Part shown: positions 1 to 47,887 of the stretch, piece after piece
Layout of the letters: every line of letters begins with the position of its first letter
How positions within the stretch are numbered: the first letter of the stretch is position 1
Assembly (NCBI GenBank): GCA_964483025.1
Contig: CAYZZT010000001.1
Location: forward strand, 1-47,887
Source of the DNA: an uncultured Candidatus Saccharibacteria bacterium
Lineage (GTDB): Bacteria > Patescibacteriota > Minisyncoccia > Phycocordibacterales > CAIZIN01
Direction: 5' to 3'
DNA: 47,887 nt
Translations under genes and position numbers: made by a program
The notes under the pieces: generated by a model
What the model was told of the DNA's origin: nothing
Database searches by the model: none
Seen by the model: the letters and a program-made list of their open reading frames with translations, nothing else

Positions 1-63
1 CAGACTAAATTCCAATCTGTTCTTCAAAACCAACAAACCAACCCCAACACCCCAACTACCACC

Positions 64-279
64 ATGAAAGAAAACACTGTATACGCGCTTAAGCTCATTG
101 GATGCATCTTGCTCGGATTCACCTTAGCCTTCGTCGCAATGGCACCCAGAATATGGGCAGCGAGGGAATCGCTCAACGAGATTCGGGCGAAAAGGGAAAT
201 CTTTGAACAGATCAAAAAGGAGGATGAGAAATTCCGCAAGGAACTACGCGAATCCTTTCGTTCTGACAAGGTGAAATAG
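64..279 (+). CDS. small membrane protein, 71 aa, unknown function
   Basis: Intact ORF with one hydrophobic helix (ALKLIGCILLGFTLAFVAMAP) and a K/E-rich tail. A/C-rich leader without SD. Stop TAG 277-279 lies inside a hairpin that precedes hammerhead 1. No family recognised. Confidence 0.5.
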   Translation: MKENTVYALKLIGCILLGFTLAFVAMAPRIWAARESLNEIRAKREIFEQIKKEDEKFRKELRESFRSDKVK

Positions 280-316
280 TGGTAAACCTACTAGGTTCTC
301 GATTAACCTTAAAATC

Positions 317-373
317 GTATCTGTCGGCAAGTGTGTACTTGTCCTGATGAGTCAAAAATGACGAAACAGACCA
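317..373 (+). ncRNA. hammerhead ribozyme, type III (HH1)
   Basis: Stem III 320-324/366-370. GUC cleavage triplet 323-325, cut predicted after C325. Stem I GGCAAG-UGUGUA-CUUGUC 326-343. Core CUGAUGA 344-350. Stem II GUCA-AAAA-UGAC 351-362. GAAA 363-366. All invariant core positions present. Confidence 0.85.
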
Positions 374-1061
374 GATCTTTAATAAAAACAGAAAATTCCT
401 TGCACCAAACCCTGTGCTCACCCCTTCGACAACCTCGCAAAAAAATATTGAGGATCAGGTGGGCTCAGGATTTGGTGCAGGGAGTTGTTGCGACCCCAGA
501 GCACGGAGTGAATAATTTGGGGTGCGGACTCCAAACAAGGGGGAATCGGCGGATTCTTCGGCTCAAGACTGGTAGCTCTTCAAATGGATACACTGGTCAC
601 CGCATGGGAAAAGCCATACACACGAGTTAGGTTTTGTAGGTGGTTGGAGGCTCTAACGCAAGAGCCGTCCGAGAACTGCTTACGAAACCCTGTGATGAGG
701 CAATTTCATGACTGCCTTTTCGATCACAGACTTTATTCTCCCAAAGAGGAAGGGGGAAGTCCCTCTTGTTAACTTGGCAAACCCAGGGGTCTTGTGTCGA
801 ATCAAGATCTCATCGCAACACATTTTCTTGGGTTCCGAAATCCAAGAAAATATTTTCAAAAAAACCGTGGCCTACGTCATCGTAAACGGGCTCGTGATGT
901 CTCTTCCGGAGTATCGCGAGTACGTTCGGAGCAAGTAATTGCTTCGTGGCCTGCTCCCATCGTGAGATGGAAAGCCGAGGTAGAGAAAACTACCTTGTGA
1001 ACAGAAATTTCAACTACTCAATCGAGTACTTGCAATAAATCACGGATAGATTTTCTATCCG
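374..1061 (+). ncRNA. ORF-poor, helix-rich segment between HH1 and HH2; unclassified structured RNA candidate
   Basis: Only short overlapping ORFs in all three plus frames with implausible products; no minus-strand ORF of 60 aa or more between 421 and 1616. Long-range helix 398-414/466-482 (17 bp, one mismatch) encloses helices 416-422/458-464 and 433-436/450-453. Extended hairpin 690-729 and many other local hairpins. No match to tmRNA, RNase P or SRP RNA recognised by eye. Confidence 0.4.
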
Positions 1062-1116
1062 TTACTGTCTCGAAGTGTGTACTTCGACTGATGAGCTTAA
1101 AAAAGCGAAACAGACC
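1062..1116 (+). ncRNA. hammerhead ribozyme, type III (HH2)
   Basis: GUC 1067-1069, cut after C1069. Stem I UCGAAG-UGUGUA-CUUCGA 1070-1087. CUGAUGA 1088-1094. Stem II GCUU-AAAA-AAGC 1095-1106. GAAA 1107-1110. Short stem III 1065-1068/1110-1113 (4 bp). Confidence 0.8.
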
Positions 1117-1585
1117 CTAAACAGCTAAAACTGTTGGGCAAGAAAGTTCTTTAAAATAACAGCTGTAACTCGTCTGTACATGAGAGTGTTTTTATAAACA
1201 TTCTCACGTGCAGGCGAGTGTAGCGCCATAGCATGTGTACTGTGATTAAACATTGTTTTGGTTCATCAAATCGATGAAAACCAAAGCTGTGTACAACCAT
1301 CACACTTTCGACATACCACCAAAAGCATAAACCAGATTAGATAGCAGTCGCTCGAACCCGTCGAGAGCCAACGATTGTTTCATATCTTTTAGTTATGTGA
1401 ATAGGTAGAAGGACCCAAAAACGGTCCGGGTATGTCATGACTCTGAAGGAGAAGGGGACAGTAAGCCTCTTATAAGAGTTATGGAGAGGGCTTGTAGAGC
1501 ATTGGTTGCTCGCTTGTCTAATCTGCTACACACTAATTTTTTTCTTTTGCAAAGTTAAAATCTAACCAAACCAAAACCAAAAACT
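1117..1585 (+). ncRNA. second ORF-free structured stretch downstream of HH2 (leader or ncRNA)
   Basis: No ORF of 60 aa or more on either strand. Long imperfect hairpin about 1171-1220. Long-range pairing cagattagata (about 1335-1347) with tgtctaatctg (about 1517-1530). Several nested hairpins. Ends in an A/C-rich tract aaccaaaccaaaaccaaaaac. Confidence 0.3.
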
Positions 1586-1990
1586 ATGGCCTATTACAGC
1601 ACATTCATATTCCAGTTACCTGGCTGTCCCGAGATTCATTTGAGTACTCGGTACGACATAATTCAGGAGTTCGACCAATGTCGCGGTTTTGGTGGAGGAA
1701 GGATTGCTTTCAAGCCCTTCTATAAACCTAGTCGTCGCATGTGCACGAGCCTGAATTGGGGTGGAGGCAAATCTCCGAGGGTGAAGCTGACTAAAAATCA
1801 GCGGAGAAAGATTCAAACCTTTCTCAAGGTGTTCTACCTCAAGGGTATTCACCACATTCCTCGGAAATACCGAAAGTTCGTAAAGAACGACGGTGTCTTC
1901 CCCCAAGAGTGTCTCCGCTAGGTGCTCTGGGATTGATTGCCTCCACGAGGCAACGGCAAATAATTCGTGGGAGTAGTGAAGCATTTCACT

Positions 1991-2067
1991 GGAGAATAAT
2001 TAAAATATTCTCCTCTCAATTGAGTTCGTCACATGGTGTGGTGGATTCATAGAGAAGTTCTTTAAAA
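1991..2067 (+). other. conserved motif A: hairpin + CAATTGAGTTC-[variable hairpin]-GATTCATAGAGAAGTTCTTTAAAA
   Basis: Hairpin 1991-2013, then conserved blocks 2014-2027 and 2044-2067 around a variable hairpin. Near-identical architecture at 2760-2837. Sits 18 nt upstream of the ORF starting at 2085. Confidence 0.5.
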
Positions 2068-2084
2068 CAAACAAGAGTAAATAT

Positions 2085-2684
2085 ATGAAGACCACACTTA
2101 CATCAGACCGTCTTATCGATTTTTTATTCCTTCTAAGAAAAAAAGGAGTAACTCCAGAAGTATTTGAGAAGTGTTTGGAGAGTAGAATTCTAAACGATGT
2201 GTTCAATCCGGAAGCAAAACTCACGAGCCGTGATGCTTGGCGAGTTGCCTTGGGCTTAGGCAGATATACTTTCATCGTTGACTATAGTATGTCCCTAAGT
2301 AAGATGCTTTTGGATGTTGGTGGATACTGGAACCACGTCGATCGTGATATCAACTCAATAAACTTTCCTATAGTAGGTGAAGGAATTATTGAATATGAGT
2401 TTAGAATTTTCCGGCCACGGGTAAAGACTAGTATGGAGTTGGAAAAAGTGATTAAGCTCATAAAAAGCGAAGACAAACGAAATCCTTGGGGGCCAGCAAA
2501 GATTGAGCATCTTATTGCTTTTGGTGGAAAATTTCCTGAAAAACAACTCAAAGGCAACATTGTCGCTCCTAGCCCGGTTAATATTCATGGAAAGTCAGTA
2601 ATGGTTTTACTTGCGGACGAGCAGGATGTAGACGGGATGATCGATGAACGCTCCATTGAGGTTTGTGGTTGTGACGCCCGCTAG
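2085..2684 (+). CDS. hypothetical protein, 199 aa
   Basis: Longest clean ORF in the hammerhead region with protein-like composition. Antisense ORFs look like shadows. No family recognised. Confidence 0.6.
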   Translation: MKTTLTSDRLIDFLFLLRKKGVTPEVFEKCLESRILNDVFNPEAKLTSRDAWRVALGLGRYTFIVDYSMSLSKMLLDVGGYWNHVDRDINSINFPIVGEGIIEYEFRIFRPRVKTSMELEKVIKLIKSEDKRNPWGPAKIEHLIAFGGKFPEKQLKGNIVAPSPVNIHGKSVMVLLADEQDVDGMIDERSIEVCGCDAR

Positions 2685-2759
2685 TCTGGAAGCCCTAGTT
2701 ACCTTGCGGTTCGTAAAGCCAAGCCTTTAGTTTCGTAGTCGGGAATAAAAAATCTTTTT

Positions 2760-2837
2760 AGCACTTTTTCAAAAGTAAAAAGTGCTTTCAATTGAGTTCT
2801 CAAAATGGTTTGAGAGTTCATAGAGAAGTTCTATAAA
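2760..2837 (+). other. conserved motif B (second copy of motif A architecture)
   Basis: Hairpin 2760-2786. TTCAATTGAGTTC 2787-2799. Variable hairpin tctcaaa/tttgaga 2798-2815. GTTCATAGAGAAGTTCTATAAA 2816-2837. Confidence 0.5.
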
Positions 2838-2840
2838 TTT

Positions 2841-2894
2841 TTGTGTATCCATAGTAAGAATGTTTAATTAAATTTTTTTACTATGGATACACAA
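2841..2894 (+). promoter_or_regulatory. perfect 17-bp hairpin sequestering the start codon of the 2883 ORF
   Basis: ttgtgtatccatagtaa 2841-2857 is the exact reverse complement of ttactatggatacacaa 2878-2894, with a 20-nt loop. ATG 2883-2885 lies in the 3' arm. Confidence 0.6.
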
Positions 2895-3104
2895 AACCAA
2901 AAAGGGGAAAACGCCACCCCGAATTACAAGTTGGCGTTCGTGCTTCTCGCAGTATTTTTTGCAGGGCAGGTGACTGGGTATTTTGCCCATGATCATCCTC
3001 CGGTGAAGAAACCAGCTGAAGTGAATCCTACCCACTTCGATTCTTATTACGAGGATTACGAAGATGGGTACGAAGCTCCTCTTTCGCCCGATGAGGTGAT
3101 TTAG
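2883..3104 (+). CDS. small membrane protein, 73 aa, unknown function
   Basis: ORF with one hydrophobic helix (LAFVLLAVFFAGQVTGYF) and an acidic Y/E/D-rich tail. Same layout as ORF 64-279: stop codon followed by two hairpins and a hammerhead. Confidence 0.5.
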   Translation: MDTQNQKGENATPNYKLAFVLLAVFFAGQVTGYFAHDHPPVKKPAEVNPTHFDSYYEDYEDGYEAPLSPDEVI

Positions 3105-3147
3105 GGGATGGTAGTAAATCTACCAGGTTTGAGAGTTAACCTTAAAA

Positions 3148-3209
3148 CTCTTTCTGTCTCGAAGTGTGTACTTCGGCTGATGATTCCGAAAGGATGAAAC
3201 AGAAACAGT
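3148..3209 (+). ncRNA. hammerhead ribozyme, type III (HH3, variant stem II closing pair)
   Basis: GUC 3156-3158, cut after C3158. Stem I UCGAAG-UGUGUA-CUUCGG 3159-3176. CUGAUGA 3177-3183. Stem II UUCC-GAAA-GGAU 3184-3195, with U-U at the 10.1/11.1 position. GAAA 3196-3199. Stem III 3151-3157/3199-3205 (7 bp). Confidence 0.75.
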
Positions 3210-3353
3210 TCATTGAAAAGCTTGCAAAAGCATGGATACAGCCAAAAGTATTTAATTATTTAAATTCTTCTGGCTGTATCTACCGGGTGGTAAATATAGT
3301 TAACGTTGGTCCAATCGTAAAAACAGGACTCGTATAGCGATAACGTCACCGCT

Positions 3354-3857
3354 TTGTTCATTGTGAAAAATAATCTGATTGCGTTCTACAAAACTATCCT
3401 TGCTTACCTCATTATCGACATCGAGTTTGATAACACAATTTCGGTAATTCTGGATCTTTTCAGGAAATCATCTCCGTCATGGGAGGCGACTGAGGAGAGC
3501 ATTCGGAAACTCCAAGAATGTGTTAATTATCCATCTTTGGTTGAAGATGATAGTGATTGGTCAACCACATTGAATGATTTTATCAAATCGGCATTCAAGG
3601 ATCTTTCGATTCTAAAGAATCCCGAAGCGATGGAGCTCTTTGATGAGTTGGCCAAAAAGTGTCTTCCGACTTTTCGGCACGGTGAAGACATGTTCATCTG
3701 GGCACGTACTATCAAAGAGCGCGTGGGTGGCAGTGCTGTCATCGTGCTCCACGTGAGCGATCTCGAAAGATTTCGCAAGATCATCGAGGAGCATGACCTC
3801 GTGGATGGTTCAACTGAGTGTTACACTCTTGAAGAGTGCATTCAGCTCGGGTCATGA
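3354..3857 (+). CDS. hypothetical protein, up to 167 aa (start uncertain, TTG or GTG)
   Basis: Long ORF with plausible acidic globular composition. No in-frame ATG near the 5' end (candidates TTG 3354, GTG 3363). Followed by an intrinsic terminator. Confidence 0.45.
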   Translation: MFIVKNNLIAFYKTILAYLIIDIEFDNTISVILDLFRKSSPSWEATEESIRKLQECVNYPSLVEDDSDWSTTLNDFIKSAFKDLSILKNPEAMELFDELAKKCLPTFRHGEDMFIWARTIKERVGGSAVIVLHVSDLERFRKIIEEHDLVDGSTECYTLEECIQLGS

Positions 3858-3890
3858 ACCCAAACGCTTTGAAGAACGGCGTACAACTTC

Positions 3891-3927
3891 AACCCCGACT
3901 ATTAATTTAGTTCGGGGTTTTATTTTA
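3891..3927 (+). terminator. intrinsic terminator closing the hammerhead-containing unit
   Basis: aaccccga / ttcggggtt stem followed by a T-rich run ttttatttta. Confidence 0.65.
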
Positions 3928-3945
3928 ATAAATGTTTTGATCATA

Positions 3946-4077
3946 GATTCTCGCATTCGCAAGAATGACAGAAAGGAGGAAATTTATTTTTAAATTTTAA
4001 CAAAATAACCTGGATCCCCGCATTCGCGAGGACGACACAAAATATAGTCATGAATACATTCCTTATTTTGTGTCGTT
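3946..4077. repeat. MITE-like hairpin repeat cluster
   Basis: gattctcgcattcgcaagaatgacag and ctggatccccgcattcgcgaggacgacac modules plus hairpin gacacaaaata...tattttgtgtc. Same family as the loci listed below. Confidence 0.7.
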
Positions 4078-4109
4078 TTTAATTTGAAACGTGGTACAAT
4101 TATTTCATT

Positions 4110-5699
4110 ATGAGTTTCGCAAAAGTTTTTTCTGCGCAAACGGTACTACTGAAACCGCACATTATTAATATTGAAATTGACCTTTCAAAAGGTTTATATA
4201 CTTTTTCATTAATCGGGCTTGCAAGTAAAGAAGTCGATGAAGCAAAAGACAGAGTGGGTGCCGCAATAAAAAATTCTGGCTACACAAGTCCCAAACAAAA
4301 AAATCAAAAAATTGTTGTTTCTCTTGCACCGGCTGATATAAAAAAAGAAGGACCACTTTTTGATGTTCCTATCGCCCTTGCATATCTTATTGCATCCGGT
4401 GATATTAAATTTAATCCAGATAAAAAATTATTTATTGGCGAGCTTGCTCTTGATGGAAGTGTACGACCTGTGCGAGGAGTTTTGCCAATTGTGAAATTTG
4501 CTAAAGATCAAAATTTTTCTGAAGTTTATGTTCCTTCGGAAAATGCCGAGGAGGCACTTTTGGTGGAAGGAATTGATGTCTACGGAATTTCAAATTTGAA
4601 AGAATTGATTGACCATTTGAATGAGAGAAATATTGATTTGGACGATGAAGGTACGGAAGAAGATTTTGTAAATAAAAAACTTTCACCACTTGAAAGAATT
4701 AAAAATGATTTATTGACTGGTGAAAATATTTTGGAAGTTGATGTTGATTTTGCTGATGTGAAAGGAAATGAAACTGCAAAAAGAGGATTAGAAATCGCAG
4801 CAGCGGGGGGACATAATATTTCTATGTGGGGGCCACCGGGTACAGGGAAGACAATGTTGGCAAGAGCATTTCGACATTTACTCCCAGAACTTTCTTTGGA
4901 TGAACAACTCGAAGTTACGAGCATACATTCTGTGGCCGGTGCGCTTCACAATTCTTTGGTAAAAGTTCCCCCGTTTCGAGCACCTCATCATACATCATCT
5001 TATGTATCACTTGTGGGCGGTGGAACTATTCCAAAACCTGGCGAAGTGACTCTCGCACATAAAGGTGTTTTATTTTTAGATGAATTTCCTGAATTTGAAA
5101 CAAGAGTGATAGATGCCCTAAGACAACCCCTAGAAGACAGAGTGGTCACTGTTTCACGAGCAAAAGGTTCGGCAAATTTTCCCGCACAATTTATTTTAGT
5201 TGCTGCGATGAACCCTTGTCCTTGTGGAAATTTTCAATCACGAGACAAAGAATGTATTTGCTCACCAATAGTGATTTCAAGATATCAAAGAAAAATTTCT
5301 GGGCCAATTGTTGATCGTATTGATATGTGGGTAGAAGTGAGTAAGGTGAAACACGGGGAGCTGATGGAAAAAGCAAATGGCGAGAATACAAATGATGTAA
5401 GAAAGAGAGTTGTGAAAGCTCGTGATATACAGAGCAAAAGATTTGCAGAAAAAAAATTGAAAATAAAAACGAACGGCGAAATGAATTCAAGAAATGTAAT
5501 TGCTTGTGCAAATTTATCTGAATCAGCAAAAAAGATTTTAGATCTTTCTGCAAATAAAATTGGGCTATCAGCACGAGGGTATCACAGGGTGGTGAAGCTC
5601 GGAAGAACTATTGCAGATTTAGCAGAAAGTAATGATATAAATGATGCACATATTTTAGAAGCACTTCAGTATAGACCAAAATCTTTTTCTAGTTTTTGA
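4110..5699 (+). CDS. comM: Mg-chelatase-like AAA+ protein, YifB/ComM family
   Basis: N-terminal Lon-protease-like domain, Walker A GPPGTGKT, Walker B LFLDEFPEF, C-terminal ChlI-type region. TACAAT 4095-4100 lies 9 nt before the ATG. Confidence 0.85.
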   Translation: MSFAKVFSAQTVLLKPHIINIEIDLSKGLYTFSLIGLASKEVDEAKDRVGAAIKNSGYTSPKQKNQKIVVSLAPADIKKEGPLFDVPIALAYLIASGDIKFNPDKKLFIGELALDGSVRPVRGVLPIVKFAKDQNFSEVYVPSENAEEALLVEGIDVYGISNLKELIDHLNERNIDLDDEGTEEDFVNKKLSPLERIKNDLLTGENILEVDVDFADVKGNETAKRGLEIAAAGGHNISMWGPPGTGKTMLARAFRHLLPELSLDEQLEVTSIHSVAGALHNSLVKVPPFRAPHHTSSYVSLVGGGTIPKPGEVTLAHKGVLFLDEFPEFETRVIDALRQPLEDRVVTVSRAKGSANFPAQFILVAAMNPCPCGNFQSRDKECICSPIVISRYQRKISGPIVDRIDMWVEVSKVKHGELMEKANGENTNDVRKRVVKARDIQSKRFAEKKLKIKTNGEMNSRNVIACANLSESAKKILDLSANKIGLSARGYHRVVKLGRTIADLAESNDINDAHILEALQYRPKSFSSF

Positions 5700-5720
5700 G
5701 AAACTAGAAAAAGATTTTGG
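5676..5720. terminator. 20-bp perfect inverted repeat spanning the comM stop codon
   Basis: ccaaaatctttttctagttt 5676-5695 pairs with aaactagaaaaagattttgg 5701-5720. Stop TGA 5697-5699 is in the loop. Confidence 0.5.
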
Positions 5721-5756
5721 TCTAAGAATTATGAATTAAGAATTAGGAATTATGAA

Positions 5757-5790
5757 GAAAATGCCTGACCCGAAGGGTCAGGCATTTTCA
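5757..5790. terminator. bidirectional terminator hairpin between convergent genes
   Basis: aatgcctgaccc-gaa-gggtcaggcatt with A-run and T-run flanks, embedded in AT-word inverted repeats 5728-5846. Confidence 0.7.
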
Positions 5791-5846
5791 TGTATTAAAT
5801 TTATTCTTAATTCATAATTCCTAATTCTTAATTCTAGCCTTTTTTG

Positions 5847-7088
5847 CTACTGCAAAAAAGGCTTAACATATTCATACAAAGAGTTTTGTTTGAGAAGAAA
5901 TGATGAGATGAGTATCTTTTTATCGGTGTTGATAAAGTCTTGTAAACTTTTTCCAGTTTCAGTATTTATTGCACGGCTAATATAAGTTGTTGTTAATGCA
6001 TTTATTTTTGAATTTCCACTTTCATCATTTACAGATACGATTAGTCCAATAAGATTATTGCTGGAATTAAAAATACCTCCCCCAGAAGAACCGTGTTGTC
6101 CAACTTTTGAAATACTTGTTTCAAATACATCAACATTGTTTCCTCCTAATGTGAATACATTTGTAATATTTATTACGTCTGCAACAAAATTTAAATATTT
6201 ACGAAGTGAAAGTGCTCCTAATGTACCAGCTGGATATCCAGCTACTAAAATTTTATTTCCAGAGCTTTGTTCTGTTAATGCTTCTGTATTTATGTTTGTG
6301 TGCGGAATATTTGAATCTAAATTTGTACCGTCAGTTTTTGAATTTATTGAAAGAAAAGCAAAATCATTTTCTCCTGTGCCTCGAGCACTTTGTGAAAAAA
6401 GAACGCTAGCATTTTTCTTTAACCAATCTTCATTAATATAAATTAGTGATGCTTTATATTTATCTGTTGCAATTTCTCCTTGTCGGATTACACAGTCTCT
6501 GTTTGGTATAAGATAATTTTCCGCAACATGTGCATTTGTTAAAATAATTCCTTTTTCTGATATGACGACACCACTACCCGTTGAGATAGAAACCATATTT
6601 CCTTTTGTAGATACACAAAAAATATTTATAACACTTTGTTTGGAATTATTATAAACATTAGTCCACTCACCTAAGGCTATTCCTCTATTTATCTCTTCTG
6701 TGATTTGTGGGAGCTCAATACTAGGAACTGGAAGATTTTTTAGTGATGGAGTTTCCTTTGCTTCTGGTTTTTTAACAGGAGTTGGTATTGGAGCTTTAGG
6801 AGGATTTCCTTTTGTGGTTTCAGTATTGATAGGCGGAATCTGTTTTAGTGTAGTAGAAATTTCTTTTTTAGGAATCGTTGGCTGTGTTTCAATTTTGTTT
6901 TTTGCAATATCAACATTTCTTTCTTCAATGTTTACAAAAATAGGGGTAGTATTTAATTGAATAGGAGTAGAAGTCGATTGATTTAGTTTTAAATCAATAT
7001 TATGTCCGACGAAGGTGAATGACCATGCGAGGACGGCTATTAAAACTCTAGAAAAGACTTGTCCAGCGATTTGTATTAAAGGTCCCAT
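5847..7088 (-). CDS. membrane-anchored trypsin-like serine protease (S1C/HtrA-like, no PDZ recognised)
   Basis: N-terminal hydrophobic anchor and a P/T/K-rich linker. Catalytic motifs TNAHV (His) and GSSGGG (Ser). Confidence 0.75.
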   Translation of the reverse strand: MGPLIQIAGQVFSRVLIAVLAWSFTFVGHNIDLKLNQSTSTPIQLNTTPIFVNIEERNVDIAKNKIETQPTIPKKEISTTLKQIPPINTETTKGNPPKAPIPTPVKKPEAKETPSLKNLPVPSIELPQITEEINRGIALGEWTNVYNNSKQSVINIFCVSTKGNMVSISTGSGVVISEKGIILTNAHVAENYLIPNRDCVIRQGEIATDKYKASLIYINEDWLKKNASVLFSQSARGTGENDFAFLSINSKTDGTNLDSNIPHTNINTEALTEQSSGNKILVAGYPAGTLGALSLRKYLNFVADVINITNVFTLGGNNVDVFETSISKVGQHGSSGGGIFNSSNNLIGLIVSVNDESGNSKINALTTTYISRAINTETGKSLQDFINTDKKILISSFLLKQNSLYEYVKPFLQ

Positions 7089-7168
7089 AATTTGTAGCTT
7101 AATAATAAACTATAATATCCCTTTTGACAAATATTTTCAATATGGTATTGTTTTAGGGGAGAAAAATT

Positions 7169-7483
7169 ATGCTAGTAAGAATTAAAACAGAAACTGGGTC
7201 TATGTATGACTTTGGCATTACAAGTTCGAAGTATTCGGCTTTTGCCCAAGTCATTCTAGGCGGAAACACAAAATGGGAAATTTACCTCGTTTCAGGTAAG
7301 CTGGAAGAAGAGTCTCTTGAAGATATGTTTCTCGCCGAAGGTTGGGCAAAAGCCAGTCGCGATATTCGGGAATACATCGGGAAACTGAATATTCCGAAGT
7401 TCATTAACACGATGAAGCGTTTTGCATATCCGGGTATCAATCTGGAATACTATGTAGCGAATCATCGCATCCCCGTTAGCTAA
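7169..7483 (+). CDS. hypothetical protein, 104 aa
   Basis: Clean ORF, visibly more G+C-rich than its neighbours. SD-like aggggag upstream; hairpin plus T-run downstream. No family recognised. Confidence 0.55.
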   Translation: MLVRIKTETGSMYDFGITSSKYSAFAQVILGGNTKWEIYLVSGKLEEESLEDMFLAEGWAKASRDIREYIGKLNIPKFINTMKRFAYPGINLEYYVANHRIPVS

Positions 7484-7548
7484 GGCTGACGGGGTTTTCT
7501 TTTTGGGGGTTTTTTGGTATAGTACTTGCAATTATCGACACCGTTTGT

Positions 7549-7707
7549 GTCATTTCCGTGAAGACGGGAATCCAGTCTGTAATTCGAGACTTGTGTCACA
7601 CATAATTTCTTGCTAGAAATTTGTGCGACTCCGTCTCAGCTCGACAGCCTGCGACCGTGGAATCTGGTACCCACCAGATTCCACCCCCGCATTCGCGAGG
7701 ATGACAG
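7549..7707. repeat. MITE-like hairpin repeat element
   Basis: Begins gtcatttccgtgaagacgggaatccagtctg and ends cccccgcattcgcgaggatgacag. Internal segment shared with 12400-12516 and 40280-40440. Confidence 0.7.
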
Positions 7708-7728
7708 AAAGTGAGTTTTTAATTATTT

Positions 7729-7799
7729 GCGGGTATAGTTTAATGGTAGAATGACACACTTCCAATGTGTAGATTCGGGTTCGATTCCCGGTACCCGCA
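7729..7799 (+). tRNA. tRNA-Gly (anticodon UCC)
   Basis: Cloverleaf: acceptor gcgggta/tacccgc, D-arm tagtttaatggtagaa, anticodon loop cuUCCaa, T-arm cgggttcgattcccg, discriminator A. CCA not encoded. Confidence 0.9.
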
Positions 7800-7847
7800 C
7801 AAATAGAAAATACTTCCTTCGGGAAGTATTTTCTATTTGTGCGGGTA
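7792..7847 (+). terminator. 26-bp perfect hairpin whose 5' arm includes the tRNA acceptor 3' strand
   Basis: tacccgcacaaatagaaaatacttcc-ttcg-ggaagtattttctatttgtgcgggta. Confidence 0.55.
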
Positions 7848-7969
7848 AGCAAGCAAAGAGTTTTGCTTGCGTCCGGGAATCGAAAGCCAGAATAAAATTT
7901 TCTAGCAAGAAAAATTCATGAGGCGGGGTCGCGAGCAGATTTTTGCGACGGCAAAAATCTGACTTGTGA

Positions 7970-8027
7970 CCGATGTCCCGGTACATCAGAAAAATATTTG
8001 TAGCCGATGTCCCGGTATCCGCACAAA
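7970..8027 (+). repeat. two partial direct copies of the tRNA-Gly 3' end (att-like scars)
   Basis: ccgatgtcccggtacatcag (7970-7989) and ccgatgtcccggtatccgcacaaa (8004-8027), compared with the tRNA 3' end ttcgattcccggtacccgcacaaa. Confidence 0.55.
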
Positions 8028-8030
8028 AAA

Positions 8031-8061
8031 ACACCAAGACCTTGCCTTGGTGTTTTTTTTA
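8031..8061. terminator. intrinsic terminator
   Basis: acaccaag-accttgc-cttggtgt flanked by an A-run and a T-run. Confidence 0.65.
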
Positions 8062-8072
8062 ATCTTTTTTGA

Positions 8073-8306
8073 TTATGGTTGCTCTCTATATTTTTTGCTG
8101 TCGATCTCATCTTTAATTTCTTGCTCGTTTAAGATGATACCTCCGGGTCCTACAGCTCTTGCTGTTCCTGGACCTCCCATTCCCACTGCTTGAGAATCGC
8201 TTATCTCAGACTCTACTATTGGATCTGTTAACTCCTCTTCTTTAACTGGCTCTTGATTTGGCGGAGTTGCCTTTGGCCCCATCCCCATCATTGAAAAAAA
8301 TGACAT
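8073..8306 (-). CDS. possible small acidic G/P-rich protein, 77 aa
   Basis: ORF only. Low-complexity composition, no clear SD or promoter. Confidence 0.25.
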   Translation of the reverse strand: MSFFSMMGMGPKATPPNQEPVKEEELTDPIVESEISDSQAVGMGGPGTARAVGPGGIILNEQEIKDEIDSKKYREQP

Positions 8307-8407
8307 ACTTGACTTTTTTGTTATTAATTGTTAAATTACATCCAGAACGAGTGTCCAGATTACTTAATTGTATCAACAAACAAACAAAAAACAACAAGGA
8401 GGTAAAA

Positions 8408-8971
8408 ATGAGAAAATTGCAGATGGCCTTGAATGACCAGCAAATTATTCTTCGTAGGAACATTGACAACAGAGTTGTCACAGAAATGTGTTTCTTAATT
8501 GATCAGATGGTTCAGGCGGAAGTTAAAAAAGCTGAATTATTTATCAATTGTTATGGTGGTCTAGTTGAAGATGCTCTGCATCTCTGCGACGCCATCACAA
8601 GTAGTGGAATCGAGTTTACCGCTGTGGTAACTGCAAATTGTCAATCTTGTGCCGTGGCAGTTTTACAGGTGTGCACGTCACGATTTGCGTACCCTAACGC
8701 GACTTTGATGGTTCACGAAGTTGAAATGGAACACTCAACTGTCCTTCACCGGTCAAAGAGTTTGGAGACATATCAAGATGAGATTGCTTTCAAATATCAA
8801 AGAATCCAAGATTTAGATACGAGGATCAAGCAAATATTGTGCTCTCGTCTGAGCTCGGATAGGACGTTGTTTGGCAGTTATTATGTGGAAGGCAACCATT
8901 TTAGTTCCGAAGTTGCTTTACAGATAGGGCTTATTGATAAAATCGTTTACCCCGTCGCTTCCAAAGCCTAA
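8408..8971 (+). CDS. divergent ClpP-like (S14 family) serine peptidase paralog
   Basis: Strong SD aaggagg 8396-8402. Aligns by eye to the ClpP in this window: INCYGG vs VNSPGG, CQSCAVAVL vs AASMGAVIL (Ser retained), MVHEV vs MIHQP (His retained). More G+C-rich than clpP at 18070. Confidence 0.6.
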   Translation: MRKLQMALNDQQIILRRNIDNRVVTEMCFLIDQMVQAEVKKAELFINCYGGLVEDALHLCDAITSSGIEFTAVVTANCQSCAVAVLQVCTSRFAYPNATLMVHEVEMEHSTVLHRSKSLETYQDEIAFKYQRIQDLDTRIKQILCSRLSSDRTLFGSYYVEGNHFSSEVALQIGLIDKIVYPVASKA

Positions 8972-8994
8972 TCCTCACCGGTTAGGCTTTTTTC
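8965..8994 (+). terminator. terminator overlapping the stop codon (copy 1 of a duplicated terminator)
   Basis: agcctaa-tcctcaccgg-ttaggct + tttttt. Near-identical copy at 9223-9254. Confidence 0.65.
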
Positions 8995-9034
8995 ATTGAC
9001 ACATTTTGTCGATAGTGTTATAAATGTTGACAGA

Positions 9035-9229
9035 ATGAATGAAAATCTGTTTGAGCCTGCGTGCGATGTCTTGTCTGAGCTGGGAGGGCCTGTTGTAAAA
9101 ACAGGCATTCAACTGCTTAAGTCCGAGGAGGGAATAGCTCTTCAAAAGAGGTGTGAAGACGGCGAAATCGATGAAGCCGAATTTGCCAAGCTTTTCCGTA
9201 GTCTAATATTCATGAAATTACAAGCCTAA
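9035..9229 (+). CDS. hypothetical small protein, 64 aa
   Basis: Promoter-like TTGACA 8996-9001, 17-nt spacer, TGtTATAAA. ATG at 9035. Acidic helical composition. Ends in duplicated terminator copy 2. Confidence 0.45.
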   Translation: MNENLFEPACDVLSELGGPVVKTGIQLLKSEEGIALQKRCEDGEIDEAEFAKLFRSLIFMKLQA

Positions 9230-9254
9230 CCCTCACCGGTTAGGTCTTTTTTTC
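9223..9254 (+). terminator. terminator overlapping the stop codon (copy 2)
   Basis: agcctaa-ccctcaccgg-ttaggtc + ttttttt. Confidence 0.65.
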
Positions 9255-9297
9255 TTTGGTTTTGTTTTTCCAAACTTTCTGCTATTATTCTACCACT

Positions 9298-10125
9298 ATG
9301 ATTCATAAATATTGTTATTTTCAGGGTGCCATTACTCAGTTTGATAAGGCTCACATATCACTAAATGATCTCGGGGTCCTTCGTGGTTATGGAGTTTTTG
9401 ATTTTTATAGGTCATACAATGGCAAACCTTTTTATTTAAAAGAGCATTATGCTCGTTTTCAAAACTCAGCTAGAAGCATTGGCCTTACTGTACCGGTTTC
9501 ATTTAAGAATTTTGAAAAAATTACTCTAGATTTATTAAAGAAAAATAAAGTAAAAGATGCAAGTTTCAGGGCTGTATTACTTGGAGGGCCGGTTCAAAAT
9601 AGTTTAGCTCCGGCCAGGCCAACTTTTTATATTCTTAATGAAGAGGCATATGCACCGACAGACGAACAAGCAAAAAATGGAGTGAGTTTAATGGTGCATG
9701 AATATCTCCGCTATATTCCAGAAGCAAAAACAACAAATTATATGGAGGCCGTGAAGATGCAGAAAGAAAAAATAAAACAAAAAGCCTATGAGATTTTGTA
9801 TGTTTTAAATGGAGAGGTTTTGGAATGTTCCACAAGCAATATTTTTATGATAAAAGGTAAGCATCTTGTAACACCAAAGAAAAATATTCTAAAAGGAATT
9901 ACGAGAAAAGTTATTTTGAAAATTGCGAAGAAGGATTTTATAATAGAGGAGAGAGATGTAGAAATTTATGAGCTTCTTTTGGCTGATGAAGTATTTATTT
10001 CTGGTACGAATAAGGAAATCCTTCCTATTGTAAAAGTTGGAAAGAAAGTTATTGGAAATGGAAAAGTGGGGGAGAAGACAAAATTATTGATGAAACTTTG
10101 GAAGGACATAACACATAACATATAA
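9298..10125 (+). CDS. class IV (fold type IV) aminotransferase, branched-chain or D-amino-acid type
   Basis: GYGVFDFYRSYNGKPFYLKEHYARF N-terminal signature. Catalytic-Lys context EAKTTNYMEAV. C-terminal ISGTNKEILPI motif. ATG 9298 preferred over the upstream alternative start. Confidence 0.8.
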   Translation: MIHKYCYFQGAITQFDKAHISLNDLGVLRGYGVFDFYRSYNGKPFYLKEHYARFQNSARSIGLTVPVSFKNFEKITLDLLKKNKVKDASFRAVLLGGPVQNSLAPARPTFYILNEEAYAPTDEQAKNGVSLMVHEYLRYIPEAKTTNYMEAVKMQKEKIKQKAYEILYVLNGEVLECSTSNIFMIKGKHLVTPKKNILKGITRKVILKIAKKDFIIEERDVEIYELLLADEVFISGTNKEILPIVKVGKKVIGNGKVGEKTKLLMKLWKDITHNI

Positions 10126-10130
10126 CTTGT

Positions 10131-10203
10131 GTCATTCCCGCGGAGGCGGGAATCCATGAATTAAATACTACAGACTGGATTCCCGCCTCCGCGGGAATGA
10201 CAG
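10131..10203. repeat. MITE-like element (two inverted hairpin modules)
   Basis: gtcattcccgcggaggcgggaatccatg ... cagactggattcccgcctccgcgggaatgacag. Confidence 0.75.
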
Positions 10204-10259
10204 TCGATAAGCAAAAAATCGCCGTTAGGCGATTTTTTGATTTTTCCCTCGAGAGAAAA

Positions 10260-10532
10260 TTACTTAACTGCTTCTTTAAGCGCCTTAGCCGGTCGGAATT
10301 TTGGCACTCTCATAGCAGGAACTTTGATAGATTCGCCTGTTCGTGGGTTTCTTGCGTCACGTGCAGCACGATGCTTTACTGAAAAAATACCCAATCCTGC
10401 GATAGAAACCTCGTCGCCAGATTTAAGTGTTTTAACAATAGATTCAAGAATAGTATCCACAACCTGCTCAGCCTGTACTTTTGTACCGCCAACCACGCCG
10501 TGAACCGCTTCTACAATTCCTTGTTTATTCAT
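10260..10532 (-). CDS. hup: HU family DNA-binding protein
   Basis: 90 aa. GLGIFSVKHRAARDARNPRTGESIKVPA arm motif typical of HU/IHF. Confidence 0.9.
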   Translation of the reverse strand: MNKQGIVEAVHGVVGGTKVQAEQVVDTILESIVKTLKSGDEVSIAGLGIFSVKHRAARDARNPRTGESIKVPAMRVPKFRPAKALKEAVK

Positions 10533-10781
10533 TTTATTTACTGTGAAATTGATAATGAAATTCGACCGTCGATTGCCCCCTGTGCGTCAACAAAGAGTGA
10601 ATCGTCTAACTATCATTATATTACAACGTTTTTTCGATGCAACTATTTCAGCACTTGACAATAATTATGTAGTATGCTACAATTAGTAAGGAATATCGCT
10701 TTAAGTGGACATTTAAATGCCAGAATATGGCTATAAATGGTCATCTGGGGCGATGTTTTCTTTGACAGAAATCGAAAAAAA

Positions 10782-11024
10782 ATGAACAAAATCACTAAGA
10801 CTGAACTTGTGATGGTGGCCATTGCCTTCATCATCCTCGGTACCATCTATGGTATCTGGCGTATCCAAACGTCTGAAGACAATCTCGTCCCAAGCACCTC
10901 GGTGCAGAAGGTCGAGAAGAAACAGCGGGTAGAGAAGCCTGCTGAGAAACCGGCAGAAAAACCGGCTGAGAAAGAAGAAGGATTTGTTGGTACCGGCTCT
11001 CCCGGCATCACTTTCAATCCGTAA
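10782..11024 (+). CDS. small membrane-anchored protein with PAEK repeats
   Basis: ATG 10782, TM helix LVMVAIAFIILGTIYGIW, EKPAEKPAEKPAEK repeat. More G+C-rich than surroundings. Confidence 0.5.
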   Translation: MNKITKTELVMVAIAFIILGTIYGIWRIQTSEDNLVPSTSVQKVEKKQRVEKPAEKPAEKPAEKEEGFVGTGSPGITFNP

Positions 11025-11063
11025 ACAAAAACAACACAAACAACACAACGAAAGAAACACAGA

Positions 11064-12116
11064 ATGAAAACGATTAAATTTACAGCAACGCTTATTCTCG
11101 CCTTTGGTCTCATTAACATCGGTTTTGCACAAACGTCTACTGGCGGTGGTGCTAGTGGAGGTGGACCAATCACTCCGCCGACCGTCGTACCCGAAGAATT
11201 GCACATCGGTAGCCAGTCCGAACTTCGTAGTTGGGCTTGCAGTCAAGTCTGTGGTGGAAACATTCAGATCTACGGTGAGCCTGTGATGTGGGACTCGCTA
11301 ATGCAAACCTACTTCGACATCCAAGGATCATTGGCGGACAATGTCGTGAAGCGTCTCGCAGCAGTTTCTTTTTATGTTCGAGTTTCGGACAGAGAGAAAT
11401 CGCTTGGTACCTTCGCTACACTGTACAACAAAGAGCATATGACGCTCTTCTATGGTTACGAACCCGCAACCGTGTCTGAAGAAGGCAAGATTGTTTGGGA
11501 GAAAGATATTGATCTGAATGAGATGACATACGAGGTGCCGATTTACGTCGGTCAGAATATCACATCAGCACATGTCCGTACTGACAACGGTTGGGATAAC
11601 GTCACTGTGAATGATGGGTGGATTTACTTCCCGAGTGAATATGCTGGTGCGGATGGTGAATTGGTTCTTTGGGATGGTAGTCGGGAAATTTGGTATTCGC
11701 TTTCGAGTGGTGCCATAATTCCAGGCTACATTATATCGGGTTCAGTCGGTGTTACGTTATCCGATTACCAAAGTTTCTCGGATGAAGGTTATCTGAGCAC
11801 AAGTCCGCTCTATGTCGGGGTTAAAGGTTACGTTGGTGAGAATCATAAAGCACCGGTTGCCTCTGTGAAGGTGACATCAACCCGTGCAGTCAAGTTTGCC
11901 TGTTCTATCACCAAGATAATGGTGAATGGCGGGATGGAAGTTCCTGTTCTGAGTGGTTGGATATTTAGCAACGGCGGTAACGACAAAATGCCGATCTCGC
12001 TTCTTCCGGGTCAGTGGGTGACATTGACTCTGACACCAGGCGATTATACCTTCGGCCCAGACACCGAAATCTATAACGAACCGGCACCGGTGATTATCGG
12101 TGGCGAGAGGGGATAA
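11064..12116 (+). CDS. secreted protein, 350 aa, unknown function
   Basis: Signal-peptide-like N-terminus MKTIKFTATLILAFGLINIGFAQ. A/C-rich leader. The minus-strand ORFs here are antisense shadows. No family recognised. Confidence 0.65.
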   Translation: MKTIKFTATLILAFGLINIGFAQTSTGGGASGGGPITPPTVVPEELHIGSQSELRSWACSQVCGGNIQIYGEPVMWDSLMQTYFDIQGSLADNVVKRLAAVSFYVRVSDREKSLGTFATLYNKEHMTLFYGYEPATVSEEGKIVWEKDIDLNEMTYEVPIYVGQNITSAHVRTDNGWDNVTVNDGWIYFPSEYAGADGELVLWDGSREIWYSLSSGAIIPGYIISGSVGVTLSDYQSFSDEGYLSTSPLYVGVKGYVGENHKAPVASVKVTSTRAVKFACSITKIMVNGGMEVPVLSGWIFSNGGNDKMPISLLPGQWVTLTLTPGDYTFGPDTEIYNEPAPVIIGGERG

Positions 12117-12175
12117 AAACCCTAAGTTTAGTACAAATCAAAAACCACCGGGTTGCGCAAGCGACCCGGTGGTAT

Positions 12176-12516
12176 TTCTTTGTATTTGTTTTGAATTTAA
12201 TATTTTGGATTTTGATATTGTTTCGAATTTCGAGCTTCGTGCTTCGGATTTAATACAAACTAACTTGGATCTCCGGGATTACCCACAAGTATTTTTCTGC
12301 TAAAAAATCTTCTGGGCACAACTCGCCCAAAAGTATTTTTCTGCTGAAAAATCTTTTCGTCATGCCTCAGCTCGACAGCTTCCGGCCTTGCGTTCGGGTC
12401 ACGTATAATTTCTTGTTAGAAATTTACTCGACCCCGACTCAGTCGCCTTCGCTCCTTCCGTCTTTCAATCTGATACCCATCAGATTGAACCCATCCCGAC
12501 TTCACGAGGATGACAG
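12176..12516. repeat. composite MITE-like repeat cluster
   Basis: gtttcgaatttcgagcttcgtgcttcgg module (also near 42560). ttttctgctaaaaaatcttct modules (also near 30085, 40280, 40995). Ends cccgacttcacgaggatgacag. Confidence 0.7.
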
Positions 12517-12527
12517 AAAAGATGGGA

Positions 12528-14054
12528 TTATCTTGCGTAGTCGATGATGCGTGTTTCGCGGATAGCTGTAACTTTAATTTCTCCCGGATATTTTAGCTCC
12601 TGCTCAATTCTAAGCGCTACATTTCTAGCAAGTTCTTTTGTTTCCACATCACCCATAGCACTAGGATTTATAAATATTCGAATTTCTCGTCCAGCTTGCA
12701 AAGCATATGCTTTTTCAACACCTTCAAATCCTGTTGCAATTTTTTCCAAATCTTCAAGTCTCTTTATATAATTTTCAACACTATCTCGTCTTGCACCTGG
12801 TCGTGAACCAGAAATAGAGTCAGCAACTTGAACAATAATACTTTCAACAGTTTCAAAAGGATATTCTTCGTGATGAGCTTGCATTGCCTTCACAACATCT
12901 TCACTCACATTAAACTTCTGAAGAATTCTTCTTCCAATTTCTACATGTGAGCCAGCAACTTCATGGTCTACAGCTTTTCCAATATCATGAAGAAGCGCAC
13001 CTGCTTTTGTTGTTTGAACATTTGCCCCCATTTCTTGTGCAATCATTCCTGCAATATGCGTCATTTCAATAGAGTGTTGAAGAACATTTTGTCCATAACT
13101 TGTCCGGAAATATAATCTTCCCAAAATACCAAGTAATCGTGGGTCGAGATTGAACACTCCCACTTCGTATGCTGCTTGTTCTCCTTTCTCTTTAATTATT
13201 TTATTGATTTCAAGTTTTGCTTTTTCAATCATTTCCTCAATTTTTGCTGGCTGAATTCTTCCATCAAGAATTAAGTTTTCAAGTGCAAGCCGAGCAACCT
13301 GTCTTCGGATAGGGTCGAATGAAGAAATTGTGATAGCTCCCGGAGTATCATCCACAATAAGTTCAACGCCAGACATTCTCTCGAATGTTTTAATGTTTCG
13401 TCCTTCTTTTCCAATCACTTTACCTTTTATTTCATCACTTGGAATATTTACATGTGTTGTAAATACATCTGATGAAACAGAATTTCCATATCTTTGAATA
13501 CATGTAGCTAAAATATCTTTTGCTTGTTTTTCAATTTTTTCTTGGCCTGTCATTTCAAGCTTTTGCATTCGAATTGCAAGATCTTCCTCAGACTGTTTTT
13601 CTATAATTTTGAAAAGTTCTTGCTTTCCCTCTTCTTTTGTAAGGCCAGCAATTTTTTCAATTTCACCTATTTTTTGTGCTTCAATTTCTGATATTTTCAA
13701 AAGTTCTGCTTCAATTTCAGCATTTTTTTGCTTCATATTATCAGCTTCTTGATCAATATCCACCTGTCTTTTGTCCAAAAGAGACTCTTTGTTTATAAGG
13801 CGCTCTTCTGTTTTTAATAATTTCTCTTCTTTTTCTTTTTGCTCTTCACGGGCAGATTTTGCTAATTCAATAGCATTTTTTTCTGCCTCAAGTGTGATTT
13901 TTTTGGCTTCTTCTCGCGCTCCCAAAAGCATTTCTTTGATGTCTAGCTCCATAGAACCTTTCTTTCCTAAAGAAATGATGAGACGCAAAAAATAACCAAC
14001 GATGACCCCAATGAGTCCCGCGAGGGCTAAGAATATGATTACTTTTAATGTCAT
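12528..14054 (-). CDS. rny: ribonuclease Y
   Basis: N-terminal TM helix, long coiled coil, KH domain (GKEGRNIK), HD domain (LLHDIGK). Confidence 0.9.
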   Translation of the reverse strand: MTLKVIIFLALAGLIGVIVGYFLRLIISLGKKGSMELDIKEMLLGAREEAKKITLEAEKNAIELAKSAREEQKEKEEKLLKTEERLINKESLLDKRQVDIDQEADNMKQKNAEIEAELLKISEIEAQKIGEIEKIAGLTKEEGKQELFKIIEKQSEEDLAIRMQKLEMTGQEKIEKQAKDILATCIQRYGNSVSSDVFTTHVNIPSDEIKGKVIGKEGRNIKTFERMSGVELIVDDTPGAITISSFDPIRRQVARLALENLILDGRIQPAKIEEMIEKAKLEINKIIKEKGEQAAYEVGVFNLDPRLLGILGRLYFRTSYGQNVLQHSIEMTHIAGMIAQEMGANVQTTKAGALLHDIGKAVDHEVAGSHVEIGRRILQKFNVSEDVVKAMQAHHEEYPFETVESIIVQVADSISGSRPGARRDSVENYIKRLEDLEKIATGFEGVEKAYALQAGREIRIFINPSAMGDVETKELARNVALRIEQELKYPGEIKVTAIRETRIIDYAR

Positions 14055-14282
14055 TTGTGTGAACAGCTGTTCACCCCTTTAATTATGTGATGTGTTTCTG
14101 CGGAAAGCGTAAATTGTTGAGAATGTTTGTCATATAATGCCAGAAGTTGTCAGCCTTAATTTAATACCAGTAATAACCCCATAATACATTTGTCAAGGGG
14201 AAATTGCAAGGCGGAGCCTTGCAAGGTTCTAAATGTTCAAGATGTTCTAGTGTTCTAAATTCGGAATGCAATTCTGCATCTC

Positions 14283-14367
14283 TGTCATTCCAGTGGAGAC
14301 GGGAATCCAGTCTTTCATCTGTATTGTTATCCCAGTATTCTGTCATCATTGTGAATGCGAGGATCTA
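14283..14367. repeat. MITE-like element
   Basis: tgtcattccagtggagacgggaatccagtct ... tgtcatcattgtgaatgcgaggatc. Confidence 0.65.
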
Positions 14368-14478
14368 TGTTGTTTTTGCATTAAACTTCGTCTCCTAAAA
14401 TACTTTTACATACCTAAAATACAGGCTATTTATAAAATTTTCTTTTAAATTCTATAAAATGTTGTACAATTTATACAA

Positions 14479-15102
14479 ATGGACTCAACAATAATTAATA
14501 ACAAAAGATATGCATTTATAGATGTGCAAAATACTGAAACAACAACGCAAAAATTATTGGGATTTATTGTTGATTGGGAAAAACTCTGTGTATATCTAAA
14601 GGAAAAATGGAAATGTGAAAAGATTTTCTTTTATTCTGGTATTGATGAAGGCGATGAAGAAACCGCTAAAGAATTTGATTCTCTATCTCGTAATGGATGT
14701 ATCGTAAAATCAAAGACAGTCTTTGCATATAAGAAATCAGATAAAACAATTTCAATAAAATGTGTGCATTGTGGCAAAGATAATGTAGAGGTTGTAGATA
14801 TGGGGTATAACAAAAAATCAAATTGTGATGTTGACCTCACTGTTGATGCTATGGATGAAGCTGGAAAAGATAAAGAATTTATAATTTTTTCTGGAGATGG
14901 AGATTTTGAGTATTTAATAAGAAAAATTGTTGAAAAAGGTACAAAGGTTTACGTTGTTTCTTCAAATGCTGGTGTGAGGAAGCCCGGCATTAACACTAAG
15001 AGATTTTCAACGAAGCTCAAGTCTCTTATAGATAACAATAGGGGGAAGATAAACTTTATTGATATTAATAGTTGGAAAATGAAAATACAGAAAACCATAT
15101 AA
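14479..15102 (+). CDS. NYN/LabA-like (DUF88) domain protein with inserted zinc-ribbon-like CxxC
   Basis: YAFIDVQN N-terminal acidic motif, FSGDGDFEYLIRK and KVYVVSS motifs, CVHCGKDN insertion. TACAAT 8 nt upstream of the ATG. Confidence 0.7.
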   Translation: MDSTIINNKRYAFIDVQNTETTTQKLLGFIVDWEKLCVYLKEKWKCEKIFFYSGIDEGDEETAKEFDSLSRNGCIVKSKTVFAYKKSDKTISIKCVHCGKDNVEVVDMGYNKKSNCDVDLTVDAMDEAGKDKEFIIFSGDGDFEYLIRKIVEKGTKVYVVSSNAGVRKPGINTKRFSTKLKSLIDNNRGKINFIDINSWKMKIQKTI

Positions 15103-15370
15103 AGTACAAACCGCCACGAAGCGTGGCGGTCTGCGAATGACTTAATTATCATAGCTCTTGTTATAATAAAAGTCAAGCAAAATTGGTAAAATTTCTTAAA
15201 CTTATTTATACTATATAGGCACACAAGAAAAATCACTTCGTAAGGGCTAGTCCTTATGCGGTGCTTTTTCATGGTTCTATAAACATTGGTGTGGAAGATT
15301 TTATGAGTTTTTTAGGATTTTTTTTGAAAATCGTCTTCTAATTACCTTACTAATATCTCGCGTTTTCTTA

Positions 15371-15452
15371 TGTCATTCCCGCGGAAGCGGGAATCCAGTC
15401 TTATAATTTCAGAATACAGACTTGGATCCCCGCGAGTACGCGAGGATGACAG
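15371..15452. repeat. MITE-like element (82 bp, complete-looking)
   Basis: tgtcattcccgcggaagcgggaatccagtct ... cttggatccccgcgagtacgcgaggatgacag. Termini TGTCAT/ATGACA are inverted. Confidence 0.75.
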
Positions 15453-15598
15453 GCAGGAGTTAGGGAAGCTAATCATGGCCTATATTCTATTTTTTGACAC
15501 AAAACATAACCTTTGAATTGGTTTTCAAACTTTCGAGTTCGTGTTAAGCCATATTTTCTAGTTATTAACCACACTAATACTTGTAGAACCTTTTTCAT

Positions 15599-15650
15599 TT
15601 GACAATAGGCGGTGGGGTGGGGGCTACAATTAGGGGCATTAGAAAATAAT
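15599..15650 (+). promoter_or_regulatory. G-tract promoter-like motif, copy 1
   Basis: TTGACA 15599-15604, 20-nt spacer ataggcggtggggtgggggc, TACAAT 15625-15630, then taggggcattag. About 45 nt are conserved with 46723-46770. Confidence 0.5.
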
Positions 15651-15659
15651 ACAAAAATT

Positions 15660-16394
15660 ATGGAAAAATTTGACCATGAGAATTACAGAGATAGTCTTGC
15701 TGAGGATTTAAAAAATGTTTCAAGTCATGCTGAAAGAAAAGATGCTTTACATAAAGAAAAAGAGGGATTTAGATACGGTGAAGCCAGAGAAAAACATTTA
15801 GAAGAAGTTGAAGTATATAAAACTTTAACCGAAGAAGCTGAAAGAAAATCTGAGTTGGTGGCAAAGAGTTTTTGGAATGGTATTTTGGGCGAGGATTTTG
15901 GTGTAAGATTTATAAAACAAGGTGCATGTAGTTGCTCTCTTGCTCGTCAAGTTGATGATGAAGCAAATATAGTAGAAAACTATGAAAAAGCAAAAAAAGA
16001 AAAACCTGACAGGTGGACGCAAGAAGAATATGAAACCAAACTTGCACAAGCGCTTGATTTCAATAGGAAACATAAAAAGTTTCAGGACAAAGTTTTAGAG
16101 GAACATCTAAAGGAGATAAAAGGAGGTGTGGGTTTTGGAAAGGAAGAATATCGATTAAAATTTATTGGCGAGCTTATTTCTAAAAAAATCGGAGAAAATT
16201 ATGAGAAATTATCTTACCTTTTGGGTAATAATTTAGATGATAGTTATTTTGCAAATAATGTGAAACAAATTGTGGAGGATAAGGATCTTAGTCAAACTTG
16301 TATAAGTTATTCTGGCTCAGTAGATCCAATATATAAGGCCCTAGTAAAGAAGGCTCTTGATGAAGAAAAACAACTAAAAAAACCTTTGGTATAA
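15660..16394 (+). CDS. hypothetical protein, 244 aa, K/E-rich
   Basis: ATG 15660 chosen, because the upstream part of the ORF reads through the G-tract motif. No family recognised. Confidence 0.55.
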   Translation: MEKFDHENYRDSLAEDLKNVSSHAERKDALHKEKEGFRYGEAREKHLEEVEVYKTLTEEAERKSELVAKSFWNGILGEDFGVRFIKQGACSCSLARQVDDEANIVENYEKAKKEKPDRWTQEEYETKLAQALDFNRKHKKFQDKVLEEHLKEIKGGVGFGKEEYRLKFIGELISKKIGENYEKLSYLLGNNLDDSYFANNVKQIVEDKDLSQTCISYSGSVDPIYKALVKKALDEEKQLKKPLV

Positions 16395-16401
16395 TTTAAC
16401 T

Positions 16402-16657
16402 AATTATAAAAAAACAAAAGAGCGAGTTTCCCGGAGGGAAACTCGCTATTTTGGTTTGTGGTTTTTTCAGACTGGATTCCCGTCTTCACGGGAATGACAA
16501 TACGGAATTCTGAATTCCAGTCTGCGTCGTCTGCGTACAGTCTGCGTAAGTCTGCGGGTCGTACTCGACCATTTATACGACCTTATCCACTATCCCATAC
16601 TTTTTTGCCTCGTCGGCACTCATGAAGAAGTCGCGGTCGGCGTCTTTTTTGATTTTT
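16402..16657 (+). repeat. about 255-bp direct repeat, copy 1 (terminator hairpin + MITE + clpP 3' fragment)
   Basis: Near-identical to 17903-18154, with a handful of substitutions. Confidence 0.85.
16573..16657 (-). pseudogene. clpP 3'-terminal fragment (last ~28 codons)
   Basis: Minus-strand translation [27 protein letters not shown]-stop matches the ClpP C-terminus ([27 protein letters not shown]). Four synonymous and one non-synonymous difference. No upstream coding continuation. Confidence 0.8.
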
Positions 16658-16776
16658 AAGGGGATAATTTGAACGATTTTATGGCTTAAAATATAGAAAA
16701 AGGGCATTATCCATCAATTCTGCACTTTAATCATGCAAAACTTGCGTAAATAAGTATACTTAGGTATACTATATCT

Positions 16777-17901
16777 ATGTATATAAACAGATACCCAAAA
16801 ATAGAGAACAAGATAGAGGCAGGGAAAGTCCTTGTTATTTATGGTGCTAGGCAAGTAGGGAAATCTTCTCTTGTAAAAAAATATCTAGAAAGTGTGAATG
16901 AAAAATATTTATTTTTTAACGGAGAAGATGTGAATGTTTCTGCAATTTTTTCCTCGATGAATTTAAAGCTATTAAATGAGTCTATTGGAAATGTTAACTT
17001 AATCGTGTTAGATGAGGCACAGGTGATACCAAATGTTGGGACATCGCTTAAGCTCCTTGTTGATACAAAACCGGATTTGAAAATAATTGTAACTGGGTCA
17101 TCCTCGTTTGAACTTTCTGGGCAAGTGGGTGAGCCGTTAGTTGGAAGAATGAATGTTATAACGCTGTTTTCGCTTTGGGAAAAAGAAATAATGGATGCAG
17201 GCCTAGATAACTATATTGATAATATTGACTTTGCTTTACGTTTTGGTAGGTATCCAGCAGTTGTTAAAACTCAAGTTGTGGAGAATAAAAAAGAAATACT
17301 TACAAATATTGTAAATGGTTATTTGCTCAAAGATATTCTGGCTTTTGAAAGAGTAAAAAATTCAAAACTGATTTTAGATTTACTGAAACTACTTGCGTAT
17401 CAAGTTGGGGGTGAAGTATCAATTCAAGAGGTAGCAATCAAGTTATCTGTAAGTCGAAATATAATAAATAGGTTTTTGAATTTACTGGAGCAGAATTTTA
17501 TTATTTTTCCGCTTCGCTCGTATTCAAAAAATTTAAGGAGTGAAATACGGAAAAAAGAGAAATATTATTTTTACGATCTTGGAATTCGGAATGCCTTGAT
17601 AGAAAATTTCGATTCGATTGATGTGCGAGATGATATCGGAGCGCTGTGGGAGAATTTTTTACTGATTGAAAGAATTAAGAGAAATAATTATATTGAGCCA
17701 TATAAGTCAATATATTTTTGGAGGAAATCTACCGGAGCAGAAGTAGATTTTGTGGAGATTTATAGTGATAAAATGAATGGCTTTGAGTTTTCATATAAAG
17801 AAAAAAATAAGAAGAAATCTAAAAAATCTTGGCTGGATGATTATCCAAAAGCAACATGGAAAAATATTTTCAAAGAAAATTTTAGAGAGTTTGTTTTATA
17901 G
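16777..17901 (+). CDS. AAA+ ATPase, AAA_14/DUF4143-type
   Basis: Walker A GARQVGKSSL, Walker B VLDEAQ. The C-terminal part is typical of the DUF4143 family. TATACT 6 nt upstream of the ATG. Confidence 0.75.
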   Translation: MYINRYPKIENKIEAGKVLVIYGARQVGKSSLVKKYLESVNEKYLFFNGEDVNVSAIFSSMNLKLLNESIGNVNLIVLDEAQVIPNVGTSLKLLVDTKPDLKIIVTGSSSFELSGQVGEPLVGRMNVITLFSLWEKEIMDAGLDNYIDNIDFALRFGRYPAVVKTQVVENKKEILTNIVNGYLLKDILAFERVKNSKLILDLLKLLAYQVGGEVSIQEVAIKLSVSRNIINRFLNLLEQNFIIFPLRSYSKNLRSEIRKKEKYYFYDLGIRNALIENFDSIDVRDDIGALWENFLLIERIKRNNYIEPYKSIYFWRKSTGAEVDFVEIYSDKMNGFEFSYKEKNKKKSKKSWLDDYPKATWKNIFKENFREFVL

Positions 17902-17902
17902 A

Positions 17903-18154
17903 ATTATAAAACAAAAGAGCGAGTTTCCTGAAAGGAAACTCGCTATTTTGGTTTGTGGTTTTTTCAGACTGGATTCCCGTCTTCACGGGAATGACAATAC
18001 GGAATTCTGAATTCCAGTCTGCGTCGTCTGCGTACAGTCTGCGTAAGTCTGCGGGTCGTACTCGACCATTTACACCACTTTATCCACAATCCCATACTTC
18101 TTTGCCTCGTCGGCACTCATGAAGAAGTCGCGGTCGGCGTCTTTTTCGATTTTT
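17903..18154 (+). repeat. about 255-bp direct repeat, copy 2 (overlaps the true clpP 3' end)
   Basis: See copy 1. Confidence 0.85.
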
Positions 18155-18663
18155 GAAAGTGTTTGGCCGGTATTTTTTGCGAGCATTTTATTTAATGTTT
18201 CTCGAGTTTTGATTATGTGCTTTGCATTGATTTCAATATCAGAAGCTTGACCCTCTGTTCCACCAAGTGGCTGATGAATCATAACTTCAGAGTTTGGAAG
18301 TGCAAATCTTTTGCCTTTTTTACCTGAGGAGAGAATAACTGCTCCCATTGAAGCAGCGATTCCTACGCAGACAGTAGAAACATCATTTTTGATATTGTTC
18401 ATAGTGTCGACAATAGCGAGGCCTGCTGTCACATGTCCTCCGGGAGAGTTTACATACATTGTAATATCTTTCTTTGGGTCCTCAGATTGAAGGAAAAGAA
18501 GTTGTGCAATAATAATATTTGCTACATCATCGTTTATTGCTCCTCCCAAAAAGATAATGTTTTCTTTAAGTAGACGTGAATAAATATCATAGGCTCGTTC
18601 GCCTAGCGGGGACTTCTCGATTACAGTGGGAATTAAATATGATGCTTTTGGTTCATTTTTCAT
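18070..18663 (-). CDS. clpP: ATP-dependent Clp protease proteolytic subunit
   Basis: [14 protein letters not shown] (Ser), MIHQPLGG (His), DRDFFMSA (Asp). Start at ATG 18663, supported by TGtTATTGT 6 nt upstream. Confidence 0.9.
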
Positions 18664-18855
18664 GCTTCCACAATACAACGAAAAGAGTTTTTAAGCAATA
18701 TGCTCGACTTTTTAGTTCGACTATGCTGTAATACAGCAAATACAGTCCTTTGAACCTCCTTTTTTCATTTCAGGCAACAAAATCGACTTTGTCGATTTTG
18801 TTCCCTGAAATGAAGCTTTATTGCTGAATATGAAGTAAAAAAGAAAGGAAATACT

Positions 18856-19275
18856 ATGAATGATATTAAAACTGCTATGTTGGCTCTCATTGTGATTGCC
18901 GTTGTCGTTTGGGTTATCTGGGCCGATACCAGAAAACCCACGAAGCCCGCCCCAAAATACCTACCCGGATTTAGTGACGAGGATATCGAGGCTCTCCGCC
19001 GGAAAAATGACTTGTTTCATCATTTTCCGATTAGGGAACGCGAATGGCAAACTCTCAATACTGATGAGCTTCTGCAGGTGTTTCTTGCGGTACTTGATGT
19101 TCAATGTAGGAGACATGCTAAAGAGAAACATTTTTCTCCATCGCATATTCTTTTCGAAATGTCGGCTGAGTGCAAACATCTCATCCAGTGGACAATTGGG
19201 AATATTGAGCAAGGGCTCGTTTACGAGAATATGACCAAAAAAGCAAGAGAAGTTGCTAGTCGGCTTTATCGATAA
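18856..19275 (+). CDS. membrane-anchored hypothetical protein, 139 aa (paralog of 19431 ORF)
   Basis: N-terminal TM helix. Shared blocks with the 19431 ORF (N[DN]LF...REW.TL, HIL...EC..L..W). Terminator 19295-19322. Confidence 0.6.
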   Translation: MNDIKTAMLALIVIAVVVWVIWADTRKPTKPAPKYLPGFSDEDIEALRRKNDLFHHFPIREREWQTLNTDELLQVFLAVLDVQCRRHAKEKHFSPSHILFEMSAECKHLIQWTIGNIEQGLVYENMTKKAREVASRLYR

Positions 19276-19430
19276 GTCTACAAACCGCCACAATGACCGT
19301 AAACAGATGTTTACGGTTTTTTAATAGTTGTCTTTTTTTATTGAATATGATGTAATACGTGGGAATAAGGTTCTTTATATGAAAAGCACAGTGCTTTACT
19401 AAAGGGGGCCCAATAAACAGAAAGGTTGTT

Positions 19431-19889
19431 ATGAATTTTTTATCAAAAGAAGCCATTTTGGTGATTGTTGCTGTTATTATTCCATTCTCTTTCCTGCTTC
19501 GTGGATTGATAATGAAAAGGGCAAGAAGAATAAAAAAATCCTCTAATGCTCTCAATGATGATGAAATTGAGAAAATTAGCAGGATGAATAATCTCTTTGA
19601 GGATATGCCTCCTGAAAATGGGAGGGAGTGGTGGACCCTCGAGGTATCACAGCTGGTCGATGTATGTGTAAATGCAACATGGTCTATTCATAGGTCGGGT
19701 ATTTATTCTATGAAACATATCCTTATAAATATTGCCGAAAGATGTGAAGACTTGGCAGATTGGATGAGGGGGCAGGCAACTCAGCCATTATATATAAACT
19801 CAGATATGTCTAATATGGTTCAAAAGCCAATGGCAGTTGCTCGAATATTGCGTGATCTTGCTTCAAGAGCTGAAACTGAAAATGCTTGA
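19431..19889 (+). CDS. membrane-anchored hypothetical protein, 152 aa (paralog of 18856 ORF)
   Basis: N-terminal TM helix plus the shared blocks. Terminator 19897-19928. Confidence 0.6.
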   Translation: MNFLSKEAILVIVAVIIPFSFLLRGLIMKRARRIKKSSNALNDDEIEKISRMNNLFEDMPPENGREWWTLEVSQLVDVCVNATWSIHRSGIYSMKHILINIAERCEDLADWMRGQATQPLYINSDMSNMVQKPMAVARILRDLASRAETENA

Positions 19890-20064
19890 TTTTCAAATCG
19901 TGAATTCAAAAGATTCACGGTTTTTTTATTCGCACACTAACTCTGGCTTTGCGCATGTTTTGCCATAAATTATGTTTTAACAGCTATACATTTTATTCGT
20001 TTTCTCTATATAATGCGGTCTACTTTCTTACGCAAAACGAAGCCAGATTTAGTGTGCGGATGAA

Positions 20065-20092
20065 TTGACAATGTAGCTACAACGTATATACT
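20065..20092 (+). promoter_or_regulatory. sigma70-type promoter of the dinJ-yafQ locus (leaderless geometry)
   Basis: TTGACA 20065-20070, 16-nt spacer, TATACT 20087-20092. ATG at 20100, 7 nt after the -10 box. Confidence 0.6.
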
Positions 20093-20099
20093 TATATAT

Positions 20100-20381
20100 A
20101 TGGCATCAACAACAATACAAATTAGAATAGATTCAAAAGTGAAGAAGGAAGCAAAAAAAGTTTTTGCGGATCTTGGCTTAGATATTTCTTCTGCCACAAA
20201 GCTTTTCTATAAGAAAGCGATGGTTACAAGATCTATACCTTTTGAAATATGTACAGAAAATGGTTTTACTATCAAGCAAGAAAGAGAAATGATTAAGGAA
20301 GCTGAATGGGCAAAAAAACATGGGGAAAAATATACCTCAGTTAAAAAAATGCTAGATGATATCTTAGGGCAGTCAAAATAA
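20100..20381 (+). CDS. dinJ: RelB/DinJ family antitoxin
   Basis: TIQIRIDSKVKKEAKKVFADLGLDISSATKLFYK ribbon-helix-helix signature typical of DinJ. Confidence 0.8.
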   Translation: MASTTIQIRIDSKVKKEAKKVFADLGLDISSATKLFYKKAMVTRSIPFEICTENGFTIKQEREMIKEAEWAKKHGEKYTSVKKMLDDILGQSK

Positions 20382-20384
20382 TAT

Positions 20385-20663
20385 ATGTATTATATTTTTT
20401 ATTCAAAAAAATTTAGTAAGTCTCTTAAAAGATTAGTCAGAGCAAGGAGAATTGAAAGGGGAGAAATTGAGCTTGTACTTGAGAATATAGCATCAAGAAA
20501 AATTTTAGATAAAAAATATAAAGATCATCAACTTAGTGGAAATATGTAGGAATATAGAGAGTGTCACGTACGAAATGATATGCTTTTGCAATATGAAATT
20601 GTGAAGAATGAACTTACTGTAATTGCAATTGATGTCGGGAGTCATTCGGAACTATTTGGTTAG
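20385..20663 (+). pseudogene. yafQ: YafQ/RelE-type toxin interrupted by in-frame TAG
   Basis: My translation: MYYIFYSKKF...KDHQLSGNM-stop(TAG 20547-20549)-EYRECHVRNDMLLQYEIVKNELTVIAIDVGSHSELFG. The H.L.G....RE.H...D.LL.Y....GSHSELF pattern matches the YafQ family. Confidence 0.75.
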
Positions 20664-20671
20664 GAAATATT

Positions 20672-21367
20672 ATGAAACTACAAAGATTTTTTATAAAACA
20701 GGAATTAAAGGAGGGGAATGAGGTAAATATCAATGATGTAGATTTTGTGCATCAGATTTTTCATGTGTTTAGAAAGAAAGTGGGGGATGAGGTTGTTCTT
20801 TTAGATAATTCAGGATTTGAATTTTTGGCCGAAATTGTATCTTTAAATAAGAAAGAGGTTAGTTTGAGAATCTTAAATAAAAAAAAGGTTTTAAATATTT
20901 GTAAGAACGAAGTGGTTCTTTTTGCTTCGTTAATTAAAAAAGATAAATTTGAATGGGTTTTGGAAAAGTGCACCGAGCTTGGTGTTTCGAAATTTGTTCC
21001 CGTTATTTCAGAAAGAAGTGAAAAGAAGGGTTTGAATATTGAAAGAGCAAGGAAAATAATTAAAGAGGCGAGCGAACAATCGGAAAGGGGAATAATGTCG
21101 GAAATTTGTGAACCCATTACTTTAGAAAGTGCTTTAAAAGATTTGAGTGGTGAAGCGATCGCTTTACATTTAACTGGAGAAATATTTAATACTGAGAAAT
21201 TAAAATCCTCCAAAAAATTAGGGTTGTTTATTGGCCCCGAAGGTGGTTGGGGAGAGAAAGATATTGAATTGTTTAAGAAAAATAATATTCCTTTAATTAC
21301 TCTCGGTTCACAAGTCCTTCGCGCAGAAACGGCAAGTGTGGCGGGGTGTGCAAAATTACTGCTGTAG
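20672..21367 (+). CDS. rsmE: 16S rRNA (uracil1498-N3)-methyltransferase
   Basis: RFF N-terminus, SPOUT C-terminal motif IGPEGGW...E, 231 aa. Confidence 0.85.
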   Translation: MKLQRFFIKQELKEGNEVNINDVDFVHQIFHVFRKKVGDEVVLLDNSGFEFLAEIVSLNKKEVSLRILNKKKVLNICKNEVVLFASLIKKDKFEWVLEKCTELGVSKFVPVISERSEKKGLNIERARKIIKEASEQSERGIMSEICEPITLESALKDLSGEAIALHLTGEIFNTEKLKSSKKLGLFIGPEGGWGEKDIELFKKNNIPLITLGSQVLRAETASVAGCAKLLL

Positions 21368-21465
21368 TTTGTAGGCTAAAACAATTGAGTACAATTGTTC
21401 GCCCGAACTTTTGTACTCAAAAGTTTTAGGGAGAAGAAAACTTCTGCAAAGATTGCAGAAGTTGG

Positions 21466-21675
21466 CTAACTCACTTTGAGTATGAAGCCTTGGGGAAGAT
21501 CATTGGGGTTTAACCCGATGATTTTTCTTGTGCCACTGATTTGATACCACACGAGTCTTTTTTCATTATCAAGAGGCAAAACCTCCCTCACTCTGTAGTT
21601 TCCCTTTGGAATAGTACCAATAGAGCGTAATCCACCATTAAAAACAACAGCTGTTTTGTCGATTTCCAGTGTCAT
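21466..21675 (-). CDS. hypothetical protein, 69 aa
   Basis: SD aaggag about 10 nt upstream of the ATG. More G+C-rich. No family recognised. Confidence 0.5.
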   Translation of the reverse strand: MTLEIDKTAVVFNGGLRSIGTIPKGNYRVREVLPLDNEKRLVWYQISGTRKIIGLNPNDLPQGFILKVS

Positions 21676-21822
21676 ATTTTAGGAGCTCCTTCTAAGTACT
21701 TAGTATAGCACAGAGGGGTAGAATTATGAAGTAAGAATTATGAATTAAGAATGGATTTAAAATACAATAAAATACCGCGCTGTAGGCGCCGTATTTTATT
21801 CCTAATTCTTAATTCCTAATTC

Positions 21823-22875
21823 TTAATTCTGCTCTAAGAACTTAAACACTTCCTCATTTGTGAGCATATGTTCCACATAAACTTTTGCACGAAGTGGGTC
21901 GAGGTCGGCATACATTGCTAGAAGTTGTCCTGCTTGAGATTCTACTTCTTCTTTGTTTGGCTCTAATTTTTCTTTGATTGCAATTTCTGCAAGAACGACA
22001 TTCATTTTTGCTCTTTTTTCTGCTTCACCTCTCCACTCTTTTCGTAAATCTTCTTCAGTCTTTTTAATGCTTGCTAGATAATCTTCAGGCTTCATTCCGT
22101 ATTGAGCAAGGTCACCTTTAAATTGGTTTACAAGTTTATCTTGCTCACTTTCCACAAGTACTGATGGAATTACTAGTTTTGATTTCTCAATAATTTTTTC
22201 AACAATAGCGAGTCGTACTTTTTGTTTTTCTTTTAGTTTTTTCTCATTAAGAATATTTTCTTTTAGTTTTATTTTAAAATCAGAAACATTCGCAAAATCT
22301 CCAAGAGTTTTTACAAACTCATCATTAACTTCAGGTAGCACCATATCTTTTTCATCTCCTTCTGTGTGGGGGGTACCTTGTTTGTGCATTTCTTCATGCG
22401 CACGGTGTTTACGAATTTCTTCCATTGTTTCTTCAATTTCTTTTTCTTCGACAGCTACCTCCTTTTTAGTTTTTCCTACTTCTTTTGCAATTTCTTTATA
22501 ATCGGGGAGTTCGGCTTTTGGCATTAAGGCCACTTTTACCTTAAATACTAATGGGTTTCCTTCGGCTAGTTTTACAATAGAAACATCCGGGTGGCCGATT
22601 GTGTTTAACTTGTGTTCCTCGAGGAGTTTTCCATATGTTTCGTCGATAATTATTTCTGCCCCTTCACCAAGAATGTATATTTCTCCAAATTTTTCTACGA
22701 TCATTTTTTCAGGAGCATTTCCTTTGCGAAAACCATCTAAAGTGATGTTTTTTTGTATTTCAATGAAGGCTTTTGCACGAGCCTTTTGTAATTCCTCCCA
22801 AGACACTTCCACTTCTAAAACAGCTTCCGAAGAGTCTTCTAATAGTTCTAATTTTGATGTGTATTCGTATGTCAT
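21823..22875 (-). CDS. tig: trigger factor lacking the PPIase domain
   Basis: N-terminal ribosome-binding signature GFRKGNAP and a C-terminal chaperone arm region. 350 aa. FKBP domain replaced by a short H/E-rich linker. Confidence 0.8.
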   Translation of the reverse strand: MTYEYTSKLELLEDSSEAVLEVEVSWEELQKARAKAFIEIQKNITLDGFRKGNAPEKMIVEKFGEIYILGEGAEIIIDETYGKLLEEHKLNTIGHPDVSIVKLAEGNPLVFKVKVALMPKAELPDYKEIAKEVGKTKKEVAVEEKEIEETMEEIRKHRAHEEMHKQGTPHTEGDEKDMVLPEVNDEFVKTLGDFANVSDFKIKLKENILNEKKLKEKQKVRLAIVEKIIEKSKLVIPSVLVESEQDKLVNQFKGDLAQYGMKPEDYLASIKKTEEDLRKEWRGEAEKRAKMNVVLAEIAIKEKLEPNKEEVESQAGQLLAMYADLDPLRAKVYVEHMLTNEEVFKFLEQN

Positions 22876-23026
22876 ATGGAAGCGAGTTTAGCAGAAAAAT
22901 GTTTGATAGTCTATAGTCTTTAGTTATTAGTTTGTAGTAAAAGCAAAAGAGCGAGTTTCCCGAAGGGAAACTCGCTCTTTTGGTTTGTAACTAGTTACTT
23001 GTTATATGTTATGAGTTATAAGTTCT

Positions 23027-23266
23027 CTAGATGTTTTTCAACCCTGCCTCCACATCCCTCAAATCCTGTGTATTGTTGAGGTCGGCGCTTATTGAATCTA
23101 TCGTATCGTTTACGGGGCCTGTATTTTCTACTACCTCTGTTGTTACTGGTACAAGAGGACTTTTTTCTTCCAATGTTTTACCCCAGAAATATAGCGCACC
23201 GACAATTAGTACTAGAATTATAATGATTGATGCTACTACTGCCCCATATGATTTTGGTTGTTCCAT
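23027..23266 (-). CDS. small membrane-anchored protein, 79 aa
   Basis: TM helix AVVASIIIILVLIVGALYFW. ORF evidence only. Confidence 0.45.
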   Translation of the reverse strand: MEQPKSYGAVVASIIIILVLIVGALYFWGKTLEEKSPLVPVTTEVVENTGPVNDTIDSISADLNNTQDLRDVEAGLKNI

Positions 23267-23391
23267 AAATGTTTTTTCTCAATTTTTAATTTTATAATTT
23301 TTAATTTTTAAATAATTTTTTAATTTTATAATTTAAAAATTCAAATGTAACCTATTTAATGTTATGTGTTCTATGTTATGTGTTACGTGAC

Positions 23392-24135
23392 CTATGGGGT
23401 TGTTGTCGTTGCTGTGCTTGTTGCGTTATCTTTATCTGTTTTGTTTCGACCTGGTTTTAAGTTTTCAATTACTTTAACATATGCTTCGTGAGCCGATTTT
23501 ACATAAGCATTTGCCTCTGTTGTTTTTGCTTTAATTGTATTTTTTGTTGTTGTACTTATATTTGTTGCAAGTATTGCTTGTAGGGAAGTGTTTAGAGCTG
23601 TAACTTTTTCTGTTGCAGTTGTTAACTTTGCTTTTGCTTCTAGAAGAAGCGCATCAGATGTGCTTGTATCTATGTTTCTTGATTTTAGTTTTGCAATATG
23701 AGCTACAAGTCTTGTGTCGACTTTTGTAATTCGGTCTATTGCATCTGAAAGACGGTCATTTACCTTTGCAATTTGATTTGCAATTCCTGTTTTAAATTTT
23801 TCTTCAAGTCTTATCCTTCGTGCCTCTGTACTTGAGGCTCTTTTTTCCTCCCTTTCTTGAATTCTTATTGTGCCTGAAGCTATTCTATTCTCACGATTCT
23901 CGAGTCTATCTTCAATTTTTCTTGTTGTAGAGGCCATTTTTAATCTTTGCTCCTCTACTCGCTCTTTTTGATCCTCAAGTTTGATTTTCTGTTCATCTAT
24001 TTTTTCCTTCTTAGGGCCAAAAATTTTACTCCATAACCCACCTCCAGAATTTGATTCTGTTTGTGCTAAAGCCACATTTACTCCTAGCAAAGTGACAATT
24101 ATTGTGAAAACAGTTAAATAATGTATTTTTTTCAT
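23392..24135 (-). CDS. secreted coiled-coil protein, 247 aa
   Basis: Signal-like N-terminus MKKIHYLTVFTIIVTLLGVNVALAQ. Heptad-like K/E/R-rich body and a T-rich tail. Confidence 0.6.
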   Translation of the reverse strand: MKKIHYLTVFTIIVTLLGVNVALAQTESNSGGGLWSKIFGPKKEKIDEQKIKLEDQKERVEEQRLKMASTTRKIEDRLENRENRIASGTIRIQEREEKRASSTEARRIRLEEKFKTGIANQIAKVNDRLSDAIDRITKVDTRLVAHIAKLKSRNIDTSTSDALLLEAKAKLTTATEKVTALNTSLQAILATNISTTTKNTIKAKTTEANAYVKSAHEAYVKVIENLKPGRNKTDKDNATSTATTTTP

Positions 24136-24206
24136 AATGCTTTATCTCGACACGAATTTACAAACGAAGTGGAATGATATTATTGGGATTCTAAATTCTC
24201 TCGTAT

Positions 24207-24310
24207 TGTCATTCCTGCGAAGGCAGGAATCCAGTCCGGAGAAATTCAAAATCCTGTATTAAATGCAAATACATTTTCAGACTGGATTCCTGCCTTCGCA
24301 GGAATGACAG
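24207..24310. repeat. MITE-like element (two inverted hairpin modules)
   Basis: tgtcattcctgcgaaggcaggaatccagtcc ... cagactggattcctgccttcgcaggaatgacag. Confidence 0.75.
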
Positions 24311-24458
24311 AAGTGATGTTTAGCATTTATTTGCGTCATTCGCTACGCCCATTCGTATATTTGTGTCGTGTTATTGTATTAATATTAAATCCTCGCGTCT
24401 GAGGATGTACTTTATTATATCACTCTAATATTTTAATACATCCACATTTTATAAATAC

Positions 24459-24489
24459 CAAAAAACGCCTAAAATTAGGCGTTTTTTGG
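24459..24489. terminator. bidirectional intrinsic terminator downstream of nusA
   Basis: aaaaaacgcct-aaaatt-aggcgtttttt. Confidence 0.7.
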
Positions 24490-24596
24490 TGATTTTTATT
24501 TTTTTATTCCAACAAACGAGGAGCGTGTGAACAAGTAATCTTGTTCACAACGTCCGAGTGTAGTTGTGAACAAAAGGTTAATACCTTTTATTTTTC

Positions 24597-25865
24597 TTAC
24601 GTGATTTCTTCGTCTGTTTGGATTTCTGTATTTGGTTCTGGGTTTTGCTCCACTTCACCTTCTATTACTTCATCCTCAATTGGTGCCTCCTCTTCATTTG
24701 AAAGATTTTCTTCCATAACAGCCACTTCCTCGTCGATACTTTTACCATCTGATTCAACCAGTTCCTCTCCTTTTACAGATTTGATATCAATTTTCCAGCC
24801 AGTAAGCTTTGCAGCTAGACGTACATTTTGTCCTCCTTTACCAATAGCTAAAGACTGTTGATCTTCAGAAACAATCACTGTTGCTTTGTGTTCTGCTTCA
24901 TCTAGCTCAACATTTATAACTTTTGCTGGTGAAAGTGAGTCTTCAATAAACTGTGATGGTTCTTCAGACCATTCAATAATATCAATTTTTTCTCCGGCAA
25001 GCTCACTCATCACTGTCGAAACTCGCACTCCCCGCTGACCCACTAAAGAGCCAACTGGATCAATGTGTGAATCATTTGAAAATGTTGCGACTTTTGAACG
25101 TGAACCGGCTTCTCTTGCAACAGCTTTGATTTCTACTGTACCCGCATTGATCTCTGGCACTTCAGTTGCAAAAAGACCCTCAAGAAACTTTGGATGTGAA
25201 CGAGAAACTTTTAGAAATACACCTTTTGTTGCATCGTCAACTCGGAAAAGATATGCACGAACCCTTTCTCCTTGGCGATATCTCTCTCCGGGAATTTGTT
25301 CTTCATATGGAAGCACAGCAACAGCTCGCCCCATATCTAAATAAATATTTCCTTTTTCAACTCTTTGGACTGTTCCTGAAATAATTTCACCTTCTCTTTC
25401 TCCGTATTCTGAAACGACACTTTCTTTTTCTGCCTCACGAATTTTTTGGATGATAACTTGTTTTGCTGTTTGTGCGGCAATACGCCCAAAGTCAGATTTT
25501 GTCTCAAGAGGGAAGACAACTTCTTCGTCCACAAGAGCTCCTTTTTTAATAAATTTAGCATCTTCTGTTGTGATGTGATGTTCGCTATTGAACCTTATTC
25601 TGTCGTCATCATCGGCGAGCAATTCCTCATCTTCTTCAGGCATAATTACTCTTGATTTATCGACTACGATTTTTACTTGGTAGAAATCGGTTTTTCCTGT
25701 TTCTGGTTCAAATGAACATCGAATAATCTGGCCTTTTTTACCAAATTCTTTTTTATACGCTGTTGCTAGCGCCGCTTCTATTGCCTCTATTATTTTTTCG
25801 CGTGAAATGCCTCGCTCTTCTTCAAGCTGAGCAAATACTGCGCTGATTGCTTTTAGGTCAAACAT
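24597..25865 (-). CDS. nusA: transcription termination/antitermination factor NusA
   Basis: N-terminal domain, S1 domain, KH1 (VGQRGVRV) and KH2 (AIGKGGQNVRLA), acidic C-terminal tail. Confidence 0.9.
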   Translation of the reverse strand: MFDLKAISAVFAQLEEERGISREKIIEAIEAALATAYKKEFGKKGQIIRCSFEPETGKTDFYQVKIVVDKSRVIMPEEDEELLADDDDRIRFNSEHHITTEDAKFIKKGALVDEEVVFPLETKSDFGRIAAQTAKQVIIQKIREAEKESVVSEYGEREGEIISGTVQRVEKGNIYLDMGRAVAVLPYEEQIPGERYRQGERVRAYLFRVDDATKGVFLKVSRSHPKFLEGLFATEVPEINAGTVEIKAVAREAGSRSKVATFSNDSHIDPVGSLVGQRGVRVSTVMSELAGEKIDIIEWSEEPSQFIEDSLSPAKVINVELDEAEHKATVIVSEDQQSLAIGKGGQNVRLAAKLTGWKIDIKSVKGEELVESDGKSIDEEVAVMEENLSNEEEAPIEDEVIEGEVEQNPEPNTEIQTDEEIT

Positions 25866-25905
25866 GATATATTTTTAAGGAATGGAATGACTATAAAAAT
25901 AATCA

Positions 25906-25938
25906 CCCCGCCCTTCTTTATGTATTTAAGGGCGTGGG
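25906..25938. repeat. GC-clamp hairpin CCCCGCCC-N16-GGGCGKGG (single copy)
   Basis: ccccgcccttctttatgtatttaagggcgtggg. Near-identical hairpin at 37801-37832. Its reverse complement is the unit of the tandem repeat at 26047-26200. Confidence 0.7.
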
Positions 25939-26046
25939 TTGTTTGTAATAAACTTCAATCGCCCTAATTACTACTCTATTAAATTGTACAAACTACTTTT
26001 TACAAACCTTCGATATTCGCCCACCACCCCCTAAATTTATTGGAAA

Positions 26047-26200
26047 GTGCGGGGCACCCGCGCCCATAAATTCAAACAGATGGGCGGGGTTACCCGCGCC
26101 CTTAAATACTTAAAGAAGGGCGGGGTTACCCGCGCCCTTAAATACTTAAAGAAGGGCGGGGTTACCCGCGCCCTTAAATACTTAAAGAAGGGCGGGGTTA
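26047..26200. repeat. 36-bp tandem repeat: one degenerate unit, three exact units, one partial unit
   Basis: Units gggcggggttacccgcgcccttaaatacttaaagaa at 26082, 26118 and 26154. Partial unit 26190-26200. Degenerate unit 26047-26081. Confidence 0.9.
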
Positions 26201-26503
26201 AGGAAAATATAGTCACGATTACGTTTCTTATTTTCCTTAAAAAACGAATTCCGTTCTTTCGGAACGGAATTACTTCATGTGTCAATAATACCACGGTTTA
26301 AATTTAGGGGCAAGTAGGATGGCGTACCATCCTCGCAGACCAGCACAGACTAAACGCAGACTACGCAGACCAAAATACTAAATCATAAAAAAGACTCTAC
26401 TCTGTCCTTTTTCGGTGTAGGGGATGCAAAAGAGTTTGCATTTAAATATTGAAGTGGTGGTCTGATATTAGATTTCAGTTCTAGATATTGAAGAAAGGTA
26501 AAT

Positions 26504-26854
26504 ATGTCAAAAAAACAAAATATTCAAGAGAGAAGACAGCGTGTTCTGACCCATATTCGTTTTGGAAATGAACCAGACTTTGTTTCACTTGTCGAAAGTA
26601 CAGATCTTTCACGAAATGAGATTGCGGGGCACCTCGCTATACTTATAAGAAAAGGTAGAATTTTTCGAAATGAACAAGGTGGATACTTTATAAAGGAGAA
26701 TTTCAATTCTCCAAGAATTATGCGTTCACTTAATCTGTTTTTGCATGGATGCGAGAGCCCAACTCACATCTTTGGAATCGGATACGTCGATCCACATTCA
26801 AGAGCCTCCTTCATCCATAATTTTTGTCTTCTTGTACACCTTGCATTAGTCTAA
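26504..26854 (+). CDS. putative winged-helix DNA-binding protein, 116 aa
   Basis: N-terminal region (LSRNEIAGHLAILIRKGRIFRNEQGGYFI) resembles a wHTH recognition helix plus wing. The C-terminal part is unconvincing. Stop lies in terminator hairpin 26838-26873. Confidence 0.4.
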   Translation: MSKKQNIQERRQRVLTHIRFGNEPDFVSLVESTDLSRNEIAGHLAILIRKGRIFRNEQGGYFIKENFNSPRIMRSLNLFLHGCESPTHIFGIGYVDPHSRASFIHNFCLLVHLALV

Positions 26855-26873
26855 CGATGCGAGGTGTTTTTTT

Positions 26874-26928
26874 ATATCTCAAACCAATTGATTCGATACA
26901 TCGAATGTTTCGTTTAAACGAAAGATTT
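26874..26928 (+). repeat. 55-bp direct repeat, copy 1 (double-hairpin module upstream of a TGnTATAAT box)
   Basis: tatatctcaaaccaattgattcgatacatcgaatgtttcgtttaaacgaaagattt. Second copy 27868-27923. A related module lies near 43908-44027. Confidence 0.75.
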
Positions 26929-26967
26929 TTGTAAGACAAATTGTTGGTTTTGTGATATAATGTAGGT

Positions 26968-27240
26968 ATGAATGAGATGCCTCAAAGTGTAAAAAGCTGT
27001 CTGTGGTCTTACGATACGGACAAATTAAACCTCAAAACAAATAAAAGGATTATTATTTTTAATGTCTTAAATTTTGGCAATGCAGAGGCATACAATTGGC
27101 TTTCTGATACATATAAAAAAGAGGAAATATTGGATATAGCAGTCTCAACTCCTGAGACAGAATGGTCTAAAAAGTCTTTAAATTATTGGAGTAATATTTT
27201 GGGTTTTGATGTGGTTAAGAAAACTCGTATAACAATATAA
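26968..27240 (+). CDS. small protein preceding the AbiEii-like gene (putative antitoxin partner)
   Basis: LWSYDTDKLNL...IIFNVLNFGN..AYNWL pattern, which I recall as commonly encoded next to AbiEii-type nucleotidyltransferases. 4-nt gap to the next gene. TGaTATAAT 6 nt before the ATG. Confidence 0.5.
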   Translation: MNEMPQSVKSCLWSYDTDKLNLKTNKRIIIFNVLNFGNAEAYNWLSDTYKKEEILDIAVSTPETEWSKKSLNYWSNILGFDVVKKTRITI

Positions 27241-27242
27241 TT

Positions 27243-27860
27243 ATGCACTGGGATATTTTGGATGAAAAAAGAAAAGAAATTCTCCCGTATTTTTCTGAAT
27301 TAAAGGAATATGGTTTTTATCTTGCTGGCGGTACAGCTTTGGCGTTAATTATTGGCCACAGAGACAGTATTGATTTTGATTTTTTTACTGAAAAAGAATT
27401 TGATACTGAAAAACTTTTTGACGATTTAGTTTCTGTTTTTTCTCCACATCAAATCACGAGAACTCAAGTCGAGAAAAACACATTGTCTATTCTAGTAGAT
27501 GAACATATTAAAATAAGTTTTTTTACGTATAAATACTCTTTGTTGGAGGAGACTACCAAGACAGAATATTTTGATATTGCTTCACTTTCTGATATTGCCT
27601 GTATGAAGATAAATGCAGTGGTAAATAGGGCTACATTGAAGGATTATATTGATTTGTATTTTATTCTTAAACAAAAAACTTTGTCAGAAATTATGGAGAG
27701 TTTAAAGATAAAAATGCCAGAACTAGATAATTTACTTGCATTAAAATCCATTATTTATTTTGGGGATATTGATGCAAATGAGCCAATTATTTTCAAAACA
27801 GAGAAGGTCTCTCTTGAAGAAATTAAAAGTTGCTTAATTAAAGAGGTGAAAAAACTATAG
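27243..27860 (+). CDS. nucleotidyltransferase AbiEii/AbiGii-type toxin family protein
   Basis: GFYLAGGTALALIIGHRDSIDFDFF motif characteristic of the DUF1814/AbiEii family. 205 aa. Confidence 0.65.
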   Translation: MHWDILDEKRKEILPYFSELKEYGFYLAGGTALALIIGHRDSIDFDFFTEKEFDTEKLFDDLVSVFSPHQITRTQVEKNTLSILVDEHIKISFFTYKYSLLEETTKTEYFDIASLSDIACMKINAVVNRATLKDYIDLYFILKQKTLSEIMESLKIKMPELDNLLALKSIIYFGDIDANEPIIFKTEKVSLEEIKSCLIKEVKKL

Positions 27861-27867
27861 ATTTTCT

Positions 27868-27923
27868 TATATCTAAAACTGAATGATTCGATACATCGAA
27901 TGTTTCGTTTAAACGAAAGGTTT
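27868..27923 (+). repeat. 55-bp direct repeat, copy 2
   Basis: See 26874-26928. Followed by a second gtgatataat box at about 27971-27980 that has no ATG after it. Confidence 0.75.
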
Positions 27924-28018
27924 GTTTTTTATTTAAATAGTAGAACAATTTTCTTTCTTCGTGATATAATATAAGTAATAAAATTTATAAAGCTATTTTA
28001 AATTTTAAACCTGGATCC

Positions 28019-28178
28019 CCGCATTCGCGAGGATGACATAAAACATAATCGTGGGTACACTCGTTGTTTTGTGTCATTTTTAAATTTTACATTTTTAACA
28101 ATATAACCTGGATCCCCGGAGTACCGAGGACGGAAAAAAATGTAATCGCTTCGCTTCTTATTTTTTAACCGATTTGAA
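28019..28178. repeat. MITE-like repeat cluster upstream of pilB
   Basis: Two cctggatcccc...gaggaYg modules, each followed by a hairpin tail (gacataaaac...gttttgtgtc). Confidence 0.7.
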
Positions 28179-28180
28179 AC

Positions 28181-29917
28181 ATGTACATCGAAGAATCACA
28201 ACTTAGAGAATTTATAACCGATGCGGGACTTGTCACGCAAAAGGATTTTGATGTTGCGGAAGAAATTGCAAAAAAGAAAAATGAAAGTGTTGGTAATACT
28301 TTAGTTTCAGAGGGGAAAATCACAGAAGATGATTTGCGGAGAATGCAGGCATATTTGCTCGGTATACCATTTGTGGATTTGATTGATCAAAAAATTGGAA
28401 TTGAAATTCTATCTTTAATTCCAGAGCCAATTGCCCGGGCACACAATGTTGTTGCTTTTAAAAAAGGTAATGATTTTCTTGAGGTAGCCATGCTTGATAC
28501 CGACGACCTTTCGTCTATTGATTTTATTAAAAAGAAAACAGGTTTAAAAATTCTTACTCGACTTACAAACTCGGATTCTATTAAGGCTGTTTTACTTCAG
28601 TATCAGAAAAGTTTGAAGGATGATTTTGGTGATTTAATTAAAAAAGAATCCTCATCTTTAATACAAGGAGGCGAGTCTGAGGATGAATTAAAAAAGATAG
28701 CTCTCGATTTACCTGTGGTGCGTATTGTGGATACTCTTTTGAAGCATGCAATTTTGCAGGGGGCGTCTGATATTCATATTGAGCCGGGAGAAAATGAAGT
28801 AGTACTTAGATATCGTATTGATGGAATGCTTAGAGATGCAATGATTCTCCCAAGACAAGCTGGGCTTTCTATAACAGCTCGTATTAAAGTTCTTTCTAAT
28901 TTGAAGCTTGATGAAAAGCGCTTGCCTCAGGATGGACGTTTTAAAATTGAATTAGATAAGGAACAGGTTTCTTTCCGTGTTTCTATTTTGCCTACATATT
29001 ATGGAGAAAAGACCGTTATGCGTATTTTGCGTGAAGATGCAGCTGGCTTCTCTTTAGAGGGGCTTGGTTTTCATGGTGTGGGGCTTGAGCGATTACATGA
29101 AGCTACAAAACTTTCAACTGGAATGATACTCACAACTGGTCCAACTGGAAGTGGAAAAACTACAACACTATATACTGTTCTTGATTTACTAAATCAGCCA
29201 GATGTAAATATTTCTACTATTGAGGACCCGATTGAATATCAAATGAAGCGTATTAATCAGACACAAGTGAAATCAGAAATTGGTCTTACTTTTGCAAACG
29301 GTTTGCGTTCTTTGGTGCGACAAGATCCAGATATTATTATGGTGGGAGAAATTCGTGATAATGAAACGGCATCTCTGGCTATTAACGCTGCTTTAACTGG
29401 GCACCTTGTGCTTTCAACTTTACATACTAATTCCGCAGCGGGAGCAATGCCTAGACTTATTGATATGAAGATAGAGCCATTTCTTTTGGTTTCGACACTT
29501 TCTGTTGTGGTGGCGCAAAGGCTCGTGCGCAGGCTCACAAAAGCAAAAGAAAAATATTTTATGACAAAGGTAGGGCTTGACGCTTTGAGAAAAACAGTAG
29601 ATTTAGATAGGGTTCTTGAGCATTTGGTAAAGGAAAAAATTGTGGCACCGGATGTAACATGGGATAAGGTGCCTTTTTATAGACCAAAAAAATCTGATGA
29701 ATCGGAGGATGGGTATAAGAGCCGTATTGGAATTCATGAAGTGATGAAAATGTCTTCTGCTATAAAAGAGATGATTATTAAAGGGGAGACTGCCGATAAA
29801 CTTGAGGAGCAGGGGAAAAAGGAGGGGATGCTTACGATGTTAGAAGATGGAATTTTTAATTGTGTTTTGGGGGAGACTACATTAGAGGAGGTGCTCAGAG
29901 TTGTTTCGGTAGAATAG
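28181..29917 (+). CDS. pilB: type IV pilus assembly ATPase PilB (GspE family)
   Basis: GspE N-terminal domain, Walker A GPTGSGKTT, Asp box, Walker B IIMVGEIRD, His box LVLSTLHTN. Confidence 0.9.
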   Translation: MYIEESQLREFITDAGLVTQKDFDVAEEIAKKKNESVGNTLVSEGKITEDDLRRMQAYLLGIPFVDLIDQKIGIEILSLIPEPIARAHNVVAFKKGNDFLEVAMLDTDDLSSIDFIKKKTGLKILTRLTNSDSIKAVLLQYQKSLKDDFGDLIKKESSSLIQGGESEDELKKIALDLPVVRIVDTLLKHAILQGASDIHIEPGENEVVLRYRIDGMLRDAMILPRQAGLSITARIKVLSNLKLDEKRLPQDGRFKIELDKEQVSFRVSILPTYYGEKTVMRILREDAAGFSLEGLGFHGVGLERLHEATKLSTGMILTTGPTGSGKTTTLYTVLDLLNQPDVNISTIEDPIEYQMKRINQTQVKSEIGLTFANGLRSLVRQDPDIIMVGEIRDNETASLAINAALTGHLVLSTLHTNSAAGAMPRLIDMKIEPFLLVSTLSVVVAQRLVRRLTKAKEKYFMTKVGLDALRKTVDLDRVLEHLVKEKIVAPDVTWDKVPFYRPKKSDESEDGYKSRIGIHEVMKMSSAIKEMIIKGETADKLEEQGKKEGMLTMLEDGIFNCVLGETTLEEVLRVVSVE

Positions 29918-29937
29918 GTTTGATTACAAACCTATTC

Positions 29938-30150
29938 TCGCAGACTAACGCTGACTAGACGCAGAACGACGCAGACTTGAATTCAGAATCCGTATTGTCA
30001 TCCTTGCGAATGCGAGGATCCATGTTCGTATTTAATTTGAATTTTTTACAAAATCTTTATCGGTGAAAGTTTTGTGTCGCACGGATATTTTTCTGCTGAA
30101 AAATTCCTCGAGCTCGCGCCGTCGCGCTCGCTAGGCTCCCCAAAACTTCC
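29938..30150. repeat. MITE-like repeat cluster
   Basis: cgcagac-type short repeats, tgtcatccttgcgaatgcgaggatccatg hairpin, ttttctgctgaaaaatt module. Confidence 0.7.
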
Positions 30151-30293
30151 ACACTCAACGATTTTGTAAACCATTCGTGCATTTTGATTTATTTAGAAGT
30201 ATCCCCCCAAACACTTTTTTGGTTGGTGTGTGAGGGGCTCAGAGTAGTGTCTGTGAAATAGAAATAAACATACATACATGATACAATTTCTTT

Positions 30294-30644
30294 ATGAAAA
30301 GAATAATGATTTATTTTATTGGACCATTTTTATATCTATTGTTTTCTATGTTTACCCTTGTTTCTCAAGTAAAACATATTGGATTTGATGGAGTCTATAA
30401 TTGTGCTATGTTTGGAAATTTAGAATGTTCTTGGTTTGATTATATATTTAGGAGTTGGATAACCACATCTTTAATATTGGGTGTGTTGTTTTGGTTTATT
30501 GTTTCATACTTGGTTGCTAAATTTGTTTTTTATTTAATAAATTTATATAAATCAAAAAAAATTAAAAAATTTTACATTTATATATCAATTCTAGTTATAT
30601 TTATTATTATAATATTTTCTTTATATAATCGAGGAGGGCTATAG
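30294..30644 (+). CDS. integral membrane protein, 116 aa
   Basis: Three hydrophobic segments, very AT-rich. TGaTACAAT 6 nt upstream of the ATG. Confidence 0.5.
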   Translation: MKRIMIYFIGPFLYLLFSMFTLVSQVKHIGFDGVYNCAMFGNLECSWFDYIFRSWITTSLILGVLFWFIVSYLVAKFVFYLINLYKSKKIKKFYIYISILVIFIIIIFSLYNRGGL

Positions 30645-30725
30645 TCCACAAGTACACGAAATATAAGCAAATTTAACTGTCAAAATTTGCTTTTGTTGTG
30701 TCGAAATCTGTGGTATACTATATAT

Positions 30726-30968
30726 ATGAAAAAGATTCATTTGCTAAAAAATAAGCAACTTCCAGTTTTTGTCGAAAAAGACGAAGACGGTATTTATGTT
30801 GTTGAATGTCCTCTTTTTAAGGGCTGTTATTCTCAAGGCAAGACAGTGGATGAAGCTATAAAAAATATAAAAGAAGTTGTGGAACTTTGTTTAGAAGAAA
30901 AAGACAATAGGGATACAATGAAATTTTATTCTCCTAGGGAAATTAGTTTACATACGATAACCGTATAA
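30726..30968 (+). CDS. hicB: HicB family antitoxin
   Basis: YVVECPLFKGCYSQGKTVDEAIKNIKEVVELCLEE matches the HicB N-terminal fold signature. TGgTATACT 6 nt before the ATG. Confidence 0.75.
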   Translation: MKKIHLLKNKQLPVFVEKDEDGIYVVECPLFKGCYSQGKTVDEAIKNIKEVVELCLEEKDNRDTMKFYSPREISLHTITV

Positions 30969-30971
30969 TCA

Positions 30972-31190
30972 ATGCCAAAGATTCCATCTGTTTCTTTTAA
31001 AAAAGTTATAGGTGCTTTAGAAAAATGTGGGTATGTGATTTCCCGACAAAGGGGAAGTCATATTAGAATGTGTCACAATTCAGAATGTCCAGTTACTATT
31101 CCAGCCCATAACCCAGTGGCTCGTGGAACTTTGAGGAAAATTTTAAGGGATTCAAAGTTGTCGGTGGAAGAATTTATTGAATTACTTTAA
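30972..31190 (+). CDS. hicA: HicA family mRNA interferase toxin
   Basis: KKVIGALEKCGYVISRQRGSHIRM...IPAHNP...GTLRKILRD matches the HicA/YcfA pattern. Confidence 0.8.
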   Translation: MPKIPSVSFKKVIGALEKCGYVISRQRGSHIRMCHNSECPVTIPAHNPVARGTLRKILRDSKLSVEEFIELL

Positions 31191-31332
31191 TTTTGCACTT
31201 GTTTTGAAAAATTTAGAAATTATTTATCCCAGATGATGCAATAAACTGGGACTTGAAAATTATAAATTAAAAATTATAAAAAAATAGTCCTCCTATTTCA
31301 TAAATAGTCTATTTTTTGATATAATATGAGTA

Positions 31333-32541
31333 ATGAAATTCTTTTATACATCAGTCGCACCAGATGGAGAGCGTAAAAGTGGAACGCGTGAAGCTTCCGA
31401 CAAATTTCAGCTTGCAAATGATTTAAAAGCTGAAGGGGAAATAGTGCTTTCTGTAAAAAAAGCAAAAAAGGCTGAATTTTTTTCTTTAAATTTTTCTTTT
31501 TTTAATCGTGTAAAAACTCATGAGAAGATCATTTTTGCTAGAAATCTAGCTTCAATGCTTGAAGCGGGGCTTGCTATTTCTCGCGCTCTTTCTGTTATTG
31601 AAAGGCAAACAAAAAATGTTGGATTGAAAAATATTGTTGTATCAATAAATGATGATATAAAAAAAGGAAAATCTTTATCAGCAGGAATGAAAATGTTTCC
31701 TAAGATATTTCCACCAATGTTTGTTTCGATGGTTCTCTCGGGGGAAGAATCTGGAAAACTTTCTGAGGCCCTAAATGTTGTTGCTTCACAAATGGAAAAG
31801 ATGTATTTACTTCAGAAGAAATTGAAGGGAGCGTTGATATATCCTGCTGTTATTATTTTTGCAATGATTGGTATTGCTATTTTTATGTTAATTTATATTG
31901 TTCCAACGCTTGCAAAAACATTTAAAGAAATTGGGACCGAACTTCCTGCGAGTACACGATTTATAATATGGATTAGTGATACCTTTCAGGCACATATGAT
32001 TTTGGTATTGACTTCAATTATTTCTATCGTGGTTTTATTGGTTTTGGCTGGTCGCACAAAGATGGGAAAAAGAATGTTTGATTATTCTTTTCTCCACGTT
32101 CCACTAATCTCAGGGCTTGTAAAAGAATCTAATTCAGCTAAAACTACACGAACTCTTTCCTCCCTCCTTACTTCGGGTGTTTCTGTTGTGGAGGCATTAA
32201 GCATAACAAAAGATGTTTTACAAAATTCATATTATAAAGAAGTGATTGAGAAAGCAAAACATAATGTAGAAATTGGAGCACCGATGTCAGAAGTTTTTGC
32301 TGGATATGAAAATTTATATCCTGTTTTTGTGGGTGAAATGATTGCTGTTGGAGAGGAAACGGGTGATTTGGGAGGGACCCTTTTGCGGGTAGCTGTTTTT
32401 TATGAAGAAGAAGTAGAACAAAAAACAAAAGATATGTCCACAATTATTGAGCCATTTTTAATGCTTTTTGTGGGAGTGGCTGTTGGTTTTTTTGCAATTT
32501 CAATGATCTCACCTATTTATTCAATTGTTGATAAGATTTAA
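31333..32541 (+). CDS. pilC: type IV pilus platform protein PilC (GspF family)
   Basis: Two T2SS-F domains, three TM segments, 402 aa. TGaTATAAT 7 nt before the ATG. Confidence 0.9.
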   Translation: MKFFYTSVAPDGERKSGTREASDKFQLANDLKAEGEIVLSVKKAKKAEFFSLNFSFFNRVKTHEKIIFARNLASMLEAGLAISRALSVIERQTKNVGLKNIVVSINDDIKKGKSLSAGMKMFPKIFPPMFVSMVLSGEESGKLSEALNVVASQMEKMYLLQKKLKGALIYPAVIIFAMIGIAIFMLIYIVPTLAKTFKEIGTELPASTRFIIWISDTFQAHMILVLTSIISIVVLLVLAGRTKMGKRMFDYSFLHVPLISGLVKESNSAKTTRTLSSLLTSGVSVVEALSITKDVLQNSYYKEVIEKAKHNVEIGAPMSEVFAGYENLYPVFVGEMIAVGEETGDLGGTLLRVAVFYEEEVEQKTKDMSTIIEPFLMLFVGVAVGFFAISMISPIYSIVDKI

Positions 32542-32544
32542 CTC

Positions 32545-33480
32545 TTACCAATCTTGAAGAGGAGACATTTGACTGCTCGTGTTCACATCCACACCTGTAT
32601 TTTTGTATGGGGCAGGATTTTGTTGGTAGATGATAGATGGCTCTGGATTCACTATTTTTGGTCTAAGACTAACTTTGGTCTCAGTGGTAGTGCTTATTGT
32701 ATTATCATTATTTTGTAAAGTATTTGAGGTAGTAGAGGTATTATTTATTGCATTTTCTAAATTAATTATAGTGTTTTCTGTATTCCTAATTACTTCTATC
32801 TGTTTAGTGATTTCATTTGAGTTACTATCCGAGTTATTTTTAATTGATTCTTTTATGGCTGTTTCAGCAATATTTATGGTAGTAATGACTTGTTTTATTT
32901 CAAAGACACTACCAGTAATAACATTTCTGTATGAATTTATTTGTTCGTTTGAAAGGCCAGAATCATTTGAGGAAAGCTCAAAAACAATACTTTGTATTTG
33001 TTCTACATAAGACTCAATATATAAGACAGCTGTTTTGATCTGATTAATCAAGACTTGGTCTGTTTCCAGAGAGTGTTTATTATTCTCCTCCCAAGTTAAT
33101 AATAATTTGTTAATTTTTAAACGTTGAGCGTTTATTTTATCTTCTATTTTTCTATTTTTTGTTTTAATTTGGATTTGTGGGTTAAGAGAGTCTGCATCTT
33201 TGAAAAAAATATTTGTCTTATCTACCAAACTTTTAATTTTTAAATATTGTTCTAGTGATACCTGCATTGCGTATGATTTACTTCGTAGTTCATCTAGTTG
33301 TTTTTTCTCCAAATCTATTTTTTGTTTAGCTATTTCTAAGTCAGCTAAATTTTTATTTGCTACCATATTATTAGAAACCATTTTTTTTACTTCCTTAAAT
33401 AAATAGAAACATGCAAATATAACAAAAATAGATAAAACTATTGTAATTAAAATATAAATGTTTTTTTTAGTTTTATTCAT
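32545..33480 (-). CDS. membrane-anchored coiled-coil protein, 311 aa (last gene of the pseudopilin operon)
   Basis: N-terminal TM helix and an N/I/K-rich coiled-coil body. No family recognised. Confidence 0.5.
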   Translation of the reverse strand: MNKTKKNIYILITIVLSIFVIFACFYLFKEVKKMVSNNMVANKNLADLEIAKQKIDLEKKQLDELRSKSYAMQVSLEQYLKIKSLVDKTNIFFKDADSLNPQIQIKTKNRKIEDKINAQRLKINKLLLTWEENNKHSLETDQVLINQIKTAVLYIESYVEQIQSIVFELSSNDSGLSNEQINSYRNVITGSVFEIKQVITTINIAETAIKESIKNNSDSNSNEITKQIEVIRNTENTIINLENAINNTSTTSNTLQNNDNTISTTTETKVSLRPKIVNPEPSIIYQQNPAPYKNTGVDVNTSSQMSPLQDW

Positions 33481-33489
33481 TTGTTTTTC

Positions 33490-34932
33490 TTATTTTATTT
33501 CTTCCCAAGATAGTGTTATATATTGATCGGAAGTGAGTGGAAAGCTTGGTGGGGGGCTGTAAAGTAAATGGCTATCATAATTTAAATTACGAAGCTGATA
33601 ACCAGTGCCATCTGTATAAGCAAAACCATAACGGATGGCGCTAGCTATCATGCCATTTAATGTTAGGGTATTTCTTTTGTAGTAGGTACTAGAGCAATCA
33701 GATTCATAGTAAAATCTACCGACACGACCTTTTTGGGCAATTAAGGATGCATCAATTTGTAAATTATCATCACTTATTAGTCCAACATTAATATTATTTT
33801 GGGCGATTAATCCTATTGTATCAGAGCCATCATAATTAGTGTAAAGTAGGTCATTGTTAATTGTGATATTTTTTCTAGTACTAGTATTATCTGGCAATAC
33901 AGCTGCTACAATATTTACTCGAGCACTATTTATTTTGCCTTCCACCCAAATATTATCCTCTAAAAAAATAAGGCCATTGTTTGGCATGGGGAAATTACCA
34001 ATAGAAGATTCATTTTGTATGCTCCATTTTTCATTCGAACAGGTGTCCTTAGAATAAAGTTTGGTAACTTTTTTTAAATCAAAAGTATCGTTAGTTTTTA
34101 AGATAATATGATATCCTTGTGAGCCAGAGCTAGCTCTAAAGTAGCCCTTATCTACAGCATCAATTTTCATCTCTGCGATATCAGCAGTAATGCCAGTAAA
34201 ATCTACCTCTGGAACTGGGAAGAGACGGCCAGCAGTAAAAATATCCGGTCTTGAGGGTATTGGGTTTGGGGGGAATGTGTCCACTGGCGAAACGTGAGTG
34301 TGTACACCGTATTCATTATTACTTCCACTGTGGTCCGGATCGTCATATGCAGTAACGCCACTTGTGATAATATTGTAAATTAAGCCGTCAAAACGAATAC
34401 CTTTATTGGAGTGAACTGGCCCATAGATTGTTGTGCCCTCGCCAAAACGCATAACATCATTTGTGACTACAGCATATTTAGCAATTGAAGGTTTAGCAAA
34501 TTTTGCTTGAATGGTCCGAGCGATACTTGGTTCCGCGTCTGTCCTGCCGGTTGATTTTACTACAACAAGAGTGGATCCTAAAGGTGGAGGTGTAATATTT
34601 AATGTAAAAGTTCCAATCTTATTATCATTTTTGTCATAAAAATCATGTACATAAGGTCCAGCTGTGCCCGTACCATCCTGATAATCTGTGGGAGCATGAG
34701 CTAAATGCCAGCGATAATAATCAATTCCCGCTTCAGCTATTTGAATAGAAAGCTCTCTACTGCCGGCTTGTTTGGATGATTTAATATCAATTACCGACCA
34801 GCCAGTCAGTGCTCCTAATATATATACTGCAATAGTGCCAAAAACCAGTACCTGAATTAAGATATATCCCCTATTTTGACAATCCTTTAAGTGGAACGAT
34901 ATAGTATTTTTTTTAAAAATATTTTTAATCAT
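33490..34932 (-). CDS. PilX-N-like pilus-associated protein, 480 aa
   Basis: N-terminal RGYILIQVLVFGTIAVYILGAL hydrophobic segment followed by QIAEAGIDYY, which resembles the PilX N-terminal domain. Overlaps the upstream pseudopilin gene by 4 nt. Confidence 0.6.
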   Translation of the reverse strand: MIKNIFKKNTISFHLKDCQNRGYILIQVLVFGTIAVYILGALTGWSVIDIKSSKQAGSRELSIQIAEAGIDYYRWHLAHAPTDYQDGTGTAGPYVHDFYDKNDNKIGTFTLNITPPPLGSTLVVVKSTGRTDAEPSIARTIQAKFAKPSIAKYAVVTNDVMRFGEGTTIYGPVHSNKGIRFDGLIYNIITSGVTAYDDPDHSGSNNEYGVHTHVSPVDTFPPNPIPSRPDIFTAGRLFPVPEVDFTGITADIAEMKIDAVDKGYFRASSGSQGYHIILKTNDTFDLKKVTKLYSKDTCSNEKWSIQNESSIGNFPMPNNGLIFLEDNIWVEGKINSARVNIVAAVLPDNTSTRKNITINNDLLYTNYDGSDTIGLIAQNNINVGLISDDNLQIDASLIAQKGRVGRFYYESDCSSTYYKRNTLTLNGMIASAIRYGFAYTDGTGYQLRNLNYDSHLLYSPPPSFPLTSDQYITLSWEEIK

Positions 34933-35543
34933 AAATTATCTTTCAAATTCCTTATAGAAACTTGGGTTGTCATATATAATGGGCCGGGAGATTTTAGTAT
35001 ATCTTCATCTATAATTAAATTTATTTTTATTAATCTAATTGAGGAAATATTTACTGGTTGACTTAATGGGGGAGAGGTACCGTCATAATTAGTATCGTAA
35101 TAATTGAAGATTGAAGTAGTGGCATTGGCAATTCCATTCGCAAGTTTTATTATTTTTTCGTCTGTTGGGTTATAGGTTGCGCCGGTAGGATTTATTACTC
35201 CTTTATAAAAAGTTGTTCCGCTTAAAAAATACCGAATCTTTTCAACATCAGAGTCACTATCTATATTACTATAAAAAGTTAAGGAAGAAGTGGCAGCCTG
35301 ATCAATATAATAAGAACCAGCATTAGAAGGGGACATCGAACGCACTTCAACAGTAAAGTTTTTTAATATTTGCCTCGCACTTTCTTGAGCTACTAGATTT
35401 GAGCCCGTGTATTTATTTAAAGAAAAAATATCTATCTGGAATCTTACTAGAGCAATTCCGATGAGTGTAAATATAAAAATAGCTACAAATATTTCTATTA
35501 TAGTGAAACCTTGTTTTTTTGTTTTCAATAATGTTTTTTTCAT
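34929..35543 (-). CDS. prepilin-type N-terminal cleavage/methylation domain protein (pseudopilin)
   Basis: KKQGFTIIEIFVAIFIFTLIGIAL class III signal with Glu at +5. Confidence 0.8.
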   Translation of the reverse strand: MKKTLLKTKKQGFTIIEIFVAIFIFTLIGIALVRFQIDIFSLNKYTGSNLVAQESARQILKNFTVEVRSMSPSNAGSYYIDQAATSSLTFYSNIDSDSDVEKIRYFLSGTTFYKGVINPTGATYNPTDEKIIKLANGIANATTSIFNYYDTNYDGTSPPLSQPVNISSIRLIKINLIIDEDILKSPGPLYMTTQVSIRNLKDNL

Positions 35544-35546
35544 GAT

Positions 35547-36929
35547 TTATTCAGCAAGAATTATTTCTTTTTGTTGCCAGGATCCAGAAACTGTCACTGA
35601 TGTAGTTTGTGTGGTATAACCAGCTTTAGAAATTTCTAAATTATAATTATCTGGATTAAGGCCAGTAAAAAATACTTGTCCACGGGCTAAGCAGTCAGAG
35701 GCCTCAGTTGTGGTTAGTGTACTGCTATAGGTAGCATTACTTAATTTTACACTTGCATTAGATAATAGAAGACCTGTAGTAGCGTCTTTAACATTTACTA
35801 AGATGCTAGATGATGCCACAGGGGCAACAATAAATGTTAAATTATTAGTAGTACCGGAGTTTATAGAAAAAATACTTCCTGGAATAATACCTGCTAAAAT
35901 ATAAGTCTGATCTGGGAAAATAGACCTGTATTCATCAGTATCTAAATTCTTAATGCTAAAATTTCCAGAGCTGTCTGTTGTGCTAGTGGCGGAATATTTG
36001 TAGATGATAGGGCTAGTTCCAATTATTTTTGTGCCTCTTAAAAAGAAATCAATGTTTGGTATTGCTTCACATGCGGTGCCAATACTTTTAACATTTATGG
36101 TGCTGGCCGGATCGATAATAAAACTGATTTCTGTCAATTGTTGGGTCAAAACAGTCGCATCTATTTTGTCTGGCGTTGGATTGGAGGGGTCTCCAATCGG
36201 GTAGGTTCTATCACTGGTGTATCCTGTTTTAGAAACATTTATTTTATAAGCTTGATTTCCAGGTGGGGCATTCACAATCTGAAGCAACCCCTGATTGTTG
36301 GAAGTATCATCTATTGTAAAATTTGGAATGGTTTGTTTGTTTTCAATATGAATATTTGCATTAGGAACAGGTGTACCTGTAGAATCAAAAACTTTGATAA
36401 AGATGGCACCATTAGTAGAGGAGCTTTCTAAATTTTTTGGAGCAATATTTGTTGTCACAAAAAGAGGTGGAAAATTACGACAGGTCGCACAATTAATTTC
36501 TAGTTCTGCCAGTTTGTAATCAGCTGGAGAAGTATCTTTCGGTGTTCCATCAATAGTGCCATCAAACGGATCATCAATATTTCTTATGGTAGTTTTTATA
36601 GTAAATTCTTTACCATCACGAATGAGAGTTTGATTGGCTGGTATCTTTCCAAGAGGCAAACTACCTACAATTCCTACATCCTCATAAGATAAATTACGCA
36701 AGATTTCAAATTGTTCATTGGCCAAAGCCGTAGCTGTTATTTTTGAACGGGAAAGCATAACCACATTCATGGTTATGATATAAGCTTGATAAACACTTAT
36801 AGCTAAAATCATAAAAACTGCCGCACCGATCACAGCCTCCACTAGTGTAAAACCACTGCTTTGTTCTAGTTTTACAAAACAAATTTTTTCTCTATTTTTA
36901 TAAATTTTAATCATATCAATTTCTCTCAT
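35547..36929 (-). CDS. large pseudopilin-like protein with prepilin-type N-terminus, 460 aa
   Basis: SSGFTLVEAVIGAAVFMILAISVY prepilin-like segment, followed by beta-rich T/S/N repeat domains. Start could instead be ATG 36914. Confidence 0.7.
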   Translation of the reverse strand: MREIDMIKIYKNREKICFVKLEQSSGFTLVEAVIGAAVFMILAISVYQAYIITMNVVMLSRSKITATALANEQFEILRNLSYEDVGIVGSLPLGKIPANQTLIRDGKEFTIKTTIRNIDDPFDGTIDGTPKDTSPADYKLAELEINCATCRNFPPLFVTTNIAPKNLESSSTNGAIFIKVFDSTGTPVPNANIHIENKQTIPNFTIDDTSNNQGLLQIVNAPPGNQAYKINVSKTGYTSDRTYPIGDPSNPTPDKIDATVLTQQLTEISFIIDPASTINVKSIGTACEAIPNIDFFLRGTKIIGTSPIIYKYSATSTTDSSGNFSIKNLDTDEYRSIFPDQTYILAGIIPGSIFSINSGTTNNLTFIVAPVASSSILVNVKDATTGLLLSNASVKLSNATYSSTLTTTEASDCLARGQVFFTGLNPDNYNLEISKAGYTTQTTSVTVSGSWQQKEIILAE

Positions 36930-37008
36930 TTATTTTAACATATTATGCTTGTACCACATAGTTTCTTTGATTCTATTATTAACAAAAGGGGTATGATATA
37001 ATTGTTTT

Positions 37009-37764
37009 ATGTTGAAAAATAAAAAGCTTATTATAGGGAACTGGAAGATGTCTCCGACCACATTAGCTGAATCCAAAAAGCTTGTCGCCAATATCACAAA
37101 AACGGCTGTAAAGCTAAGGAAGATGATAGCTGTTCTTGCCCCTTCTTTTGTTCATATTGCTTCTTTTAGTAATAAAAAATCAAAAATTTTGTGGGGGGCT
37201 CAGGATGTTTGTGAAAAAAGTGCCGGCGCCGCTACCGGAGAAGTAAGTGTAAAAATGCTTAAAGATTTACATGTTCAATTTGTAATAATTGGGCATTCTG
37301 AGAGAAGGATGATGGGCGAAACAAATGATTTGATTGCAAAAAAAGTTGTGACAACTTTAGCTGAGGGTTTAAAACCAGTACTTTGTATTGGAGAAGTTGT
37401 TCGTGATAATGATGGGGAATATTTAAATGAATTGAAAACACAGTTATTGGAGTGTATATCACAAGTAAAGCGAGGAGATATGCTTGATCTAATTATTGCG
37501 TACGAGCCAGTTTCGGCTATAGGAGCCACAGAGGCATTAAATTCTCACGATATTCATACAAGTGTTTTATATATTAGAAAAGTCTTAGCTGAACATTTTA
37601 GTAAAGATTTAGCACTTTCGGCAATGATACTTTATGGTGGGACGGTAAATTTAGATAATGCTCCCGATATTATTAAAAATGGGGGAGTGGATGGACTTTT
37701 GGTTGGAAGGGCGAGTTTAAGTAATGAATTTGGTGAATTGTTGAAAGCTGTGGAGAAAGCTTAG
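37009..37764 (+). CDS. tpiA: triosephosphate isomerase
   Basis: GNWKM, IIGHSERR and AYEPVSAIG motifs. TGaTATAAT 6 nt before the ATG. Confidence 0.9.
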   Translation: MLKNKKLIIGNWKMSPTTLAESKKLVANITKTAVKLRKMIAVLAPSFVHIASFSNKKSKILWGAQDVCEKSAGAATGEVSVKMLKDLHVQFVIIGHSERRMMGETNDLIAKKVVTTLAEGLKPVLCIGEVVRDNDGEYLNELKTQLLECISQVKRGDMLDLIIAYEPVSAIGATEALNSHDIHTSVLYIRKVLAEHFSKDLALSAMILYGGTVNLDNAPDIIKNGGVDGLLVGRASLSNEFGELLKAVEKA

Positions 37765-37800
37765 AAAAATAAAGAACGTTAGTGATTATATTTTTCTTAG

Positions 37801-37832
37801 CCCCGCCCTTCTTTATGTATTTAAGGGCGGGG
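37801..37832. terminator. GC-clamp hairpin downstream of tpiA (member of the CCCCGCCC-N16-GGGCGGGG family)
   Basis: ccccgcccttctttatgtatttaagggcgggg. Confidence 0.6.
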
Positions 37833-37849
37833 GCGAAAGAATTTTAAAT

Positions 37850-37967
37850 CGACATAAAATAAGAAATGTACTCATGACTATATTTTATGTCGTCCTCGGT
37901 ACTCCGGGGATCCATGTTAATCTAGAAATCAAATTTGGATTTGGATCCCCGCAAGCGAGGATGACAG
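37850..37967. repeat. MITE-like repeat cluster
   Basis: gacataaaat...attttatgtc hairpin, gtcctcggtactccggggatccatg, ggatccccgcaagcgaggatgacag. Confidence 0.7.
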
Positions 37968-37997
37968 AGAGAAAGGGTAATGGTAAAAATAATAATT

Positions 37998-39107
37998 ATG
38001 AAAACACTTAAAGATATTGGAAATGTAAATGGGAAAATAGCTCTCGTACGAGTAGATTTTAATGTGCCAGTAGAAGATGGAGTTGTGAAGGATGACTTTA
38101 GAATTAAGTCAGCGCTCCCTACAATAGATTTTTTAAAAAAAGCTGGAGCAAAAGTTTGTTTAATCGCTCACTGTGAGGCGAATATCGAAGGAGAAAAGTC
38201 TTCATTAAAACCAGCGTATGGAGTTTTGAAAAATTATACAGATTGTTCATTTGCAAATACTTTAGATGAAGTAAGTGGTTTATTTGAAGAAAATGATGTT
38301 GTTTTACTTGAAAATTTACGGATAAATTCTGGTGAAAAAGGTAATGATGAAGAATTTGCAAAAGAGCTGGCTTCTATTGCAGATTTTTATGTAAATGAAG
38401 CTTTTTCTGTTTGTCACAGAGAGCACGCTTCAATTGTAGGAGTTCCAAAATTTTTACCAAGTTATGCAGGACTTCAATTAGAAAAAGAAATATCTGAGCT
38501 TTCAAAAGCTTTTAATCCTTCTCATCCTTTCGTATTTATTTTAGGTGGTGCAAAATTTGAAACAAAACTTCCTTTAATAAATAAGTTTTTAGAAAAAGCT
38601 GATGTAATTTGTATTGGAGGAGCACTTTCAAATGATATTTTAAAGGGTCAAGGTAAAAATATTGGTAAGTCACTTGTTTCCAAGACAGAAATTAATTTAG
38701 ATAATGTTCTTGGTAGTAAAAAACTTATGGAAGTAGTCGATGTTGTTGTCGAAAATGATGGAAATGTTGAAACGAAAAATGTAGAAGATATTTTGGATGA
38801 AGATAATATTATGGATGCAGGTGTTGAAACAATTAAATTATGGGAAGAAAAAATTCGTGATGGAGCTTTTGTGCTTTGGAATGGGCCCTTGGGTAATTTT
38901 GAGGCAGGATATGATAAAGGAACTCTTGCTCTTGCACAGGCAATAGCATCTTCTGATGCTGAATCGATTGTTGGGGGAGGTGATACACTTTCAGCAATTA
39001 AAAAACTTAATTTAGAATCGGGATTTTCATTTATTTCAACAGGCGGTGGAGCAACATTGGATTTTCTAGCAAATGAAACTTTGCCGGGAATAGAGGCTCT
39101 AGGTTAG
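37998..39107 (+). CDS. pgk: phosphoglycerate kinase
   Basis: VRVDFNVP N-terminal motif, GGAKFETKL, C-terminal STGGGATLDFL. ATG 37998 fits the family N-terminus. Confidence 0.9.
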   Translation: MKTLKDIGNVNGKIALVRVDFNVPVEDGVVKDDFRIKSALPTIDFLKKAGAKVCLIAHCEANIEGEKSSLKPAYGVLKNYTDCSFANTLDEVSGLFEENDVVLLENLRINSGEKGNDEEFAKELASIADFYVNEAFSVCHREHASIVGVPKFLPSYAGLQLEKEISELSKAFNPSHPFVFILGGAKFETKLPLINKFLEKADVICIGGALSNDILKGQGKNIGKSLVSKTEINLDNVLGSKKLMEVVDVVVENDGNVETKNVEDILDEDNIMDAGVETIKLWEEKIRDGAFVLWNGPLGNFEAGYDKGTLALAQAIASSDAESIVGGGDTLSAIKKLNLESGFSFISTGGGATLDFLANETLPGIEALG

Positions 39108-39177
39108 TTGAAAGTTGAAAGTGTAAAGTGTTAAAGTAAGAAAAAACACCTTTGCTTAACAGCGAAGGTGTTTTGAA

Positions 39178-39591
39178 TTAATCTAATGCCAGCGGGTCTT
39201 GTTTTAGCCCGATGAGCCCGTTGAAAGTGACGCCTTTGGGCATGGTATAGAATTGTAGGCCTTCGTGCCTTGGGTGCAATAGGAGTCTGATGAATCCCGT
39301 AGCAATGTCCGGCTCGGAAGCTATTATTTCCGTGCCGTCTCCACCAATACCTTTTACTTGGAATTGAATGATGCGTTGCCAAGGTTTTGCAATCTTGTCA
39401 CCGGTGTTTCCAAGCATCCATTTTTGTGGGTCGAATGCGACCGTGCATGGTATGCGACCATCTGGATGTTGGCGAGGGCCGTAAAAACAGATGATGCCAT
39501 CACCCAATTCTACAAGGTGATGACCTGACGAATTGGTTAGAAATTGCAATAGGGTTATTAATTCTGGGCTTAATTGTTGTTGTGTATTCAT
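39178..39591 (-). CDS. hypothetical protein, 138 aa
   Basis: More G+C-rich ORF. Internal ATG 39591 preferred, because the upstream extension reads through AT-rich repeats. No family recognised. Confidence 0.5.
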   Translation of the reverse strand: MNTQQQLSPELITLLQFLTNSSGHHLVELGDGIICFYGPRQHPDGRIPCTVAFDPQKWMLGNTGDKIAKPWQRIIQFQVKGIGGDGTEIIASEPDIATGFIRLLLHPRHEGLQFYTMPKGVTFNGLIGLKQDPLALD

Positions 39592-39766
39592 GGTTGTACA
39601 GGTCCTTTCTTTCTGTACTTTATCACTATCTAATTTTTGGTCAACTTGGATAAATAATTCATACCTATAATAAATAACTTGTAACTGATAATCTATAACA
39701 AATAACAAGAGACTTTCCCGAAGGGAAAGTCTCTATTGTTATAAGTTATTAGTTATAGATTATTTG

Positions 39767-40189
39767 TTATTCTAGAGCGAATTTGATTTTCATTTCAACT
39801 TCTTCTGCCTCGCCAGGAAGATATGCTTTAGCTGGCCAGTGCATAAGACCATCACTTTCTTTTCGTGGAATAATGTGGAAATGTGCGTGTAGGATTTCTT
39901 GTCCTGCTGCCACTTCATTATTCATCCCAATATTTACTCCATCAGCCTCTAAGCCATTCTTTATAGCAATTGCGATTTTTTTAACCGTAATTATTATTCT
40001 GCAAAGTGTTTCATCTGGAAGACCATATAAATTTTCAAAATGATCTTTAGGAATGACAAGTGTGTGGCCTGGATTATTTGGACCAATACTTAAAAACGCC
40101 ATTGTGTAATCATCCTCGTAAATTTTACTTCTAGGGATTTCTCCGCTAACAATTTTGCAAAATATGCAATTTTCTTCTTTGTTTATCAT
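39767..40189 (-). CDS. HIT family (histidine triad) protein
   Basis: CIFCKI N-terminus and HAHFHIIP histidine triad. Confidence 0.85.
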   Translation of the reverse strand: MINKEENCIFCKIVSGEIPRSKIYEDDYTMAFLSIGPNNPGHTLVIPKDHFENLYGLPDETLCRIIITVKKIAIAIKNGLEADGVNIGMNNEVAAGQEILHAHFHIIPRKESDGLMHWPAKAYLPGEAEEVEMKIKFALE

Positions 40190-40217
40190 CCCTTTATTTT
40201 ACACAATATTCTATTTC

Positions 40218-40466
40218 TGTCATTCCCGCGAAGGCGGGAATCCATGAATTCAGATTCTGCAGACTGGATTCACAAGTATTTCTCTGCAAAAGTATTTTTT
40301 TACTAAAAAATCTTTTCCACATGCCTCAGACCGTCGTCTTCCGACCTTGCGCTCAGATACCCATCTGAGCTCACTGAGAAATCTTCTGAACACACCTCGG
40401 CTCGTCAGCCTCCGGTCTTGCGAAAACATACCCATGCTTTCTCACCTGCCTTCGCGGGAATGACAG
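40218..40466. repeat. long composite MITE-like element
   Basis: tgtcattcccgcgaaggcgggaatccatg ... cacctgccttcgcgggaatgacag. Internal modules shared with 12280-12516 and 40966-41135. Confidence 0.75.
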
Positions 40467-40515
40467 ACTGAGGAGAGAGTACCCCCTACTACATAGACAT
40501 GATAGAATAGCTCAC

Positions 40516-42381
40516 ATGAATCAAATCTCAGAACTTCAGAAACTATTGCTTGCAAATCGCGGTATTAAAGAAGATGAAATTGAAATTTTTTTGAACCCTT
40601 CGTATGAAACAGGGGTTTATGATCCGTATTTGATGAAAGATATGGAAAAAGCTGTGGATAGAATTCTGAAAGCAATTGAAGAAAAGGAAAAAATTGGCAT
40701 ATTTTCTGATTATGATGCCGATGGTGTGCCAGGGGCTGTGATGATGAAAGATTTTTTTGATAGAATTGAATACGAGAATGTTTTTTACTATATTCCCGAC
40801 AGGCATTTAGAGGGGTTTGGGCTCAAAGATGATTCGATAACAGAGTGTTCAGACAATGGAGTTAAACTTTTAATAACTATTGATTGTGGAATCACTGATG
40901 TAGGGGAAGTAAAACATGCAAAAAGTTTGGGAATGGAAGTAATAATCACTGATCACCATCTCCCGTCTGTCATTCCGGTGAAGACCGGAATCCACAAGTA
41001 TTTTTCTGCTGAAAAATCTTCTGGCCACGACTCAGCTCGTCAGCTTCCGTCCTTGCAGTCGGGCCCCACCCCGACTTCACAGTCTGAAAATTCAGGACTT
41101 GGATCCCCGCTGAGTACAGCGAGGATGACAAAAAAGAAGAGTAAGTCAGACAGGGGTTCTGATATCCAAAATCTCCCAGACGCCTTCGCCATTCTCGACC
41201 CAAAACAAGAAGGTGACGAGTATCCAGACAAAATGCTTTGCGGTACTGGTGTTGCTTTTAAATTAATACAGGGGATTTTAGCAAAAAACAGATTTGGAAT
41301 AGGCGAAAGCCAAGAAAAATGGTTTCTCGATATGGTGGGTATTGCAACTCTTTCAGACATGGTTCCACTTTTAAATGAAAACAGGACGCTTGCTAGTTAT
41401 GGACTCAAAGTTTTACGGAAAAGTAAAAGGCCGGGCCTTATTGCTCTTTTGAAAAGAGCCGGTGTTGATCAGGGATTAATTTCTGAAGAAGATATTGGTT
41501 TTATGATTGCTCCTCGAATAAATGCAGCTGGAAGAATGGGGCATGCGATGGACGCCTTTAAAATGTTAAGTACAACAGATGAAAAAGAGGCAGAAAAATC
41601 TGCTGATTATATAAATGATTTAAATAATGAAAGAAAGGGGATTGTGGCAAGAATGGTAAAAGAAATGAAAGCAATGCTTTCTACGCGTATTGAACATGAA
41701 AAAGAAAAAGGAGTGATTGTGCTCGGACATCCAGATTGGAAACCTTCTTTGCTTGGACTTGCTGCAAATTCGATAGTGGAAGAACATGGAATGCCTGTAT
41801 TTTTGTGGGGAAGAGAAAGTGGAACTGTTATCAAGGGTTCGTGTCGTTCAAATGGTGTGGTGAATATGGTGGAAATAATGAGGGGGGCTTGCGAGGGTAC
41901 ATTTATTGATTTTGGTGGGCATGCAATGTCGGGAGGATTTTCAGTGGAGGAGGATAAAATACATTTTCTTTCAGATTCTTTAGCAAAAGCATACAAAGAA
42001 GTGCTTGTTACAAGTGATGGAGAATTAAAACAAAATTATAATATTGATACTGTACTTGGTTTAAACGAAGTGAATGAGAAAACATATAAAGATATTCAGA
42101 TGCTTTCACCGTACGGCGAAGCAAACCCAAAGCCAGTTTTTCTTTTTAAGAGTGTAATTGTGAAAAGTTGCGCTCAATTTGGAAAAGAAAAAAATCATTT
42201 AAAAATTACTGTAGCAAAAGATGGCGGACGTACTATTGAGGCAATTTCATTTTTCGCCGATGAAAATAGTTTTATGAAAGAAATAAAAGAAGGAAGTACA
42301 ATTAATCTTGTGGCGAACATAGAAAAATCATTTTTCCGTGGAAGAGGGGAGCTGAGGCTTCGAATTGTTGATGTTGTTTAG
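40516..42381 (+). CDS. recJ: single-stranded-DNA-specific exonuclease RecJ carrying an in-frame repeat-derived insertion
   Basis: DHH motifs DYDADG, ITIDCG and ITDHH; DHHA1 GGHAMSGG. About 65-70 extra residues between DHHLP and LPDAFAILDP. Confidence 0.85.
   Translation: MNQISELQKLLLANRGIKEDEIEIFLNPSYETGVYDPYLMKDMEKAVDRILKAIEEKEKIGIFSDYDADGVPGAVMMKDFFDRIEYENVFYYIPDRHLEGFGLKDDSITECSDNGVKLLITIDCGITDVGEVKHAKSLGMEVIITDHHLPSVIPVKTGIHKYFSAEKSSGHDSARQLPSLQSGPTPTSQSENSGLGSPLSTARMTKKKSKSDRGSDIQNLPDAFAILDPKQEGDEYPDKMLCGTGVAFKLIQGILAKNRFGIGESQEKWFLDMVGIATLSDMVPLLNENRTLASYGLKVLRKSKRPGLIALLKRAGVDQGLISEEDIGFMIAPRINAAGRMGHAMDAFKMLSTTDEKEAEKSADYINDLNNERKGIVARMVKEMKAMLSTRIEHEKEKGVIVLGHPDWKPSLLGLAANSIVEEHGMPVFLWGRESGTVIKGSCRSNGVVNMVEIMRGACEGTFIDFGGHAMSGGFSVEEDKIHFLSDSLAKAYKEVLVTSDGELKQNYNIDTVLGLNEVNEKTYKDIQMLSPYGEANPKPVFLFKSVIVKSCAQFGKEKNHLKITVAKDGGRTIEAISFFADENSFMKEIKEGSTINLVANIEKSFFRGRGELRLRIVDVV
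40966..41135 (+). mobile_element. MITE-like element inserted in frame within recJ
   Basis: tctgtcattccggtgaagaccggaatccacaagtatttttctgctgaaaaatcttct...cttggatccccgctgagtacagcgaggatgacaaaa. Same termini and internal modules as the intergenic copies. Boundaries approximate. Confidence 0.75.
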
Positions 42382-42390
42382 TGTCTCTTT

Positions 42391-42603
42391 TGTCATTCCG
42401 GCGGAGGCCGGAATCCAGTCGGTAAAAATCCGAAATCCGAAGCACCCTGGCCGGGCAGACGAAATCCCTGGCCGGGCAGGCCGAAACAAATTCAAAATAT
42501 TAAACTTAAAAATTCAAAACAGAATTCCATGGATTTGTTTAATATTTCGGGTTTAATTCTTTTGGATTTGTTTCGAATTTCGTATTTCGTGCTTCGAATT
42601 TAT
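42391..42603. repeat. composite MITE-like repeat cluster
   Basis: tgtcattccggcggaggccggaatccagtc, duplicated ccctggccgggcag, gtttcgaatttcgtatttcgtgcttcgaattta (also near 12220). Confidence 0.7.
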
Positions 42604-42654
42604 GTAAAATAACCCAGTGTAGTACACGTGTTAGGTAAGTGTTATAATCTACCA

Positions 42655-43353
42655 ATGCACAATAAATCTATTATCTATACAGATGGTTCTTCTCGAGGAA
42701 ACCCAGGGCCAGGGGGCTGGGGCTCTATTATTTCCTTTGATGGAGTGGTGGTGGAGCTTGGTGGGAGTGAAAAGATGACCACAAACAACAGAATGGAAAT
42801 GTTGGCGGTGATTTCTGCACTCGAATATATGAAAGGGAAAAATAAAGAAAATATTGTTCACACGGATTCCTCATATGTTCTAAATGGGGCAACTCGATGG
42901 GTGCAAGTGTGGAAGAAAAATAATTGGAAAACTCAAGCAAAACAAGATGTTTTAAATAAAGATTTGTGGATGAAGCTCGATGAACTTTTACAAAAAGTGA
43001 AAGTGAGTTGGGTTCTTGTGCCGGGGCACTCAGGCGTACCTGCAAATGAAAGATGTGATGAAATCGCGACAAGCTTTGCTGATGGGGAAGTAACACCACT
43101 ATATTCAGGAGGAGAAAAGGATTATCCTGTGGATTTATCTTTATCACCAGATGCATTTGTGGAGAAGAAAACAGCGAAAAAAACTGGAACAGGCAAAGCA
43201 TATTCTTATGTAAGTATGGTAGATGGAAAAATAATGGTCCATAAAACTTGGGCCGAGTGTGAAGCGCGAGTAAAAGGAGTATCTGGGACAAAATTCAAAA
43301 AAGTTTTTAGTAAGGAGGAGGAAGGGGAACTCTTTATTTTGTGGAGAAAATAA
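42655..43353 (+). CDS. rnhA: ribonuclease HI with C-terminal hybrid-binding-domain-like extension
   Basis: TDGSSRGNPGPGGWG, TNNRMEM, HTDS and GHSGVPANERCDE catalytic motifs. C-terminal YSYVSMVDGKIMVHKTWAECEARVKGVSGTKFKKVFSKEEE resembles the RNase H1 HBD/viroplasmin domain. TGtTATAAT 6 nt before ATG 42655. Confidence 0.8.
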   Translation: MHNKSIIYTDGSSRGNPGPGGWGSIISFDGVVVELGGSEKMTTNNRMEMLAVISALEYMKGKNKENIVHTDSSYVLNGATRWVQVWKKNNWKTQAKQDVLNKDLWMKLDELLQKVKVSWVLVPGHSGVPANERCDEIATSFADGEVTPLYSGGEKDYPVDLSLSPDAFVEKKTAKKTGTGKAYSYVSMVDGKIMVHKTWAECEARVKGVSGTKFKKVFSKEEEGELFILWRK

Positions 43354-43399
43354 AGTAGTTATCAAGTTTGTAAAGTTGAAAGTTTATAAAGTACAGAAT

Positions 43400-43446
43400 A
43401 CAGAAATGATACACTTTTCACTGTCGCGAAAAGTGTATCATTCTGT
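43400..43446. terminator. bidirectional terminator (about 18-bp perfect stem)
   Basis: cagaaatgatacactttt / aaaagtgtatcattctg. Confidence 0.65.
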
Positions 43447-43490
43447 TGTATTTAGATAAAATAAAAACCTCGCCGATTGGTAAGGTTTTG

Positions 43491-43829
43491 TTATCCACGA
43501 CGGGGACGTTGCGGATTTTTGAAATGCTTGAGAGGCGCGGTGTTGTGGATAGGTTTTGCGAAATTATTCCTTCTCTGGTCTTTGGCATTTGAAACCAATG
43601 GTGGGTACCAACCTGAACCAACAGGCTCCAAATAGATTTCCATAGTCTGCACCGAGCGTTGGGTTTCCAATTTTCGTGCTTCTTGTAAAAGATCCATAGC
43701 CTTTTCAACTTTCGGACCATTGATCTGAGTTGAAATGTTTCCCGAGGCTGTGCTTGCACCAGTATGTCTCATTGCATCACAAACGGCCAATGCTACGCCG
43801 TAAAGCAGGGCATTATTTGGTGTTTTCAT
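43491..43829 (-). CDS. hypothetical protein, 112 aa
   Basis: More G+C-rich ORF with a terminator hairpin just downstream (43460-43495). An overlapping same-strand ORF in another frame is less plausible. No family recognised. Confidence 0.45.
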   Translation of the reverse strand: MKTPNNALLYGVALAVCDAMRHTGASTASGNISTQINGPKVEKAMDLLQEARKLETQRSVQTMEIYLEPVGSGWYPPLVSNAKDQRRNNFAKPIHNTAPLKHFKNPQRPRRG

Positions 43830-44059
43830 AATTTGGTGAACTTTTGCTCATAGTATGGTAACACGTATATTACTTGTGTCAATACCAGCTAGGGCTAGGA
43901 CCAATACTTTGATTCAATACATCGAATCAAAGAATTTACATTTAGAACCCAACAAATTTTTGTTTCACAAAACTTAGACGGCCAAGCACCCAAACATTTT
44001 GAACGTTTAGAACGTTCACGTATTTACAACTTCAATATTTGCTTTAAACTTATATTAGC

Positions 44060-45436
44060 TTGATTTACTTTTACACCATCAGTTTTATTTTTGGAATTTT
44101 TTCAAGATTTCTATCTGGAAATTATTTGGTTTTTTTGCTCTTTGTATTTTGCTTAATTTGTGCGTTTTTAGCATTCTATATTTTAACAAAAGAAAAAGTT
44201 TATAGGATTGCAATTTTTCTTTCTTTATTTTTTGTTGTAGGTTTTGTCCGTGCAGATTTTTCAACACTTCAAAAATCACAGTTCGAAAATTTAGAGCAGA
44301 GATATTTAAATCTTTCTGGAATTGTTGTTGTACCACCGAAACTAACAGATAAGGGCTCTAGAATGACTGTGGAGGTATCTGAAATGGGGAATAGTAAACT
44401 TATACGATCTGAGAAAATACTCGTTGCCTATGAAGGTTACGAAAGCTTTGAGTATGGTGACAGGCTCAAAATTGGCGGAGCTTTGGAAAAACCTAAATCC
44501 TTTGATAATGATGTAGGCAAAGAGTTTAATTATCCAATGTATTTAGCAAAGGATGGGATTTTTTTTGTGATGCAAAAGGCGAAGGTTACAAAAGTGGGTG
44601 AGGGGGGTGGAAATTTTTTTATGGATTTCCTATTTAAAGTTAAAGATTCTTTTATTTCTAAAATGCAAACTGTGCTTAGTGGGCCGGACACAGCTTTAAT
44701 GTCTGGAATTCTTCTTGGGGCTCAGGACACAATTGCAAAAAATACGAAAGACGATTTTCAAAAGTCTGGATTGACACATATTTTAGTTCTTTCTGGATAC
44801 AATATTACCATCGTGGGTGTGGCTGTATCTTGGGTATTTCTATTTTGGTTCTCAAAATTTATTTCCTTGGGGTTTGGTGCTTTTGCGATTATTCTTTTTG
44901 CTTTACTTTCTGGTGGGGGAGCTTCCACAGTGCGAGCGACTGTGATGGCTTTGATTGCAATGCTCGGGAAAATTTTAGGAAGAGAAAATGATGCAATTCG
45001 AGCACTTTTTATAGTGGGCTTCTTAATGGTTTTGATAAATCCACTTACGATTATGTATGATCCCTCCTTTCATCTTTCATTTCTTGCAACTTTGGGAATG
45101 ATTTTGTTTTCTAAAAAGGTTGAACTAAAAACAATGTTTATTAAAAACGCAAAACTTCGAGAAATCTTTGCAACCACAATCGCCACCCAACTCCTCGTCG
45201 CTCCATATTTTCTTTGGAGCATGGGCAAAGTTTCCATTATCTCTCTAATATCAAACATTTTCGTTTTACCAATTATTTCCTGGGCGATGCTTTCTGGTTT
45301 TATTACTGGAGTTCTTGGTTACTTCTCATATTACCTTGCTTACATTCCCGGTTTCATATCACACCTTTTTCTTCTATATATCACCACTCTCGCTCACTTT
45401 TTCGCCTCACTGCCATTTGCAGTAATTGGGTTATAA
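44060..45436 (+). CDS. comEC: ComEC/Rec2 family DNA internalisation channel (no metallo-beta-lactamase domain)
   Basis: N-terminal OB/DUF4131-like region, competence domain with SGLTHILVLSGYNITIV, many TM helices. 458 aa, TTG start. Confidence 0.8.
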   Translation: MIYFYTISFIFGIFSRFLSGNYLVFLLFVFCLICAFLAFYILTKEKVYRIAIFLSLFFVVGFVRADFSTLQKSQFENLEQRYLNLSGIVVVPPKLTDKGSRMTVEVSEMGNSKLIRSEKILVAYEGYESFEYGDRLKIGGALEKPKSFDNDVGKEFNYPMYLAKDGIFFVMQKAKVTKVGEGGGNFFMDFLFKVKDSFISKMQTVLSGPDTALMSGILLGAQDTIAKNTKDDFQKSGLTHILVLSGYNITIVGVAVSWVFLFWFSKFISLGFGAFAIILFALLSGGGASTVRATVMALIAMLGKILGRENDAIRALFIVGFLMVLINPLTIMYDPSFHLSFLATLGMILFSKKVELKTMFIKNAKLREIFATTIATQLLVAPYFLWSMGKVSIISLISNIFVLPIISWAMLSGFITGVLGYFSYYLAYIPGFISHLFLLYITTLAHFFASLPFAVIGL

Positions 45437-45468
45437 AGAATAAATAACATAATCTAGACTAAACATAC

Positions 45469-45698
45469 ATACACAAACAAGACGCTATAGCGTCAGTTGT
45501 GTGTATCTTCTATTCGTACCATAGGTAGTACATTATTAAGAGATAACAGATTATCTTTTGTAAATACACAAACAAGACGCTATAGCGTCAGTTGTGTGTA
45601 TGTATATTTTGTTTGTGTTGTCGGCTAGGATTTTTGAAAATACATTTCTTTATTTAATATATACACAAACAAGACGCTATAGCGTCAGTTGTGTGTAT
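45469..45698. repeat. three identical 38-bp palindromic repeats (R1-R3) upstream of the Cas2/PaaX-like gene
   Basis: atacacaaacaagacgctatagcgtcagttgtgtgtat at 45469-45506, 45564-45601 and 45661-45698. Unrelated spacers of 57 and 59 nt. Confidence 0.9.
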
Positions 45699-45776
45699 GT
45701 GGGTTATTGTATTAAAAAATATTCACCCATACACATATTTAAATGCATAAAAAATATAGAAGAGTATAATATTTGT

Positions 45777-46337
45777 ATGGTAAAAGTTGTTAAAAAAATC
45801 CAGAGGGGAGATATCACAAGAACTATTCTAGAAATTGCAAAAGCTACAGGATTGATAGCTACAGCACTAGTTGCTCCTAACGTATTGAGTGCTTTTGCAA
45901 AACTAGGCATCGTTGATTTACATGGGAGACAAAATGAAGTGATAAGACGGGCTAGGAATATTTTAATAAAGAATGGGTGCTTGAAGAAAAATAAGGAAGG
46001 TTTTTTATGTTTGACTGAGAAAGGACAAGAAAAGCTTGATTCCTATAGATTATCAGAGTACACGCTTTTGATTCCAAAAACTTGGGATAAAAAGTGGGGA
46101 GTTTTAATTTTTGATATTCCAGAGTATAGAAAATCTTTGAGAGATAAAATAAGAAAAGAATTAACCAAAATTCATTTTATACGTGTTCAAGATAGTGTTT
46201 GGATTTTTCCATATGACTGCGAAGAGCTTGTTGCACTTCTAAAGGCTGATTTTAAAGTAGGGGAGGATCTACAATATATGGTGGTTCATAAAATTGAAAA
46301 TGATGACAGGCTTCGCAAGGCTTTTCATTTGGCTTAA
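45777..46337 (+). CDS. Cas2-fold / PaaX-C-like protein with putative N-terminal winged helix, 186 aa
   Basis: WDKKWGVLIFDIPEYRKSLRDKIRKELTKIHFIRVQDSVWIFP matches the W-D-x-K-W...FDIPE...LR...L...GF..LQ.SVW.xP signature shared by the PaaX C-terminal domain and Cas2-like proteins. RRARNILIKNGCLKKNKEGFLCLTEKGQEKL looks like a wHTH wing. TATAAT 6 nt before the ATG. Confidence 0.7.
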   Translation: MVKVVKKIQRGDITRTILEIAKATGLIATALVAPNVLSAFAKLGIVDLHGRQNEVIRRARNILIKNGCLKKNKEGFLCLTEKGQEKLDSYRLSEYTLLIPKTWDKKWGVLIFDIPEYRKSLRDKIRKELTKIHFIRVQDSVWIFPYDCEELVALLKADFKVGEDLQYMVVHKIENDDRLRKAFHLA

Positions 46338-46398
46338 AATAAATTTTAATTTGTTTTTATTATTACATTTATTATTTAATAATATTGAACAGAGAGAC

Positions 46399-46661
46399 AT
46401 ACACAAACTTGACGCTATAGCGCCAAGTCTGTGTATGTGGCATTTTTTTATTATTATGATTATGTTTTAGATTGACGATTTTGTACAGTTGTCCTTACTT
46501 AAACACATACACAATGATGACGCTATAGCGCCAAGTCTGTGTATATAGTAGTTTTTATGATTTATTAACAGATTGATTAACCTATGTTTAGGAAAAAACA
46601 TTTTGTATTGTCTCAATTTATATATACACAATGATGACGCTATAGCGTCATCATTGTGTAT
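46399..46661. repeat. three variant 38-bp palindromic repeats (R4-R6) downstream of the Cas2/PaaX-like gene
   Basis: R4 46399-46436 atacacaaacttgacgctatagcgccaagtctgtgtat. R5 46507-46544 atacacaatgatgacgctatagcgccaagtctgtgtat. R6 46624-46661 atacacaatgatgacgctatagcgtcatcattgtgtat (perfect 16+4+16 palindrome). Spacers 70 and 79 nt. Confidence 0.9.
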
Positions 46662-46722
46662 GTATTTTTTTGCAAGAGTATTGAAATGGGGAGTAGTGGG
46701 TTTTATGCGTAGGTTCTTTGAT

Positions 46723-46770
46723 TTGACAATAGGTGGTGGGGGGGGGCTACCATTAGGGGTATTATAAATT
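46723..46770 (+). promoter_or_regulatory. G-tract promoter-like motif, copy 2
   Basis: TTGACA 46723-46728, 18-nt spacer ataggtggtggggggggc (G8 run), TACCAT 46747-46752, then taggggtattat. Confidence 0.5.
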
Positions 46771-46784
46771 AAATTAAAAATTAC

Positions 46785-47219
46785 ATGCTCGAAAGAATTT
46801 TTGGCTCTAATGAAAAGAAAAAAGTTAACACTTCAAAACCACCACATGTTCCAGTTGGTGTTAAGGTTCATACCCACGATGAGTCCATGGGTGAGATCGA
46901 ATGGAATAAGAATGATTTCGTTAAGGTGCCATTTCTTGATGATGAAGACGTGGAGTGTAATATGGTCTTTGCTGGAACAGATGAAAAAAGTGGCAAATTA
47001 CATCTAAATTCAAACATTCTTGATTTTTTAATTGAAAATCCAAAAGAAATACCAAAAGAGTGGAATGGTAAAAAAAATCCTTTTTTGGGAACTGTTTATA
47101 TTGGTAAAGTGATTAGTCCTAGTACTGGTAAAAATGAAGATCAAACATACGTTAAGGTTCTTAATATGCGGTCAGAATCACCAGACTGGGAATTGTGGGA
47201 ACACTCGTATTCTTCTTAG
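46785..47219 (+). CDS. hypothetical protein, 144 aa
   Basis: More G+C-rich ORF behind the G-tract motif. Terminator 47230-47263. No family recognised. Confidence 0.55.
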   Translation: MLERIFGSNEKKKVNTSKPPHVPVGVKVHTHDESMGEIEWNKNDFVKVPFLDDEDVECNMVFAGTDEKSGKLHLNSNILDFLIENPKEIPKEWNGKKNPFLGTVYIGKVISPSTGKNEDQTYVKVLNMRSESPDWELWEHSYSS

Positions 47220-47229
47220 TTATTTATTA

Positions 47230-47263
47230 AAAAATATCAAGGTCAGACCTTGATATTTTTTTA
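47230..47263. terminator. bidirectional intrinsic terminator
   Basis: atatcaaggt-cag-accttgatat flanked by an A-run and a T-run. Confidence 0.7.
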
Positions 47264-47276
47264 CATTTTCTACGGA

Positions 47277-47873
47277 CTATTTACTACTTACCGCATCAGC
47301 AAATCTTTTTTCAGCTACGTCTTGATTTGTGGCTGTTAGGTAAGCTTCGACGTATTTCTTTTTGTCGGCGGGGGTGTAGTCGAGATAGTATGAGTGTTCC
47401 CACATATCTAGGCCGTAAATAAAGTCGAGCCCATTGAGCTGGCCGAGATGTTGTTCATCTACCCATGCGTTGATTAGTCTGTCAGCTTTTTTGTCGTAAT
47501 AAAGAATAGCCCATCCAATTCCTCTTGTTAAACAAATTTTTTGAAATTCTTCATACCACACTTCTCCACTTCCAAAGTCTTTCTTCATCTGTGTTGAAAG
47601 TAAACTTTCTGAATTGCCCATGTTTGAACCGCCTTCAAGTTGCTCAAAATAGTATTCATGATTTCGCATTCCATTAAATTCAAAAGAAAAACGTCTGCGG
47701 AGTTCGTTTATTGCGTATCCGTTTTTATCCAAATCTGCAAAATATTCTGCAATTTTTGTTTGTATTAAATTTGTATGTTTAACATATCCAGCATAAAGTT
47801 TTAAATGCTCCTCTATTGTTTTTTTTGAAATTCCCTCTATTTCAGGGATATTAAATGTTTGTTCTGTGTACAT
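47277..47873 (-). CDS. sod: Fe/Mn superoxide dismutase
   Basis: DMWEHSYYLDY (D-x-W-E-H-x-x-Y signature) plus N-terminal EEH and NH ligand contexts. 198 aa. Confidence 0.85.
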   Translation of the reverse strand: MYTEQTFNIPEIEGISKKTIEEHLKLYAGYVKHTNLIQTKIAEYFADLDKNGYAINELRRRFSFEFNGMRNHEYYFEQLEGGSNMGNSESLLSTQMKKDFGSGEVWYEEFQKICLTRGIGWAILYYDKKADRLINAWVDEQHLGQLNGLDFIYGLDMWEHSYYLDYTPADKKKYVEAYLTATNQDVAEKRFADAVSSK

Positions 47874-47887
47874 GATAATTTAAAATT

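Follow-up and report, generated by a model that had tools for sequence, protein, structure and literature searches.

The window (the whole stretch of 47,887 nt that was analysed) is part of a CPR bacterial chromosome of the Saccharibacteria type, not of a phage, and carries ComM, RNase Y, NusA, PilB and RecJ. At its beginning, an accessory operon of about 4 kb sits between a gene for a TrmB-family regulator, which lies upstream, and comM. This operon contains small ORFs, three hammerhead motifs (HH1, HH2 and HH3), two copies of a hairpin element (X1 and X2) and repeated copies of the motif GTTCTTTRAA. Its features are listed below; the hammerheads were read directly from the sequence and with our own descriptor.

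19-28, plus strand: motif GTTCTTCAAA, within the first ORF's leader, close to the expected 5' end of the primary transcript
64-279, plus strand: first cassette ORF, 71 aa, with a stretch of hydrophobic residues at the N-terminus; stop 40 nt before HH1; 98% identity in L166
280-319, plus strand: conserved two-hairpin module TGGTAAACCTAC..AGGTT-N7-AACCT-TAAAA, upstream of HH1; paralogue of 3105-3150
320-370, plus strand: HH1, TCTGTC / GGCAAG-TGTGTA-CTTGTC / CTGATGA / GTCA-AAAA-TGAC / GAAA-CAGA; predicted cut after C325; stem I 6 bp with UGUGUA loop, stem II GUCA/UGAC with AAAA loop, stem III 5 bp
374-382, plus strand: motif GATCTTTAA, 4 nt after HH1
382-486, plus strand: long hairpin of 105 nt, opening the HH1-HH2 segment; no variation among four copies from two genomes
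708-938, plus strand: ORF of 76 aa with doubtful coding status; in L118 the start codon and the frame are lost, and mismatches are even across codon positions
1042-1062, plus strand: 9-bp hairpin ACGGATAGA-TTT-TCTATCCGT, ending 2 nt before HH2
1065-1113, plus strand: HH2, CTGTC / TCGAAG-TGTGTA-CTTCGA / CTGATGA / GCTT-AAAA-AAGC / GAAA-CAG; predicted cut after C1069; stem III 4 bp
1117-1145, plus strand: tail hairpin of HH2
1146-1155, plus strand: motif GTTCTTTAAA, after HH2 and its tail hairpin; left end of a 1682-nt block absent from L166
1586-1921, plus strand: ORF of 111 aa with a CA-rich leader, within the genome-specific block; public gene callers chose the opposite-strand ORF 1616-1984 over it
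2013-2056, plus strand: element X1, a 13-bp hairpin between conserved flanks, at the place taken by a hammerhead in other cassettes
2057-2066, plus strand: motif GTTCTTTAAA, after X1; no hammerhead
2085-2684, plus strand: ORF of 199 aa, no family match, within the genome-specific block
2785-2827, plus strand: element X2, second copy of X1, its hairpin kept with compensatory changes
2828-2837, plus strand: motif GTTCTATAAA, after X2; right end of the block absent from L166 and L118
2883-3104, plus strand: small membrane-type ORF, 73 aa; stop 46 nt before HH3; L166 and L118 retain it, with third-position bias
3105-3150, plus strand: second copy of the two-hairpin module, in front of HH3; paralogue of 280-319
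3151-3205, plus strand: HH3, TTTCTGTC / TCGAAG-TGTGTA-CTTCGG / CTGATGA / T-TCC-GAAA-GGA-T / GAAA-CAGAAA; predicted cut after C3158; stem III 7 bp, stem II closed by U10.1-U11.1, then UCC/GGA with GAAA loop
3208-3217, plus strand: motif GTTCATTGAA, 3 nt after HH3; a different cassette lies downstream in L166
3354-3857, plus strand: last cassette ORF, 167 aa, no family match; a different gene at its place in L166
3891-3926, plus strand: terminator-type hairpin AACCCCGA...TCGGGGTT with a T-run behind it, read from the sequence; conserved in L166, L118 and L150

The initial annotation had recognised three related type III hammerheads on the plus strand, and this core reading is upheld: all three motifs are complete, and the predicted cut sites, the resulting fragments of 744 and 2089 nt and the stem III lengths agree with our own reading. 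The invariant positions C3 U4 G5 A6 N7 G8 A9, G12 A13 A14, A15.1-U16.1 and C17 are present in HH1, HH2 and HH3, and according to our descriptor each forms a three-way junction in which stems I and II are closed by loops, stem III is open and stem II has 3-4 bp. The full core, the GUC triplet, the loop-closed stems I and II and the open stem III are shared with the type III hammerheads of Rfam, as are conserved loops, which may allow the tertiary contact between loops I and II that gives fast cleavage at physiological Mg2+. The U-U at the stem II closing pair of HH3 (10.1/11.1), which had been pointed out as non-canonical, is present and is no defect: this stem II recurs in L077, L101, L120, L153 and viral loci, and U10.1-U11.1 variants are recorded as active (Perreault et al. 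2011, PMC3088659). Stem III of HH2, at merely 4 bp, is a point against the reading that we favour below, in which the motifs are functional.

With the Rfam model RF00008 (clan CL00010; gathering score 48.5 bits), HH1 and HH2 fell short of the gathering score at 39.0 bits (E 5e-5) and 35.5 bits (E 4.8e-4), and HH3 gave no match even at E<=10. Technically, the refuting outcome named in the initial annotation, a model score under the threshold, has thus occurred. We attribute the sub-threshold scores to a poor fit of RF00008 to the subfamily with the UGUGUA loop and not to a false motif; the subfamily differs from RF00008 in this loop I, in a 4-nt RAAA loop II and at the base of stem II, where a U-U or A-A closing pair or an additional nucleotide is frequent. 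An independent covariance model (R2), built from 40 viral hammerheads of IMG/VR and containing no sequence from the window or from CPR, scored HH3 at 75.1, HH1 at 66.2 and HH2 at 65.9 bits (E-values of about 1e-17 to 1e-20), the next match in the window reaching 11.5 bits. On both strands of the 47.9 kb window the descriptor matched HH1, HH2 and HH3 only, whereas dinucleotide shuffles give a chance expectation of 0.037 matches per window. In view of these values, the intact core positions and the covariation of the family, it is extremely improbable that HH1-HH3 match by chance or resemble hammerheads without being active, as the low Rfam scores and the unreported HH3 might suggest. The expectation that further ribozyme classes would lie nearby was not borne out, since the Rfam covariance models of twister, twister-sister, pistol, hatchet and HDV-like ribozymes had no match at E<=10 in the whole window, and element X folds as a plain hairpin.

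HH1-HH3 belong to a large subfamily defined by a 6-bp stem I with UGUGUA loop and a short stem II with RAAA loop, which occurs in phage contigs from the environment and, where the genome is cellular, mostly in Patescibacteria (CPR). Conservation within the subfamily is at least 90% in loop I and in the A-rich loop II, part of it being imposed by the search pattern. When matches were collected by a pattern that demands no pairing, stem I was fully paired in 81 of 81 viral and 102 of 105 CPR copies, with 32 and 62 distinct stem I sequences, respectively, and a chance rate of full pairing of 0.28%. In an alignment of 91 sequences, paired cells amount to 93.3%, while shuffles reach 64.8% and slid controls 35-46%, and the covariation score is 0.80 (0.23 in shuffles). 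Both sides change in 14 of the 16 pairs, compensatory variation is strong in all three stems, and the catalytic core is invariant across the subfamily. The combination of an invariant core with covarying stems indicates selection on an active RNA fold, not on a DNA repeat.

Clustering of these ribozymes, initially regarded as unusual, is rather the norm in this lineage: 41 of the 89 related CPR loci carry 2-8 hammerheads, all on one strand in 38 of the 41, with the reservation that the cluster statistics come from a descriptor that demands pairing, which biases some of the counts. Clusters flanking single genes in prophages were published in 2011 for Clostridium scindens, Azorhizobium caulinodans and Agrobacterium tumefaciens, where they cleave in vitro and in E. 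coli and were proposed to divide long transcripts into RNAs of gene length (Perreault et al. 2011, PMC3088659); HH1-HH3 thus add to an already known kind. In both cases, several same-strand hammerheads within about 2-3 kb bound single genes or short blocks of varying identity; here, three plus-strand copies delimit segments of 744 and 2089 nt. The published clusters were tested biochemically, whereas the present locus is known from sequence; it is no prophage, has no adjoining integrase and lies in a conserved chromosomal CPR frame, and its TrmB-family gene, palindromic promoter and post-ribozyme motif have no counterpart described in PMC3088659. Within the subfamily, the segment between hammerheads has a median length of 569 nt and usually holds one small ORF, the longest ORF being on the hammerhead strand in 69 of 69 viral and 55 of 72 CPR segments. 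A hairpin abuts the hammerhead in 57% of the CPR copies (16% of control positions), and the GTTCTTTRAA motif follows 43% of the CPR copies, compared with 0.7% of the viral ones.

Bacterial hammerheads had been described as mostly phage-associated, and the region could be a decayed prophage or a phage-derived island in which the ribozymes are leftovers of phage transcript processing with no host role. Such an origin would agree with the abundance of the subfamily in IMG/VR (74 viral contigs, often with 2-5 same-strand copies per locus), with the position of the published bacterial clusters in prophages (PMC3088659), with the orphan ORFs and with the G+C content of the region, which at about 40-52% exceeds the window mean of 36.5%. 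It is contradicted by the three intact cores, by the near absence of the downstream motif from viral copies and by the flanks, which are of a housekeeping kind: the array has as its neighbours a dksA/traR-type gene, TrmB, comM, a trypsin-like protease, tRNA-Gly, RNase Y and NusA, with no phage or integrase families beside 16 arrays and no PHROG structural, terminase or integrase matches among cassette ORFs or neighbours. The synteny of TrmB, promoter, palindrome and array is, moreover, kept in several CPR classes and absent from 74 of 74 viral loci. For this locus, the phage association does not hold, and a prophage origin is quite unlikely.

About 100 nt before window position 1 there is a sigma-70 promoter with a 12/12 match (L001, 2425-2452). 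Within the array, scoring gave no terminator-like site on the plus strand, and the unit probably ends at the hairpin at 3891-3926. These observations support the proposal of one plus-strand unit, in which a 9/12 promoter match in element X2 marks a possible internal promoter. The conserved promoter contains a palindrome, TGTCA-N8-TGACA, which overlaps the -35 box and may be a TrmB operator; 637 kb of CPR loci contain it 17 times, and 634 kb of viral loci not once. A TrmB homologue is present in 38 of 89 CPR loci and in none of the 74 viral loci. The TrmB orthologues are co-directional in 15 of 16 loci, with the array 1.0-2.0 kb downstream, and the promoter with its palindrome is found in 13 of these 16, whereas TrmB paralogues are on the opposite strand in 17 of 19 loci. 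Synteny, the sole basis in this respect, suggests that TrmB could control the array. Just after the conserved promoter, the GTTCTTTRAA motif stands at positions comparable to 19-28 in L158, L077 and L137. This context, comprising the TrmB gene, the palindromic promoter, the motif and the cassette breakpoints described below, appears to be unreported.

The reading that we favour, and consider likely, is that functional self-cleaving type III hammerheads in the accessory operon would cut one transcript into cassette RNAs. Transcription would start at the strong conserved promoter whose -35 box overlaps the palindrome, and RNA polymerase would run through to the terminator at about 3891-3926, while each hammerhead would fold and cut co-transcriptionally after C325, C1069 and C3158. 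The upstream product would end in a hairpin and a 2',3'-cyclic phosphate, the hairpin at 1042-1062 being the one that would cap the 3' end in front of HH2; the downstream product would carry a 5'-OH and start with the folded body of the ribozyme, after which the GTTCTTTRAA motif and the next cistron's leader would come. The net outcome would be separate cassette RNAs from a single transcript, with stability and translation uncoupled from those of their neighbours and no promoter or terminator needed for each cassette. Cleavage in vivo of a single transcript, under TrmB control and with an effect on stability or translation, is what we infer from the observed motifs, family covariation, promoter and terminator matches, synteny and cassette indels.

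RiboJ-type synthetic insulators are engineered hammerheads placed between promoter and gene. The arrangement proposed here resembles them in that a hammerhead upstream of a cistron would create a defined 5' end independent of the upstream sequence, and differs in being natural and repeated and in including a hairpin that would cap the upstream RNA at its 3' end. Two inter-ribozyme stretches of 330-470 nt hold no convincing ORF, and, together with the non-coding behaviour of 708-938, they imply that "mRNA insulation" may not describe every segment.

The segment 326-1069, which looks non-coding and structured (z = -5.7 for 326-710, the invariant 105-nt hairpin, an unconserved ORF), also recalls retrozymes and viroid-like RNAs, in which direct type III repeats bound such segments and the stem III strands are interchangeable between copies. 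Type III is the hammerhead type used by circular RNA replicons, and hammerhead-bounded segments might be cut out and closed into circles, either by self-ligation or through an RtcB-type ligase, to give for instance a 744-nt circle of 326-1069. The stem III strands are near-identical between copies (CUGUC ... GAAACAG in 76-91 of 91 sequences), so that joining C1069 to G326 would rebuild a complete hammerhead. Circles are nevertheless improbable: most CPR segments contain an ordinary ORF with a leader, neither reverse transcriptase nor RtcB was seen in the locus, and spliced or circular products of bacterial clusters were sought by Perreault et al. (PMC3088659) and none were found. The elements are, furthermore, encoded in chromosomal DNA behind a normal sigma-70 promoter, and, in contrast to retrozymes, show no LTRs or target-site duplications.

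The module of hairpin, hammerhead and motif is also the site at which related genomes differ by whole cassettes, as seen between the window and L166, L118/L159 and L150. L166, which is 95-96% identical, lacks exactly window positions 1156-2837 and has a single GTTCTTTAAA, whereas in the window the 1682-nt block lies between two copies; L118 has the identical junction. The cassette that follows HH3 and its motif differs in L166, an indel between L084 and L125 stops at the 3' end of a hammerhead, and within the same TrmB-comM frame the number of hammerheads ranges from one in L150 to at least seven in bin-301. Most cassette ORFs are orphans, although a few have antitoxin, XRE, receiver or helicase matches, and one cassette protein common to a Saccharibacteria and a Minisyncoccia genome is 73% identical, compared with 50% for the adjacent TrmB proteins. 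These differences would be explained if the module had its main role in the DNA, serving as a portable site of recombination or an anchor for homology in an integron-like platform that captures and shuffles cassettes, with cleavage secondary or to the benefit of the mobile cassettes themselves. Integron arrays likewise consist of mostly orphan, promoterless-looking cassettes behind one promoter, each ending in a structured repeat, and differ in content from one close relative to another, the breakpoints falling at a short core. The likeness is known here from cassette comparison and does not extend to site-specific recombination: no IntI or other recombinase is present in L001 or in window positions 1-8000, and no integrase, transposase or other recombinase recurs among the neighbours of the arrays; the repeat is a catalytic RNA motif and not an attC hairpin; and the core GTTCTTTRAA does not match GTTRRRY. 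Breakpoints at repeat edges are equally expected from plain homologous recombination, a DNA site has no need of the selected active fold, and the motif copy in the promoter-proximal leader (19-28) fits a signal in the 5'-UTR. A mainly DNA-level role is therefore possible but doubtful.

Beyond the favoured reading of one transcript cut into cassette RNAs, we tentatively suggest, at somewhat less than even chances, a system common among Patescibacteria in which TrmB with its promoter and operator would drive a hypervariable cassette array, and in which the ribozyme module would both release the cassette RNAs and mark the joints of exchange. A cassette would then start with the GTTCTTTRAA core and end with the hairpin and hammerhead. 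As far as we found, such a ribozyme-cassette system is undescribed in the literature. If this suggestion is true, these organisms would possess a ribozyme-punctuated functional analogue of the integron that works without an integrase. Swappable cassettes bounded by hammerheads beside a conserved TrmB gene could in any case offer a setting in which to test the roles of ribozymes in bacteria.

Three complete type III hammerheads lie on the plus strand near the start of the window, as the initial annotation had claimed and as direct reading of the sequence and our own hammerhead descriptor bore out. Each copy has a GUC triplet, a 6-bp stem I with a UGUGUA loop, CUGAUGA, a short closed stem II, GAAA and an open stem III; the fragment lengths of 744 and 2089 nt predicted from their cut sites are correct.

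Hammerhead motifs of the window
320-370, plus strand: HH1, type III hammerhead, cut predicted after C325, stem III of 5 bp
1065-1113, plus strand: HH2, type III hammerhead, cut predicted after C1069, stem III of 4 bp
3151-3205, plus strand: HH3, type III hammerhead, cut predicted after C3158, stem III of 7 bp

On both strands of the window, the descriptor matched only these three copies, while chance, one of the rival readings weighed, would provide 0.037 matches per window according to dinucleotide-preserving shuffles. When the whole window was scanned with a covariance model, filters off, no fourth copy was detected, and the next best match had 13 bits. With the Rfam type III model, HH1 and HH2 scored 39.0 and 35.5 bits, both below the gathering score of 48.5, and HH3 was absent from the matches even at E<=10; at the gathering threshold, Rfam reported only tRNA in the window. 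The initial annotation had named scores below threshold as evidence against the finding, and all three copies fell short of the gathering score, so independent evidence was sought.

For this, we used a DNA pattern in which the core, the loop and two stem III pairs were fixed, and stems I and II were left free with no pairing demanded. The pattern matched 74 IMG/VR viral contigs and 89 stretches in bacterial and archaeal genomes (one genome per species). Stem I is fully paired in 81 of 81 viral and 102 of 105 genomic matches, which include 32 and 62 distinct stem I sequences, respectively, and for which the chance of full pairing is 0.28% per match. In a gap-free alignment of 91 copies, 93.3% of the cells pair, compared to 64.8% in column shuffles and 35-46% with slid partners, the covariation score is 0.80 vs 0.23, and every stem I position shows 4 or 5 pair types; since this alignment was drawn partly from a descriptor that requires pairing, it is biased toward pairing, and the matches to the pattern without a pairing demand provide the cleaner test. 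A model made from 40 viral copies alone, with no sequence from the window or from the candidate phyla radiation (CPR), gave 75.1 bits to HH3, 66.2 to HH1 and 65.9 to HH2, followed in the window by a match of 11.5 bits. From these sequence comparisons, we conclude that HH1 to HH3 truly belong to the hammerhead class; the core interpretation of the initial annotation is supported. The Rfam hammerhead model fits their UGUGUA subfamily, a large environmental one, badly and misses it.

Stem II of HH3 is closed by a U-U, followed by UCC/GGA and a GAAA loop. Identical copies of this stem (UUCC-GAAA-GGAU) are present in several unrelated loci, and it has been reported that stem II of natural hammerheads can begin with U-U and that cleavage with U-U is greater than with any other mismatch (Perreault et al. 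2011, PMC3088659); therefore, the U10.1-U11.1 pair is no sign of decay. Selection on the RNA activity is indicated by the invariant core and the covariation of the stems, whatever role the module plays at the DNA level.

According to their titles, Patescibacteria/CPR groups account for 61 of the 89 genomic stretches, 37 of these 61 being Saccharibacteria and the rest Paceibacterota, Parcubacteria, Kaiserbacteria, Minisyncoccia and others; the other 28 stretches are 19 MAGs without a group name and 9 under other names. Two to eight hammerheads within 8 kb are found in 41 of the 89, on a single strand in 38 of these 41, and all copies share the strand in the 47 viral loci with several hammerheads (47/47). 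The CPR segments between ribozymes have a median of 569 nt and usually contain one small ORF, which typically starts 25-50 nt past one ribozyme and ends 40-100 nt short of the next. The longest ORF is on the ribozyme strand in 55 of 72 CPR and 69 of 69 viral segments. The clustering had been considered unusual, a view that neither these 41 multi-copy stretches nor the literature sustains: in prophages, hammerhead clusters around single genes that vary in identity were described in 2011, with cleavage demonstrated in vitro and in E. coli and with the suggestion that long transcripts are cut into gene-length RNAs (Perreault et al., PMC3088659). Since the arrangement was published then, clustering as such was already known, and the ribozymes and the cluster both belong to an already known kind.

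The array of the lake MAG bin-301, represented by two contigs (L118 and L159), mixes the UGUGUA type with a second hammerhead subtype that has a shorter GUGA-type loop I and a long stem II of ~25 nt.

Second hammerhead subtype in bin-301
L118: 743-808 and 2185-2248
L159: 538-603, 6185-6248, 6972-7036 and 7835-7900 (minus strand)

The large ORFs of the window encode ComM, a trypsin-like protease, RNase Y, NusA, a PilB-type ATPase and RecJ, among others. A prophage relic was weighed as a rival reading, the published clusters being those of prophages; comparison of GenBank phages with positions 1-8000 returned only tRNA and comM fragments and no related phage, and the window is not phage. The neighbours of 16 arrays with at least three ribozymes are housekeeping genes and TrmB (11 of 16), with no integrase or phage structural families among them. 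The closest genomic relatives are L150, a Candidatus Saccharibacteria locus, and both bin-301 contigs. A further public contig, L001, is identical to the window and extends 2.5 kb upstream.

Features framing the array
L001, upstream 2.5 kb: dksA/traR-type gene, 156-aa ORF, TrmB-family regulator gene (L001 1076-1822) and bidirectional terminator
L001, ~100 nt before window position 1, after the bidirectional terminator: sigma-70 promoter TTGACA-16-TATAAT, 12/12
L001 2412-2429 and 16 other CPR loci: TGTCA-N8-TGACA palindrome, overlapping the -35 box
3891-3926: GC-rich hairpin and T-run before comM, kept in relatives
7729-7799: tRNA-Gly (72.1 bits), followed by a terminator-like hairpin

No plus-strand terminator-like sites were scored within the array, and Rfam gave no credible match in the 2.5 kb upstream of the window. 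Based on the upstream promoter, the lack of a scored internal terminator and the hairpin with its T-run, the simplest reading is a single unit of ~4 kb bearing all three ribozymes. Internal promoters are possible, since X2, the second copy of a hairpin element repeated within the array, has a 9/12 promoter match.

Other structured regions were observed along these sequences. On the minus strand of L001 (1850-2215), divergent from the array promoter, an 11/12 promoter with an extended -10 box precedes a G+C-rich structured stretch of ~300 nt, with no Rfam match, that contains two mini-ORFs of 4-5 codons, each behind a perfect Shine-Dalgarno, and ends at the bidirectional terminator shared with TrmB. 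Positions 26036-26300 of the window contain tandem G+C-rich hairpins (GGGCGGGGTTACCCGCGCCC plus an AT-rich spacer) with a Termite-leu match of 37.8 bits, below the gathering score of 51. Intergenic palindromic hairpin repeats (e.g. CATTCCCGCGGAGGCGGGAATC) at 3946-4041, 10104-10225, 17893-18021 and 27962-28052, with weak FtrB and miRNA-like Rfam matches, look like a REP-type repeat family.

Of the 89 CPR loci, 38 have a TrmB-family gene beside the array, compared with none of the 74 viral loci. Orthologues (identity of 45% or more to the TrmB of the window locus) are co-directional with the array in 15 of 16 loci, the first hammerhead lying 1.0-2.0 kb downstream, whereas more distant paralogues are on the opposite strand in 17 of 19 loci and, from inspection of the coordinates, divergent from the array. 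The same promoter is located between TrmB and the array in 13 of the 16 orthologue loci, from several CPR classes, and its -35 box is the right half of the TGTCA-N8-TGACA palindrome. The CPR loci, 637 kb in total, contain 17 copies of this palindrome, and the viral loci (634 kb) contain none. The palindrome is likely an operator and, we infer, the one at which TrmB would act, synteny being what links TrmB to the array.

The surroundings of the ribozymes are also conserved. Directly next to the 5' strand of stem III, 57% of CPR copies have a hairpin, vs 16% of control positions; the hairpin before HH2 is 9 bp long and stops 2 nt short of the hammerhead, and HH1 and HH3 have a conserved two-hairpin module in common. 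On the other side, 6-10 nt past A15.1, we found the motif G[AT]TC[AT]TT (typically GTTCTTTRAA) in 71 of 165 CPR copies (43%), compared to 1 of 143 viral copies (0.7%) and 1.1% of random positions. GWTCWTTRA has seven matches in the window, four of them in the array, at 374 (after HH1), 1146 (HH2), 3208 (HH3) and 2057; variant copies outside this pattern are GTTCTATAAA at 2828 and GTTCTTCAAA at 19-28, in the first leader.

GTTCTTTRAA motif sites (the motif is also present in many CPR loci)
Window: 19-28, 374-382, 1146-1155, 2057-2066, 2828-2837 and 3208-3217

Pairing of the motif with sequence upstream of the hammerhead, which would lengthen stem III, fits HH1 with a bulge but fails in HH3 and most relatives, and was rejected. 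As an integron-type core, the motif does not match GTTRRRY and no integrase is present, so the likeness to integrons is kept only as an analogy. An optional small hairpin (CCCUAAACAG-N6-8-CUGUYGGG) precedes the motif at 1117-1145 and in hammerhead tails of L159, L118 and the related locus L166. Since its arms repeat the stem III sequences ACAG/CUGU, it could pair alternatively with the ribozyme 3' strand after cleavage.

Every cassette begins at the GTTCTTTRAA motif, which is also where homology between related arrays ends. The frame from TrmB and promoter to terminator and comM is common to four genomes with different interiors, with one hammerhead in L150, three in the window, three in L166 and at least seven in bin-301 (L159 and L118). 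L166 is 95-96% identical to the window, and the part missing from it is exactly 1156-2837. In place of the two motif copies that border this 1682-nt block in the window, GTTCTTTAAA at 1146-1155 and GTTCTATAAA at 2828-2837, L166 has one GTTCTTTAAA; the block holds ORFs 1586-1921 and 2085-2684. The junction in L118 is the same. Past HH3 and its motif, L166 carries another, XRE-like cassette, and homology returns at the terminator; in L159, the motif is the junction between an HH2-type tail and HH1-type downstream sequence. From these junctions, the unit of variation extends from the motif to the next hammerhead. All CPR loci were screened for further close pairs, and only four pairs were similar enough for this comparison. 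The breakpoints fit site-specific exchange at the core, and they also fit ordinary homologous recombination between repeated modules, which likewise puts breakpoints at the edge of shared sequence.

Elements within the cassettes
382-486: 105-nt long hairpin, after HH1 and the GTTCTTTAA motif, at the start of segment 326-1069
L118 1-105, L159 (two copies) and L166 ~4690-4795: further copies of the 105-nt hairpin
2013-2056 (X1) and 2785-2827 (X2): element X, in the hammerhead slot of the window-specific block, followed by a GTTCTWTAAA motif
30-63 and 1561-1585, and locus L154 after its hammerhead: CA-rich leaders

The 105-nt hairpin does not vary among four copies found in two genomes, whose flanks are ~80% identical; it has no Rfam or viral match, and the metagenomes contain it in one contig only, a 95%-identical relative. 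The region 326-710 folds far better than shuffles (z = -5.7). ORF 708-938, the only sizeable one in 326-1069, keeps neither start codon nor frame in L118, and mismatches fall evenly on the codon positions. Given the structured start and the ORF not kept in L118, segment 326-1069 may be a non-coding RNA. The first ~430 nt of segment 1070-3158 lack a convincing ORF; ORFs 64-279 and 2883-3104, both conserved, look real. Some segments may thus be other than plain mRNA.

In several cassettes, a CA-rich leader without Shine-Dalgarno separates the start codon from the motif; these leaders include (CCAAAA)n runs. ORF 1586-1921 (plus strand) overlaps ORF 1616-1984 (minus strand), neither with a family match; the latter, chosen by public gene callers, would run antisense to the transcript with the ribozymes. 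Most cassette ORFs are orphans, and a few match receiver, helicase, VWA, XRE and Phd families: Pfam and PHROG scans assigned no family to the inter-ribozyme ORFs of the window, and most of 51 cassette ORFs scanned from relatives had no match.

Element X was considered as a candidate new ribozyme because it takes the position of the hammerhead in other cassettes. Its conserved flanks (CAATTGAGTTC ... TTCATAGAGAA) surround a hairpin of 12-13 bp that carries compensatory changes; the element is confined to the window genome, matches no Rfam family and has a simple hairpin fold with no conserved junction, and was rejected as a ribozyme. The expectation that further ribozyme classes lie nearby was not confirmed, as Rfam at E<=10 gave no twister, pistol, hatchet or HDV match in the window.

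The best-supported account of these sequence features is that one TrmB-adjacent transcript would be cleaved co-transcriptionally by its own ribozymes into cassette RNAs. The upstream product would end in a protective hairpin with a 2',3'-cyclic phosphate, and the downstream product would start with a 5'-OH and the folded ribozyme body, followed by the motif and the leader. Stability and translation of neighbour cassettes would be uncoupled without a promoter or terminator for each one. Synthetic ribozyme insulators use the same principle. This uncoupling and processing idea has already been raised in the literature (PMC3088659, PMC6765202). RNA circles were weighed as a rival to self-cleavage into cassette RNAs; a DNA recombination module is compatible with this account and does not exclude it.

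The interest of the locus comes from its context and not from the ribozymes or the cluster as such. Most known hammerhead clusters are in poorly conserved prophage regions, which makes their function hard to study, whereas the window locus has an ordinary cluster in a conserved, apparently regulated chromosomal setting. Regulator gene, operator-like palindrome, promoter, ribozyme array and post-cleavage motif recur together across CPR classes. In the literature searched, we found no paper tying hammerheads or ribozymes to Patescibacteria, CPR, Saccharibacteria, TrmB or integrons, nor a description of a CPR chromosomal array that is conserved and apparently regulated, with cassette turnover at the ribozyme module. 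If this is true, array expression would depend on TrmB, 5'-OH ends would be found at 326, 1070 and 3159, the motif would affect translation or stability, and cassettes would turn over at the ribozyme module. Some Saccharibacteria are now culturable, so these predictions are within experimental reach. The role of bacterial self-cleaving ribozymes apart from glmS is still ‘largely elusive’ (PMC6765202), and the array context makes the long-open role of bacterial hammerheads more testable.

Follow-up and report, generated by a model that had tools for sequence, protein, structure and literature searches.

Two hammerhead ribozyme motifs stand 744 nt apart near the start of a 47,887-nt stretch of DNA from an uncultured Candidatus Saccharibacteria bacterium (hereafter the window), and the question raised by this locus is what kind of RNA lies between them. 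A first-pass annotation had read positions 326 to 1069 as an ORF-poor, helix-rich segment that would be released as an excised, possibly circular, non-coding RNA. The host belongs to the Patescibacteria (candidate phyla radiation) and is bacterial by gene content, with RNase Y, ClpP, trigger factor, NusA, type IV pilus proteins, TIM, PGK, RecJ, ComEC and ComM encoded in the window.

Both motifs are type III hammerheads on the plus strand. HH1 (318-372) is matched by Rfam RF00008 and by a custom model, R1, made from 28 related Patescibacteria hammerheads, and its core and stems were checked; HH2 (1062-1116) is matched by the same two models. The predicted cuts fall between C325 and G326 and between C1069 and U1070, at a distance of exactly 744 nt (326-1069). 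Both catalytic cores are complete (CUGAUGA...GAAA, A15.1-U16.1, C17), and both motifs show the features by which the type III class was recognised, i.e. C3-U4-G5-A6-N7-G8-A9, G12-A13-A14, A15.1-U16.1, H17, loop-closed stems I and II and an open stem III. Stem I consists of 6-7 bp, stem II of 4 bp and the open stem III of 4-5 bp. With RF00008, HH1 scores 39.0 bits (E 5e-5) and HH2 35.5 bits (E 5e-4), under the gathering score of 48.5 bits because their stem-I loop is larger and their stem II shorter than in the Rfam seed. With R1, the scores are 74.5 bits (E 9e-21) for HH1 and 72.9 bits for HH2. With both cores intact and 744 nt between the predicted cuts, the bounds drawn in the first-pass annotation stand, and the segment 326-1069 is very probably excised by HH1 and HH2. 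A third hammerhead of the array, HH3 (3151-3205, plus strand), reaches 74.5 bits with R1 and has its predicted cut between C3158 and U3159. Its stem II has a U-U mispair at its base (positions 10.1/11.1), a variant also present in the related contig L046, and the cleavage activity of HH3 is uncertain. The bare pattern CTGATGA-N6-30-GAAAC is found three times against 0.22 expected, and a scan with R1 found no hammerhead on the minus strand.

The three hammerheads belong to one operon. The identical contig L001 carries a perfect sigma-70-type promoter, TTGACA-16-TATAAT (2425-2452), some 80-105 nt before the first base of the window; it is homologous to the promoter of a related locus, L047. Within the operon, neither a strong promoter nor a strong terminator was detected. 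One promoter thus precedes all three plus-strand hammerheads, and ORFs lie between them, as in clustered hammerheads of polycistronic transcripts. According to the ORF list and its homologs, the first ORF (64-279, plus strand) encodes a small membrane protein of 71 aa; homologs with 75-85% identity occur in L050-L052 at the same position, before a pseudoknot and a hammerhead. In the window this upstream unit ends in a 3' module (277-317, plus strand), read from the sequence as a hairpin (277-293) followed by an H-type pseudoknot that pairs AGGUU 293-297 with AACCU 305-309 and CGAUU 300-304 with AAUCG 313-317, and that ends 1 nt 5' of HH1 stem III. Stem B of the pseudoknot covaries, being AGAGUU/AACUCU at HH3 and GAGUU/AACUC in locus L024. 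The Rfam match to the TYMV upstream pseudoknot at 292-317 is weak (18.2 bits). A pseudoknot or hairpin with an A-rich loop is placed before hammerheads in the window both at 293-317 and at 3122-3150, with a covarying stem.

The 744-nt interval folds far better than expected. On the plus strand, the minimum free energy (MFE) is -286.9 kcal/mol, with z = -10.5 relative to shuffled sequences, compared to z = -5.3 for the minus strand and -1.35 for a coding control of 744 nt, which bears out the claimed helix richness. The long-range helix described in the first-pass annotation recurs in the MFE and consensus folds, here as 394-409/470-485 with inner tiers, as does the two-tier hairpin, now placed at 689-729. 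The ORF list also agrees that no minus-strand ORF of at least 60 aa lies between 421 and 1616. Rfam was scanned at the gathering score, at E <= 1 on the window and at E <= 10 with relaxed filters on 280-1600, and these three scans returned only the hammerheads, one tRNA and sub-threshold matches at chance level. None of them matched RNase P, SRP or group I/II introns, and the large-RNA models GOLLD, ROOL, HEARO, OLE and raiA, which had been left as candidates, gave no match either; neither did tmRNA, which the first-pass annotation had not recognised here either. Rejection of tmRNA for the window is further based on ARAGORN, which, like Rfam, finds no tRNA-like domain in 1-3500, the hallmark of tmRNA being such a domain with a G3-U70 acceptor stem, T arm and CCA; tRNA-like domains occur in sister loci only.

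Searches at the protein level and against mobile elements were equally negative for the interval. Recoding TGA, TAG or TAA opened no convincing ORF, none of its ORFs or frames matched Pfam, and its 99-aa ORF has no candidate homolog in a database of 5.8 billion proteins. BLASTn of 280-1600 against plasmid and phage collections gave no match, and complementarity of the interval to the rest of the window is limited to chance 11-mers. When viral contigs were scanned with patterns for the two RNA domains described below (A and B), nothing or one chance match was obtained, and the pattern for the micro-ORF, also described below, found nothing. None of the window proteins tested matched PHROGs, and the neighbouring genes are chromosomal (ComM, ClpP, RNase Y). 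One related array, L042, is located on an IMG/VR contig.

Alignments with related loci divide the interval into two parts. The first part starts directly 3' of HH1 with an A-rich leader, UCUUUAAUAAAAACAG (373-393, plus strand; alignments and context listing), which is common to all members of the family introduced here and always lies directly 3' of their hammerhead. Next comes domain A (394-485, plus strand), a long hairpin in the MFE and consensus folds with the basal helix 394-409/470-485 and an apical AAAUAUU-type loop, followed by the conserved strand GCAGGGAGUUGUUGCGACCCCAGAG. A 124-nt block (381-504) differs at only 2 positions from its homolog in locus L018, of which the whole homologous region is 79% identical, and the companion contig L039 holds two copies whose domain A is just as similar to that of the window. 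L005, L007 and L051 retain the basal helix, in which two substitutions are compensatory and four are G-U wobbles; these changes are compatible with the plus strand only. Domain A is nearly invariant when the window is compared to the bin-301 copies, more so than a simple structural role explains, and this points to sequence-specific recognition.

Domain B (487-826, plus strand) is multi-branched and is closed by the covarying helix GUUGCGA 487-493/UCGCAAC 820-826, which reads GUUGAGA/UCUCAAC in L007 and UUACGCGA/UCGCGUAA in L005. Its inner helices show compensatory changes relative to L018 and L039a. For 487-826 as a whole, the covariation is based on few sequences (6 compensatory pairs), since full-length homologs of the fused unit are available from two lineages only (window/L046 and L018). 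Compared to L018, the substitutions in 373-866 are clustered and lack codon periodicity. Domain B is followed by an AU-rich hairpin (829-858, plus strand) that the alignments show in the window lineage only; at this place L018 has retained the terminal pseudoknot element of the family, and it is here that the ancestral internal hammerhead was lost.

This family was found by looking for homologous loci, as the first-pass annotation had advised, and it includes ORF-less, hammerhead-bounded units in other genomes, with covariation. The units homologous to 373 to about 830 measure 670 nt in L039 and 651 nt in L007 and are well folded (z = -5.9 and -7.1); further members come from L051 and L005. 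Outside the window, each member of which both ends are visible has a hammerhead at either end. Every member has a hammerhead immediately upstream. On the strength of these alignments, 373 to about 830 is a member of a previously undescribed family of structured, ORF-less RNAs of about 650 nt.

The second part of the interval begins with a micro-ORF (867-938, plus strand) that starts with GTG and encodes 23 aa, MAYVIVNGLVMSLPEYREYVRSK. It was identified by its coding signature in an alignment of seven loci (the window, L018, L024, L007, L047, L045 and L043), in which the consensus peptide is M(T/A)YVxVNGLVMSLEDYRE(Y/F)VRSK(RP) and the homologs start with ATG. Pairwise differences at codon positions 1, 2 and 3 number 62, 54 and 159, and there are 108 synonymous codon differences in frame compared to 22-24 off frame. 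This strong signature contradicts the earlier statement that the interval holds no credible ORF. The genes of the host genome mostly have no Shine-Dalgarno sequence and several look leaderless; as this is general in the genome, the missing Shine-Dalgarno sequence of the micro-ORF is no objection to its translation. A search with the micro-peptide recovered nothing but a 76-aa ORF of the window itself, and the 23-aa peptide had no match in Pfam (E <= 10) or, by sequence or profile, in the PDB. An origin of the peptide from a Phd/YefM antitoxin was considered and rejected, as neither PF02604 (at E <= 10) nor any PDB entry was matched.

The end of the micro-ORF overlaps a structured 3' region (926-1062, plus strand) of five hairpins, P2 to P6, which were recognised because they covary across six sequences. 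The GUAA loop of P2 (926-947) contains the stop codon, and P2 is followed by P3 (953-975), P4 (976-997), the conserved single strand UGAACAGAA (998-1006), P5 (1007-1036) and P6 (1042-1062), all on the plus strand. In all loci the stop codon lies inside the hairpin tetraloop, which is GUAA, GUGA, AUAA or GUAG. Across the six sequences, both sides have changed in 24 of the 40 pairs of P2-P6, and 94% of the cells are paired compared to 36-42% with the partners slid; none of 500 shuffles reached the observed values. Judged by its covariation, most of the interval (373-866 and 939-1062) is therefore structured non-coding RNA, as first proposed, but with a real micro-ORF inside, so that the non-coding label applies to these two stretches and not to the whole.

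The two parts are modules that occur separately elsewhere, and the view of the interval as a single RNA gene is to be replaced by that of a fusion. In L039a and L007, the ncRNA ends with the conserved pseudoknot element, then CUGUC, then a hammerhead. In L018 the pseudoknot element is kept, the hammerhead is gone and the micro-ORF comes directly next, which indicates that the 744-nt unit of the window is an ncRNA unit fused to a micro-ORF unit. As read from these alignments, the window lineage has lost an internal hammerhead that formerly separated the modules. The micro-ORF module (867-1062) lies directly upstream of a hammerhead in six lineages. In L007, L024 and L045 it is situated behind a 65-nt tRNA-like domain of the tmRNA type (RF00023, 60-66 bits), and in L047 it is the first unit after the promoter, with a hammerhead on its 3' side only. 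The module would therefore need no excision at both ends. The contig ends of L002, L018 and L039 were considered as possible RNA ends and rejected; they fall in repeated sequence (hammerhead, pseudoknot, domain A) rather than at cut sites and are assembly breaks.

The arrangement in the window is shared by a larger set of arrays. When the stem-I loop common to its three hammerheads was used as a pattern against species-representative genomes, 39 loci were found, almost all from Saccharibacteria, Paceibacterota or other Patescibacteria. Many of these have 3-6 hammerheads per array, spaced by 400-900 nt, and the contigs L039 and L018 of one MAG together contain at least 10. Most units between hammerheads have one small ORF, often for a small membrane protein. 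Nearly all array hammerheads have the same stem III, CUGU/ACAG, and a stable hairpin or an H-type pseudoknot whose loop is A-rich is found a few nt before most of the 81 hammerhead-like sites listed.

The reading to which we lean, with modest confidence, is that 326-1069 is a fused-module unit of a hammerhead-punctuated operon, released as a stable linear RNA by co-transcriptional self-cleavage. Transcription would start at the promoter about 80-105 nt upstream and proceed through the 71-aa ORF, HH1, the 744-nt unit, HH2, small ORFs and HH3, with each hammerhead most likely cleaving co-transcriptionally. The linear 744-nt RNA so released would have a 5'-OH ahead of the compact fold of the retained hammerhead, and its 3' end would consist of hairpin P6 and CUGUC carrying a 2',3'-cyclic phosphate; other units would end with a 3' hairpin or pseudoknot and a 2',3'-cyclic phosphate. 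Both ends would plausibly be shielded from nucleases, and the stability and translation of neighbouring units would be uncoupled. The regular placement of the terminal structures suggests such end protection and a stability specific to each unit. The ncRNA part would now serve as the long structured 5' region of the mRNA for the 23-aa micro-ORF. From the motifs, folds and alignments, we infer cleavage in vivo and, likewise, translation of the micro-ORF and whatever trans function the ncRNA may have.

Another possibility, which we regard as unlikely, is that 373-866 is no RNA of its own but a cis-regulatory leader, i.e. a large riboswitch-like or protein-binding 5' UTR that controls translation of the micro-ORF, or HH2 cleavage and the downstream cistrons. 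The domain indeed lies directly upstream of the micro-ORF in the window and in L018, and the tmRNA-like tRNA-like domain at the same spot in other lineages suggests that a structured 5' element is wanted there. In L039a and L007, however, the same RNA forms a hammerhead-bounded unit by itself, in which no ORF follows it. An allosteric ribozyme, in which UGAACAGAA would compete for hammerhead stem III, was also rejected, as stem III differs in L043 and the motif does not compensate, and this argues against the leader reading as well.

Release as a linear RNA also has to be weighed against circularisation. After cleavage, the 3' CUGUC with its cyclic phosphate could pair with the GAAACAG retained from HH1 and be joined by the reverse reaction or by an RtcB-type ligase, giving a 744-nt circRNA. 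Such a circle may be a bacterial analogue of retrozyme or viroid-like circles, either translated for the micro-ORF or kept as a stable ncRNA. We consider it quite unlikely. As the first-pass annotation had noted, joining the ends rebuilds a hammerhead, with a 4-bp stem III, which can be read directly from the sequence. All unit ends are moreover compatible because the CUGU/ACAG stem III is nearly universal in the arrays, the 5' and 3' regions lie close to each other in the MFE fold, and the hammerhead upstream of every ncRNA-family member fits the same scheme. The viroid- and retrozyme-like geometry inferred earlier therefore holds as to the rebuilt hammerhead, but it is not specific to such RNAs, since any two serial hammerheads of the same type produce it and every protein-coding unit of the arrays shares it. 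Stem III has just 4-5 bp, and a short hammerhead stem III favours product release over ligation. The L047 module without an upstream hammerhead is at odds with a circle, and the loss of the internal hammerhead altered the size of the unit while both modules were retained. For hammerheads clustered in bacteria, a published search for circular or spliced products detected none (PMC3088659).

Retrozymes and eukaryotic hammerhead circRNAs (PMC5680766, PMC7761336) resemble the window in that an ORF-poor, structured RNA of 600-1000 nt lies between two type III hammerheads and its ends can reconstitute a hammerhead. Unlike these, the window RNA is encoded in a bacterial chromosome, in an operon with protein-coding units, and contains a conserved micro-ORF; no evidence of retrotransposition was found at the locus. 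A retrozyme was rejected since the direct repeats are only 68 nt long (the hammerhead and a few flanking bases), not the hundreds of nt of an LTR-like repeat. A viroid-like replicon was rejected as well, as the hammerheads are on the plus strand only, with no minus-strand ribozyme, and the RNA is DNA-encoded in a chromosome in several assemblies. The shortness of the repeats and the lack of a minus-strand ribozyme also weigh against a circle. It is thus seriously doubtful that the array units, including the 744-nt RNA, are excised and circularised in vivo, which would make them the first DNA-encoded bacterial hammerhead circRNAs. If the units were circular, hammerhead circRNA biology would reach bacteria; the 744-nt circle would carry a large conserved ncRNA fold together with a translatable micro-ORF, and the interchangeable 5' modules (domains A/B or the mini-tmRNA domain) would mark a new RNA-based accessory system.

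A linear, ribozyme-released unit has a closer precedent. According to Perreault et al. (2011; PMC3088659), clustered hammerheads flank genes in bacterial prophage operons; all of the ribozymes cleaved in vitro, and processing of a long transcript into gene-length RNAs was proposed. As in those clusters, same-orientation hammerheads punctuate one transcript in the window and flank single genes or short blocks. In contrast to them, the arrays occur in Patescibacteria and can include at least 10 serial type III hammerheads, no phage hallmark genes were found near the window array, one unit is mostly structured ncRNA with a micro-ORF, and most Patescibacteria hammerheads directly adjoin a hairpin or pseudoknot that closes the 3' end of the unit before them.

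Other large RNAs show partial likeness. With GOLLD, ROOL, HEARO, OLE and raiA, the window RNA shares a length of several hundred nt, a multi-branched conserved fold and an occurrence in accessory or mobile regions; unlike them, it combines a long hairpin with a closed multi-branch domain 3' of it and is putatively released by ribozymes. In tmRNA, the stop codon sits in a hairpin loop. The stop codon of the micro-ORF does so too, and a tRNA-like domain precedes the sister-locus modules; unlike in tmRNA, the AUG/GUG start is conserved, the end of the peptide does not look like a degradation tag, and the sister-locus tRNA-like domain precedes the ORF and has a tetraloop hairpin of its own that closes it.

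Clustered hammerheads that process operons are thus an already known kind of arrangement, known in bacteria since 2011, of which the Patescibacteria loci are an unusually rich and regular example. What is new is their occurrence as arrays in Patescibacteria, together with the terminal pseudoknot design, the ncRNA family of about 650 nt, the micro-ORF module and the sister-locus mini-tmRNA module; a search of a literature library found no paper that links hammerheads with Saccharibacteria, CPR or Patescibacteria. The units of these arrays variously contain small ORFs, the micro-ORF with its covarying 3' structure, the ncRNA family or the 65-nt tRNA-like domain. They offer a concrete model for ribozyme-based operon punctuation in organisms largely without Shine-Dalgarno-led initiation, and extend what is known of a little-studied bacterial branch by a large ncRNA family and a predicted micro-protein.

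Compared between assemblies, the locus appears cassette-like and variable. Positions 1156-2826 are absent from L046, which is otherwise 99% identical, and L050 has a different unit after HH1. This variability and the HH3 mispair would suit decaying remnants of a prophage or mobile element, such as dead ribozymes or a pseudogenised protein gene, with no present function, but such a relic is very improbable, as no frame or alternative code opens an ORF in the interval and neither a Pfam match nor a protein homolog was found, substitutions keep the helices and the micro-ORF frame across lineages, the HH1 and HH2 cores are intact and the fold z is -10.5. Exact copies of the window sequence are contained in metagenome assemblies. 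As a separate minor observation, ORF199 is flanked by 55-nt direct repeats.

Sister loci of the window carry a 65-nt tRNA-like domain of the tmRNA type that lacks any mRNA-like region, at 6449-6513 (minus strand) in locus L007, 5922-5986 in L024, 2521-2585 in L045, around 7290-7370 (minus strand) in L016 and, as a partial copy, around 892-919 in L051. The domain consists of a 7-bp acceptor stem with a G3-U70 pair, a T arm and CCA, with a single hairpin standing in for the entire tmRNA body. The tetraloop of this hairpin alternates between UUCG and GCAA, and its closing pair covaries. The Rfam tmRNA model scores the domain at 60-66 bits (GA 47), while ARAGORN did not detect it in the sister loci. 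It is flanked by a hammerhead on one side and the micro-ORF module (a 23-aa ORF followed by a five-hairpin 3' region) on the other, except in L016, where it precedes an ncRNA domain. The window itself lacks the tRNA-like domain.

Within a few nt upstream of most of the 81 hammerhead-like sites in loci L003-L047 lies either an H-type pseudoknot or a stable hairpin; in the window, such structures are located at 293-317 and 3122-3150. The third loop of the pseudoknots is A-rich and their stems covary from site to site. These elements may protect the 3' end or may extend the short stem III coaxially. In the third window hammerhead, the putatively active HH3 (3151-3205), positions 10.1/11.1 of stem II are U-U instead of the usual G-C, as is also the case in the near-identical locus L046.

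L046, otherwise 99% identical to the window locus, lacks the 1.7-kb stretch 1156-2826 containing ORF111 and ORF199. Direct repeats of the leader sequence (approximately 55 nt) are present on both sides of ORF199, at 2013-2066 and 2785-2837, and the stretch looks like a cassette gained or lost through recombination between leaders.

A second ORF-poor, well-folded stretch (z = -7.2) follows HH2 at 1117-1585. At its start are a hairpin and a GGGCAAGA-GUUCUUUAA leader that also precede domain A, the long hairpin of the ncRNA family, in the copy L039b; no homolog of the stretch was found. Immediately upstream of the window, on the minus strand of the identical contig L001 (1850-2215), approximately 300 nt of GC-rich sequence without an ORF is bounded on one side by a divergent TTGACA-17-TATACT promoter that includes a TG, and on the other by a terminator that is strong and bidirectional. 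Locus L047 has a similar promoter/terminator arrangement. This sequence, which has no match in Rfam, may be another ncRNA gene.

Elsewhere in the window, a GC-rich hairpin occurs in tandem copies at 26075-26180 (GGGCGGGGUUACCCGCGCCC and UUAAAUACUUAAAGAAGG), with a sub-threshold score of 37.8 bits (GA 51) against Rfam 'Termite-leu'. Repeated palindromic hairpins (CAUUCCCGCGGAGGCGGGAAUC) follow the aminotransferase gene at 10090-10225; on both strands, their Rfam matches are weak and do not exceed chance level. An ORF at 45594-46337 encodes a PaaX central/Cas2-like domain. The housekeeping genes generally have no Shine-Dalgarno sequences (e.g., gene starts 31333, 37009 and 40516), and in several of them a TATAAT-like box stands 6-10 nt upstream of the ATG, which suggests that leaderless mRNAs are widespread in this organism.

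What the first reader, a model, noticed from the sequence alone, without database searches (positions are those of the whole stretch)
1991..2837. Unclassified conserved motif (two copies) upstream of ORFs, plus an AGTTCTTTAAAA-like box after every ribozyme
1991-2067 and 2760-2837 share one layout: a strong hairpin, then CAATTGAGTTC, then a variable hairpin whose sequence differs while pairing is kept (caca/tgtg versus tctcaaa/tttgaga), then (G)ATTCATAGAGAAGTTCTwTAAA. The terminal box AGWTCTTTAAWA also recurs shortly after HH1 (374-385), HH2 (1146-1157) and, more degenerate, HH3 (3208-3219). The 12-mer ggtttgagagtt is shared between motif B and the pre-HH3 hairpin. I could not fit the motif to hammerhead, twister, pistol or hairpin ribozyme cores from memory. 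Options are a new processing or ribozyme motif, an element-specific promoter, or a protein-binding site with GAGTTC-like direct repeats.
Basis: seen in the sequence. Interest (0 to 1): 0.6.

Follow-up and report, generated by a model that had tools for sequence, protein, structure and literature searches.

The report
Hairpin-plus-BoxA punctuation of ribozyme operons
The two-copy motif is a real, conserved RNA hairpin that sits between genes exactly where related bacteria carry a self-cleaving hammerhead ribozyme, and the short box after it and after every ribozyme matches BoxA, the known RNA signal that makes RNA polymerase resistant to termination.

Summary
Both window copies (2014-2067, 2786-2838, each preceded by a stable hairpin) belong to a family of at least 15 distinct copies in four lineages of uncultured Patescibacteria. 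One Candidatus Taylorbacteria contig carries about ten, roughly one per intergenic junction. The fold is a 4-bp outer stem, a small internal loop and a stem of 11 bp or more. It is 96% paired, eight pairs show changes on both sides, and the many G-U pairs mean it folds as plus-strand RNA. No Rfam family matches. Downstream of one conserved gene family (ORF 1586-1921), four lineages have this hairpin and four have a type III hammerhead, so the two are interchangeable junction elements. The terminal box (consensus AGWUCUUUNAAAA) matches the published BoxA consensus GYTCTTTAANA exactly at 1146-1156 and 2057-2067. It lies just downstream of 36 of 42 hammerheads and upstream of none. It also follows a twister ribozyme, three operon promoters and every hairpin copy. 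Best reading: each junction combines a 3' hairpin, a boxB-like hairpin that may be a cleavage site, and BoxA, which reloads Nus antitermination factors after the transcript is cut. Self-cleavage by the hairpin is unproven and looks unlikely. Related strains lack 1152-2833, with breakpoints inside the boxes.

The parts
1991..2013 (+). Hairpin 1 of copy A (GGAGAATA-loop-TATTCTCC). It abuts P1. Proposed 3'-end hairpin or weak terminator of the upstream cistron (ORF 1586-1921).
   Evidence: Folds. An equivalent hairpin abuts every copy in relatives. The Taylorbacteria homologue GGAGAATC/GATTCTCC has a compensatory top pair.
2014..2055 (+). Copy A junction hairpin. P1 is 2014-2017 with 2052-2055. 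The internal loop is 2018-2020 / 2050-2051. P2 is 2021-2033 with 2037-2049, loop TGG.
   Evidence: Covariance model R1, 60.4 bits, E 3e-10. Pair counts. MFE folds.
2056..2067 (+). BoxA of copy A (AGTTCTTTAAAA). 2057-2067 is an exact match to GYTCTTTAANA. The ATG of the 199-aa ORF lies 17 nt downstream.
   Evidence: Consensus taken from PMC5725501.
2760..2786 (+). Hairpin 1 of copy B (AGCACTTTTT...AAAAAGTGCT).
2786..2826 (+). Copy B junction hairpin. P1 is 2786-2789 with 2823-2826. P2 is 2793-2804 with 2809-2820, loop ATGG.
   Evidence: R1, 54.3 bits, E 7e-9..
2827..2838 (+). BoxA-like box of copy B (AGTTCTATAAAT; two mismatches to the consensus). It is the right breakpoint of the strain-specific 1682-nt segment.
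373..384 (+). BoxA-like box after hammerhead 1 (AGATCTTTAATA; the GAUCUUU variant seen in B. subtilis rrn).
   Evidence: PMC13753749.
1145..1156 (+). BoxA after hammerhead 2 (AGTTCTTTAAAA; exact consensus at 1146-1156). It is the left breakpoint of the strain-specific segment.
3207..3218 (+). Degenerate BoxA-like box after hammerhead 3 (AGTTCATTGAAA).
19..29 (+). BoxA-like GTTCTTCAAAA in the operon leader, about 95 nt downstream of the consensus promoter found just upstream of the window in L054.
318..372 (+). Type III hammerhead 1.
   Evidence: 39 bits, E 4.7e-6.
1062..1116 (+). Type III hammerhead 2.
   Evidence: 35.5 bits.
3151..3205 (+). Type III hammerhead 3.
   Evidence: 35.9 bits.
1152..2833 (+). 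Strain-specific two-cassette segment: ncRNA + ORF111 + copy A + ORF199 + copy B. It is absent from related lake strains. Both motif copies lie inside it.
   Evidence: Contigs of runs X8 (4160 nt) and X12 (578 nt) join 1151 to 2834.
1586..1921 (+). ORF111, a conserved protein family of unknown fold. Its downstream junction is either this hairpin or a hammerhead in different lineages.
   Evidence: 19 homologues at 49-72% identity. Junction sequences. AF2 pLDDT 67 with no PDB match.

Best explanation
The motif is a composite RNA punctuation module of a long, strongly promoted Patescibacteria operon of small genes and non-coding RNAs. It acts as plus-strand RNA and has three parts.

1. **Hairpin 1.** A sequence-variable, G+C-clamped hairpin ends the upstream cistron. 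It may be a 3' stabiliser or a weak terminator.
2. **Junction hairpin.** It abuts hairpin 1 and is conserved: P1 ACUU/GAGU (UCUC/GAGA in the window), an internal loop of 5'-UAU and 3'-UA, then P2 starting U-A, G-C, A-U, G.U, U-A, U.G, C-G with a variable top. It occupies the place that type III hammerheads hold in sister operons. It resembles the boxB hairpin of rrn antitermination sites. I infer that it is a processing site, most likely cut by a host endoribonuclease rather than by itself.
3. **BoxA.** Next comes AGUUCUUUAAAA, the binding site of NusB/NusE (S10). BoxA nucleates a termination-resistant elongation complex that stays tethered to the nascent RNA.

Proposed logic: every element that creates a new RNA 5' end (promoter, hammerhead, twister, this hairpin) is followed by a fresh BoxA. 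When the transcript is cut, the polymerase can then reload Nus factors and read through the many hairpins and untranslated stretches ahead.

**Shown:** the structure, its covariation and strandedness; positional interchange with hammerheads; the box-to-BoxA sequence match and its strict downstream position; strain-level cassette exchange at the boxes.

**Inferred:** Nus factor binding, the re-tethering logic, and cleavage at the hairpin.
For: **Family and structure.**
- 15 distinct copies score 52-71 bits with model R1.
- 96.4% of cells are paired against 84.6% in shuffles (0/500). Eight pairs change on both sides (2/500). Slid controls reach at most 51%.
- Independent MFE folds agree.
- G.U pairs dominate four positions, so only the + strand folds.

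**Position.**
- All copies are intergenic and co-oriented with the genes.
- Downstream of ORF111 homologues, the window, L138, L147 and L148 carry the hairpin. L141, L142, L145 and L149 carry a hammerhead at the same place.
- L147 has a hammerhead junction and a hairpin junction in one operon.

**Box as BoxA.**
- GYTCTTTAANA (PMC5725501) matches exactly 7 times, all on the operon strand, against about 1 expected. Six of the seven lie directly after a hammerhead or the hairpin; the seventh follows the L145 promoter.
- The GAUCUUU variants match the B. subtilis rrn consensus AUGAUCUUUGAAA, which sits 'immediately downstream' of a small hairpin (PMC13753749).
- The rrn element order is boxB-boxA-boxC (PMC10250234).
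- 36 of 42 hammerheads have the box downstream and 0 of 42 upstream.
- The box also follows a twister, promoters in L145, L056 and L135, and every hairpin copy.
- It precedes non-coding segments too, which argues against a purely translational role.

**Host factors.** NusA and RNase Y are encoded in the window.

**Strain variation.** The 1682-nt indel has its breakpoints in the boxes, in two runs.

**Transcription.** Metatranscriptome contigs identical to the window show parts of the operon are transcribed in situ (491-820, 1220-1478, 2497-2742).
Against: - No experiment or RNA-end data bear on the motif itself. The RNA contigs do not cover it.
- NusB and RNase III were not found in the 47-kb window. 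No RNase III signature was seen.
- Copy B's box deviates from the BoxA consensus at two positions, and the box after hammerhead 3 is degenerate.
- In E. coli the rrn boxB hairpin is dispensable. That leaves the strong sequence conservation of this hairpin's base unexplained.
- BoxA after the hairpin could simply be inherited from a hammerhead+BoxA ancestor. In that case it says nothing about cleavage.
- One L138 copy sits directly after a promoter, where no cut would be needed.
Confidence: 0.55

Rival explanations
1. The P1/P2 hairpin, with its flanks, is a new class of small self-cleaving ribozyme that replaces the hammerhead.
For: It stands at the same junction as hammerheads downstream of one gene family. 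It lies in ribozyme-rich operons that also hold twister. Ribozyme neighbourhood is how twister-sister, pistol and hatchet were found (PMC6765202). It is followed by BoxA, like the true ribozymes. The near-invariant internal loop is flanked by conserved pairs.
Against: It is a simple hairpin with a 3/2-nt internal loop. Conserved nucleotides are almost all base-paired. The loops of P2 and hairpin 1 are not conserved, so no pseudoknot or second docking loop is available. No match to hammerhead, twister, twister-sister, pistol, hatchet, hairpin or HDV models appears even at E<=10 on 160-210-nt slices. One copy lies right after a promoter.
Confidence: 0.1
2. There is no cleavage. Hairpin 1 plus the U-rich ACUUUAUU is an intrinsic terminator or attenuator. 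P1/P2 plus BoxA is only an rrn/nut-like antitermination site, or a 5'-UTR regulatory or stabilising hairpin bound by an unknown protein. It sets how much polymerase continues into the next gene.
For: Hairpin 1 plus ACTTTATT is flagged as terminator-like in four L138 copies. A hairpin followed by BoxA is the rrn arrangement. A promoter-proximal copy exists. Sequence conservation inside helices is typical of protein-recognised RNA.
Against: The window copies fail the simple terminator rule (4 T in the tail). In most copies the U-rich tract is needed as the P1 strand. Only one internal promoter was found in 5 kb of L138, so read-through must be the rule. This reading does not explain why the element swaps with self-cleaving ribozymes.
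Confidence: 0.22
3. The box is not BoxA. It is an A/U-rich translational enhancer or ribosome standby site (like the T7 gene 10 epsilon leader), or an RNase Y/E entry site that begins each 5' UTR.
For: The box lies 17-60 nt upstream of many start codons, often before SD-less CA-rich leaders. Phage hammerheads are also followed by A/U-rich leaders such as AACTTTAA. RNase Y is encoded in the window.
Against: Many boxes precede several-hundred-nt non-coding segments rather than ORFs. The distance to the preceding helix is tight (about 3-9 nt) while the distance to start codons varies. The match to two independent published BoxA consensus sequences is closer than to any enhancer that I could test.
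Confidence: 0.08
4. The motif acts at the DNA level as a recombination site of mobile gene cassettes, like an integron attC site. The box would be the crossover core.
For: The element is an imperfect palindrome with a conserved base and a variable top at the 3' end of each cassette. Related strains differ by a two-cassette indel with breakpoints inside the boxes. A truncated copy next to an inserted promoter cassette in L138 looks like a recombination scar.
Against: The stem relies on G.U pairs, which become C.A mismatches on the other strand. No integrase lies near any hairpin-bearing locus. The box does not fit GTTRRRY. The same box follows hammerheads, twister and promoters, which are RNA- or transcription-level elements. 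The crossover maps to TAAA, not G/TT. Homologous exchange at conserved junctions explains the indel.
Confidence: 0.04
5. The motif is a promoter for the downstream gene.
For: Copy B contains TTGAGA-16-TATAAA, which the tool reports as TTGAGA-18-TAAATT, 9/12.
Against: Copy A and the relatives have no such hexamers. The conserved positions covary as RNA pairs. A true TTGACA-17-TATCAT promoter lies upstream of one full copy.
Confidence: 0.01

Closest known systems
rrn operon antitermination sites (boxB hairpin - boxA - boxC; E. coli rrn leader and spacer; B. subtilis rrn leader hairpin + boxA)
   Same: A hairpin is followed at once by a single-stranded G(Y/A)UCUUU(A/G)AA box. It lies in a transcript rich in untranslated structured RNA and recurs within one operon (leader and spacer in rrn). 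The sequence matches GYTCTTTAANA and AUGAUCUUUGAAA.
   Different: Here it recurs at every cistron boundary of a small-gene/ncRNA operon and after every ribozyme. The hairpin has a strongly conserved base and internal loop and swaps with hammerheads. No boxC was identified. Binding of Nus factors is untested.
Phage lambda nut sites (boxA + boxB, N protein) and HK022 put RNAs
   Same: They are cis-acting RNA modules of a hairpin plus, for nut, BoxA. They convert RNA polymerase to a terminator-resistant form within mobile or phage-like operons (from established knowledge; PMC10250234).
   Different: The order is hairpin then BoxA, not BoxA then boxB. No N-like protein is identified. There are many copies per operon.
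Clustered hammerhead ribozymes flanking genes in prophage operons (Perreault et al. 2011, PMC3088659)
   Same: The elements are intergenic and co-oriented and punctuate a polycistronic transcript. The genes between them vary. Hammerheads with the same GUGUGUAC loop occur in 26 IMG/VR contigs.
   Different: The hairpin has no hammerhead core and no Rfam match. The BoxA partner of these ribozymes appeared in none of the papers found here.
Phage T7 early-region RNase III processing hairpins (R0.3-R1.3)
   Same: They are repeated intercistronic hairpins of an upper stem of about 10-12 bp, an internal loop and a lower stem. They cut a polycistronic mRNA into units and leave a 3' hairpin (from my own knowledge, not tested here).
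   Different: Cleavage here is only inferred. RNase III was not found in the window. The hairpin is shorter, with P1 only 4 bp stacked on hairpin 1.
BoxA upstream of suhB, CRISPR arrays and other non-rRNA targets (Baniulyte et al. 2017, PMC5725501)
   Same: BoxA is used outside rRNA to control Rho-dependent termination of poorly translated RNA.
   Different: Those cases have a single BoxA per transcript and no association with ribozymes or repeated junction hairpins.

Membership tests
BoxA (NusB/NusE binding element) | Sequence consensus GYUCUUUAANA (gamma-proteobacteria) or AUGAUCUUUGAAA (B. subtilis rrn) | tested here: met
   Exact GYTCTTTAANA at window 1146-1156 and 2057-2067 and five sites in relatives (7 against about 1 expected). 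Family consensus AGWUCUUUNAAAA from 37 hammerhead-linked and 13 hairpin-linked boxes. Copy B and the box after hammerhead 3 are degenerate.
BoxA (NusB/NusE binding element) | Lies in the nascent RNA downstream of the promoter, single-stranded, often right after a hairpin (boxB) | tested here: met
   It follows promoters in L145, L056 and L135. It is left unpaired in MFE folds. It starts 0-9 nt after hammerhead stem III or P1.
BoxA (NusB/NusE binding element) | Same element present in the organism's own rrn leader or spacer; genome encodes NusB, NusE, NusG and NusA | not testable with these tools
Only NusA was seen in the window.
BoxA (NusB/NusE binding element) | Binds the NusB/NusE heterodimer and confers terminator read-through | not testable with these tools
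   Needs biochemistry or a reporter assay.
Hammerhead ribozyme (any type) | Three-way junction with CUGANGA and GAAA cores and an NUH cleavage site | tested here: not met
   The motif has one helix only and neither core. No hammerhead hit at E<=10 on the motif slices.
Twister / twister-sister / pistol / hatchet / hairpin / HDV-like ribozymes | Match to the Rfam covariance model (conserved core plus pseudoknots or junctions) | tested here: not met
   No hit at E<=10 with the most permissive filters. Nothing at E<=0.05 anywhere in L138.
Intrinsic terminator | G+C-rich hairpin followed directly by a U-run | tested here: inconclusive
   Hairpin 1 plus ACTTTATT passes the simple rule in four L138 copies. 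The two window copies do not pass.
Sigma-70 promoter | -35 and -10 hexamers at 16-18 bp spacing, conserved among copies | tested here: not met
   Only copy B has a 9/12 match. None is conserved across copies.
Integron attC site | R''/R' cores RYYYAAC / GTTRRRY, folding of the bottom DNA strand, an integron integrase nearby | tested here: not met
   The box is GTTCTTT. The stem needs G.U pairs, so the bottom strand would carry C.A mismatches. No integrase is called in hairpin-bearing loci.
RNase III processing hairpin | About 20 bp of helix with an internal loop; cleaved by RNase III; the enzyme is encoded by the host | tested here: inconclusive
   The helix of 4 + 11-14 bp with a 3/2 internal loop, stacked on hairpin 1, fits. 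No RNase III signature is in the window. The genome was not searchable.

The most novel reading that the evidence does not exclude
The P1/internal-loop/P2 hairpin is a minimal new self-cleaving ribozyme, or the dedicated site of a new endoribonuclease, that has replaced hammerheads in some Patescibacteria. The BoxA that follows every ribozyme then reveals a general rule: co-transcriptional RNA self-cleavage severs the tether of the antitermination complex, so a new BoxA must follow each cut.
Probability: 0.1. Interest if true: 0.9.

Novelty: new variant of a known kind. Interest (0 to 1): 0.68.

Why it matters
The biological role of bacterial hammerhead and twister ribozymes is still largely open (PMC6765202).

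- **A dense natural system.** These Patescibacteria operons have a ribozyme or a conserved hairpin at almost every gene boundary. Each is coupled to a BoxA-like element.
- **A testable link.** This ties RNA self-cleavage to Nus-factor antitermination: a cut transcript needs a new BoxA. I found no report of this link in the papers I could search.
- **A new RNA family.** The hairpin is not in Rfam and stands in for a ribozyme at equivalent positions. That makes it a prime candidate for cleavage assays. A negative result would also be informative, because it would show that the ribozyme can be replaced by a non-catalytic structure.
- **Wider reach of BoxA.** BoxA would extend into the candidate phyla radiation and into cassette-like, strain-variable operons.

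Tried and rejected
**Searches for the motif elsewhere.**
- The 16-mer TTCATAGAGAAGTTCT gave 53 IMG/VR hits, all coding-region chance matches.
- GAGTTC-gap-TTCATAGAGAAG gave 47 IMG/VR hits, none real.
- The single JGI metagenome scan returned two chance coding hits.
- A degenerate family pattern found nothing in IMG/VR.
- These elements therefore do not look like common phage sequences in those collections.

**Known RNA families.** Rfam was run at gathering score, at E<=10 on 4.5 kb, and at E<=10 on two short slices. Only noise fell on the motif; the best hit was the Vg1 Mn ribozyme at 20.9 against 90 bits.

**Ideas checked by eye and dropped.**
- Hairpin-ribozyme loop A (AGAA / N*GUC): the substrate-like strand is not conserved between copies.
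- A micro-ORF starting at the loop AUG: 10 codons in A, 2 in B.
- A pseudoknot between loops and the box: the loops are not conserved.
- The box extending hammerhead stem III or pairing with stem II: this fits only some copies.
- A sigma-70 promoter, and a promoter for the antisense ORF 1616-1984. ORF111 on the + strand is the conserved gene: it has 19 homologues, against 5 weak ones for the antisense frame.

**Function of ORF111.** Pfam and PHROGs found nothing. The AF2 model has pLDDT 67 and no PDB fold match.

**RNA-end evidence.** Only three low-depth metatranscriptome runs hold parts of the operon, and none covers the motif.

Full report
**1. What is in the window**

Positions 1-3900 are the + strand of one operon. 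The window begins inside it. A Logan contig of the same strain (L054) extends upstream. It shows a perfect TTGACA-17-TATAAT promoter about 80-105 nt before window position 1, preceded by genes for DksA/TraR-like, unknown and TrmB-like proteins.

The operon holds small ORFs (71, 111, 199, 73 and 167 aa) with no Pfam or PHROG match. It also holds long non-coding stretches and three type III hammerheads at 318-372, 1062-1116 and 3151-3205. These score 35-39 bits at E about 1e-5, below Rfam's gathering score. It ends at a canonical terminator near 3885-3925. The rest of the window is ordinary Patescibacteria chromosome: comM, RNase Y, NusA, trigger factor, type IV pilus genes, and TIM/PGK. Earlier notes of this scan also place the genome in Patescibacteria.

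**2.

The two copies share CAATTGAGTTC and TTCATAGAGAAGTTCT exactly, and neither word occurs elsewhere in the window. Both fold much better than shuffles on the + strand. The 12-mer shared with the region before hammerhead 3 is real. The terminal box is present after all three hammerheads. As a bare pattern it is not significant in the window.

**3. Finding relatives**

Direct pattern scans of IMG/VR and the JGI metagenomes gave only chance hits in coding regions. The way in was through proteins.

- The 199-aa protein has a single distant homologue.
- The 71-aa protein has three relatives on short contigs that are full of hammerheads.
- The upstream TrmB-like protein led to three syntenic loci in other Patescibacteria genomes. 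Each has hammerheads next to the gene, and one also has a twister-P1.
- ORF 1586-1921 (ORF111) was decisive. Gene callers had missed it in favour of an antisense frame. It has 19 homologues at 49-72% identity, against 5 weak ones for the antisense frame.

I fetched contigs for seven ORF111 homologues. The junction downstream of this gene is of two kinds. In L141, L142, L145 and L149 it is hairpin - type III hammerhead - box. In the window, L138 (a Candidatus Taylorbacteria MAG contig), L147 and L148 it is hairpin - the motif - box.

L138 carries the motif at about ten junctions over 4.5 kb, roughly one per intergenic gap. It has no Rfam-detectable ribozyme. L147 has a hammerhead junction and a motif junction in the same operon on its other strand. 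The motif and the hammerhead are therefore interchangeable junction elements.

**4. Anatomy of the motif**

Fourteen copies were aligned (A2) and a covariance model was built (R1). Searching all relevant loci returned 15 distinct full copies at 52-71 bits (E 1e-9 to 1e-13). It returned nothing in the hammerhead-only loci or in phage contigs.

The best-supported structure (RNAalifold agrees) is:
- P1, 4 bp: ACUU/GAGU (UCUC/GAGA in the window, a change on both sides of the first pair).
- An asymmetric internal loop: 5'-UAU, 3'-UA.
- P2, 11 bp or more. It starts with U-A (C-G in two of the 15 copies), then G-C, A-U, G.U, U-A, U.G, C-G, then a freely varying top and loop.

The counts are 96.4% of cells paired against 84.6% in shuffles (0/500). 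Eight pairs change on both sides (2/500). The covariation score is 0.526 against 0.286. Slid registers reach at most 51%. A second register with a bulged U and a 7-bp P1 is nearly as good (93.3%). Four positions are mostly G.U, so the reverse strand could not form the helix. This is plus-strand RNA.

A sequence-variable, G+C-clamped hairpin abuts P1 with 0-1 nt between them in nearly every copy. The exception is one L138 copy, where a TTGACA-17-TATCAT promoter with an extended -10 takes its place. The loops of P2 and of hairpin 1 are not conserved, so I see no pseudoknot. No Rfam family matches, even at E<=10 on 160-210-nt slices.

**5. The box is BoxA**

Across 14 loci, 36 of 42 hammerheads have G(A/U)UC(U/A/C)UU within 45 nt downstream, usually 3-9 nt after GAAAC-AG. 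None has it within 45 nt upstream, and the background is 4.5%. The consensus is AGWUCUUUNAAAA for both hammerhead-linked and hairpin-linked boxes.

This matches BoxA, the RNA site bound by NusB/NusE that nucleates antitermination complexes.
- Baniulyte et al. searched genomes with GYTCTTTAANA (PMC5725501). That 11-mer occurs exactly at window 1146-1156 and 2057-2067 and at five places in relatives. All are on the operon strand. Six are directly after a hammerhead or the hairpin and one follows a promoter. About one match is expected by chance.
- A 2026 study gives the B. subtilis rrn consensus as AUGAUCUUUGAAA, lying immediately downstream of a small hairpin (PMC13753749). This fits the GAUCUUU variants here, for example AUGAUCUUUAAAA in L149 and AAGAUCUUUGAAG in L142.
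- In rrn operons the order is boxB hairpin, boxA, boxC, and boxA is necessary and sufficient to form the complex (PMC10250234).

The box also follows a twister-P1 in L142 and the operon promoters of L145 (33 nt after TATACT, exact consensus), L056 and L135. A BoxA-like GTTCTTCAAAA lies in the window's own leader at 19-29. Many boxes precede several hundred nucleotides of non-coding RNA rather than an ORF. This fits antitermination better than translation. NusA is encoded in the window.

**6. How it most likely works**

The shown facts are that a promoter, a hammerhead, a twister or this hairpin is each followed at once by BoxA, and that BoxA is always on the 3' side of the ribozyme cut.

The antitermination complex stays attached to the polymerase through the nascent RNA that carries BoxA (established knowledge; PMC10250234). 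Self-cleavage would sever that tether. I therefore infer that a new BoxA after every cut lets Nus factors reload. The polymerase can then read through the many stable hairpins and untranslated stretches of this operon.

- A 3' hairpin for the upstream RNA.
- A conserved boxB-like hairpin that stands in for the ribozyme.
- BoxA.

Whether the hairpin is itself a cut site is open. Its shape recalls the RNase III sites between phage T7 early genes: an upper stem of about 11-14 bp, a small internal loop and a short lower stem stacked on a neighbouring helix. This comparison comes from my own knowledge and was not tested. RNase Y is encoded in the window and no RNase III signature was found there. 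Conservation sits mostly inside helices, which suggests recognition by a protein rather than a catalytic core. I put self-cleavage at about 10%.

**7. Strain variation**

Contigs from two lake metagenome runs of a related strain, about 1.6% diverged, join window 1151 directly to 2834 (4160-nt and 578-nt contigs). The missing 1682 nt contain the ncRNA, ORF111, copy A, ORF199 and copy B. The breakpoints fall inside the BoxA after hammerhead 2 and the box of copy B.

The same strain replaces 3005-3093, and it replaces everything between hammerhead 3 and the terminator (3204-3891) with other sequence. Another run shows a hammerhead joined to 3235, and a hammerhead-3-like element followed by AGATCTTTCAAAC. 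One run holds a third, partial copy of the hairpin (2019-2052, three differences) with a different downstream sequence.

The genes are therefore cassettes that are exchanged at the conserved junction modules. The window's two hairpin junctions probably arrived together from a hairpin-type lineage into a hammerhead-type operon. Homologous exchange at the boxes is enough to explain this. An integron-like mechanism is unlikely, given the G.U-dependent stem, the absence of an integrase and the wrong core sequence.

**8. Comparison and novelty**

BoxA and boxB-boxA sites are known, and so are clustered hammerheads in prophage operons (PMC3088659). I found nothing in the searchable literature on hammerheads in Patescibacteria, or on BoxA coupled to ribozymes.

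Three things appear to be new:
- The hairpin family, which is not in Rfam.
- Its one-for-one exchange with hammerheads.
- The systematic BoxA after every ribozyme.

I class this as a new variant of a known kind.

**9. Limits**

- All functional statements are inferences from sequence.
- The alignment has 15 copies, ten of them from one contig, so the covariation counts are not independent events.
- The regular expressions used for hammerheads and boxes condition part of the consensus.

Noticed in passing
window 296-325 and 3125-3158; also L132-L134: Upstream of hammerheads 1 and 3 lies an H-type pseudoknot. The loop of the AGGTT-N6-8-AACCT hairpin (TCGATT / GAGAGTT / AAGATT) is complementary to the stretch just before CTGTC (AATCGA / AACTCT / AATCTT). 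It covaries between copies and relatives.
   Followed up: partly
L138 303-360, 871-930, 4699-4755: There are three copies of a roughly 55-nt element, GTAATTCT-hairpin-GCGCCTGACGAGCGGAAACTGTT. It has hammerhead-like words (CUGACGAG, GAAAC) but no standard stem II and no Rfam hit. It could be another ribozyme variant or a relic.
   Followed up: partly
L054 2424-2452 (about 80-105 nt upstream of window position 1): A perfect sigma-70 consensus promoter, TTGACA-17-TATAAT, drives the operon. The window starts inside the transcript.
   Followed up: yes
window 3920-4082: This short intergenic stretch reaches word depths of 50-330 in lake metagenomes, against 3-9 for its flanks. Many different sequences adjoin it, so it is a high-copy dispersed repeat shared by many genomes.
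   Followed up: no
L056 2598-4594: The only homologue of the 199-aa protein (42% identity) lies next to a diversity-generating retroelement (bAvd + reverse transcriptase). It has an Asn-rich, variable-region-like C-terminus. Its promoter is followed 9 nt later by AAGTTCTTTGTAA, which is BoxA-like.
   Followed up: partly
L135 5461-5529; L142 1088-1147: Twister-P1 ribozymes (51-54 bits, below the gathering score) sit among hammerheads in the same operons. The L142 copy is followed by TGTTCTTTTAAAAAA.
   Followed up: partly
L133 890-920; L136 5922-5986: tRNA-like or tmRNA-like 3' ends (GGTTCAAATCCCC...CCACCA; tmRNA model hit E 4e-21 over 65 nt) lie between hammerheads in related operons.
   Followed up: no
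L141 2639-2693: The hammerhead downstream of an ORF111 homologue has the core TTGAGGAG instead of CTGATGAG (29.6 bits). It is probably inactive, and a near-BoxA still follows it.
   Followed up: no
window 2841-2894: The ATG of the 73-aa ORF lies in the 3' arm of a perfect 17-bp hairpin directly after copy B's box. In the short-form strains the same hairpin directly follows the BoxA of hammerhead 2.
   Followed up: partly
window 1157-1585 and homologous stretches in L138, L141, L142, L145 and L149: A conserved non-coding leader (GTCGCCTGCAC...GTGCAGGCGAGTGTAGCGCCATAGCATGTG) precedes every ORF111 homologue. Metatranscriptome contigs cover 1220-1478.
   Followed up: no
window 12528-14054 (-), 14479-15102 (+), 24597-25865 (-): RNase Y, an NYN-domain nuclease and NusA are encoded in the window. 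They are candidate trans-acting factors for the junction modules.
   Followed up: no

What the first reader, a model, noticed from the sequence alone, without database searches (positions are those of the whole stretch)
40966..41135. MITE-like repeat inserted in frame into recJ, next to the catalytic DHH motif
The recJ ORF stays open for 621 codons. Between DHHLP (40951-40965) and LPDAFAILDP (from 41173) it contains a ~170-bp element with the same termini and internal modules as intergenic copies such as 40218-40466 and 12280-12516 (tgtcattccggtgaagaccggaatcc ... ttttctgctgaaaaatcttct ... ggatccccgctgagtacagcgaggatgaca). This adds about 65-70 low-complexity residues (SVIPVKTGIHKYFSAEKSSGHDSARQLPSLQSGPTPTSQSENSGLGSPLSTARMTKKK...). 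In typical RecJ proteins only a few residues separate these motifs. The arrangement resembles the in-frame palindromic-element insertions known from Rickettsia. It raises three possibilities: the loop is tolerated, the repeat RNA hairpins affect recJ expression, or the gene is on its way to inactivation.
Basis: partly seen in the sequence, partly recalled or inferred. Interest (0 to 1): 0.7.

Follow-up and report, generated by a model that had tools for sequence, protein, structure and literature searches.

The report
Hairpin repeat inserted in-frame in recJ
A candidate-phyla-radiation bacterium carries a mobile hairpin repeat inside its RecJ DNA-repair gene, two codons after the catalytic DHH motif, translated as a floppy 69-residue loop; close relatives have the site empty or filled differently, so this is a tolerated, still-changing piece of selfish DNA, not a dying gene.

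Summary
recJ (40516-42381) is intact at 621 aa. It has 69 extra codons (40966-41172) where 555-aa orthologs have three (LP-GEK-LP). The first 165 nt belong to the window's intergenic repeat family; the last 42 nt are a recJ-specific tail.

New points:
- The termini match the Neisseria NTS/dRS3 "Ssn-related motif" hairpins almost base for base.
- The interior is a roughly 100-nt three-hairpin unit, widespread in metagenomes, with covarying stems and a strict orientation relative to nearby tRNA genes.
- Seven filled alleles of different length and content occupy the same site. All are in frame and share a local junction signature, and they sit as sisters to empty alleles.
- Interiors are far younger than the flanking gene (2% against 16% divergence). 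Divergence between close genomes peaks at the site, which points to recombination and cassette turnover.
- AlphaFold predicts a disordered loop, and codon-position divergence shows purifying selection on the gene.

Best reading: a tolerated, nested, in-frame selfish-DNA insertion in a permissive loop, analogous to Rickettsia palindromic elements. No Ssn-like nuclease or transposase gene lies in the window, so the mobilising enzyme is unknown.

The parts
40516..42381 (+). recJ coding sequence (621 codons plus stop), host gene of the insertion
   Evidence: ORF list. Pfam DHH, DHHA1 and RecJ_OB. PDB RecJ hits at E 2.7e-79. Foldseek top hits are RecJ structures. Synteny PGK-HIT-recJ-RNaseH-ComEC is conserved in orthologous loci.
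40951..40965 (+). Codons for DHHLP (catalytic motif III plus LP), the left edge of the insertion site
   Evidence: D146, H147, H148 and P150 are invariant in alignment A1.
40966..41172 (+). The whole extra segment: 207 nt, 69 codons (S151-N219), replacing the three codons GGG GAA AAA (GEK) of empty alleles
   Evidence: DNA comparison of filled and empty alleles and protein alignment. AlphaFold pLDDT is below 50 with no secondary structure over residues 151-217.
40968..40995 (+). 5' terminal hairpin TGTCATTCCGGTGAAGACCGGAATCCAC, an NTS/SRM-type (Ssn-related motif) repeat
   Evidence: It matches the published SRM degenerate pattern: 6 hits in the window against 0.08 in shuffles. It is a family member. 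The hairpin appears in the DNA and RNA folds. The NTS consensus comes from PMC11893778.
40992..41080 (+). Three-hairpin unit. P1 is 40992-41024 (CCAC-AAGTATTTTTC-TGCT-GAAAAATCTT-CTGG). P2 is 41031-41049 (CTC-AGCT-CGTC-AGCT-TCCG). P3 is 41052-41080 (CTTGC-AGTCGGG-CCCCA-CCCCGACT-TCAC).
   Evidence: Coordinates. There are 112 metagenome stretches with the exact 25-mer. Stems covary across 95 copies. Homologous intergenic copies lie at 12283-12398 and 40287-40421.
41082..41098 (+). Small A/T hairpin module GTCTGAAAATTCAGGAC
   Evidence: Folds. The same module is present in the L007 and L004 alleles.
41101..41130 (-). 3' terminal hairpin in inverted orientation (reverse complement TGTCATCCTCGCTGTACTCAGCGGGGATCC), the 'GGATCCCCGC...GAGGATGACA' variant of the terminus
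   Evidence: Similar variant termini occur at 15425-15450, 28011-28038 and 37889-37912.
41131..41172 (+). 14-codon tail (KKKSKSDRGSDIQN). It is recJ-specific, has the same length in all long filled alleles and ends in [IV]Q[NKS].
   Evidence: 42 nt in window, L003, L004 and L007; also 14 codons in L084. There is no similar sequence next to other termini.
41173..41202 (+). Codons for LPDAFAILDP, the right edge of the site, where alignment to other RecJ proteins resumes
40216..40468 (+). Intergenic copy of the same family just upstream of recJ (NTS hairpin, two unit-like modules, inverted NTS). It sits at the same site as a shorter element with a different interior in L003.
12283..12518 (+). Intergenic copy whose modules are the closest relatives of the recJ interior within the window (86-93% identity)

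Best explanation
The segment 40966-41172 is selfish repeat DNA that landed in the DNA encoding the short surface linker after RecJ motif III (DHH). It has been kept because it stays in frame and is translated as a disordered loop that does not destroy the enzyme.

It is a nested composite:
- a doublet of inverted NTS/SRM-type hairpins, the simple state still seen in ortholog L003;
- a roughly 100-nt three-hairpin unit placed beside the 5' hairpin arm (..GGAATCC|AC..), seen in the window and L007;
- a 14-codon recJ-specific tail.

I infer that the filled haplotype arose once in an ancestor of this Paceibacteria-like clade. Since then it has persisted alongside the ancestral empty (GEK) haplotype. 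It has been moved between genetic backgrounds by homologous recombination; the genome encodes ComEC and type IV pilus genes. Its interior has been remodelled repeatedly between the hairpin termini by insertion, deletion or ectopic conversion.

Shown: the anatomy, the homology to intergenic copies, the filled/empty allele series, the young interior against old flanks, the peak of divergence at the site, purifying selection on the gene, and the predicted disorder.

Inferred: that the loop is translated and RecJ remains active, the single origin, the recombinational spread, and any involvement of an Ssn-type nuclease or other enzyme acting on the hairpins.
For: Anatomy and homology:
- The insert lies between DHHLP and LP, where 555-aa orthologs have GEK.
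- Its termini and modules match intergenic copies.
- The 5' terminus fits the SRM pattern, and intergenic termini fit the NTS consensus with 3 mismatches or fewer: 8 hits against 0 expected (PMC11893778).

Selection to keep the frame:
- The repeat-derived part is a multiple of three: 165 nt (40966-41130), or 168 nt for the stretch 40966-41133 translated. Only the recJ frame of that stretch is open.
- The five intergenic copies examined have lengths that are not multiples of three, and the longer ones carry stops in that frame.
- Seven distinct filled alleles (+14 to +74 aa) are all in frame.

Gene still constrained:
- Window against L007 differs by 8.7/5.8/34.5% at codon positions 1/2/3.
- All catalytic motifs are invariant.

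Loop tolerated:
- pLDDT is below 50 over residues 151-217 while the rest folds as RecJ.
- Unrelated insertions sit in the same loop in distant Patescibacteria RecJ: P0090, P0042 and P0036.
- The P0090 insert is a 72%-GC palindrome in a 48%-GC gene.

Single local origin:
- All 7 filled alleles have [IV]Q[NKS] before LP.
- The four long filled alleles and L084 share a 14-codon tail that is not found beside other termini.
- Empty alleles and outgroups have G/A-E/D-x.

Recombination:
- Filled and empty alleles are sisters, with bootstrap 92-100 for three pairs and 99 for the clade joining empty P0005 to P0001/P0003/P0004, whose filled subclade gets only 64.
- Divergence between near-identical genomes is concentrated within about 200 nt of the site, 15-18% against 1.6-6%, Fisher p between 2e-3 and 5e-15.
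- ComEC and pilus genes are present.

Interior turnover:
- The window and L007 interiors differ at 2 of 100 nt, while the genes differ by 16% and the tails by roughly 40% (hand-aligned from the sequences).
- The L084 and L086 inserts are near-identical in genes that are 73-76% identical.
- The upstream intergenic element has a different interior at the same site in L003.

Not an artefact: the same filled alleles recur in independent ENA, JGI and NCBI assemblies.
Against: - There is no transcript, protein or activity data, so translation and retained exonuclease activity are inferred from sequence constraint only.
- The window's exact allele is known from one contig only.
- No target-site duplication, transposase, RAYT or GIY-YIG (Ssn-like) gene was found in the 48-kb window. 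The mechanism of insertion and of interior exchange is therefore unknown.
- The allele sample is biased: only full-length predicted proteins were retrieved, so frameshifted alleles would have been missed.
- Single origin plus recombination cannot be fully separated from repeated site-specific insertion. Flanks of window against L007 are not elevated in identity next to the shared interior.
- I could not compute surface exposure of the loop from solved structures.
Confidence: 0.75

Rival explanations
1. Repeated site-specific ('homing-like') insertion. The element or elements target this exact position in recJ independently in several lineages, so the filled alleles do not descend from one event spread by recombination.
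For: - Filled and empty alleles are sister pairs in three or four clades.
- Identical or near-identical interiors occur in diverged recJ backgrounds, without clearly elevated flank identity for window against L007.
- The three-hairpin unit shows site preference elsewhere: it abuts ..GAATCG of tRNA T-arms with 17-19-nt duplications, and ..GGAATCC of NTS arms.
- An unrelated GC-rich palindrome sits in the same loop in a distant lineage.
Against: - All filled alleles share the [IV]Q[NKS] junction, and the four long ones plus L084 share a 14-codon tail that is absent beside other copies of the family.
- The empty site CCG|GGGGAAAAA|CTT contains no NTS or GAATC target.
- Divergence peaks around the site fit old linked haplotypes.

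A mixed history is likely: one founding event, then targeted secondary insertions into the resident hairpins.
Confidence: 0.15
2. Exapted or regulatory insert. The loop, its DNA or RNA hairpins, or the NTS site has acquired a function. Candidates are modulating RecJ activity or partner binding near the active site, acting as an Ssn-type ssDNA cleavage site that shapes recombination at recJ, or driving or blocking transcription or translation.
For: - The filled haplotype has persisted over divergence down to about 76% amino-acid identity outside the insert (about 70% counting the insert) and is always in frame.
- Hairpin stems keep complementarity through compensatory changes, for example CCGGT..ACCGG against CCGGC..GCCGG.
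- Recombination breakpoints cluster at the site.
- In Neisseria, NTS repeats modulate the integration of transforming DNA.
- The folds are more stable than shuffles, with z of -4.0 for DNA and -3.3 for RNA.
Against: - The peptide sequence, length and module content differ radically between alleles, from 14 to 74 extra residues. The tail is only roughly 57% identical (hand-aligned from the sequences) where the gene is 84% identical.
- Many close relatives do without the insert.
- Predicted disorder.
- Hairpin conservation is a property of the whole repeat family, not of the recJ copy.
- No Ssn gene was seen.
Confidence: 0.08
3. recJ is being inactivated: the insertion next to the catalytic histidines has killed or crippled the enzyme, and the ORF is a young pseudogene.
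For: The insertion lies two residues from DHH. CPR genomes are reduced and lose repair genes (my general knowledge, not tested here).
Against: - The ORF is intact, with all motifs invariant.
- There is a strong excess of third-position changes between two filled alleles.
- Seven filled alleles are all in frame across a deep clade.
Confidence: 0.04
4. Artefact, or removed element: an assembly chimera that joins a repeat into recJ, or an intervening sequence removed at the RNA level (intron-like) or the protein level (intein-like).
For: Repeats are a classic cause of metagenome misassembly. The insert starts with Ser and ends with Asn, superficially like an intein.
Against: - The same or related filled alleles occur in independent assemblies from ENA, JGI and NCBI.
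- The junctions are in frame in all of them.
- There is no Hint or intein domain. At 69 aa the insert is too small, the +1 residue is Leu, and some alleles end in K or S.
- No Rfam intron or ribozyme match lies in the region.
Confidence: 0.03

Closest known systems
Rickettsia palindromic elements (RPEs) inserted in frame in protein-coding genes (Ogata et al. 2000, 2002; summarised in PMC10969869)
   Same: - A small (about 150 bp) palindromic mobile repeat, present many times in a reduced genome.
- It is inserted in frame into a housekeeping gene and translated as an extra peptide judged compatible with the protein fold.
- It is present or absent between related species.
   Different: - No sequence relationship was tested.
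- The host is a Patescibacteria/CPR bacterium.
- Here in-frame copies are rare: 1 of about 15 copies in the window, and almost none of 115 unit copies in metagenomes.
- The insert is a nested mosaic whose interior turns over in situ.
- The site is immediately next to a catalytic motif.
Neisseria NTS/dRS3 hairpin repeats and neisserial intergenic mosaic elements; Ssn-related motifs (SRM) cut by GIY-YIG ssDNA nuclease SsnA (PMC11893778; PMC1797815)
   Same: - The 28-nt terminus is almost identical: window TGTCATTCCCGCGAAGGCGGGAATCCAT against NTS CGTCATTCCCGCGMAVGCGGGAATCYRG.
- It has the ATTCCC-N8-GGGAAT core and forms a hairpin.
- There are many copies, in inverted pairs bracketing variable modules.
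- It is associated with locally elevated diversity and recombination in a genome that encodes DNA-uptake genes (ComEC, type IV pilus).
   Different: - No ssnA homolog was found in the window, and the rest of the genome was not available.
- This copy is inside a coding sequence and is translated.
- The phylum is different.
- Cleavage by an Ssn enzyme is untested.
REP/BIME/REPIN elements mobilised by RAYT (IS200/IS605-type) transposases
   Same: - Hairpin repeats occurring as inverted doublets with short variable spacers.
- No target-site duplication.
- Stems kept by compensatory change.
   Different: REPs are defined as extragenic. No RAYT or TnpA gene was seen. The sequence is unrelated.
Classical bacterial MITEs found intragenically (ERIC, Correia/NEMIS, Coxiella QMITE1)
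   Same: Non-autonomous, under 300 bp, with terminal inverted repeats; occasional in-frame fusion with host ORFs.
   Different: No TSD and no parent IS were identified. The architecture is modular, not a single conserved element.
Integrative elements that target tRNA 3' ends (att duplication of the T-arm/acceptor)
   Same: A subclass of the three-hairpin unit is bracketed by 17-19-nt direct repeats equal to the 3' end of the adjacent tRNA. The units have a fixed orientation relative to tRNA genes.
   Different: The inserted DNA is only about 110-125 nt and carries no integrase. In recJ the unit abuts an NTS arm instead of a tRNA.

Membership tests
RecJ (bacterial 5'-3' ssDNA exonuclease, DHH superfamily) | DHH, DHHA1 and OB-fold domains, with motifs I-IV including DHH | tested here: met
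   Pfam DHH 3e-19, DHHA1 2e-11, RecJ_OB 1e-24. PDB RecJ hit at 2.7e-79. Foldseek top hits are 8y30, 5f55 and 2zxo. The motifs are invariant in A1.
NTS / Ssn-related motif (SRM) repeats | Match to NTS consensus CGTCATTCCCGCGMAVGCGGGAATCYRG, or to SRM pattern HGTCWYN(0-2)YYVSBRHN(0-5)WNVSBRGN(0-2)RNCYNB | tested here: met
   NTS with 3 mismatches or fewer gives 8 hits against 0 in shuffles. The SRM regex gives 6 hits against 0.08, including the recJ 5' terminus 40968-40995. The recJ 3' terminus is a longer-loop variant that does not match the regex.
NTS / Ssn-related motif (SRM) repeats | Hairpin-forming semi-palindrome with an orientation-defining 5' flank (GTCAT) | tested here: met
   Folds. 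GTCAT is conserved in all copies. Stem positions covary between copies.
NTS / Ssn-related motif (SRM) repeats | Genome encodes a single-domain GIY-YIG (cd10448) Ssn nuclease, often flanked by the repeats | tested here: inconclusive
   No GIY-YIG ORF was found in the 47.9-kb window by motif scan or by Pfam on 40 ORFs. One 85-aa GIY-YIG ORF lies in the unrelated contig L196, flanked by a different inverted repeat. The rest of the genome was not available.
NTS / Ssn-related motif (SRM) repeats | Site-specific cleavage of the hairpin in ssDNA by the cognate Ssn | not testable with these tools
   Requires biochemistry.
MITE | Short, non-coding, multi-copy, with terminal inverted repeats | tested here: met
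   165 nt. Termini TCTGTCAT...ATGACA with inverted hairpins. At least 14 intergenic sites in the window.
MITE | Target-site duplication, and a related autonomous IS supplying the transposase | tested here: not met
   There is no duplication at the recJ junctions: CCG|TCTGTCAT...CAAAAT|CTC against the empty CCG|GGGGAAAAA|CTT. No transposase was found in the window. Only 48 kb was searched, so the IS part is weak negative evidence.
Rickettsia palindromic elements | In-frame insertion in a conserved gene, compatible with the protein fold | tested here: met
Rickettsia palindromic elements | Sequence membership in one of the RPE families | not tested
   No RPE sequences were compared. The resemblance is functional only.
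Intein / homing element | Hint domain, N-terminal Cys/Ser, C-terminal His-Asn followed by Cys/Ser/Thr, and at least about 130 aa | tested here: not met
   69 aa with no Hint domain. The insert ends in QN|L, and in QK or QS in other alleles.

The most novel reading that the evidence does not exclude
The post-DHH loop of RecJ may be a maintained 'landing pad'. On this reading, NTS/SRM hairpins (substrates of Ssn-type ssDNA nucleases) and a previously undescribed, tRNA-T-arm-targeting three-hairpin element are repeatedly exchanged there. The long-lived filled/empty polymorphism would be kept by selection because the insert tunes the 5'-3' ssDNA exonuclease. That enzyme decides the fate of incoming transforming ssDNA and of the elements' own single-stranded intermediates. 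In short, selfish hairpin DNA would be modulating the enzyme that polices it.
Probability: 0.07. Interest if true: 0.85.

Novelty: new variant of a known kind. Interest (0 to 1): 0.55.

Why it matters
- It extends the Rickettsia paradigm of selfish palindromes inside proteins to the Candidate Phyla Radiation, and to a site two residues from a catalytic motif of a recombination nuclease.
- It shows that NTS/dRS3-type Ssn-related hairpins, characterised only in 2025, exist as an expanded family in Patescibacteria and can sit inside a translated gene.
- The allele series is a natural experiment on how much a DHH-family active-site loop tolerates: empty; +14, +16 and +22 residues (hairpin remnants); +36 (hairpin doublet); +65, +66 and +74 (composites).
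- The series also shows how hairpin-bounded cassettes are exchanged in place.
- The interior unit has covarying stems, a strict orientation relative to tRNA genes, and att-like duplications of tRNA ends. It is absent from Rfam and from the searched literature and deserves study in its own right.

Tried and rejected
- **Word-indexed protein search with the insert peptide.** No candidates were found, because the tool needs three shared 5-mers, so that search was wasted.
- **Exhaustive phmmer of the insert peptide against 1.84 billion representatives**. Hits were mostly low-complexity S/P-rich giants plus six short ORFs. The RecO_N hit (P0127, L201) is an element at the end of a truncated ORF followed by a promoter-like sequence, not a clean in-frame case. 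The pilin hit is an upstream mis-start. The PheT-B5 hit is a 77-aa fragment and could not be resolved.
- **Search for a GIY-YIG, transposase or RAYT gene.** I used a motif regex and Pfam on 40 ORFs of the window and found none.
- **Rfam on the window and on unit-bearing loci.** Only tRNAs reached the gathering threshold. No family matches the unit or the insert.
- **Intein, intron and native-linker readings.** All rejected.
- **The 'one discrete 165-bp element' idea.** Rejected: only 4 of about 115 copies of the unit have an NTS hairpin within 60 nt, so the recJ insert is a mosaic.
- **Orientation of the unit relative to protein-coding genes.** No bias was seen, so it is not a UTR, terminator or promoter element of protein genes.
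- **Literature search for the 25-mer sequence.** Nothing was found.
- **MAFFT alignment of filled against empty DNA**. It misplaced the empty allele; I redid it by codon anchoring.
Full report
**Observation.**
The window encodes a complete RecJ (40516-42381, + strand, 621 aa) with DHH, DHHA1 and RecJ_OB domains. Alignments to solved RecJ structures cover residues 9-148/151 and 219-619. They skip about 66 residues that the reference proteins lack: 8y30 has DHH at 167-169 and resumes at 174. The sequence reads DHHLP (40951-40965), then 69 extra codons (40966-41172), then LPDAFAILDP (from 41173).

**Is it repeat-derived?**
Yes.
- The terminus GTCATTCCNGNGNANNCNGGAATC occurs 13 times in the window against 0.01 expected.
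- Repeat finding puts the recJ copy in the same families as copies at 7531, 10113, 12283, 14266, 15354, 24206, 40201 and 42374.
- A sensitive self-BLAST of the insert gives 86-93% identity over 42-72 nt to 12283-12398. It also gives matches to 40287-40421 and 7597-7684, plus 85-93% matches of the 5' terminus to eight other sites (alignment).
- All other copies lie between ORFs. The recJ copy is the only intragenic one in the window.
- Nothing in the window resembles the last 42 nt, the tail.

**Orthologs define the site.**
The protein search found very close orthologs. The synteny PGK-HIT-recJ-RNaseH-ComEC is conserved. GTDB titles place the clade among Patescibacteria/Paceibacteria-like MAGs.
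- Many orthologs are 555 aa and read DHHLP-GEK-LP. These include P0005, which is 97% identical. GEK or a similar tripeptide is also the state in outgroups.
- Seven distinct alleles are filled at exactly this position, with 14, 16, 22, 36, 65, 66 and 74 extra residues.
- At the DNA level the empty site is CCG|GGG GAA AAA|CTT. The window has CCG|TCTGTCATTCC...GAGGATGACA|42-nt tail|CTC. No target-site duplication is visible.

**Anatomy of the insert.**
- 40968-40995: 5' hairpin.
- 40992-41080: three further hairpins (P1, P2, P3).
- 41082-41098: a small A/T hairpin.
- 41101-41130: a 3' hairpin in inverted orientation.
- 41131-41172: the tail.

Single-strand folds show this chain of hairpins and are more stable than shuffles, with z = -4.0 for DNA and -3.3 for RNA. 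Ortholog L003 carries only the two inverted terminal hairpins and a short spacer. L007 has the same architecture as the window. L004 has another interior. L084-L086 keep a short AT-rich hairpin. The terminus types are swapped between alleles: the window has the ATTCC type at 5' and the GGATCCCC type at 3', and L003 has the reverse.

**What the termini are.**
A literature search for dRS3 led to the 2025 description of the Ssn nuclease family (PMC11893778). The Neisseria Transformation Sequence is CGTCATTCCCGCGMAVGCGGGAATCYRG. The window's termini, for example TGTCATTCCCGCGAAGGCGGGAATCCAT at 40218, match it nearly base for base.
- Eight sites match with 3 mismatches or fewer, against none in shuffles.
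- The paper's degenerate Ssn-related-motif pattern hits six sites against 0.08 expected. One of them is the recJ 5' terminus at 40968-40995.
- In Neisseria these hairpins are cut in ssDNA by the 94-aa GIY-YIG protein SsnA and modulate the integration of transforming DNA. They also bracket variable modules and mark regions of elevated diversity.
- I found no GIY-YIG gene or transposase gene in the window. The enzyme partner is therefore untested.
- Such hairpins are confined to the close clade: the window, L001-L003, L005, L007, L008, L069 and L039. They are absent from 80 more distant Paceibacteria recJ loci.

**What the interior is.**
- The 25-mer AAGTATTTTTCTGCTRAAAAATCTT of P1 occurs in 112 metagenome stretches.
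- Aligning 95 copies shows a conserved unit of about 100 nt: P1, then CTC-stem-CGTC-stem-TCCG (P2), then CTTGC-variable stem-loop-CTCAC (P3).
- P2 covaries abundantly. One pair reads GC 40, CG 20, AU 16; another reads CG 58, GC 14, UA 11.
- The unit is not in Rfam and its sequence is not in the searched literature.
- Only 4 of about 115 copies have an NTS hairpin beside them. The unit is therefore a separate module.
- 33 of 115 copies lie within 200 nt of a tRNA gene, and in all 33 the tRNA is on the opposite strand. There is no orientation bias toward protein-coding genes.
- A subclass is bracketed by 17-19-nt direct repeats equal to the 3' end of the adjacent tRNA. These repeats end at ..GAATCG|GTCAC.
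- In recJ the unit abuts the NTS arm ..GGAATCC|AC.
- The recJ insert is therefore best read as nested: a hairpin doublet first, then the unit beside one arm.

**History.**
A neighbour-joining tree of RecJ without the insert makes filled and empty alleles sisters.
- P0002/P0008 has bootstrap 100, P0016/P0021 has 100 and P0017/P0018 has 92.
- P0005 groups with P0001+P0003 at 99. The filled subclade within that group gets only 64.

Yet all seven filled alleles share [IV]Q[NKS] before LP. The four long filled alleles and L084 also share a 14-codon tail found nowhere else. Empty alleles share the outgroup state. This points to one local origin plus recombination.

Identity profiles support this.
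- Window against L001 differs by 17% in the 210 nt around the site but by 1.6% downstream (p = 5e-15).
- The same pattern holds for window/L003, L001/L003 and L007/L087.
- L003/L007 are unusually similar just to the right of the site.

The genome encodes ComEC and type IV pilus components, so transformation-driven allele exchange is plausible.

The interior, by contrast, is young.
- Window and L007 differ at 2 of 100 interior nucleotides. Their recJ genes differ by 16% overall and 34.5% at third positions.
- Their tails are only about 57% identical, by my hand alignment of the sequences.
- L084 and L086 share a near-identical short insert in genes that are 73-76% identical.
- The intergenic element upstream of recJ sits at the same site in L003 with a different interior.

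Interiors are therefore exchanged between the hairpin termini faster than the surrounding DNA diverges.

**Consequence for the protein.**
- The recJ copy is the only one examined whose length is a multiple of three. The stretch translated (40966-41133, 168 nt) is open in only the recJ frame. The longer intergenic copies carry stops in that frame.
- Between two filled alleles, codon positions 1/2/3 differ by 8.7/5.8/34.5%. The gene is therefore under purifying selection.
- AlphaFold gives a confident RecJ fold, with residues 151-217 at pLDDT about 25-30 and no secondary structure. Foldseek returns RecJ structures first.
- Distant Patescibacteria RecJ proteins also have extra residues in this loop. 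One is a 72-nt, 72%-GC palindrome in a 48%-GC gene. The loop is therefore a recurrent permissive site.
- In-frame copies elsewhere are rare.

**Verdict.**
It is a tolerated in-frame insertion of selfish hairpin DNA, functionally like Rickettsia palindromic elements. It is built from NTS/SRM-type hairpins plus a separate three-hairpin unit, and it segregates as an old, recombining, internally unstable presence/absence polymorphism. Inactivation, artefact, intein or intron, and native linker are all disfavoured. Any function of the loop or of the hairpins, and the enzyme that moves them, remain open.

Noticed in passing
window 40992-41080; loci L089-L200 (e.g. L094:184-301, L145:4518-4635, L190:2887-3004): A roughly 100-nt three-hairpin unit occurs in 112 metagenome stretches, with strongly covarying stems and no Rfam match. 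33 of 33 copies near a tRNA gene lie on the strand opposite to it. A subclass is flanked by 17-19-nt duplications of the tRNA 3' end (..GAATCG|GTCAC). In L145 and L190 the unit sits between the D-arm and anticodon arm of a partial tRNA-Ala copy upstream of the intact gene. It could be a miniature tRNA-targeting mobile element or a structured RNA.
   Followed up: partly
window 318-372, 1062-1116, 3151-3205 (+): Three full-length matches to the type III hammerhead ribozyme model (35-39 bits, E 4e-6 to 4e-5). They are below Rfam's gathering score of 48.5 and lie within a 68-nt repeat family (D12).
   Followed up: partly
window 45461-45700 and 46391-46663, flanking ORF 45594-46337: Six copies of a 48-nt palindromic unit (ATACACAAACAAGACGCTATAGCGTCAGTTGTGTGTAT), spaced about 95-117 nt apart. 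They lie on both sides of a gene with a PaaX_M / Cas2-like domain, so they could be operator-like arrays. PaaX_M genes also neighbour recJ in L084 and L202.
   Followed up: no
window 26051-26198 (also 25906-25938, 37801-37833): A 36-bp tandem repeat GGGTTACCCGCGCCCTTAAATACTTAAAGAAGGGCG (about 4 copies), with related single hairpin copies elsewhere.
   Followed up: no
window 16406-16657 and 17903-18154: A 252-nt direct repeat (96% identical), each copy containing an NTS hairpin and a terminator-like hairpin. The two copies bracket a single AAA_14/DUF4143 ATPase gene (16777-17901), which looks like a repeat-flanked gene cassette.
   Followed up: no
window 14284-14365 and 15372-15450 around ORF 14479-15102: A NYN-domain (PIN-like nuclease) gene is flanked on both sides by NTS-type hairpin elements. 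In L001 an Abi_alpha gene occupies the HIT-recJ spacer where the window has a repeat element (40216-40468). Both suggest cassette exchange at hairpin sites.
   Followed up: no
L202:3001-4773 (protein P0090): A distant Patescibacteria RecJ carries an unrelated 72-nt, 72%-GC palindromic insert (gene GC 48%) in the same post-DHH loop. P0042 and P0036 have 7 extra residues there. Several insert-bearing RecJ proteins read LPPAF/LPPAY after the loop, whereas empty ones mostly read LP[KDE]A.
   Followed up: partly
L201:53-526 (protein P0127): A RecO_N ORF runs into a full NTS-unit-NTS element (core about 93% identical to the recJ one) and stops 14 codons later, just after a TTGACA-N17-TATAAT promoter-like sequence. 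This could be a truncated recO or an element at a gene end. The contig is only 608 bp.
   Followed up: partly
L196:1800-2066 (-): An 85-aa single-domain GIY-YIG ORF (Pfam 3.8e-15), bracketed by the inverted repeat ATCCGGGCACCTAA / TTAGGTGCCCGGAT. It lies in a contig that also carries the three-hairpin unit. It is of the same size class as SsnA but is not flanked by NTS hairpins.
   Followed up: partly
window 20100-20381, 26968-27860, 30687-31190: Toxin-antitoxin and abortive-infection genes: RelB, DUF6922 + AbiEii, and HicB + HicA. They are interspersed with the repeat elements, alongside a type IV pilus/competence gene set (28181-36929, 44060-45436).
   Followed up: no

Follow-up and report, generated by a model that had tools for sequence, protein, structure and literature searches.

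Six 38-bp palindromes around a short PaaX-like gene of an uncultured Patescibacteria bacterium: probable operators of an autoregulating DNA-binding protein

Background

PaaX is the repressor of phenylacetate catabolism, and its C-terminal domain, PaaX_C, binds phenylacetyl-CoA. The middle domain of PaaX, PaaX_M, is Cas2-like, and relatives of Cas2 and VapD can be ribonucleases. The operator of PaaX is TGATTC(N27)GAATCA, and PaaX occupies its own promoter, that is, regulates its own expression; as of a 2022 review, no PaaX-operator complex had been solved (PMC9493321). Among arrays of short conserved units, those of TIGR-Tas consist of contiguous units in which spacers A and B do not co-vary (PMC12045711).

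The locus analyzed here lies in a stretch of about 48 kb from an uncultured Patescibacteria bacterium (hereafter, the window) and consists of a gene for a 186-aa protein flanked by six copies of a palindrome of 38 bp, ATACAC-N9-GCTATAGC-N9-GTGTAT. Like PaaX of E. coli and Pseudomonas (structures 8a39 and 3l09), the protein combines an N-terminal winged helix with a Cas2-like PaaX_M domain, and the palindrome, like the PaaX operator, consists of inverted 6-bp half-sites, although these differ in sequence and are separated by N26 (ATACAC/GTGTAT) rather than N27, so that the PaaX geometry given in the initial annotation was essentially right. Autoregulation at the own promoter would be a further shared feature. 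Unlike PaaX, the 186-aa protein has no PaaX_C, and sensing of phenylacetyl-CoA is therefore not expected; there are no paa genes among the neighbors in the window, and the neighbors are diverse across 83 homologous loci. The family also differs from PaaX in keeping the Cas2 motif FDIPE, which PaaX has lost, in the conservation of the center of the putative operator and its co-variation with the Cas2-like domain, in the presence of sites on both sides of the gene, and in the occurrence of several paralogs per genome.

Results and discussion

The gene and the six palindromes

The features of the locus are as follows.

45469 to 45506, no strand assigned: R1, ATACAC AAACAAGAC GCTATAGC GTCAGTTGT GTGTAT; feet and center intact, N9 arms pairing at 5 of 9 positions
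45564 to 45601, no strand assigned: R2, same sequence as R1; two substitutions here in the close strain L181
45661 to 45698, no strand assigned: R3, same sequence as R1; the start codon follows about 98 nt after its center; no difference in the close strain L168
45764 to 45779, plus strand: promoter block GTATAATATTTGTATG, with the -10 box TATAAT at 45765 to 45770, 6 nt before the ATG at 45777
45777 to 46337, plus strand: gene for the short PaaX-like protein of 186 aa (PaaX_M match; predicted structure)
46399 to 46436, no strand assigned: R4, putative operator variant, ATACAC AAACTTGAC GCTATAGC GCCAAGTCT GTGTAT; its homolog in strain L168 is perfectly palindromic
46507 to 46544, no strand assigned: R5, hybrid of the left half of R6 and the right half of R4; poor hairpin, both feet and center intact
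46624 to 46671, plus strand: R6, perfect palindrome (46624 to 46661) followed by a T7 run; terminator-like site, -18.1 kcal/mol

The six copies and their positions, three identical upstream and three variant downstream, are those described in the initial annotation, as is their confinement within the 48 kb: GACGCTATAGCG has 12 strand-matches in the window (0.07 expected), all of them within the six copies, the frame ATACACA-N24-TGTGTAT has 7 (0.14 expected), and the remaining 46.7 kb contain no further copy. The palindrome is thus private as far as the window is concerned; beyond it, palindromes built in this way are common among related genomes, with matches in at least 120 metagenome contigs.

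The inner arms had been described as complementary throughout, which is the case for R6 (9 of the 9 variable positions) and largely for R4 (7/9), but not for R1 to R3 (5/9) or R5 (4/9). The two mismatches of R4 are, as annotated, A.C on the plus strand and G.T on the minus strand. R5 is an exact composite, its left half being that of R6 and its right half that of R4; as a hairpin, it reaches -5.3 kcal/mol (z = -1.85), which is not better than shuffled sequence. A crossover between such repeats can be mapped only to the invariant core, and hence R5 alone does not point to an event at a hairpin tip, as had been suggested. R6, with its T7 run, probably has a second role as the intrinsic terminator of the gene.

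The 186-aa protein matches Pfam PaaX_M (PF20803) over residues 101-176 (E = 1.8e-19; score 70.1 bits, cut-off 24), whereas the Pfam search gave no PaaX_C match, and the score for full-length PaaX (TIGR02277) is below the cut-off (33.8 against 264.55 bits). The winged helix that had been considered probable is indeed predicted: the model (pLDDT 78) contains helices at residues 10-24, 29-42 and 52-65 and a beta-wing at 69-79, with weak matches to HTH_45 and Mrr_N in this region. The top structural match in Foldseek is E. coli PaaX (8a39), and the best matches also include Rv0674 and Cas2; for the C-terminal half, Cas2 is the best match (5zyf, 6qxt, 2ivy). The signature noted earlier in this half belongs to the central, Cas2-like PaaX_M domain, not to the C-terminal domain of PaaX. 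With Cas2 and VapD, the protein shares the ferredoxin-like beta-alpha-beta-beta-alpha-beta fold and the F/YDI..R..L..G..Q.SVW/F motifs, including the Asp of beta1. Unlike Cas2, it is fused to a winged helix, and it scores under the Cas2 cut-offs (PF09827, 20.9 against 23.8 bits; TIGR01573, 21.7 against 24.5 bits); libraries of defense systems gave weak Cas2 matches only. Neither cas1 nor a CRISPR array nor other cas genes were found near the gene among the neighbors in the window and in the 83 loci or by Rfam. In the window, the neighbors encode ComEC, an uncharacterized 144-aa protein and an Fe/Mn superoxide dismutase (SOD).

A family in which gene and palindrome go together

The family comprises 406 clusters (50% identity) at E <= 1e-30 and 2593 at E <= 1e-10, and was found only in assemblies of Patescibacteria. 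Nearly all of the best 150 representatives are 180-200 aa long, and some database sources label members as Cas2. In 72 of the 83 homologous loci, a palindrome of the same kind lies no more than 400 nt from the gene, and in 38, on both sides of it; the density of palindromes is 2.08 per kb near the gene and 0.144 per kb farther off, a 14-fold difference. The genes around these loci are unrelated, the 311 neighbor proteins of the 83 loci falling into 211 clusters. The arrangement of gene and palindromes is a trait of the family in Paceibacteria. Our literature searches on the short PaaX-like family and its palindromes found no description of either.

Genomes often encode several paralogs, each with its own variant of the 38-bp palindrome. 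The paralogs of one genome are 47-69% identical and have differing classes of feet or centers, as would be expected for regulators that avoid cross-talk. Cognate palindromes also occur at the starts of uvrC, in a fixed register and in several species; such sites at other genes suggest small regulons. Four loci (L150, L165, L090 and L172) were considered as empty alleles and rejected, given that they share the palindrome with gene-bearing loci but lack flanking homology.

Residues of the protein co-vary with bases of the palindrome

We compared protein columns with site bases in a set of about 87 loci, in which phylogeny is corrected only in part. Three groups of associated positions emerged. 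Bases 2-6 of the foot track residues 51, 54, 55 and 58, which form one face of the predicted recognition helix, together with K71 of the wing; bases 14-16 track K119 and D123, which share a face of helix 1 in the Cas2-like domain; and bases 18-19 track R136 and D139 of the same domain. Specifically, R58 occurs with C6 (G on the opposite strand) in 45 of 53 cases, whereas T6 occurs with Ser, Asn or Ala; E54 accompanies C4 (65/70); D123 accompanies C15 (33/38) and E123, A15 (16/18); and D139 is found with the TATA center, non-Asp residues occurring only with other centers. These pairings obey the known rules of major-groove recognition in duplex DNA, and the residues of the window protein (E54, V55, R58, D123 and D139) fit the bases of its own site (C4, A5, C6, C15 and T18). 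The co-variation of helix 3 with the feet supports the assignment of a winged helix.

As a phylogenetic control, we used disjoint pairs of closest relatives; shuffling of labels within clusters was uninformative because single-linkage clusters merged nearly all sequences. For R58 and foot base 6, 16 pairs were concordant and none discordant, with 5 ties (p = 1.5e-5), and for D139 and the center, 13 were concordant and none discordant, with 8 ties (p = 1.2e-4). One switch of the foot separates the window (CAC, IRRAR) from its syntenic ortholog L007 (CAT, INHAR).

Overlap of the palindromes with promoters

In many relatives, the upstream palindrome contains both the -10 box and the start codon of the gene. 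An in-frame ATG is supplied at palindrome positions 37-39 by 24 of 57 upstream sites, and the gene-proximal arm of many such sites carries a TATAAT-like hexamer (TATAAT, TATACT, TATTAT or TATAGT) at positions 25-30; among the 57 sites, 11 match by pattern, 10 of them as exact TATAAT, compared with 3-5 by pattern and 0-2 exact matches in other arms. In the window, the intact sites are clear of the core promoter, and the start of the gene is predicted to be leaderless. The GTATAATATTTGTATG block, which does not vary among the window, L001, L004 and L005, is laid out like the intact palindromes upstream of the gene in other members of the family and looks like a relic, the right arm of an ancestral palindrome embedded in the promoter.

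Operators of a PaaX-type regulator as the preferred explanation

Taken together, the linkage of gene and palindrome, the PaaX-like fold, the geometry, the co-variation in the set of about 87 loci and the overlap with -10 boxes and start codons in relatives give good support to one of the three readings in the initial annotation: the six palindromes are probably operators of the protein encoded between them, a short autoregulating DNA-binding protein of the PaaX type. This protein would consist of the winged helix, a linker helix and the Cas2-like domain, and would dimerize through the latter as PaaX and Cas2 do, with one dimer presumably bound to each 38-bp palindrome as duplex DNA. The target is taken to be the duplex rather than a hairpin because the asymmetric R1 to R3 and R5 keep feet and center yet fold poorly, and because R1 and R3 are conserved in close strains as well. 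Each recognition helix of the dimer would read one foot, ATACAC or GTGTAT, at a spacing of about 32 bp; the Cas2-like core would cover the dyad, where it would read the central sequence GAC-GCTATAGC-GTC. In many relatives, the operator would cover both the -10 box and the leaderless start, so that RNA polymerase would be blocked by the bound protein, resulting in autorepression; a second operator would lie just past the stop codon. In the clade of the window, the site embedded in the promoter would have decayed to a half-site, and the intact sites are found, counting from the start, near -98, -195 and -290 and between about +640 and +865. Control in the window would then probably depend on cooperativity of binding or on loops that join the two clusters of sites, with either sign of the effect.

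Some observations count against this explanation. A repressor has no obvious need for a site past its own stop codon or for 3+3 copies, and the intact sites of the window leave the core promoter free. Some 38-42-mers recur without change in contexts that are not related to each other. Of the 101 palindromes located away from a PaaX-like gene, 28 sit between convergent genes, where no promoter would be expected. Furthermore, D113, the metal-binding Asp in beta1 of Cas2, and E116 are invariant or nearly so in the family, and a pure dimerization domain would not need them. Finally, the arms are more symmetrical than base reading accounts for: at positions 10-12, they are 62-74% complementary (about 31% expected), 41 of 97 sites are perfect palindromes, and this symmetry is present where no protein column co-varies.

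A possible nuclease acting on the palindromes

The last two of these observations, along with several others, would be accounted for by an alternative that we consider unlikely, namely, that the winged helix places a catalytically active Cas2-like dimer at the center of the palindrome, in duplex, cruciform or hairpin form, where it nicks or cleaves the DNA, and that repair, template switching or recombination then copies, homogenizes and disperses the palindromes, the gene being flanked by the substrates of its product in the way that REPs flank a RAYT gene. The Cas2-like domain would read about 12 bp at the dyad and nick or cleave through D113 and E116, as a sequence-specific nuclease or recombination factor derived from Cas2 that generates as well as spreads its palindromes and resembles REP/RAYT on another fold; at the same low probability, this would explain not only the excess arm symmetry but also half-swapped copies, the recurrence of one palindrome at loci that are unrelated and the rapid change of the arrays from strain to strain. 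Equivalents of D113 and E116 are lacking in PaaX 8a39 and Rv0674, and the co-variation does put the Cas2-like domain at the dyad. R5 is a half-swapped copy; in L044, L124, L187 and L191, the downstream site is an inverted copy of the upstream one; and R1, R2 and R3 are identical despite unrelated spacers. Between strains that share about 99% identity in the gene, one downstream array has given way to another. The recurrence of identical 38-42-mers in unrelated contexts amounts to five cases, of which four involve one site beside the gene and one orphan.

As in REP/RAYT systems, the gene is bracketed by cognate palindromes, each paralog has its own variant, and extra copies lie in other intergenic regions of related genomes. 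The palindromes on the two sides may in some loci be mutually inverted (among loci with sufficiently asymmetric arms, the inverted orientation fits better in 6 and the direct one in 1; overall, 15 against 12). In contrast to REP/RAYT, the protein is not a Y1/HUH transposase, and the palindromes, which seem to be heterogeneous and present in low copy number, have neither a GTAG nor a CGTC tag and are in register with promoter elements. The rest of the window contains no second copy; the sites inside one contig are not copies of one master; the paralogs are old, as their divergence indicates, and orthologous positions are conserved, as in the order ComEC-gene-SOD, which is shared by the window and L004; and the registers with the -10 box and ATG, and with the uvrC starts, are fixed. 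The proposal of a REPtron-like nuclease is for these reasons not retained as the main reading. A link to Y1 transposases was rejected as well: the only one seen (L001/L003), which sits between the PaaX-like gene and its downstream palindrome, is an IS200-like insertion, and this Y1_Tnp, beside the 88%-identical homolog P0002, has hairpins of its own (CCTCGTCAGCTTGCTGCGAG and CCCCGTCAGCTTGCTGCGGGG); such a gene was seen at no other locus. There is also no viral or plasmid association, given that searches of viral contigs yielded neither relatives of the protein nor the palindrome, and the plasmid search, a single distant actinobacterial match.

Generic hairpins and RNA-level elements as improbable alternatives

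It is highly improbable that the palindromes are generic intergenic hairpins, that is, terminators or insulators that happen to lie beside the gene and are functionally independent of its product. Many palindromes in metagenomes do lie 6-50 nt past stop codons or between convergent genes, 103 of 127 are not beside a PaaX-like gene, and R6 carries a T run. Nevertheless, the PaaX-like gene is by far the commonest neighbor (18 of about 117 loci, in most cases flanked by sites to its left and right), the density of palindromes rises 14-fold beside it, and co-variation would not be expected without direct recognition. As terminators, the sites in general were rejected, a T run following only 11 of 63 downstream sites (17%, against 7% at random positions).

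Equally little credence, or slightly less, is due to transcribed hairpins (CRISPR-like, TIGR-like, a processed array, or stabilizers of mRNA 5' or 3' ends) bound or cut by a Cas2-like ribonuclease domain, a view suggested by the threefold occurrence of one repeat, with spacers of 57 and 59 nt that are each unique, by the 6/9/8/9/6 layout of the 38-bp unit, which resembles the edge, spacer, loop and spacer of TIGR, by the full pairing of R4 on the minus strand only, and by the ribonuclease activity known among Cas2 and VapD relatives, but disfavored by arm mismatches without wobble bias (G.T 70, A.C 73, other 176), by the position of the upstream palindrome in many relatives upstream of or at the predicted leaderless start, which would leave it outside the mRNA, by the fit of the residue-base pairings to rules for the duplex major groove, and by the lack of any Rfam match, including CRISPR repeat families, of any match of the spacers among 50,697 phage records, by which CRISPR-like spacers were rejected, and of any cas or Nop-domain neighbor among the 83 loci. 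The CRISPR-like or processed-RNA array proposed in the initial annotation thus found no backing. Identity with TIGR-Tas, which has a conserved edge, 9 nt, a conserved loop and 9 nt in a total of about 36-38 nt (PMC12045711), was rejected on the structure of the array, the absence of co-variation between TIGR spacers and the different protein: the units here are isolated, 57-79 nt apart, their 9-nt segments are complementary to each other, and there is neither a Nop-domain protein nor a sign of constraint at the RNA level.

Conclusions

The operators of a PaaX-type regulator remain the preferred reading of the six palindromes. Because the family still carries the acidic motif of Cas2, it may represent an intermediate between Cas2 and PaaX. 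To our knowledge, the co-variation described here is the first indication of the way in which PaaX-type proteins engage DNA with their Cas2-like middle domain. If the contact map is true, substitutions R58S and R58N would go with ATACAT feet, D123E with A15, and D139K and D139N with GCGACCGC centers (GACC-type). As far as we know, Patescibacteria have very few recognizable regulators and no genetics, and a recognition map derived from sequence (R58 with C6, E54 with C4, Asp or Glu at 123 with C or A at 15, and D139 with the TATA center) would make the regulons of these bacteria predictable from metagenomes.

Palindromes and the PaaX-like gene in the window

Inspection of the sequence bore out the positions of the six 38-bp palindromes (R1-R6) that surround the PaaX-like gene. 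Each comprises two 6-bp outer feet, two variable arms of 9 nt and a conserved 8-bp centre on the dyad.

Upstream neighbour: ComEC
45469, 45564, 45661: R1, R2 and R3, identical 38-mers ATACAC AAACAAGAC GCTATAGC GTCAGTTGT GTGTAT
45777-46337, + strand: PaaX-like gene, 186 aa
46399, 46507, 46624: R4, R5 and R6, feet and centre as in R1-R3, both 9-nt inner segments different
Downstream neighbours: 144-aa gene of unknown function; Fe/Mn superoxide dismutase

The six-repeat observation is real and non-random. The core GACGCTATAGCG occurs nowhere else in the window (0.07 matches expected), as the initial annotation had stated, and the foot frame matches 7 times (0.14 expected). R5 is, exactly as described there, the left half of R6 joined to the right half of R4. 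The further claim that the arms differ but stay complementary is partly right: of the nine variable positions, all nine pair in R6, 7 in R4, 5 in R1-R3 and 4 in R5. The two mismatches in R4 are A.C pairs, which become G.T on the minus strand. As single-stranded DNA, R6 folds with -18.1 kcal/mol and R5 no better than shuffled sequence. Together with the adjoining T7 run, R6 is probably the terminator of the gene too.

The protein matches the Pfam family PaaX_M ("PaaX central Cas2-like domain") with 1.8e-19, and Cas2 and winged-helix families weakly. An AlphaFold model built on a 54-sequence alignment (pLDDT 78) predicts a winged helix composed of three helices (10-24, 29-42 and 52-65) and a wing (69-79), then a linker helix and finally a beta-alpha-beta-beta-alpha-beta domain. 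Foldseek ranked E. coli PaaX (8a39) at the top and Rv0674 second, and the C-terminal half also matched Cas2 structures. Unlike PaaX proper, the window protein lacks the C-terminal, ligand-binding domain PaaX_C, scores below the equivalog threshold and is not accompanied by paa genes; despite these differences, it appears to work like PaaX. Conversely, the Cas2 beta1 Asp and its neighbouring Glu, both missing from PaaX 8a39 and Rv0674 through loss, are kept by the short PaaX-like family within the FDIPE motif (D113 and E116, invariant in 54 family sequences).

A patescibacterial gene family linked to palindromes

A protein search yielded 389 homologs, nearly all of 180-200 aa. Among 1.84 billion representatives searched with a profile, 406 clusters scored E <= 1e-30; at the looser limit of E <= 1e-10, there were 2,593. 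In a genome scan, at least 588 family loci were found, every one in Patescibacteria assemblies, and several genomes carried two or three paralogs. The homologs thus place the source organism of the window in the Patescibacteria (Paceibacteria/Parcubacteria). Palindromes of the same design, the co-occurrence that the initial annotation proposed to look for, were present beside homologs in the first genomic contexts compared and proved to be a family trait over 83 loci. On the related contig L001 and the syntenic L004, one palindrome lies upstream and one downstream of the homolog; this 1+1 arrangement is the usual one, of which the window (3+3) and L005 (three upstream, two downstream) are elaborations. 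At 72 of the 83 loci, a palindrome is found no more than 400 nt from the gene; 38 of these loci have palindromes on both sides, 15 upstream only and 19 downstream only. Palindromes number 2.08 per kb close to the gene vs 0.144 per kb farther off, where they are mostly unrelated terminators. The design is fixed over loci: the foot ATACAC (positions 1-6) is followed by nine variable positions and the centre GCTATAGC, with GCGACCGC, GCGATCGC, CCTATAGG and ACTATAGT as minority centres. The surroundings of the gene are unrelated between the 83 loci (311 neighbour proteins fall into 211 clusters) and neighbour orientation looks random (47 vs 33 upstream, 44 vs 36 downstream); thus, the gene stands alone.

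Palindromes away from the gene

We scanned metagenomes with the pattern ATACAC-N9-GCTATAGC-N9-GTGTAT, leaving both N9 segments free. The palindrome had been called private, which is true within the window, but the design occurs on at least 120 metagenome contigs. Among the 127 matches listed, 24 have a PaaX-like gene within 200 nt. This gene is by far the commonest neighbour (18 loci, mostly with sites on both sides), followed by uvrC. Of the orphan palindromes, 59 are flanked by genes in tandem, 28 by convergent genes and 14 by divergent ones. In several species, the palindrome overlaps the start of uvrC, whose product there has GIY-YIG, UVR and UvrC RNase H domains, with the sequence ATACAC TTAA N5 GCTATAGC N5 TTAA GTGTAT and asymmetric N5 segments, making it a candidate regulon site.

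L115 3165, L119 3608, L140 2894, L148 4319: palindrome over the uvrC start

A toxin-antitoxin pair on L073, RelB/DinJ-like and RelE/YafQ-like as assigned by eye from ORF translations, is enclosed by two such palindromes with CAGCTATAGCTG as their centre (7331-8081). Same-sequence pairs also surround other genes on L155 (4563/5508) and L127 (4140/6507), and a distal copy is present in L036, L052 and L065. Several contigs of this set, listed below, also have 38-bp palindromes that belong to other classes, in which the feet are ATACGT, ATGCAA or ATACCT and the centre is ACGACCGT, ACGATCGT, GATATATC or GCGGCCGC; these may be operators of further paralogs.

L090 1963, L109 8961, L112 6228, L149 11560, L175 3612/4869/5663, L185 1629/1784, L202 11213: other-class palindromes

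Other intergenic elements

A second, unrelated hairpin family, with the sequence AAAACAAAAGAGCGAGTTTCCC-GNA-GGGAAACTCGCT.TTTTGGTTT, resembles a bidirectional terminator that is employed repeatedly, at several intergenic sites. Another intergenic block, of 60-130 nt, occurs more than once in the window and is also conserved among relatives. In its copy ahead of the 144-aa gene there is a tract of G9 (46738-46746), vs G8 in the close strain L168, which may be prone to slippage. Short intergenic stretches of the window are 75-97% similar to intergenic sequences of related organisms (L150, L165, L004, L003), which points to a lineage with families of shared intergenic elements.

Window 16411-16457, 17908-17954, 22940-22986: near-identical 47-nt hairpins; 39705-39737: related hairpin
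Window 46722-46783, 15598-15737; L004 5729-5795; L168 5249-5323: 60-130-nt block
Window 3941-4074, 7545-7706, 10125-10203, 12328-12515, 21712-21837, 40208-40421: examples of the shared stretches

Protein-site co-variation

The E. coli PaaX operator is TGATTC(N27)GAATCA (PMC9493321); the family palindromes have 6-bp inverted feet 26 bp apart. For co-variation analysis, about 87 non-identical proteins were each paired with the consensus half-site of their flanking palindromes (residues are numbered as in the window protein and bases as in the palindrome). The strongest partners of foot bases 2-6 were R51, E54, V55 and R58, whose i, i+3, i+4, i+7 spacing corresponds to one face of the predicted recognition helix, and the wing residue K71. 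Bases 14-16 were associated with K119 and D123, which share one face of helix 1 in the Cas2-like domain, and the partners of bases 18-19, R136 and D139, belong to the beta2-beta3 segment; these associations would place the FDIPE-bearing part next to the dyad. Bases 7-13 had no strong association with any protein position in this set.

The individual pairings follow ordinary recognition rules. R58 occurs with C6 in 45/53 loci, and S, N or A with T6; E54 occurs with C4 in 65/70; F55 accompanies ATACGT feet in 4/4 loci and is found in no other protein. D123 goes with C15 (33/38) and E123 with A15 (16/18), and in the 72-locus genome set, D139 was found with the TATA centre in 52/52 loci and non-D residues with other centres in 13/13. 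The window protein has E54, V55, R58, D123 and D139, and its own sites have C4, A5, C6, C15 and T18. In a contrast of disjoint closest-relative pairs differing in the DNA feature, R58 and foot base 6 changed concordantly in 16 pairs and oppositely in none, with 5 ties (p = 1.5e-5), and D139 and the centre in 13 and none, with 8 ties (p = 1.2e-4). One such switch separates the window (CAC feet, IRRAR) from its syntenic ortholog on L007 (CAT feet, INHAR).

Promoter overlap

The 3' foot (GTGTATG) provides the gene with its in-frame ATG at 24 of 57 upstream sites. At many upstream sites, positions 25-30 of the gene-proximal arm, six nt ahead of this ATG, read TATAAT, TATACT or TATTAT. Such a -10-like hexamer is present in the gene-proximal arm at 11/57 sites by pattern (10 exact TATAAT), vs 3-5 by pattern and 0-2 exact in the distal arm and downstream sites. 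With a -10 box and a predicted leaderless start both lying within it, the operator has the classic autorepression layout. In the clade of the window, the promoter block G(C/A)GTATAATATTT..ATGG, invariant in the window, L001, L004, L005 and L168, resembles the right arm of a palindrome that has decayed; palindromes that are still intact are found past the stop codon and, on the upstream side, at a distance of about 80 nt or more. Control at the window locus is inferred, in both sign and mechanism, and might involve looping, cooperative binding or another arrangement.

Arm symmetry and alternative functions

With both N9 segments free, the metagenome scan is an unbiased test of arm symmetry. Among the matches listed, 41 of 97 distinct sites pair perfectly at all nine variable pairs, and each variable position is complementary in 62-94% of the 97 sites vs 31-70% expected from base composition; positions 10-12 are symmetric although no protein column co-varies there. 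Symmetry at positions 10-12 could reflect template switching at quasipalindromes, a need for cruciforms or specificity that escaped detection. Arm mismatches (G.T 70, A.C 73, other 176) reveal no wobble bias. This speaks against selection of one strand for an RNA hairpin, as the processed-RNA array suggested initially would have it. R1-R3 and R5 are asymmetric and fold poorly, yet both feet and the centre are preserved, and close strains have R1 and R3 unaltered; therefore, the sites apparently need not form hairpins.

In our judgement, the palindrome centre is improbable as the target of a Cas2-derived, site-specific nuclease or recombination activity, although five unexplained points together leave room for such an activity: the symmetry of positions 10-12; the identity of R1, R2 and R3 despite unrelated spacers; identical 38-42-mers in unrelated flanking contexts, 4 of 5 cases pairing a gene-adjacent site with an orphan; retention of the Cas2 Asp and Glu, near the dyad by co-variation; and the downstream array, which differs sharply between the window and L168 with genes ~99% identical. 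Over 46290-46740, identity between these two falls sharply some 35 nt ahead of the stop codon and is regained near 46737, with the gene and upstream region nearly identical; the downstream array is a strain-variable segment.

The REPtron-like unit also proposed initially, a Cas2-fold nuclease acting on flanking hairpins, drew brief support from an 88%-identical homolog that adjoins a Y1 transposase. The latter is an IS200-like gene with its own hairpins, inserted between the PaaX-like gene and the downstream palindrome; L001 and L003 differ in sequence downstream of the element.

L001 5622-6178, L003 1263-1820: IS200-like element, 151-aa Y1_Tnp, end hairpins CCTCGTCAGCTTGCTGCGAG and CCCCGTCAGCTTGCTGCGGGG

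Furthermore, paralogs in one genome are 47-69% identical and differ in foot or centre class, a divergence that fits old diversification of a regulator family and not recent transposition. Searches for viral, phage and plasmid links found none of the three. TIGR-Tas arrays share the 9-nt spacer layout with the family palindromes, but differ in protein and array structure, and TIGR spacers do not co-vary.

Geometry, co-variation and promoter overlap point to binding of the palindromes as duplex DNA by the encoded protein, and autoregulating PaaX-type operators, the first of the initial hypotheses, are the best explanation, with support from about 90 loci. The points of interest are the recognition map derived from sequence and the apparent reading of DNA by a Cas2-like domain.
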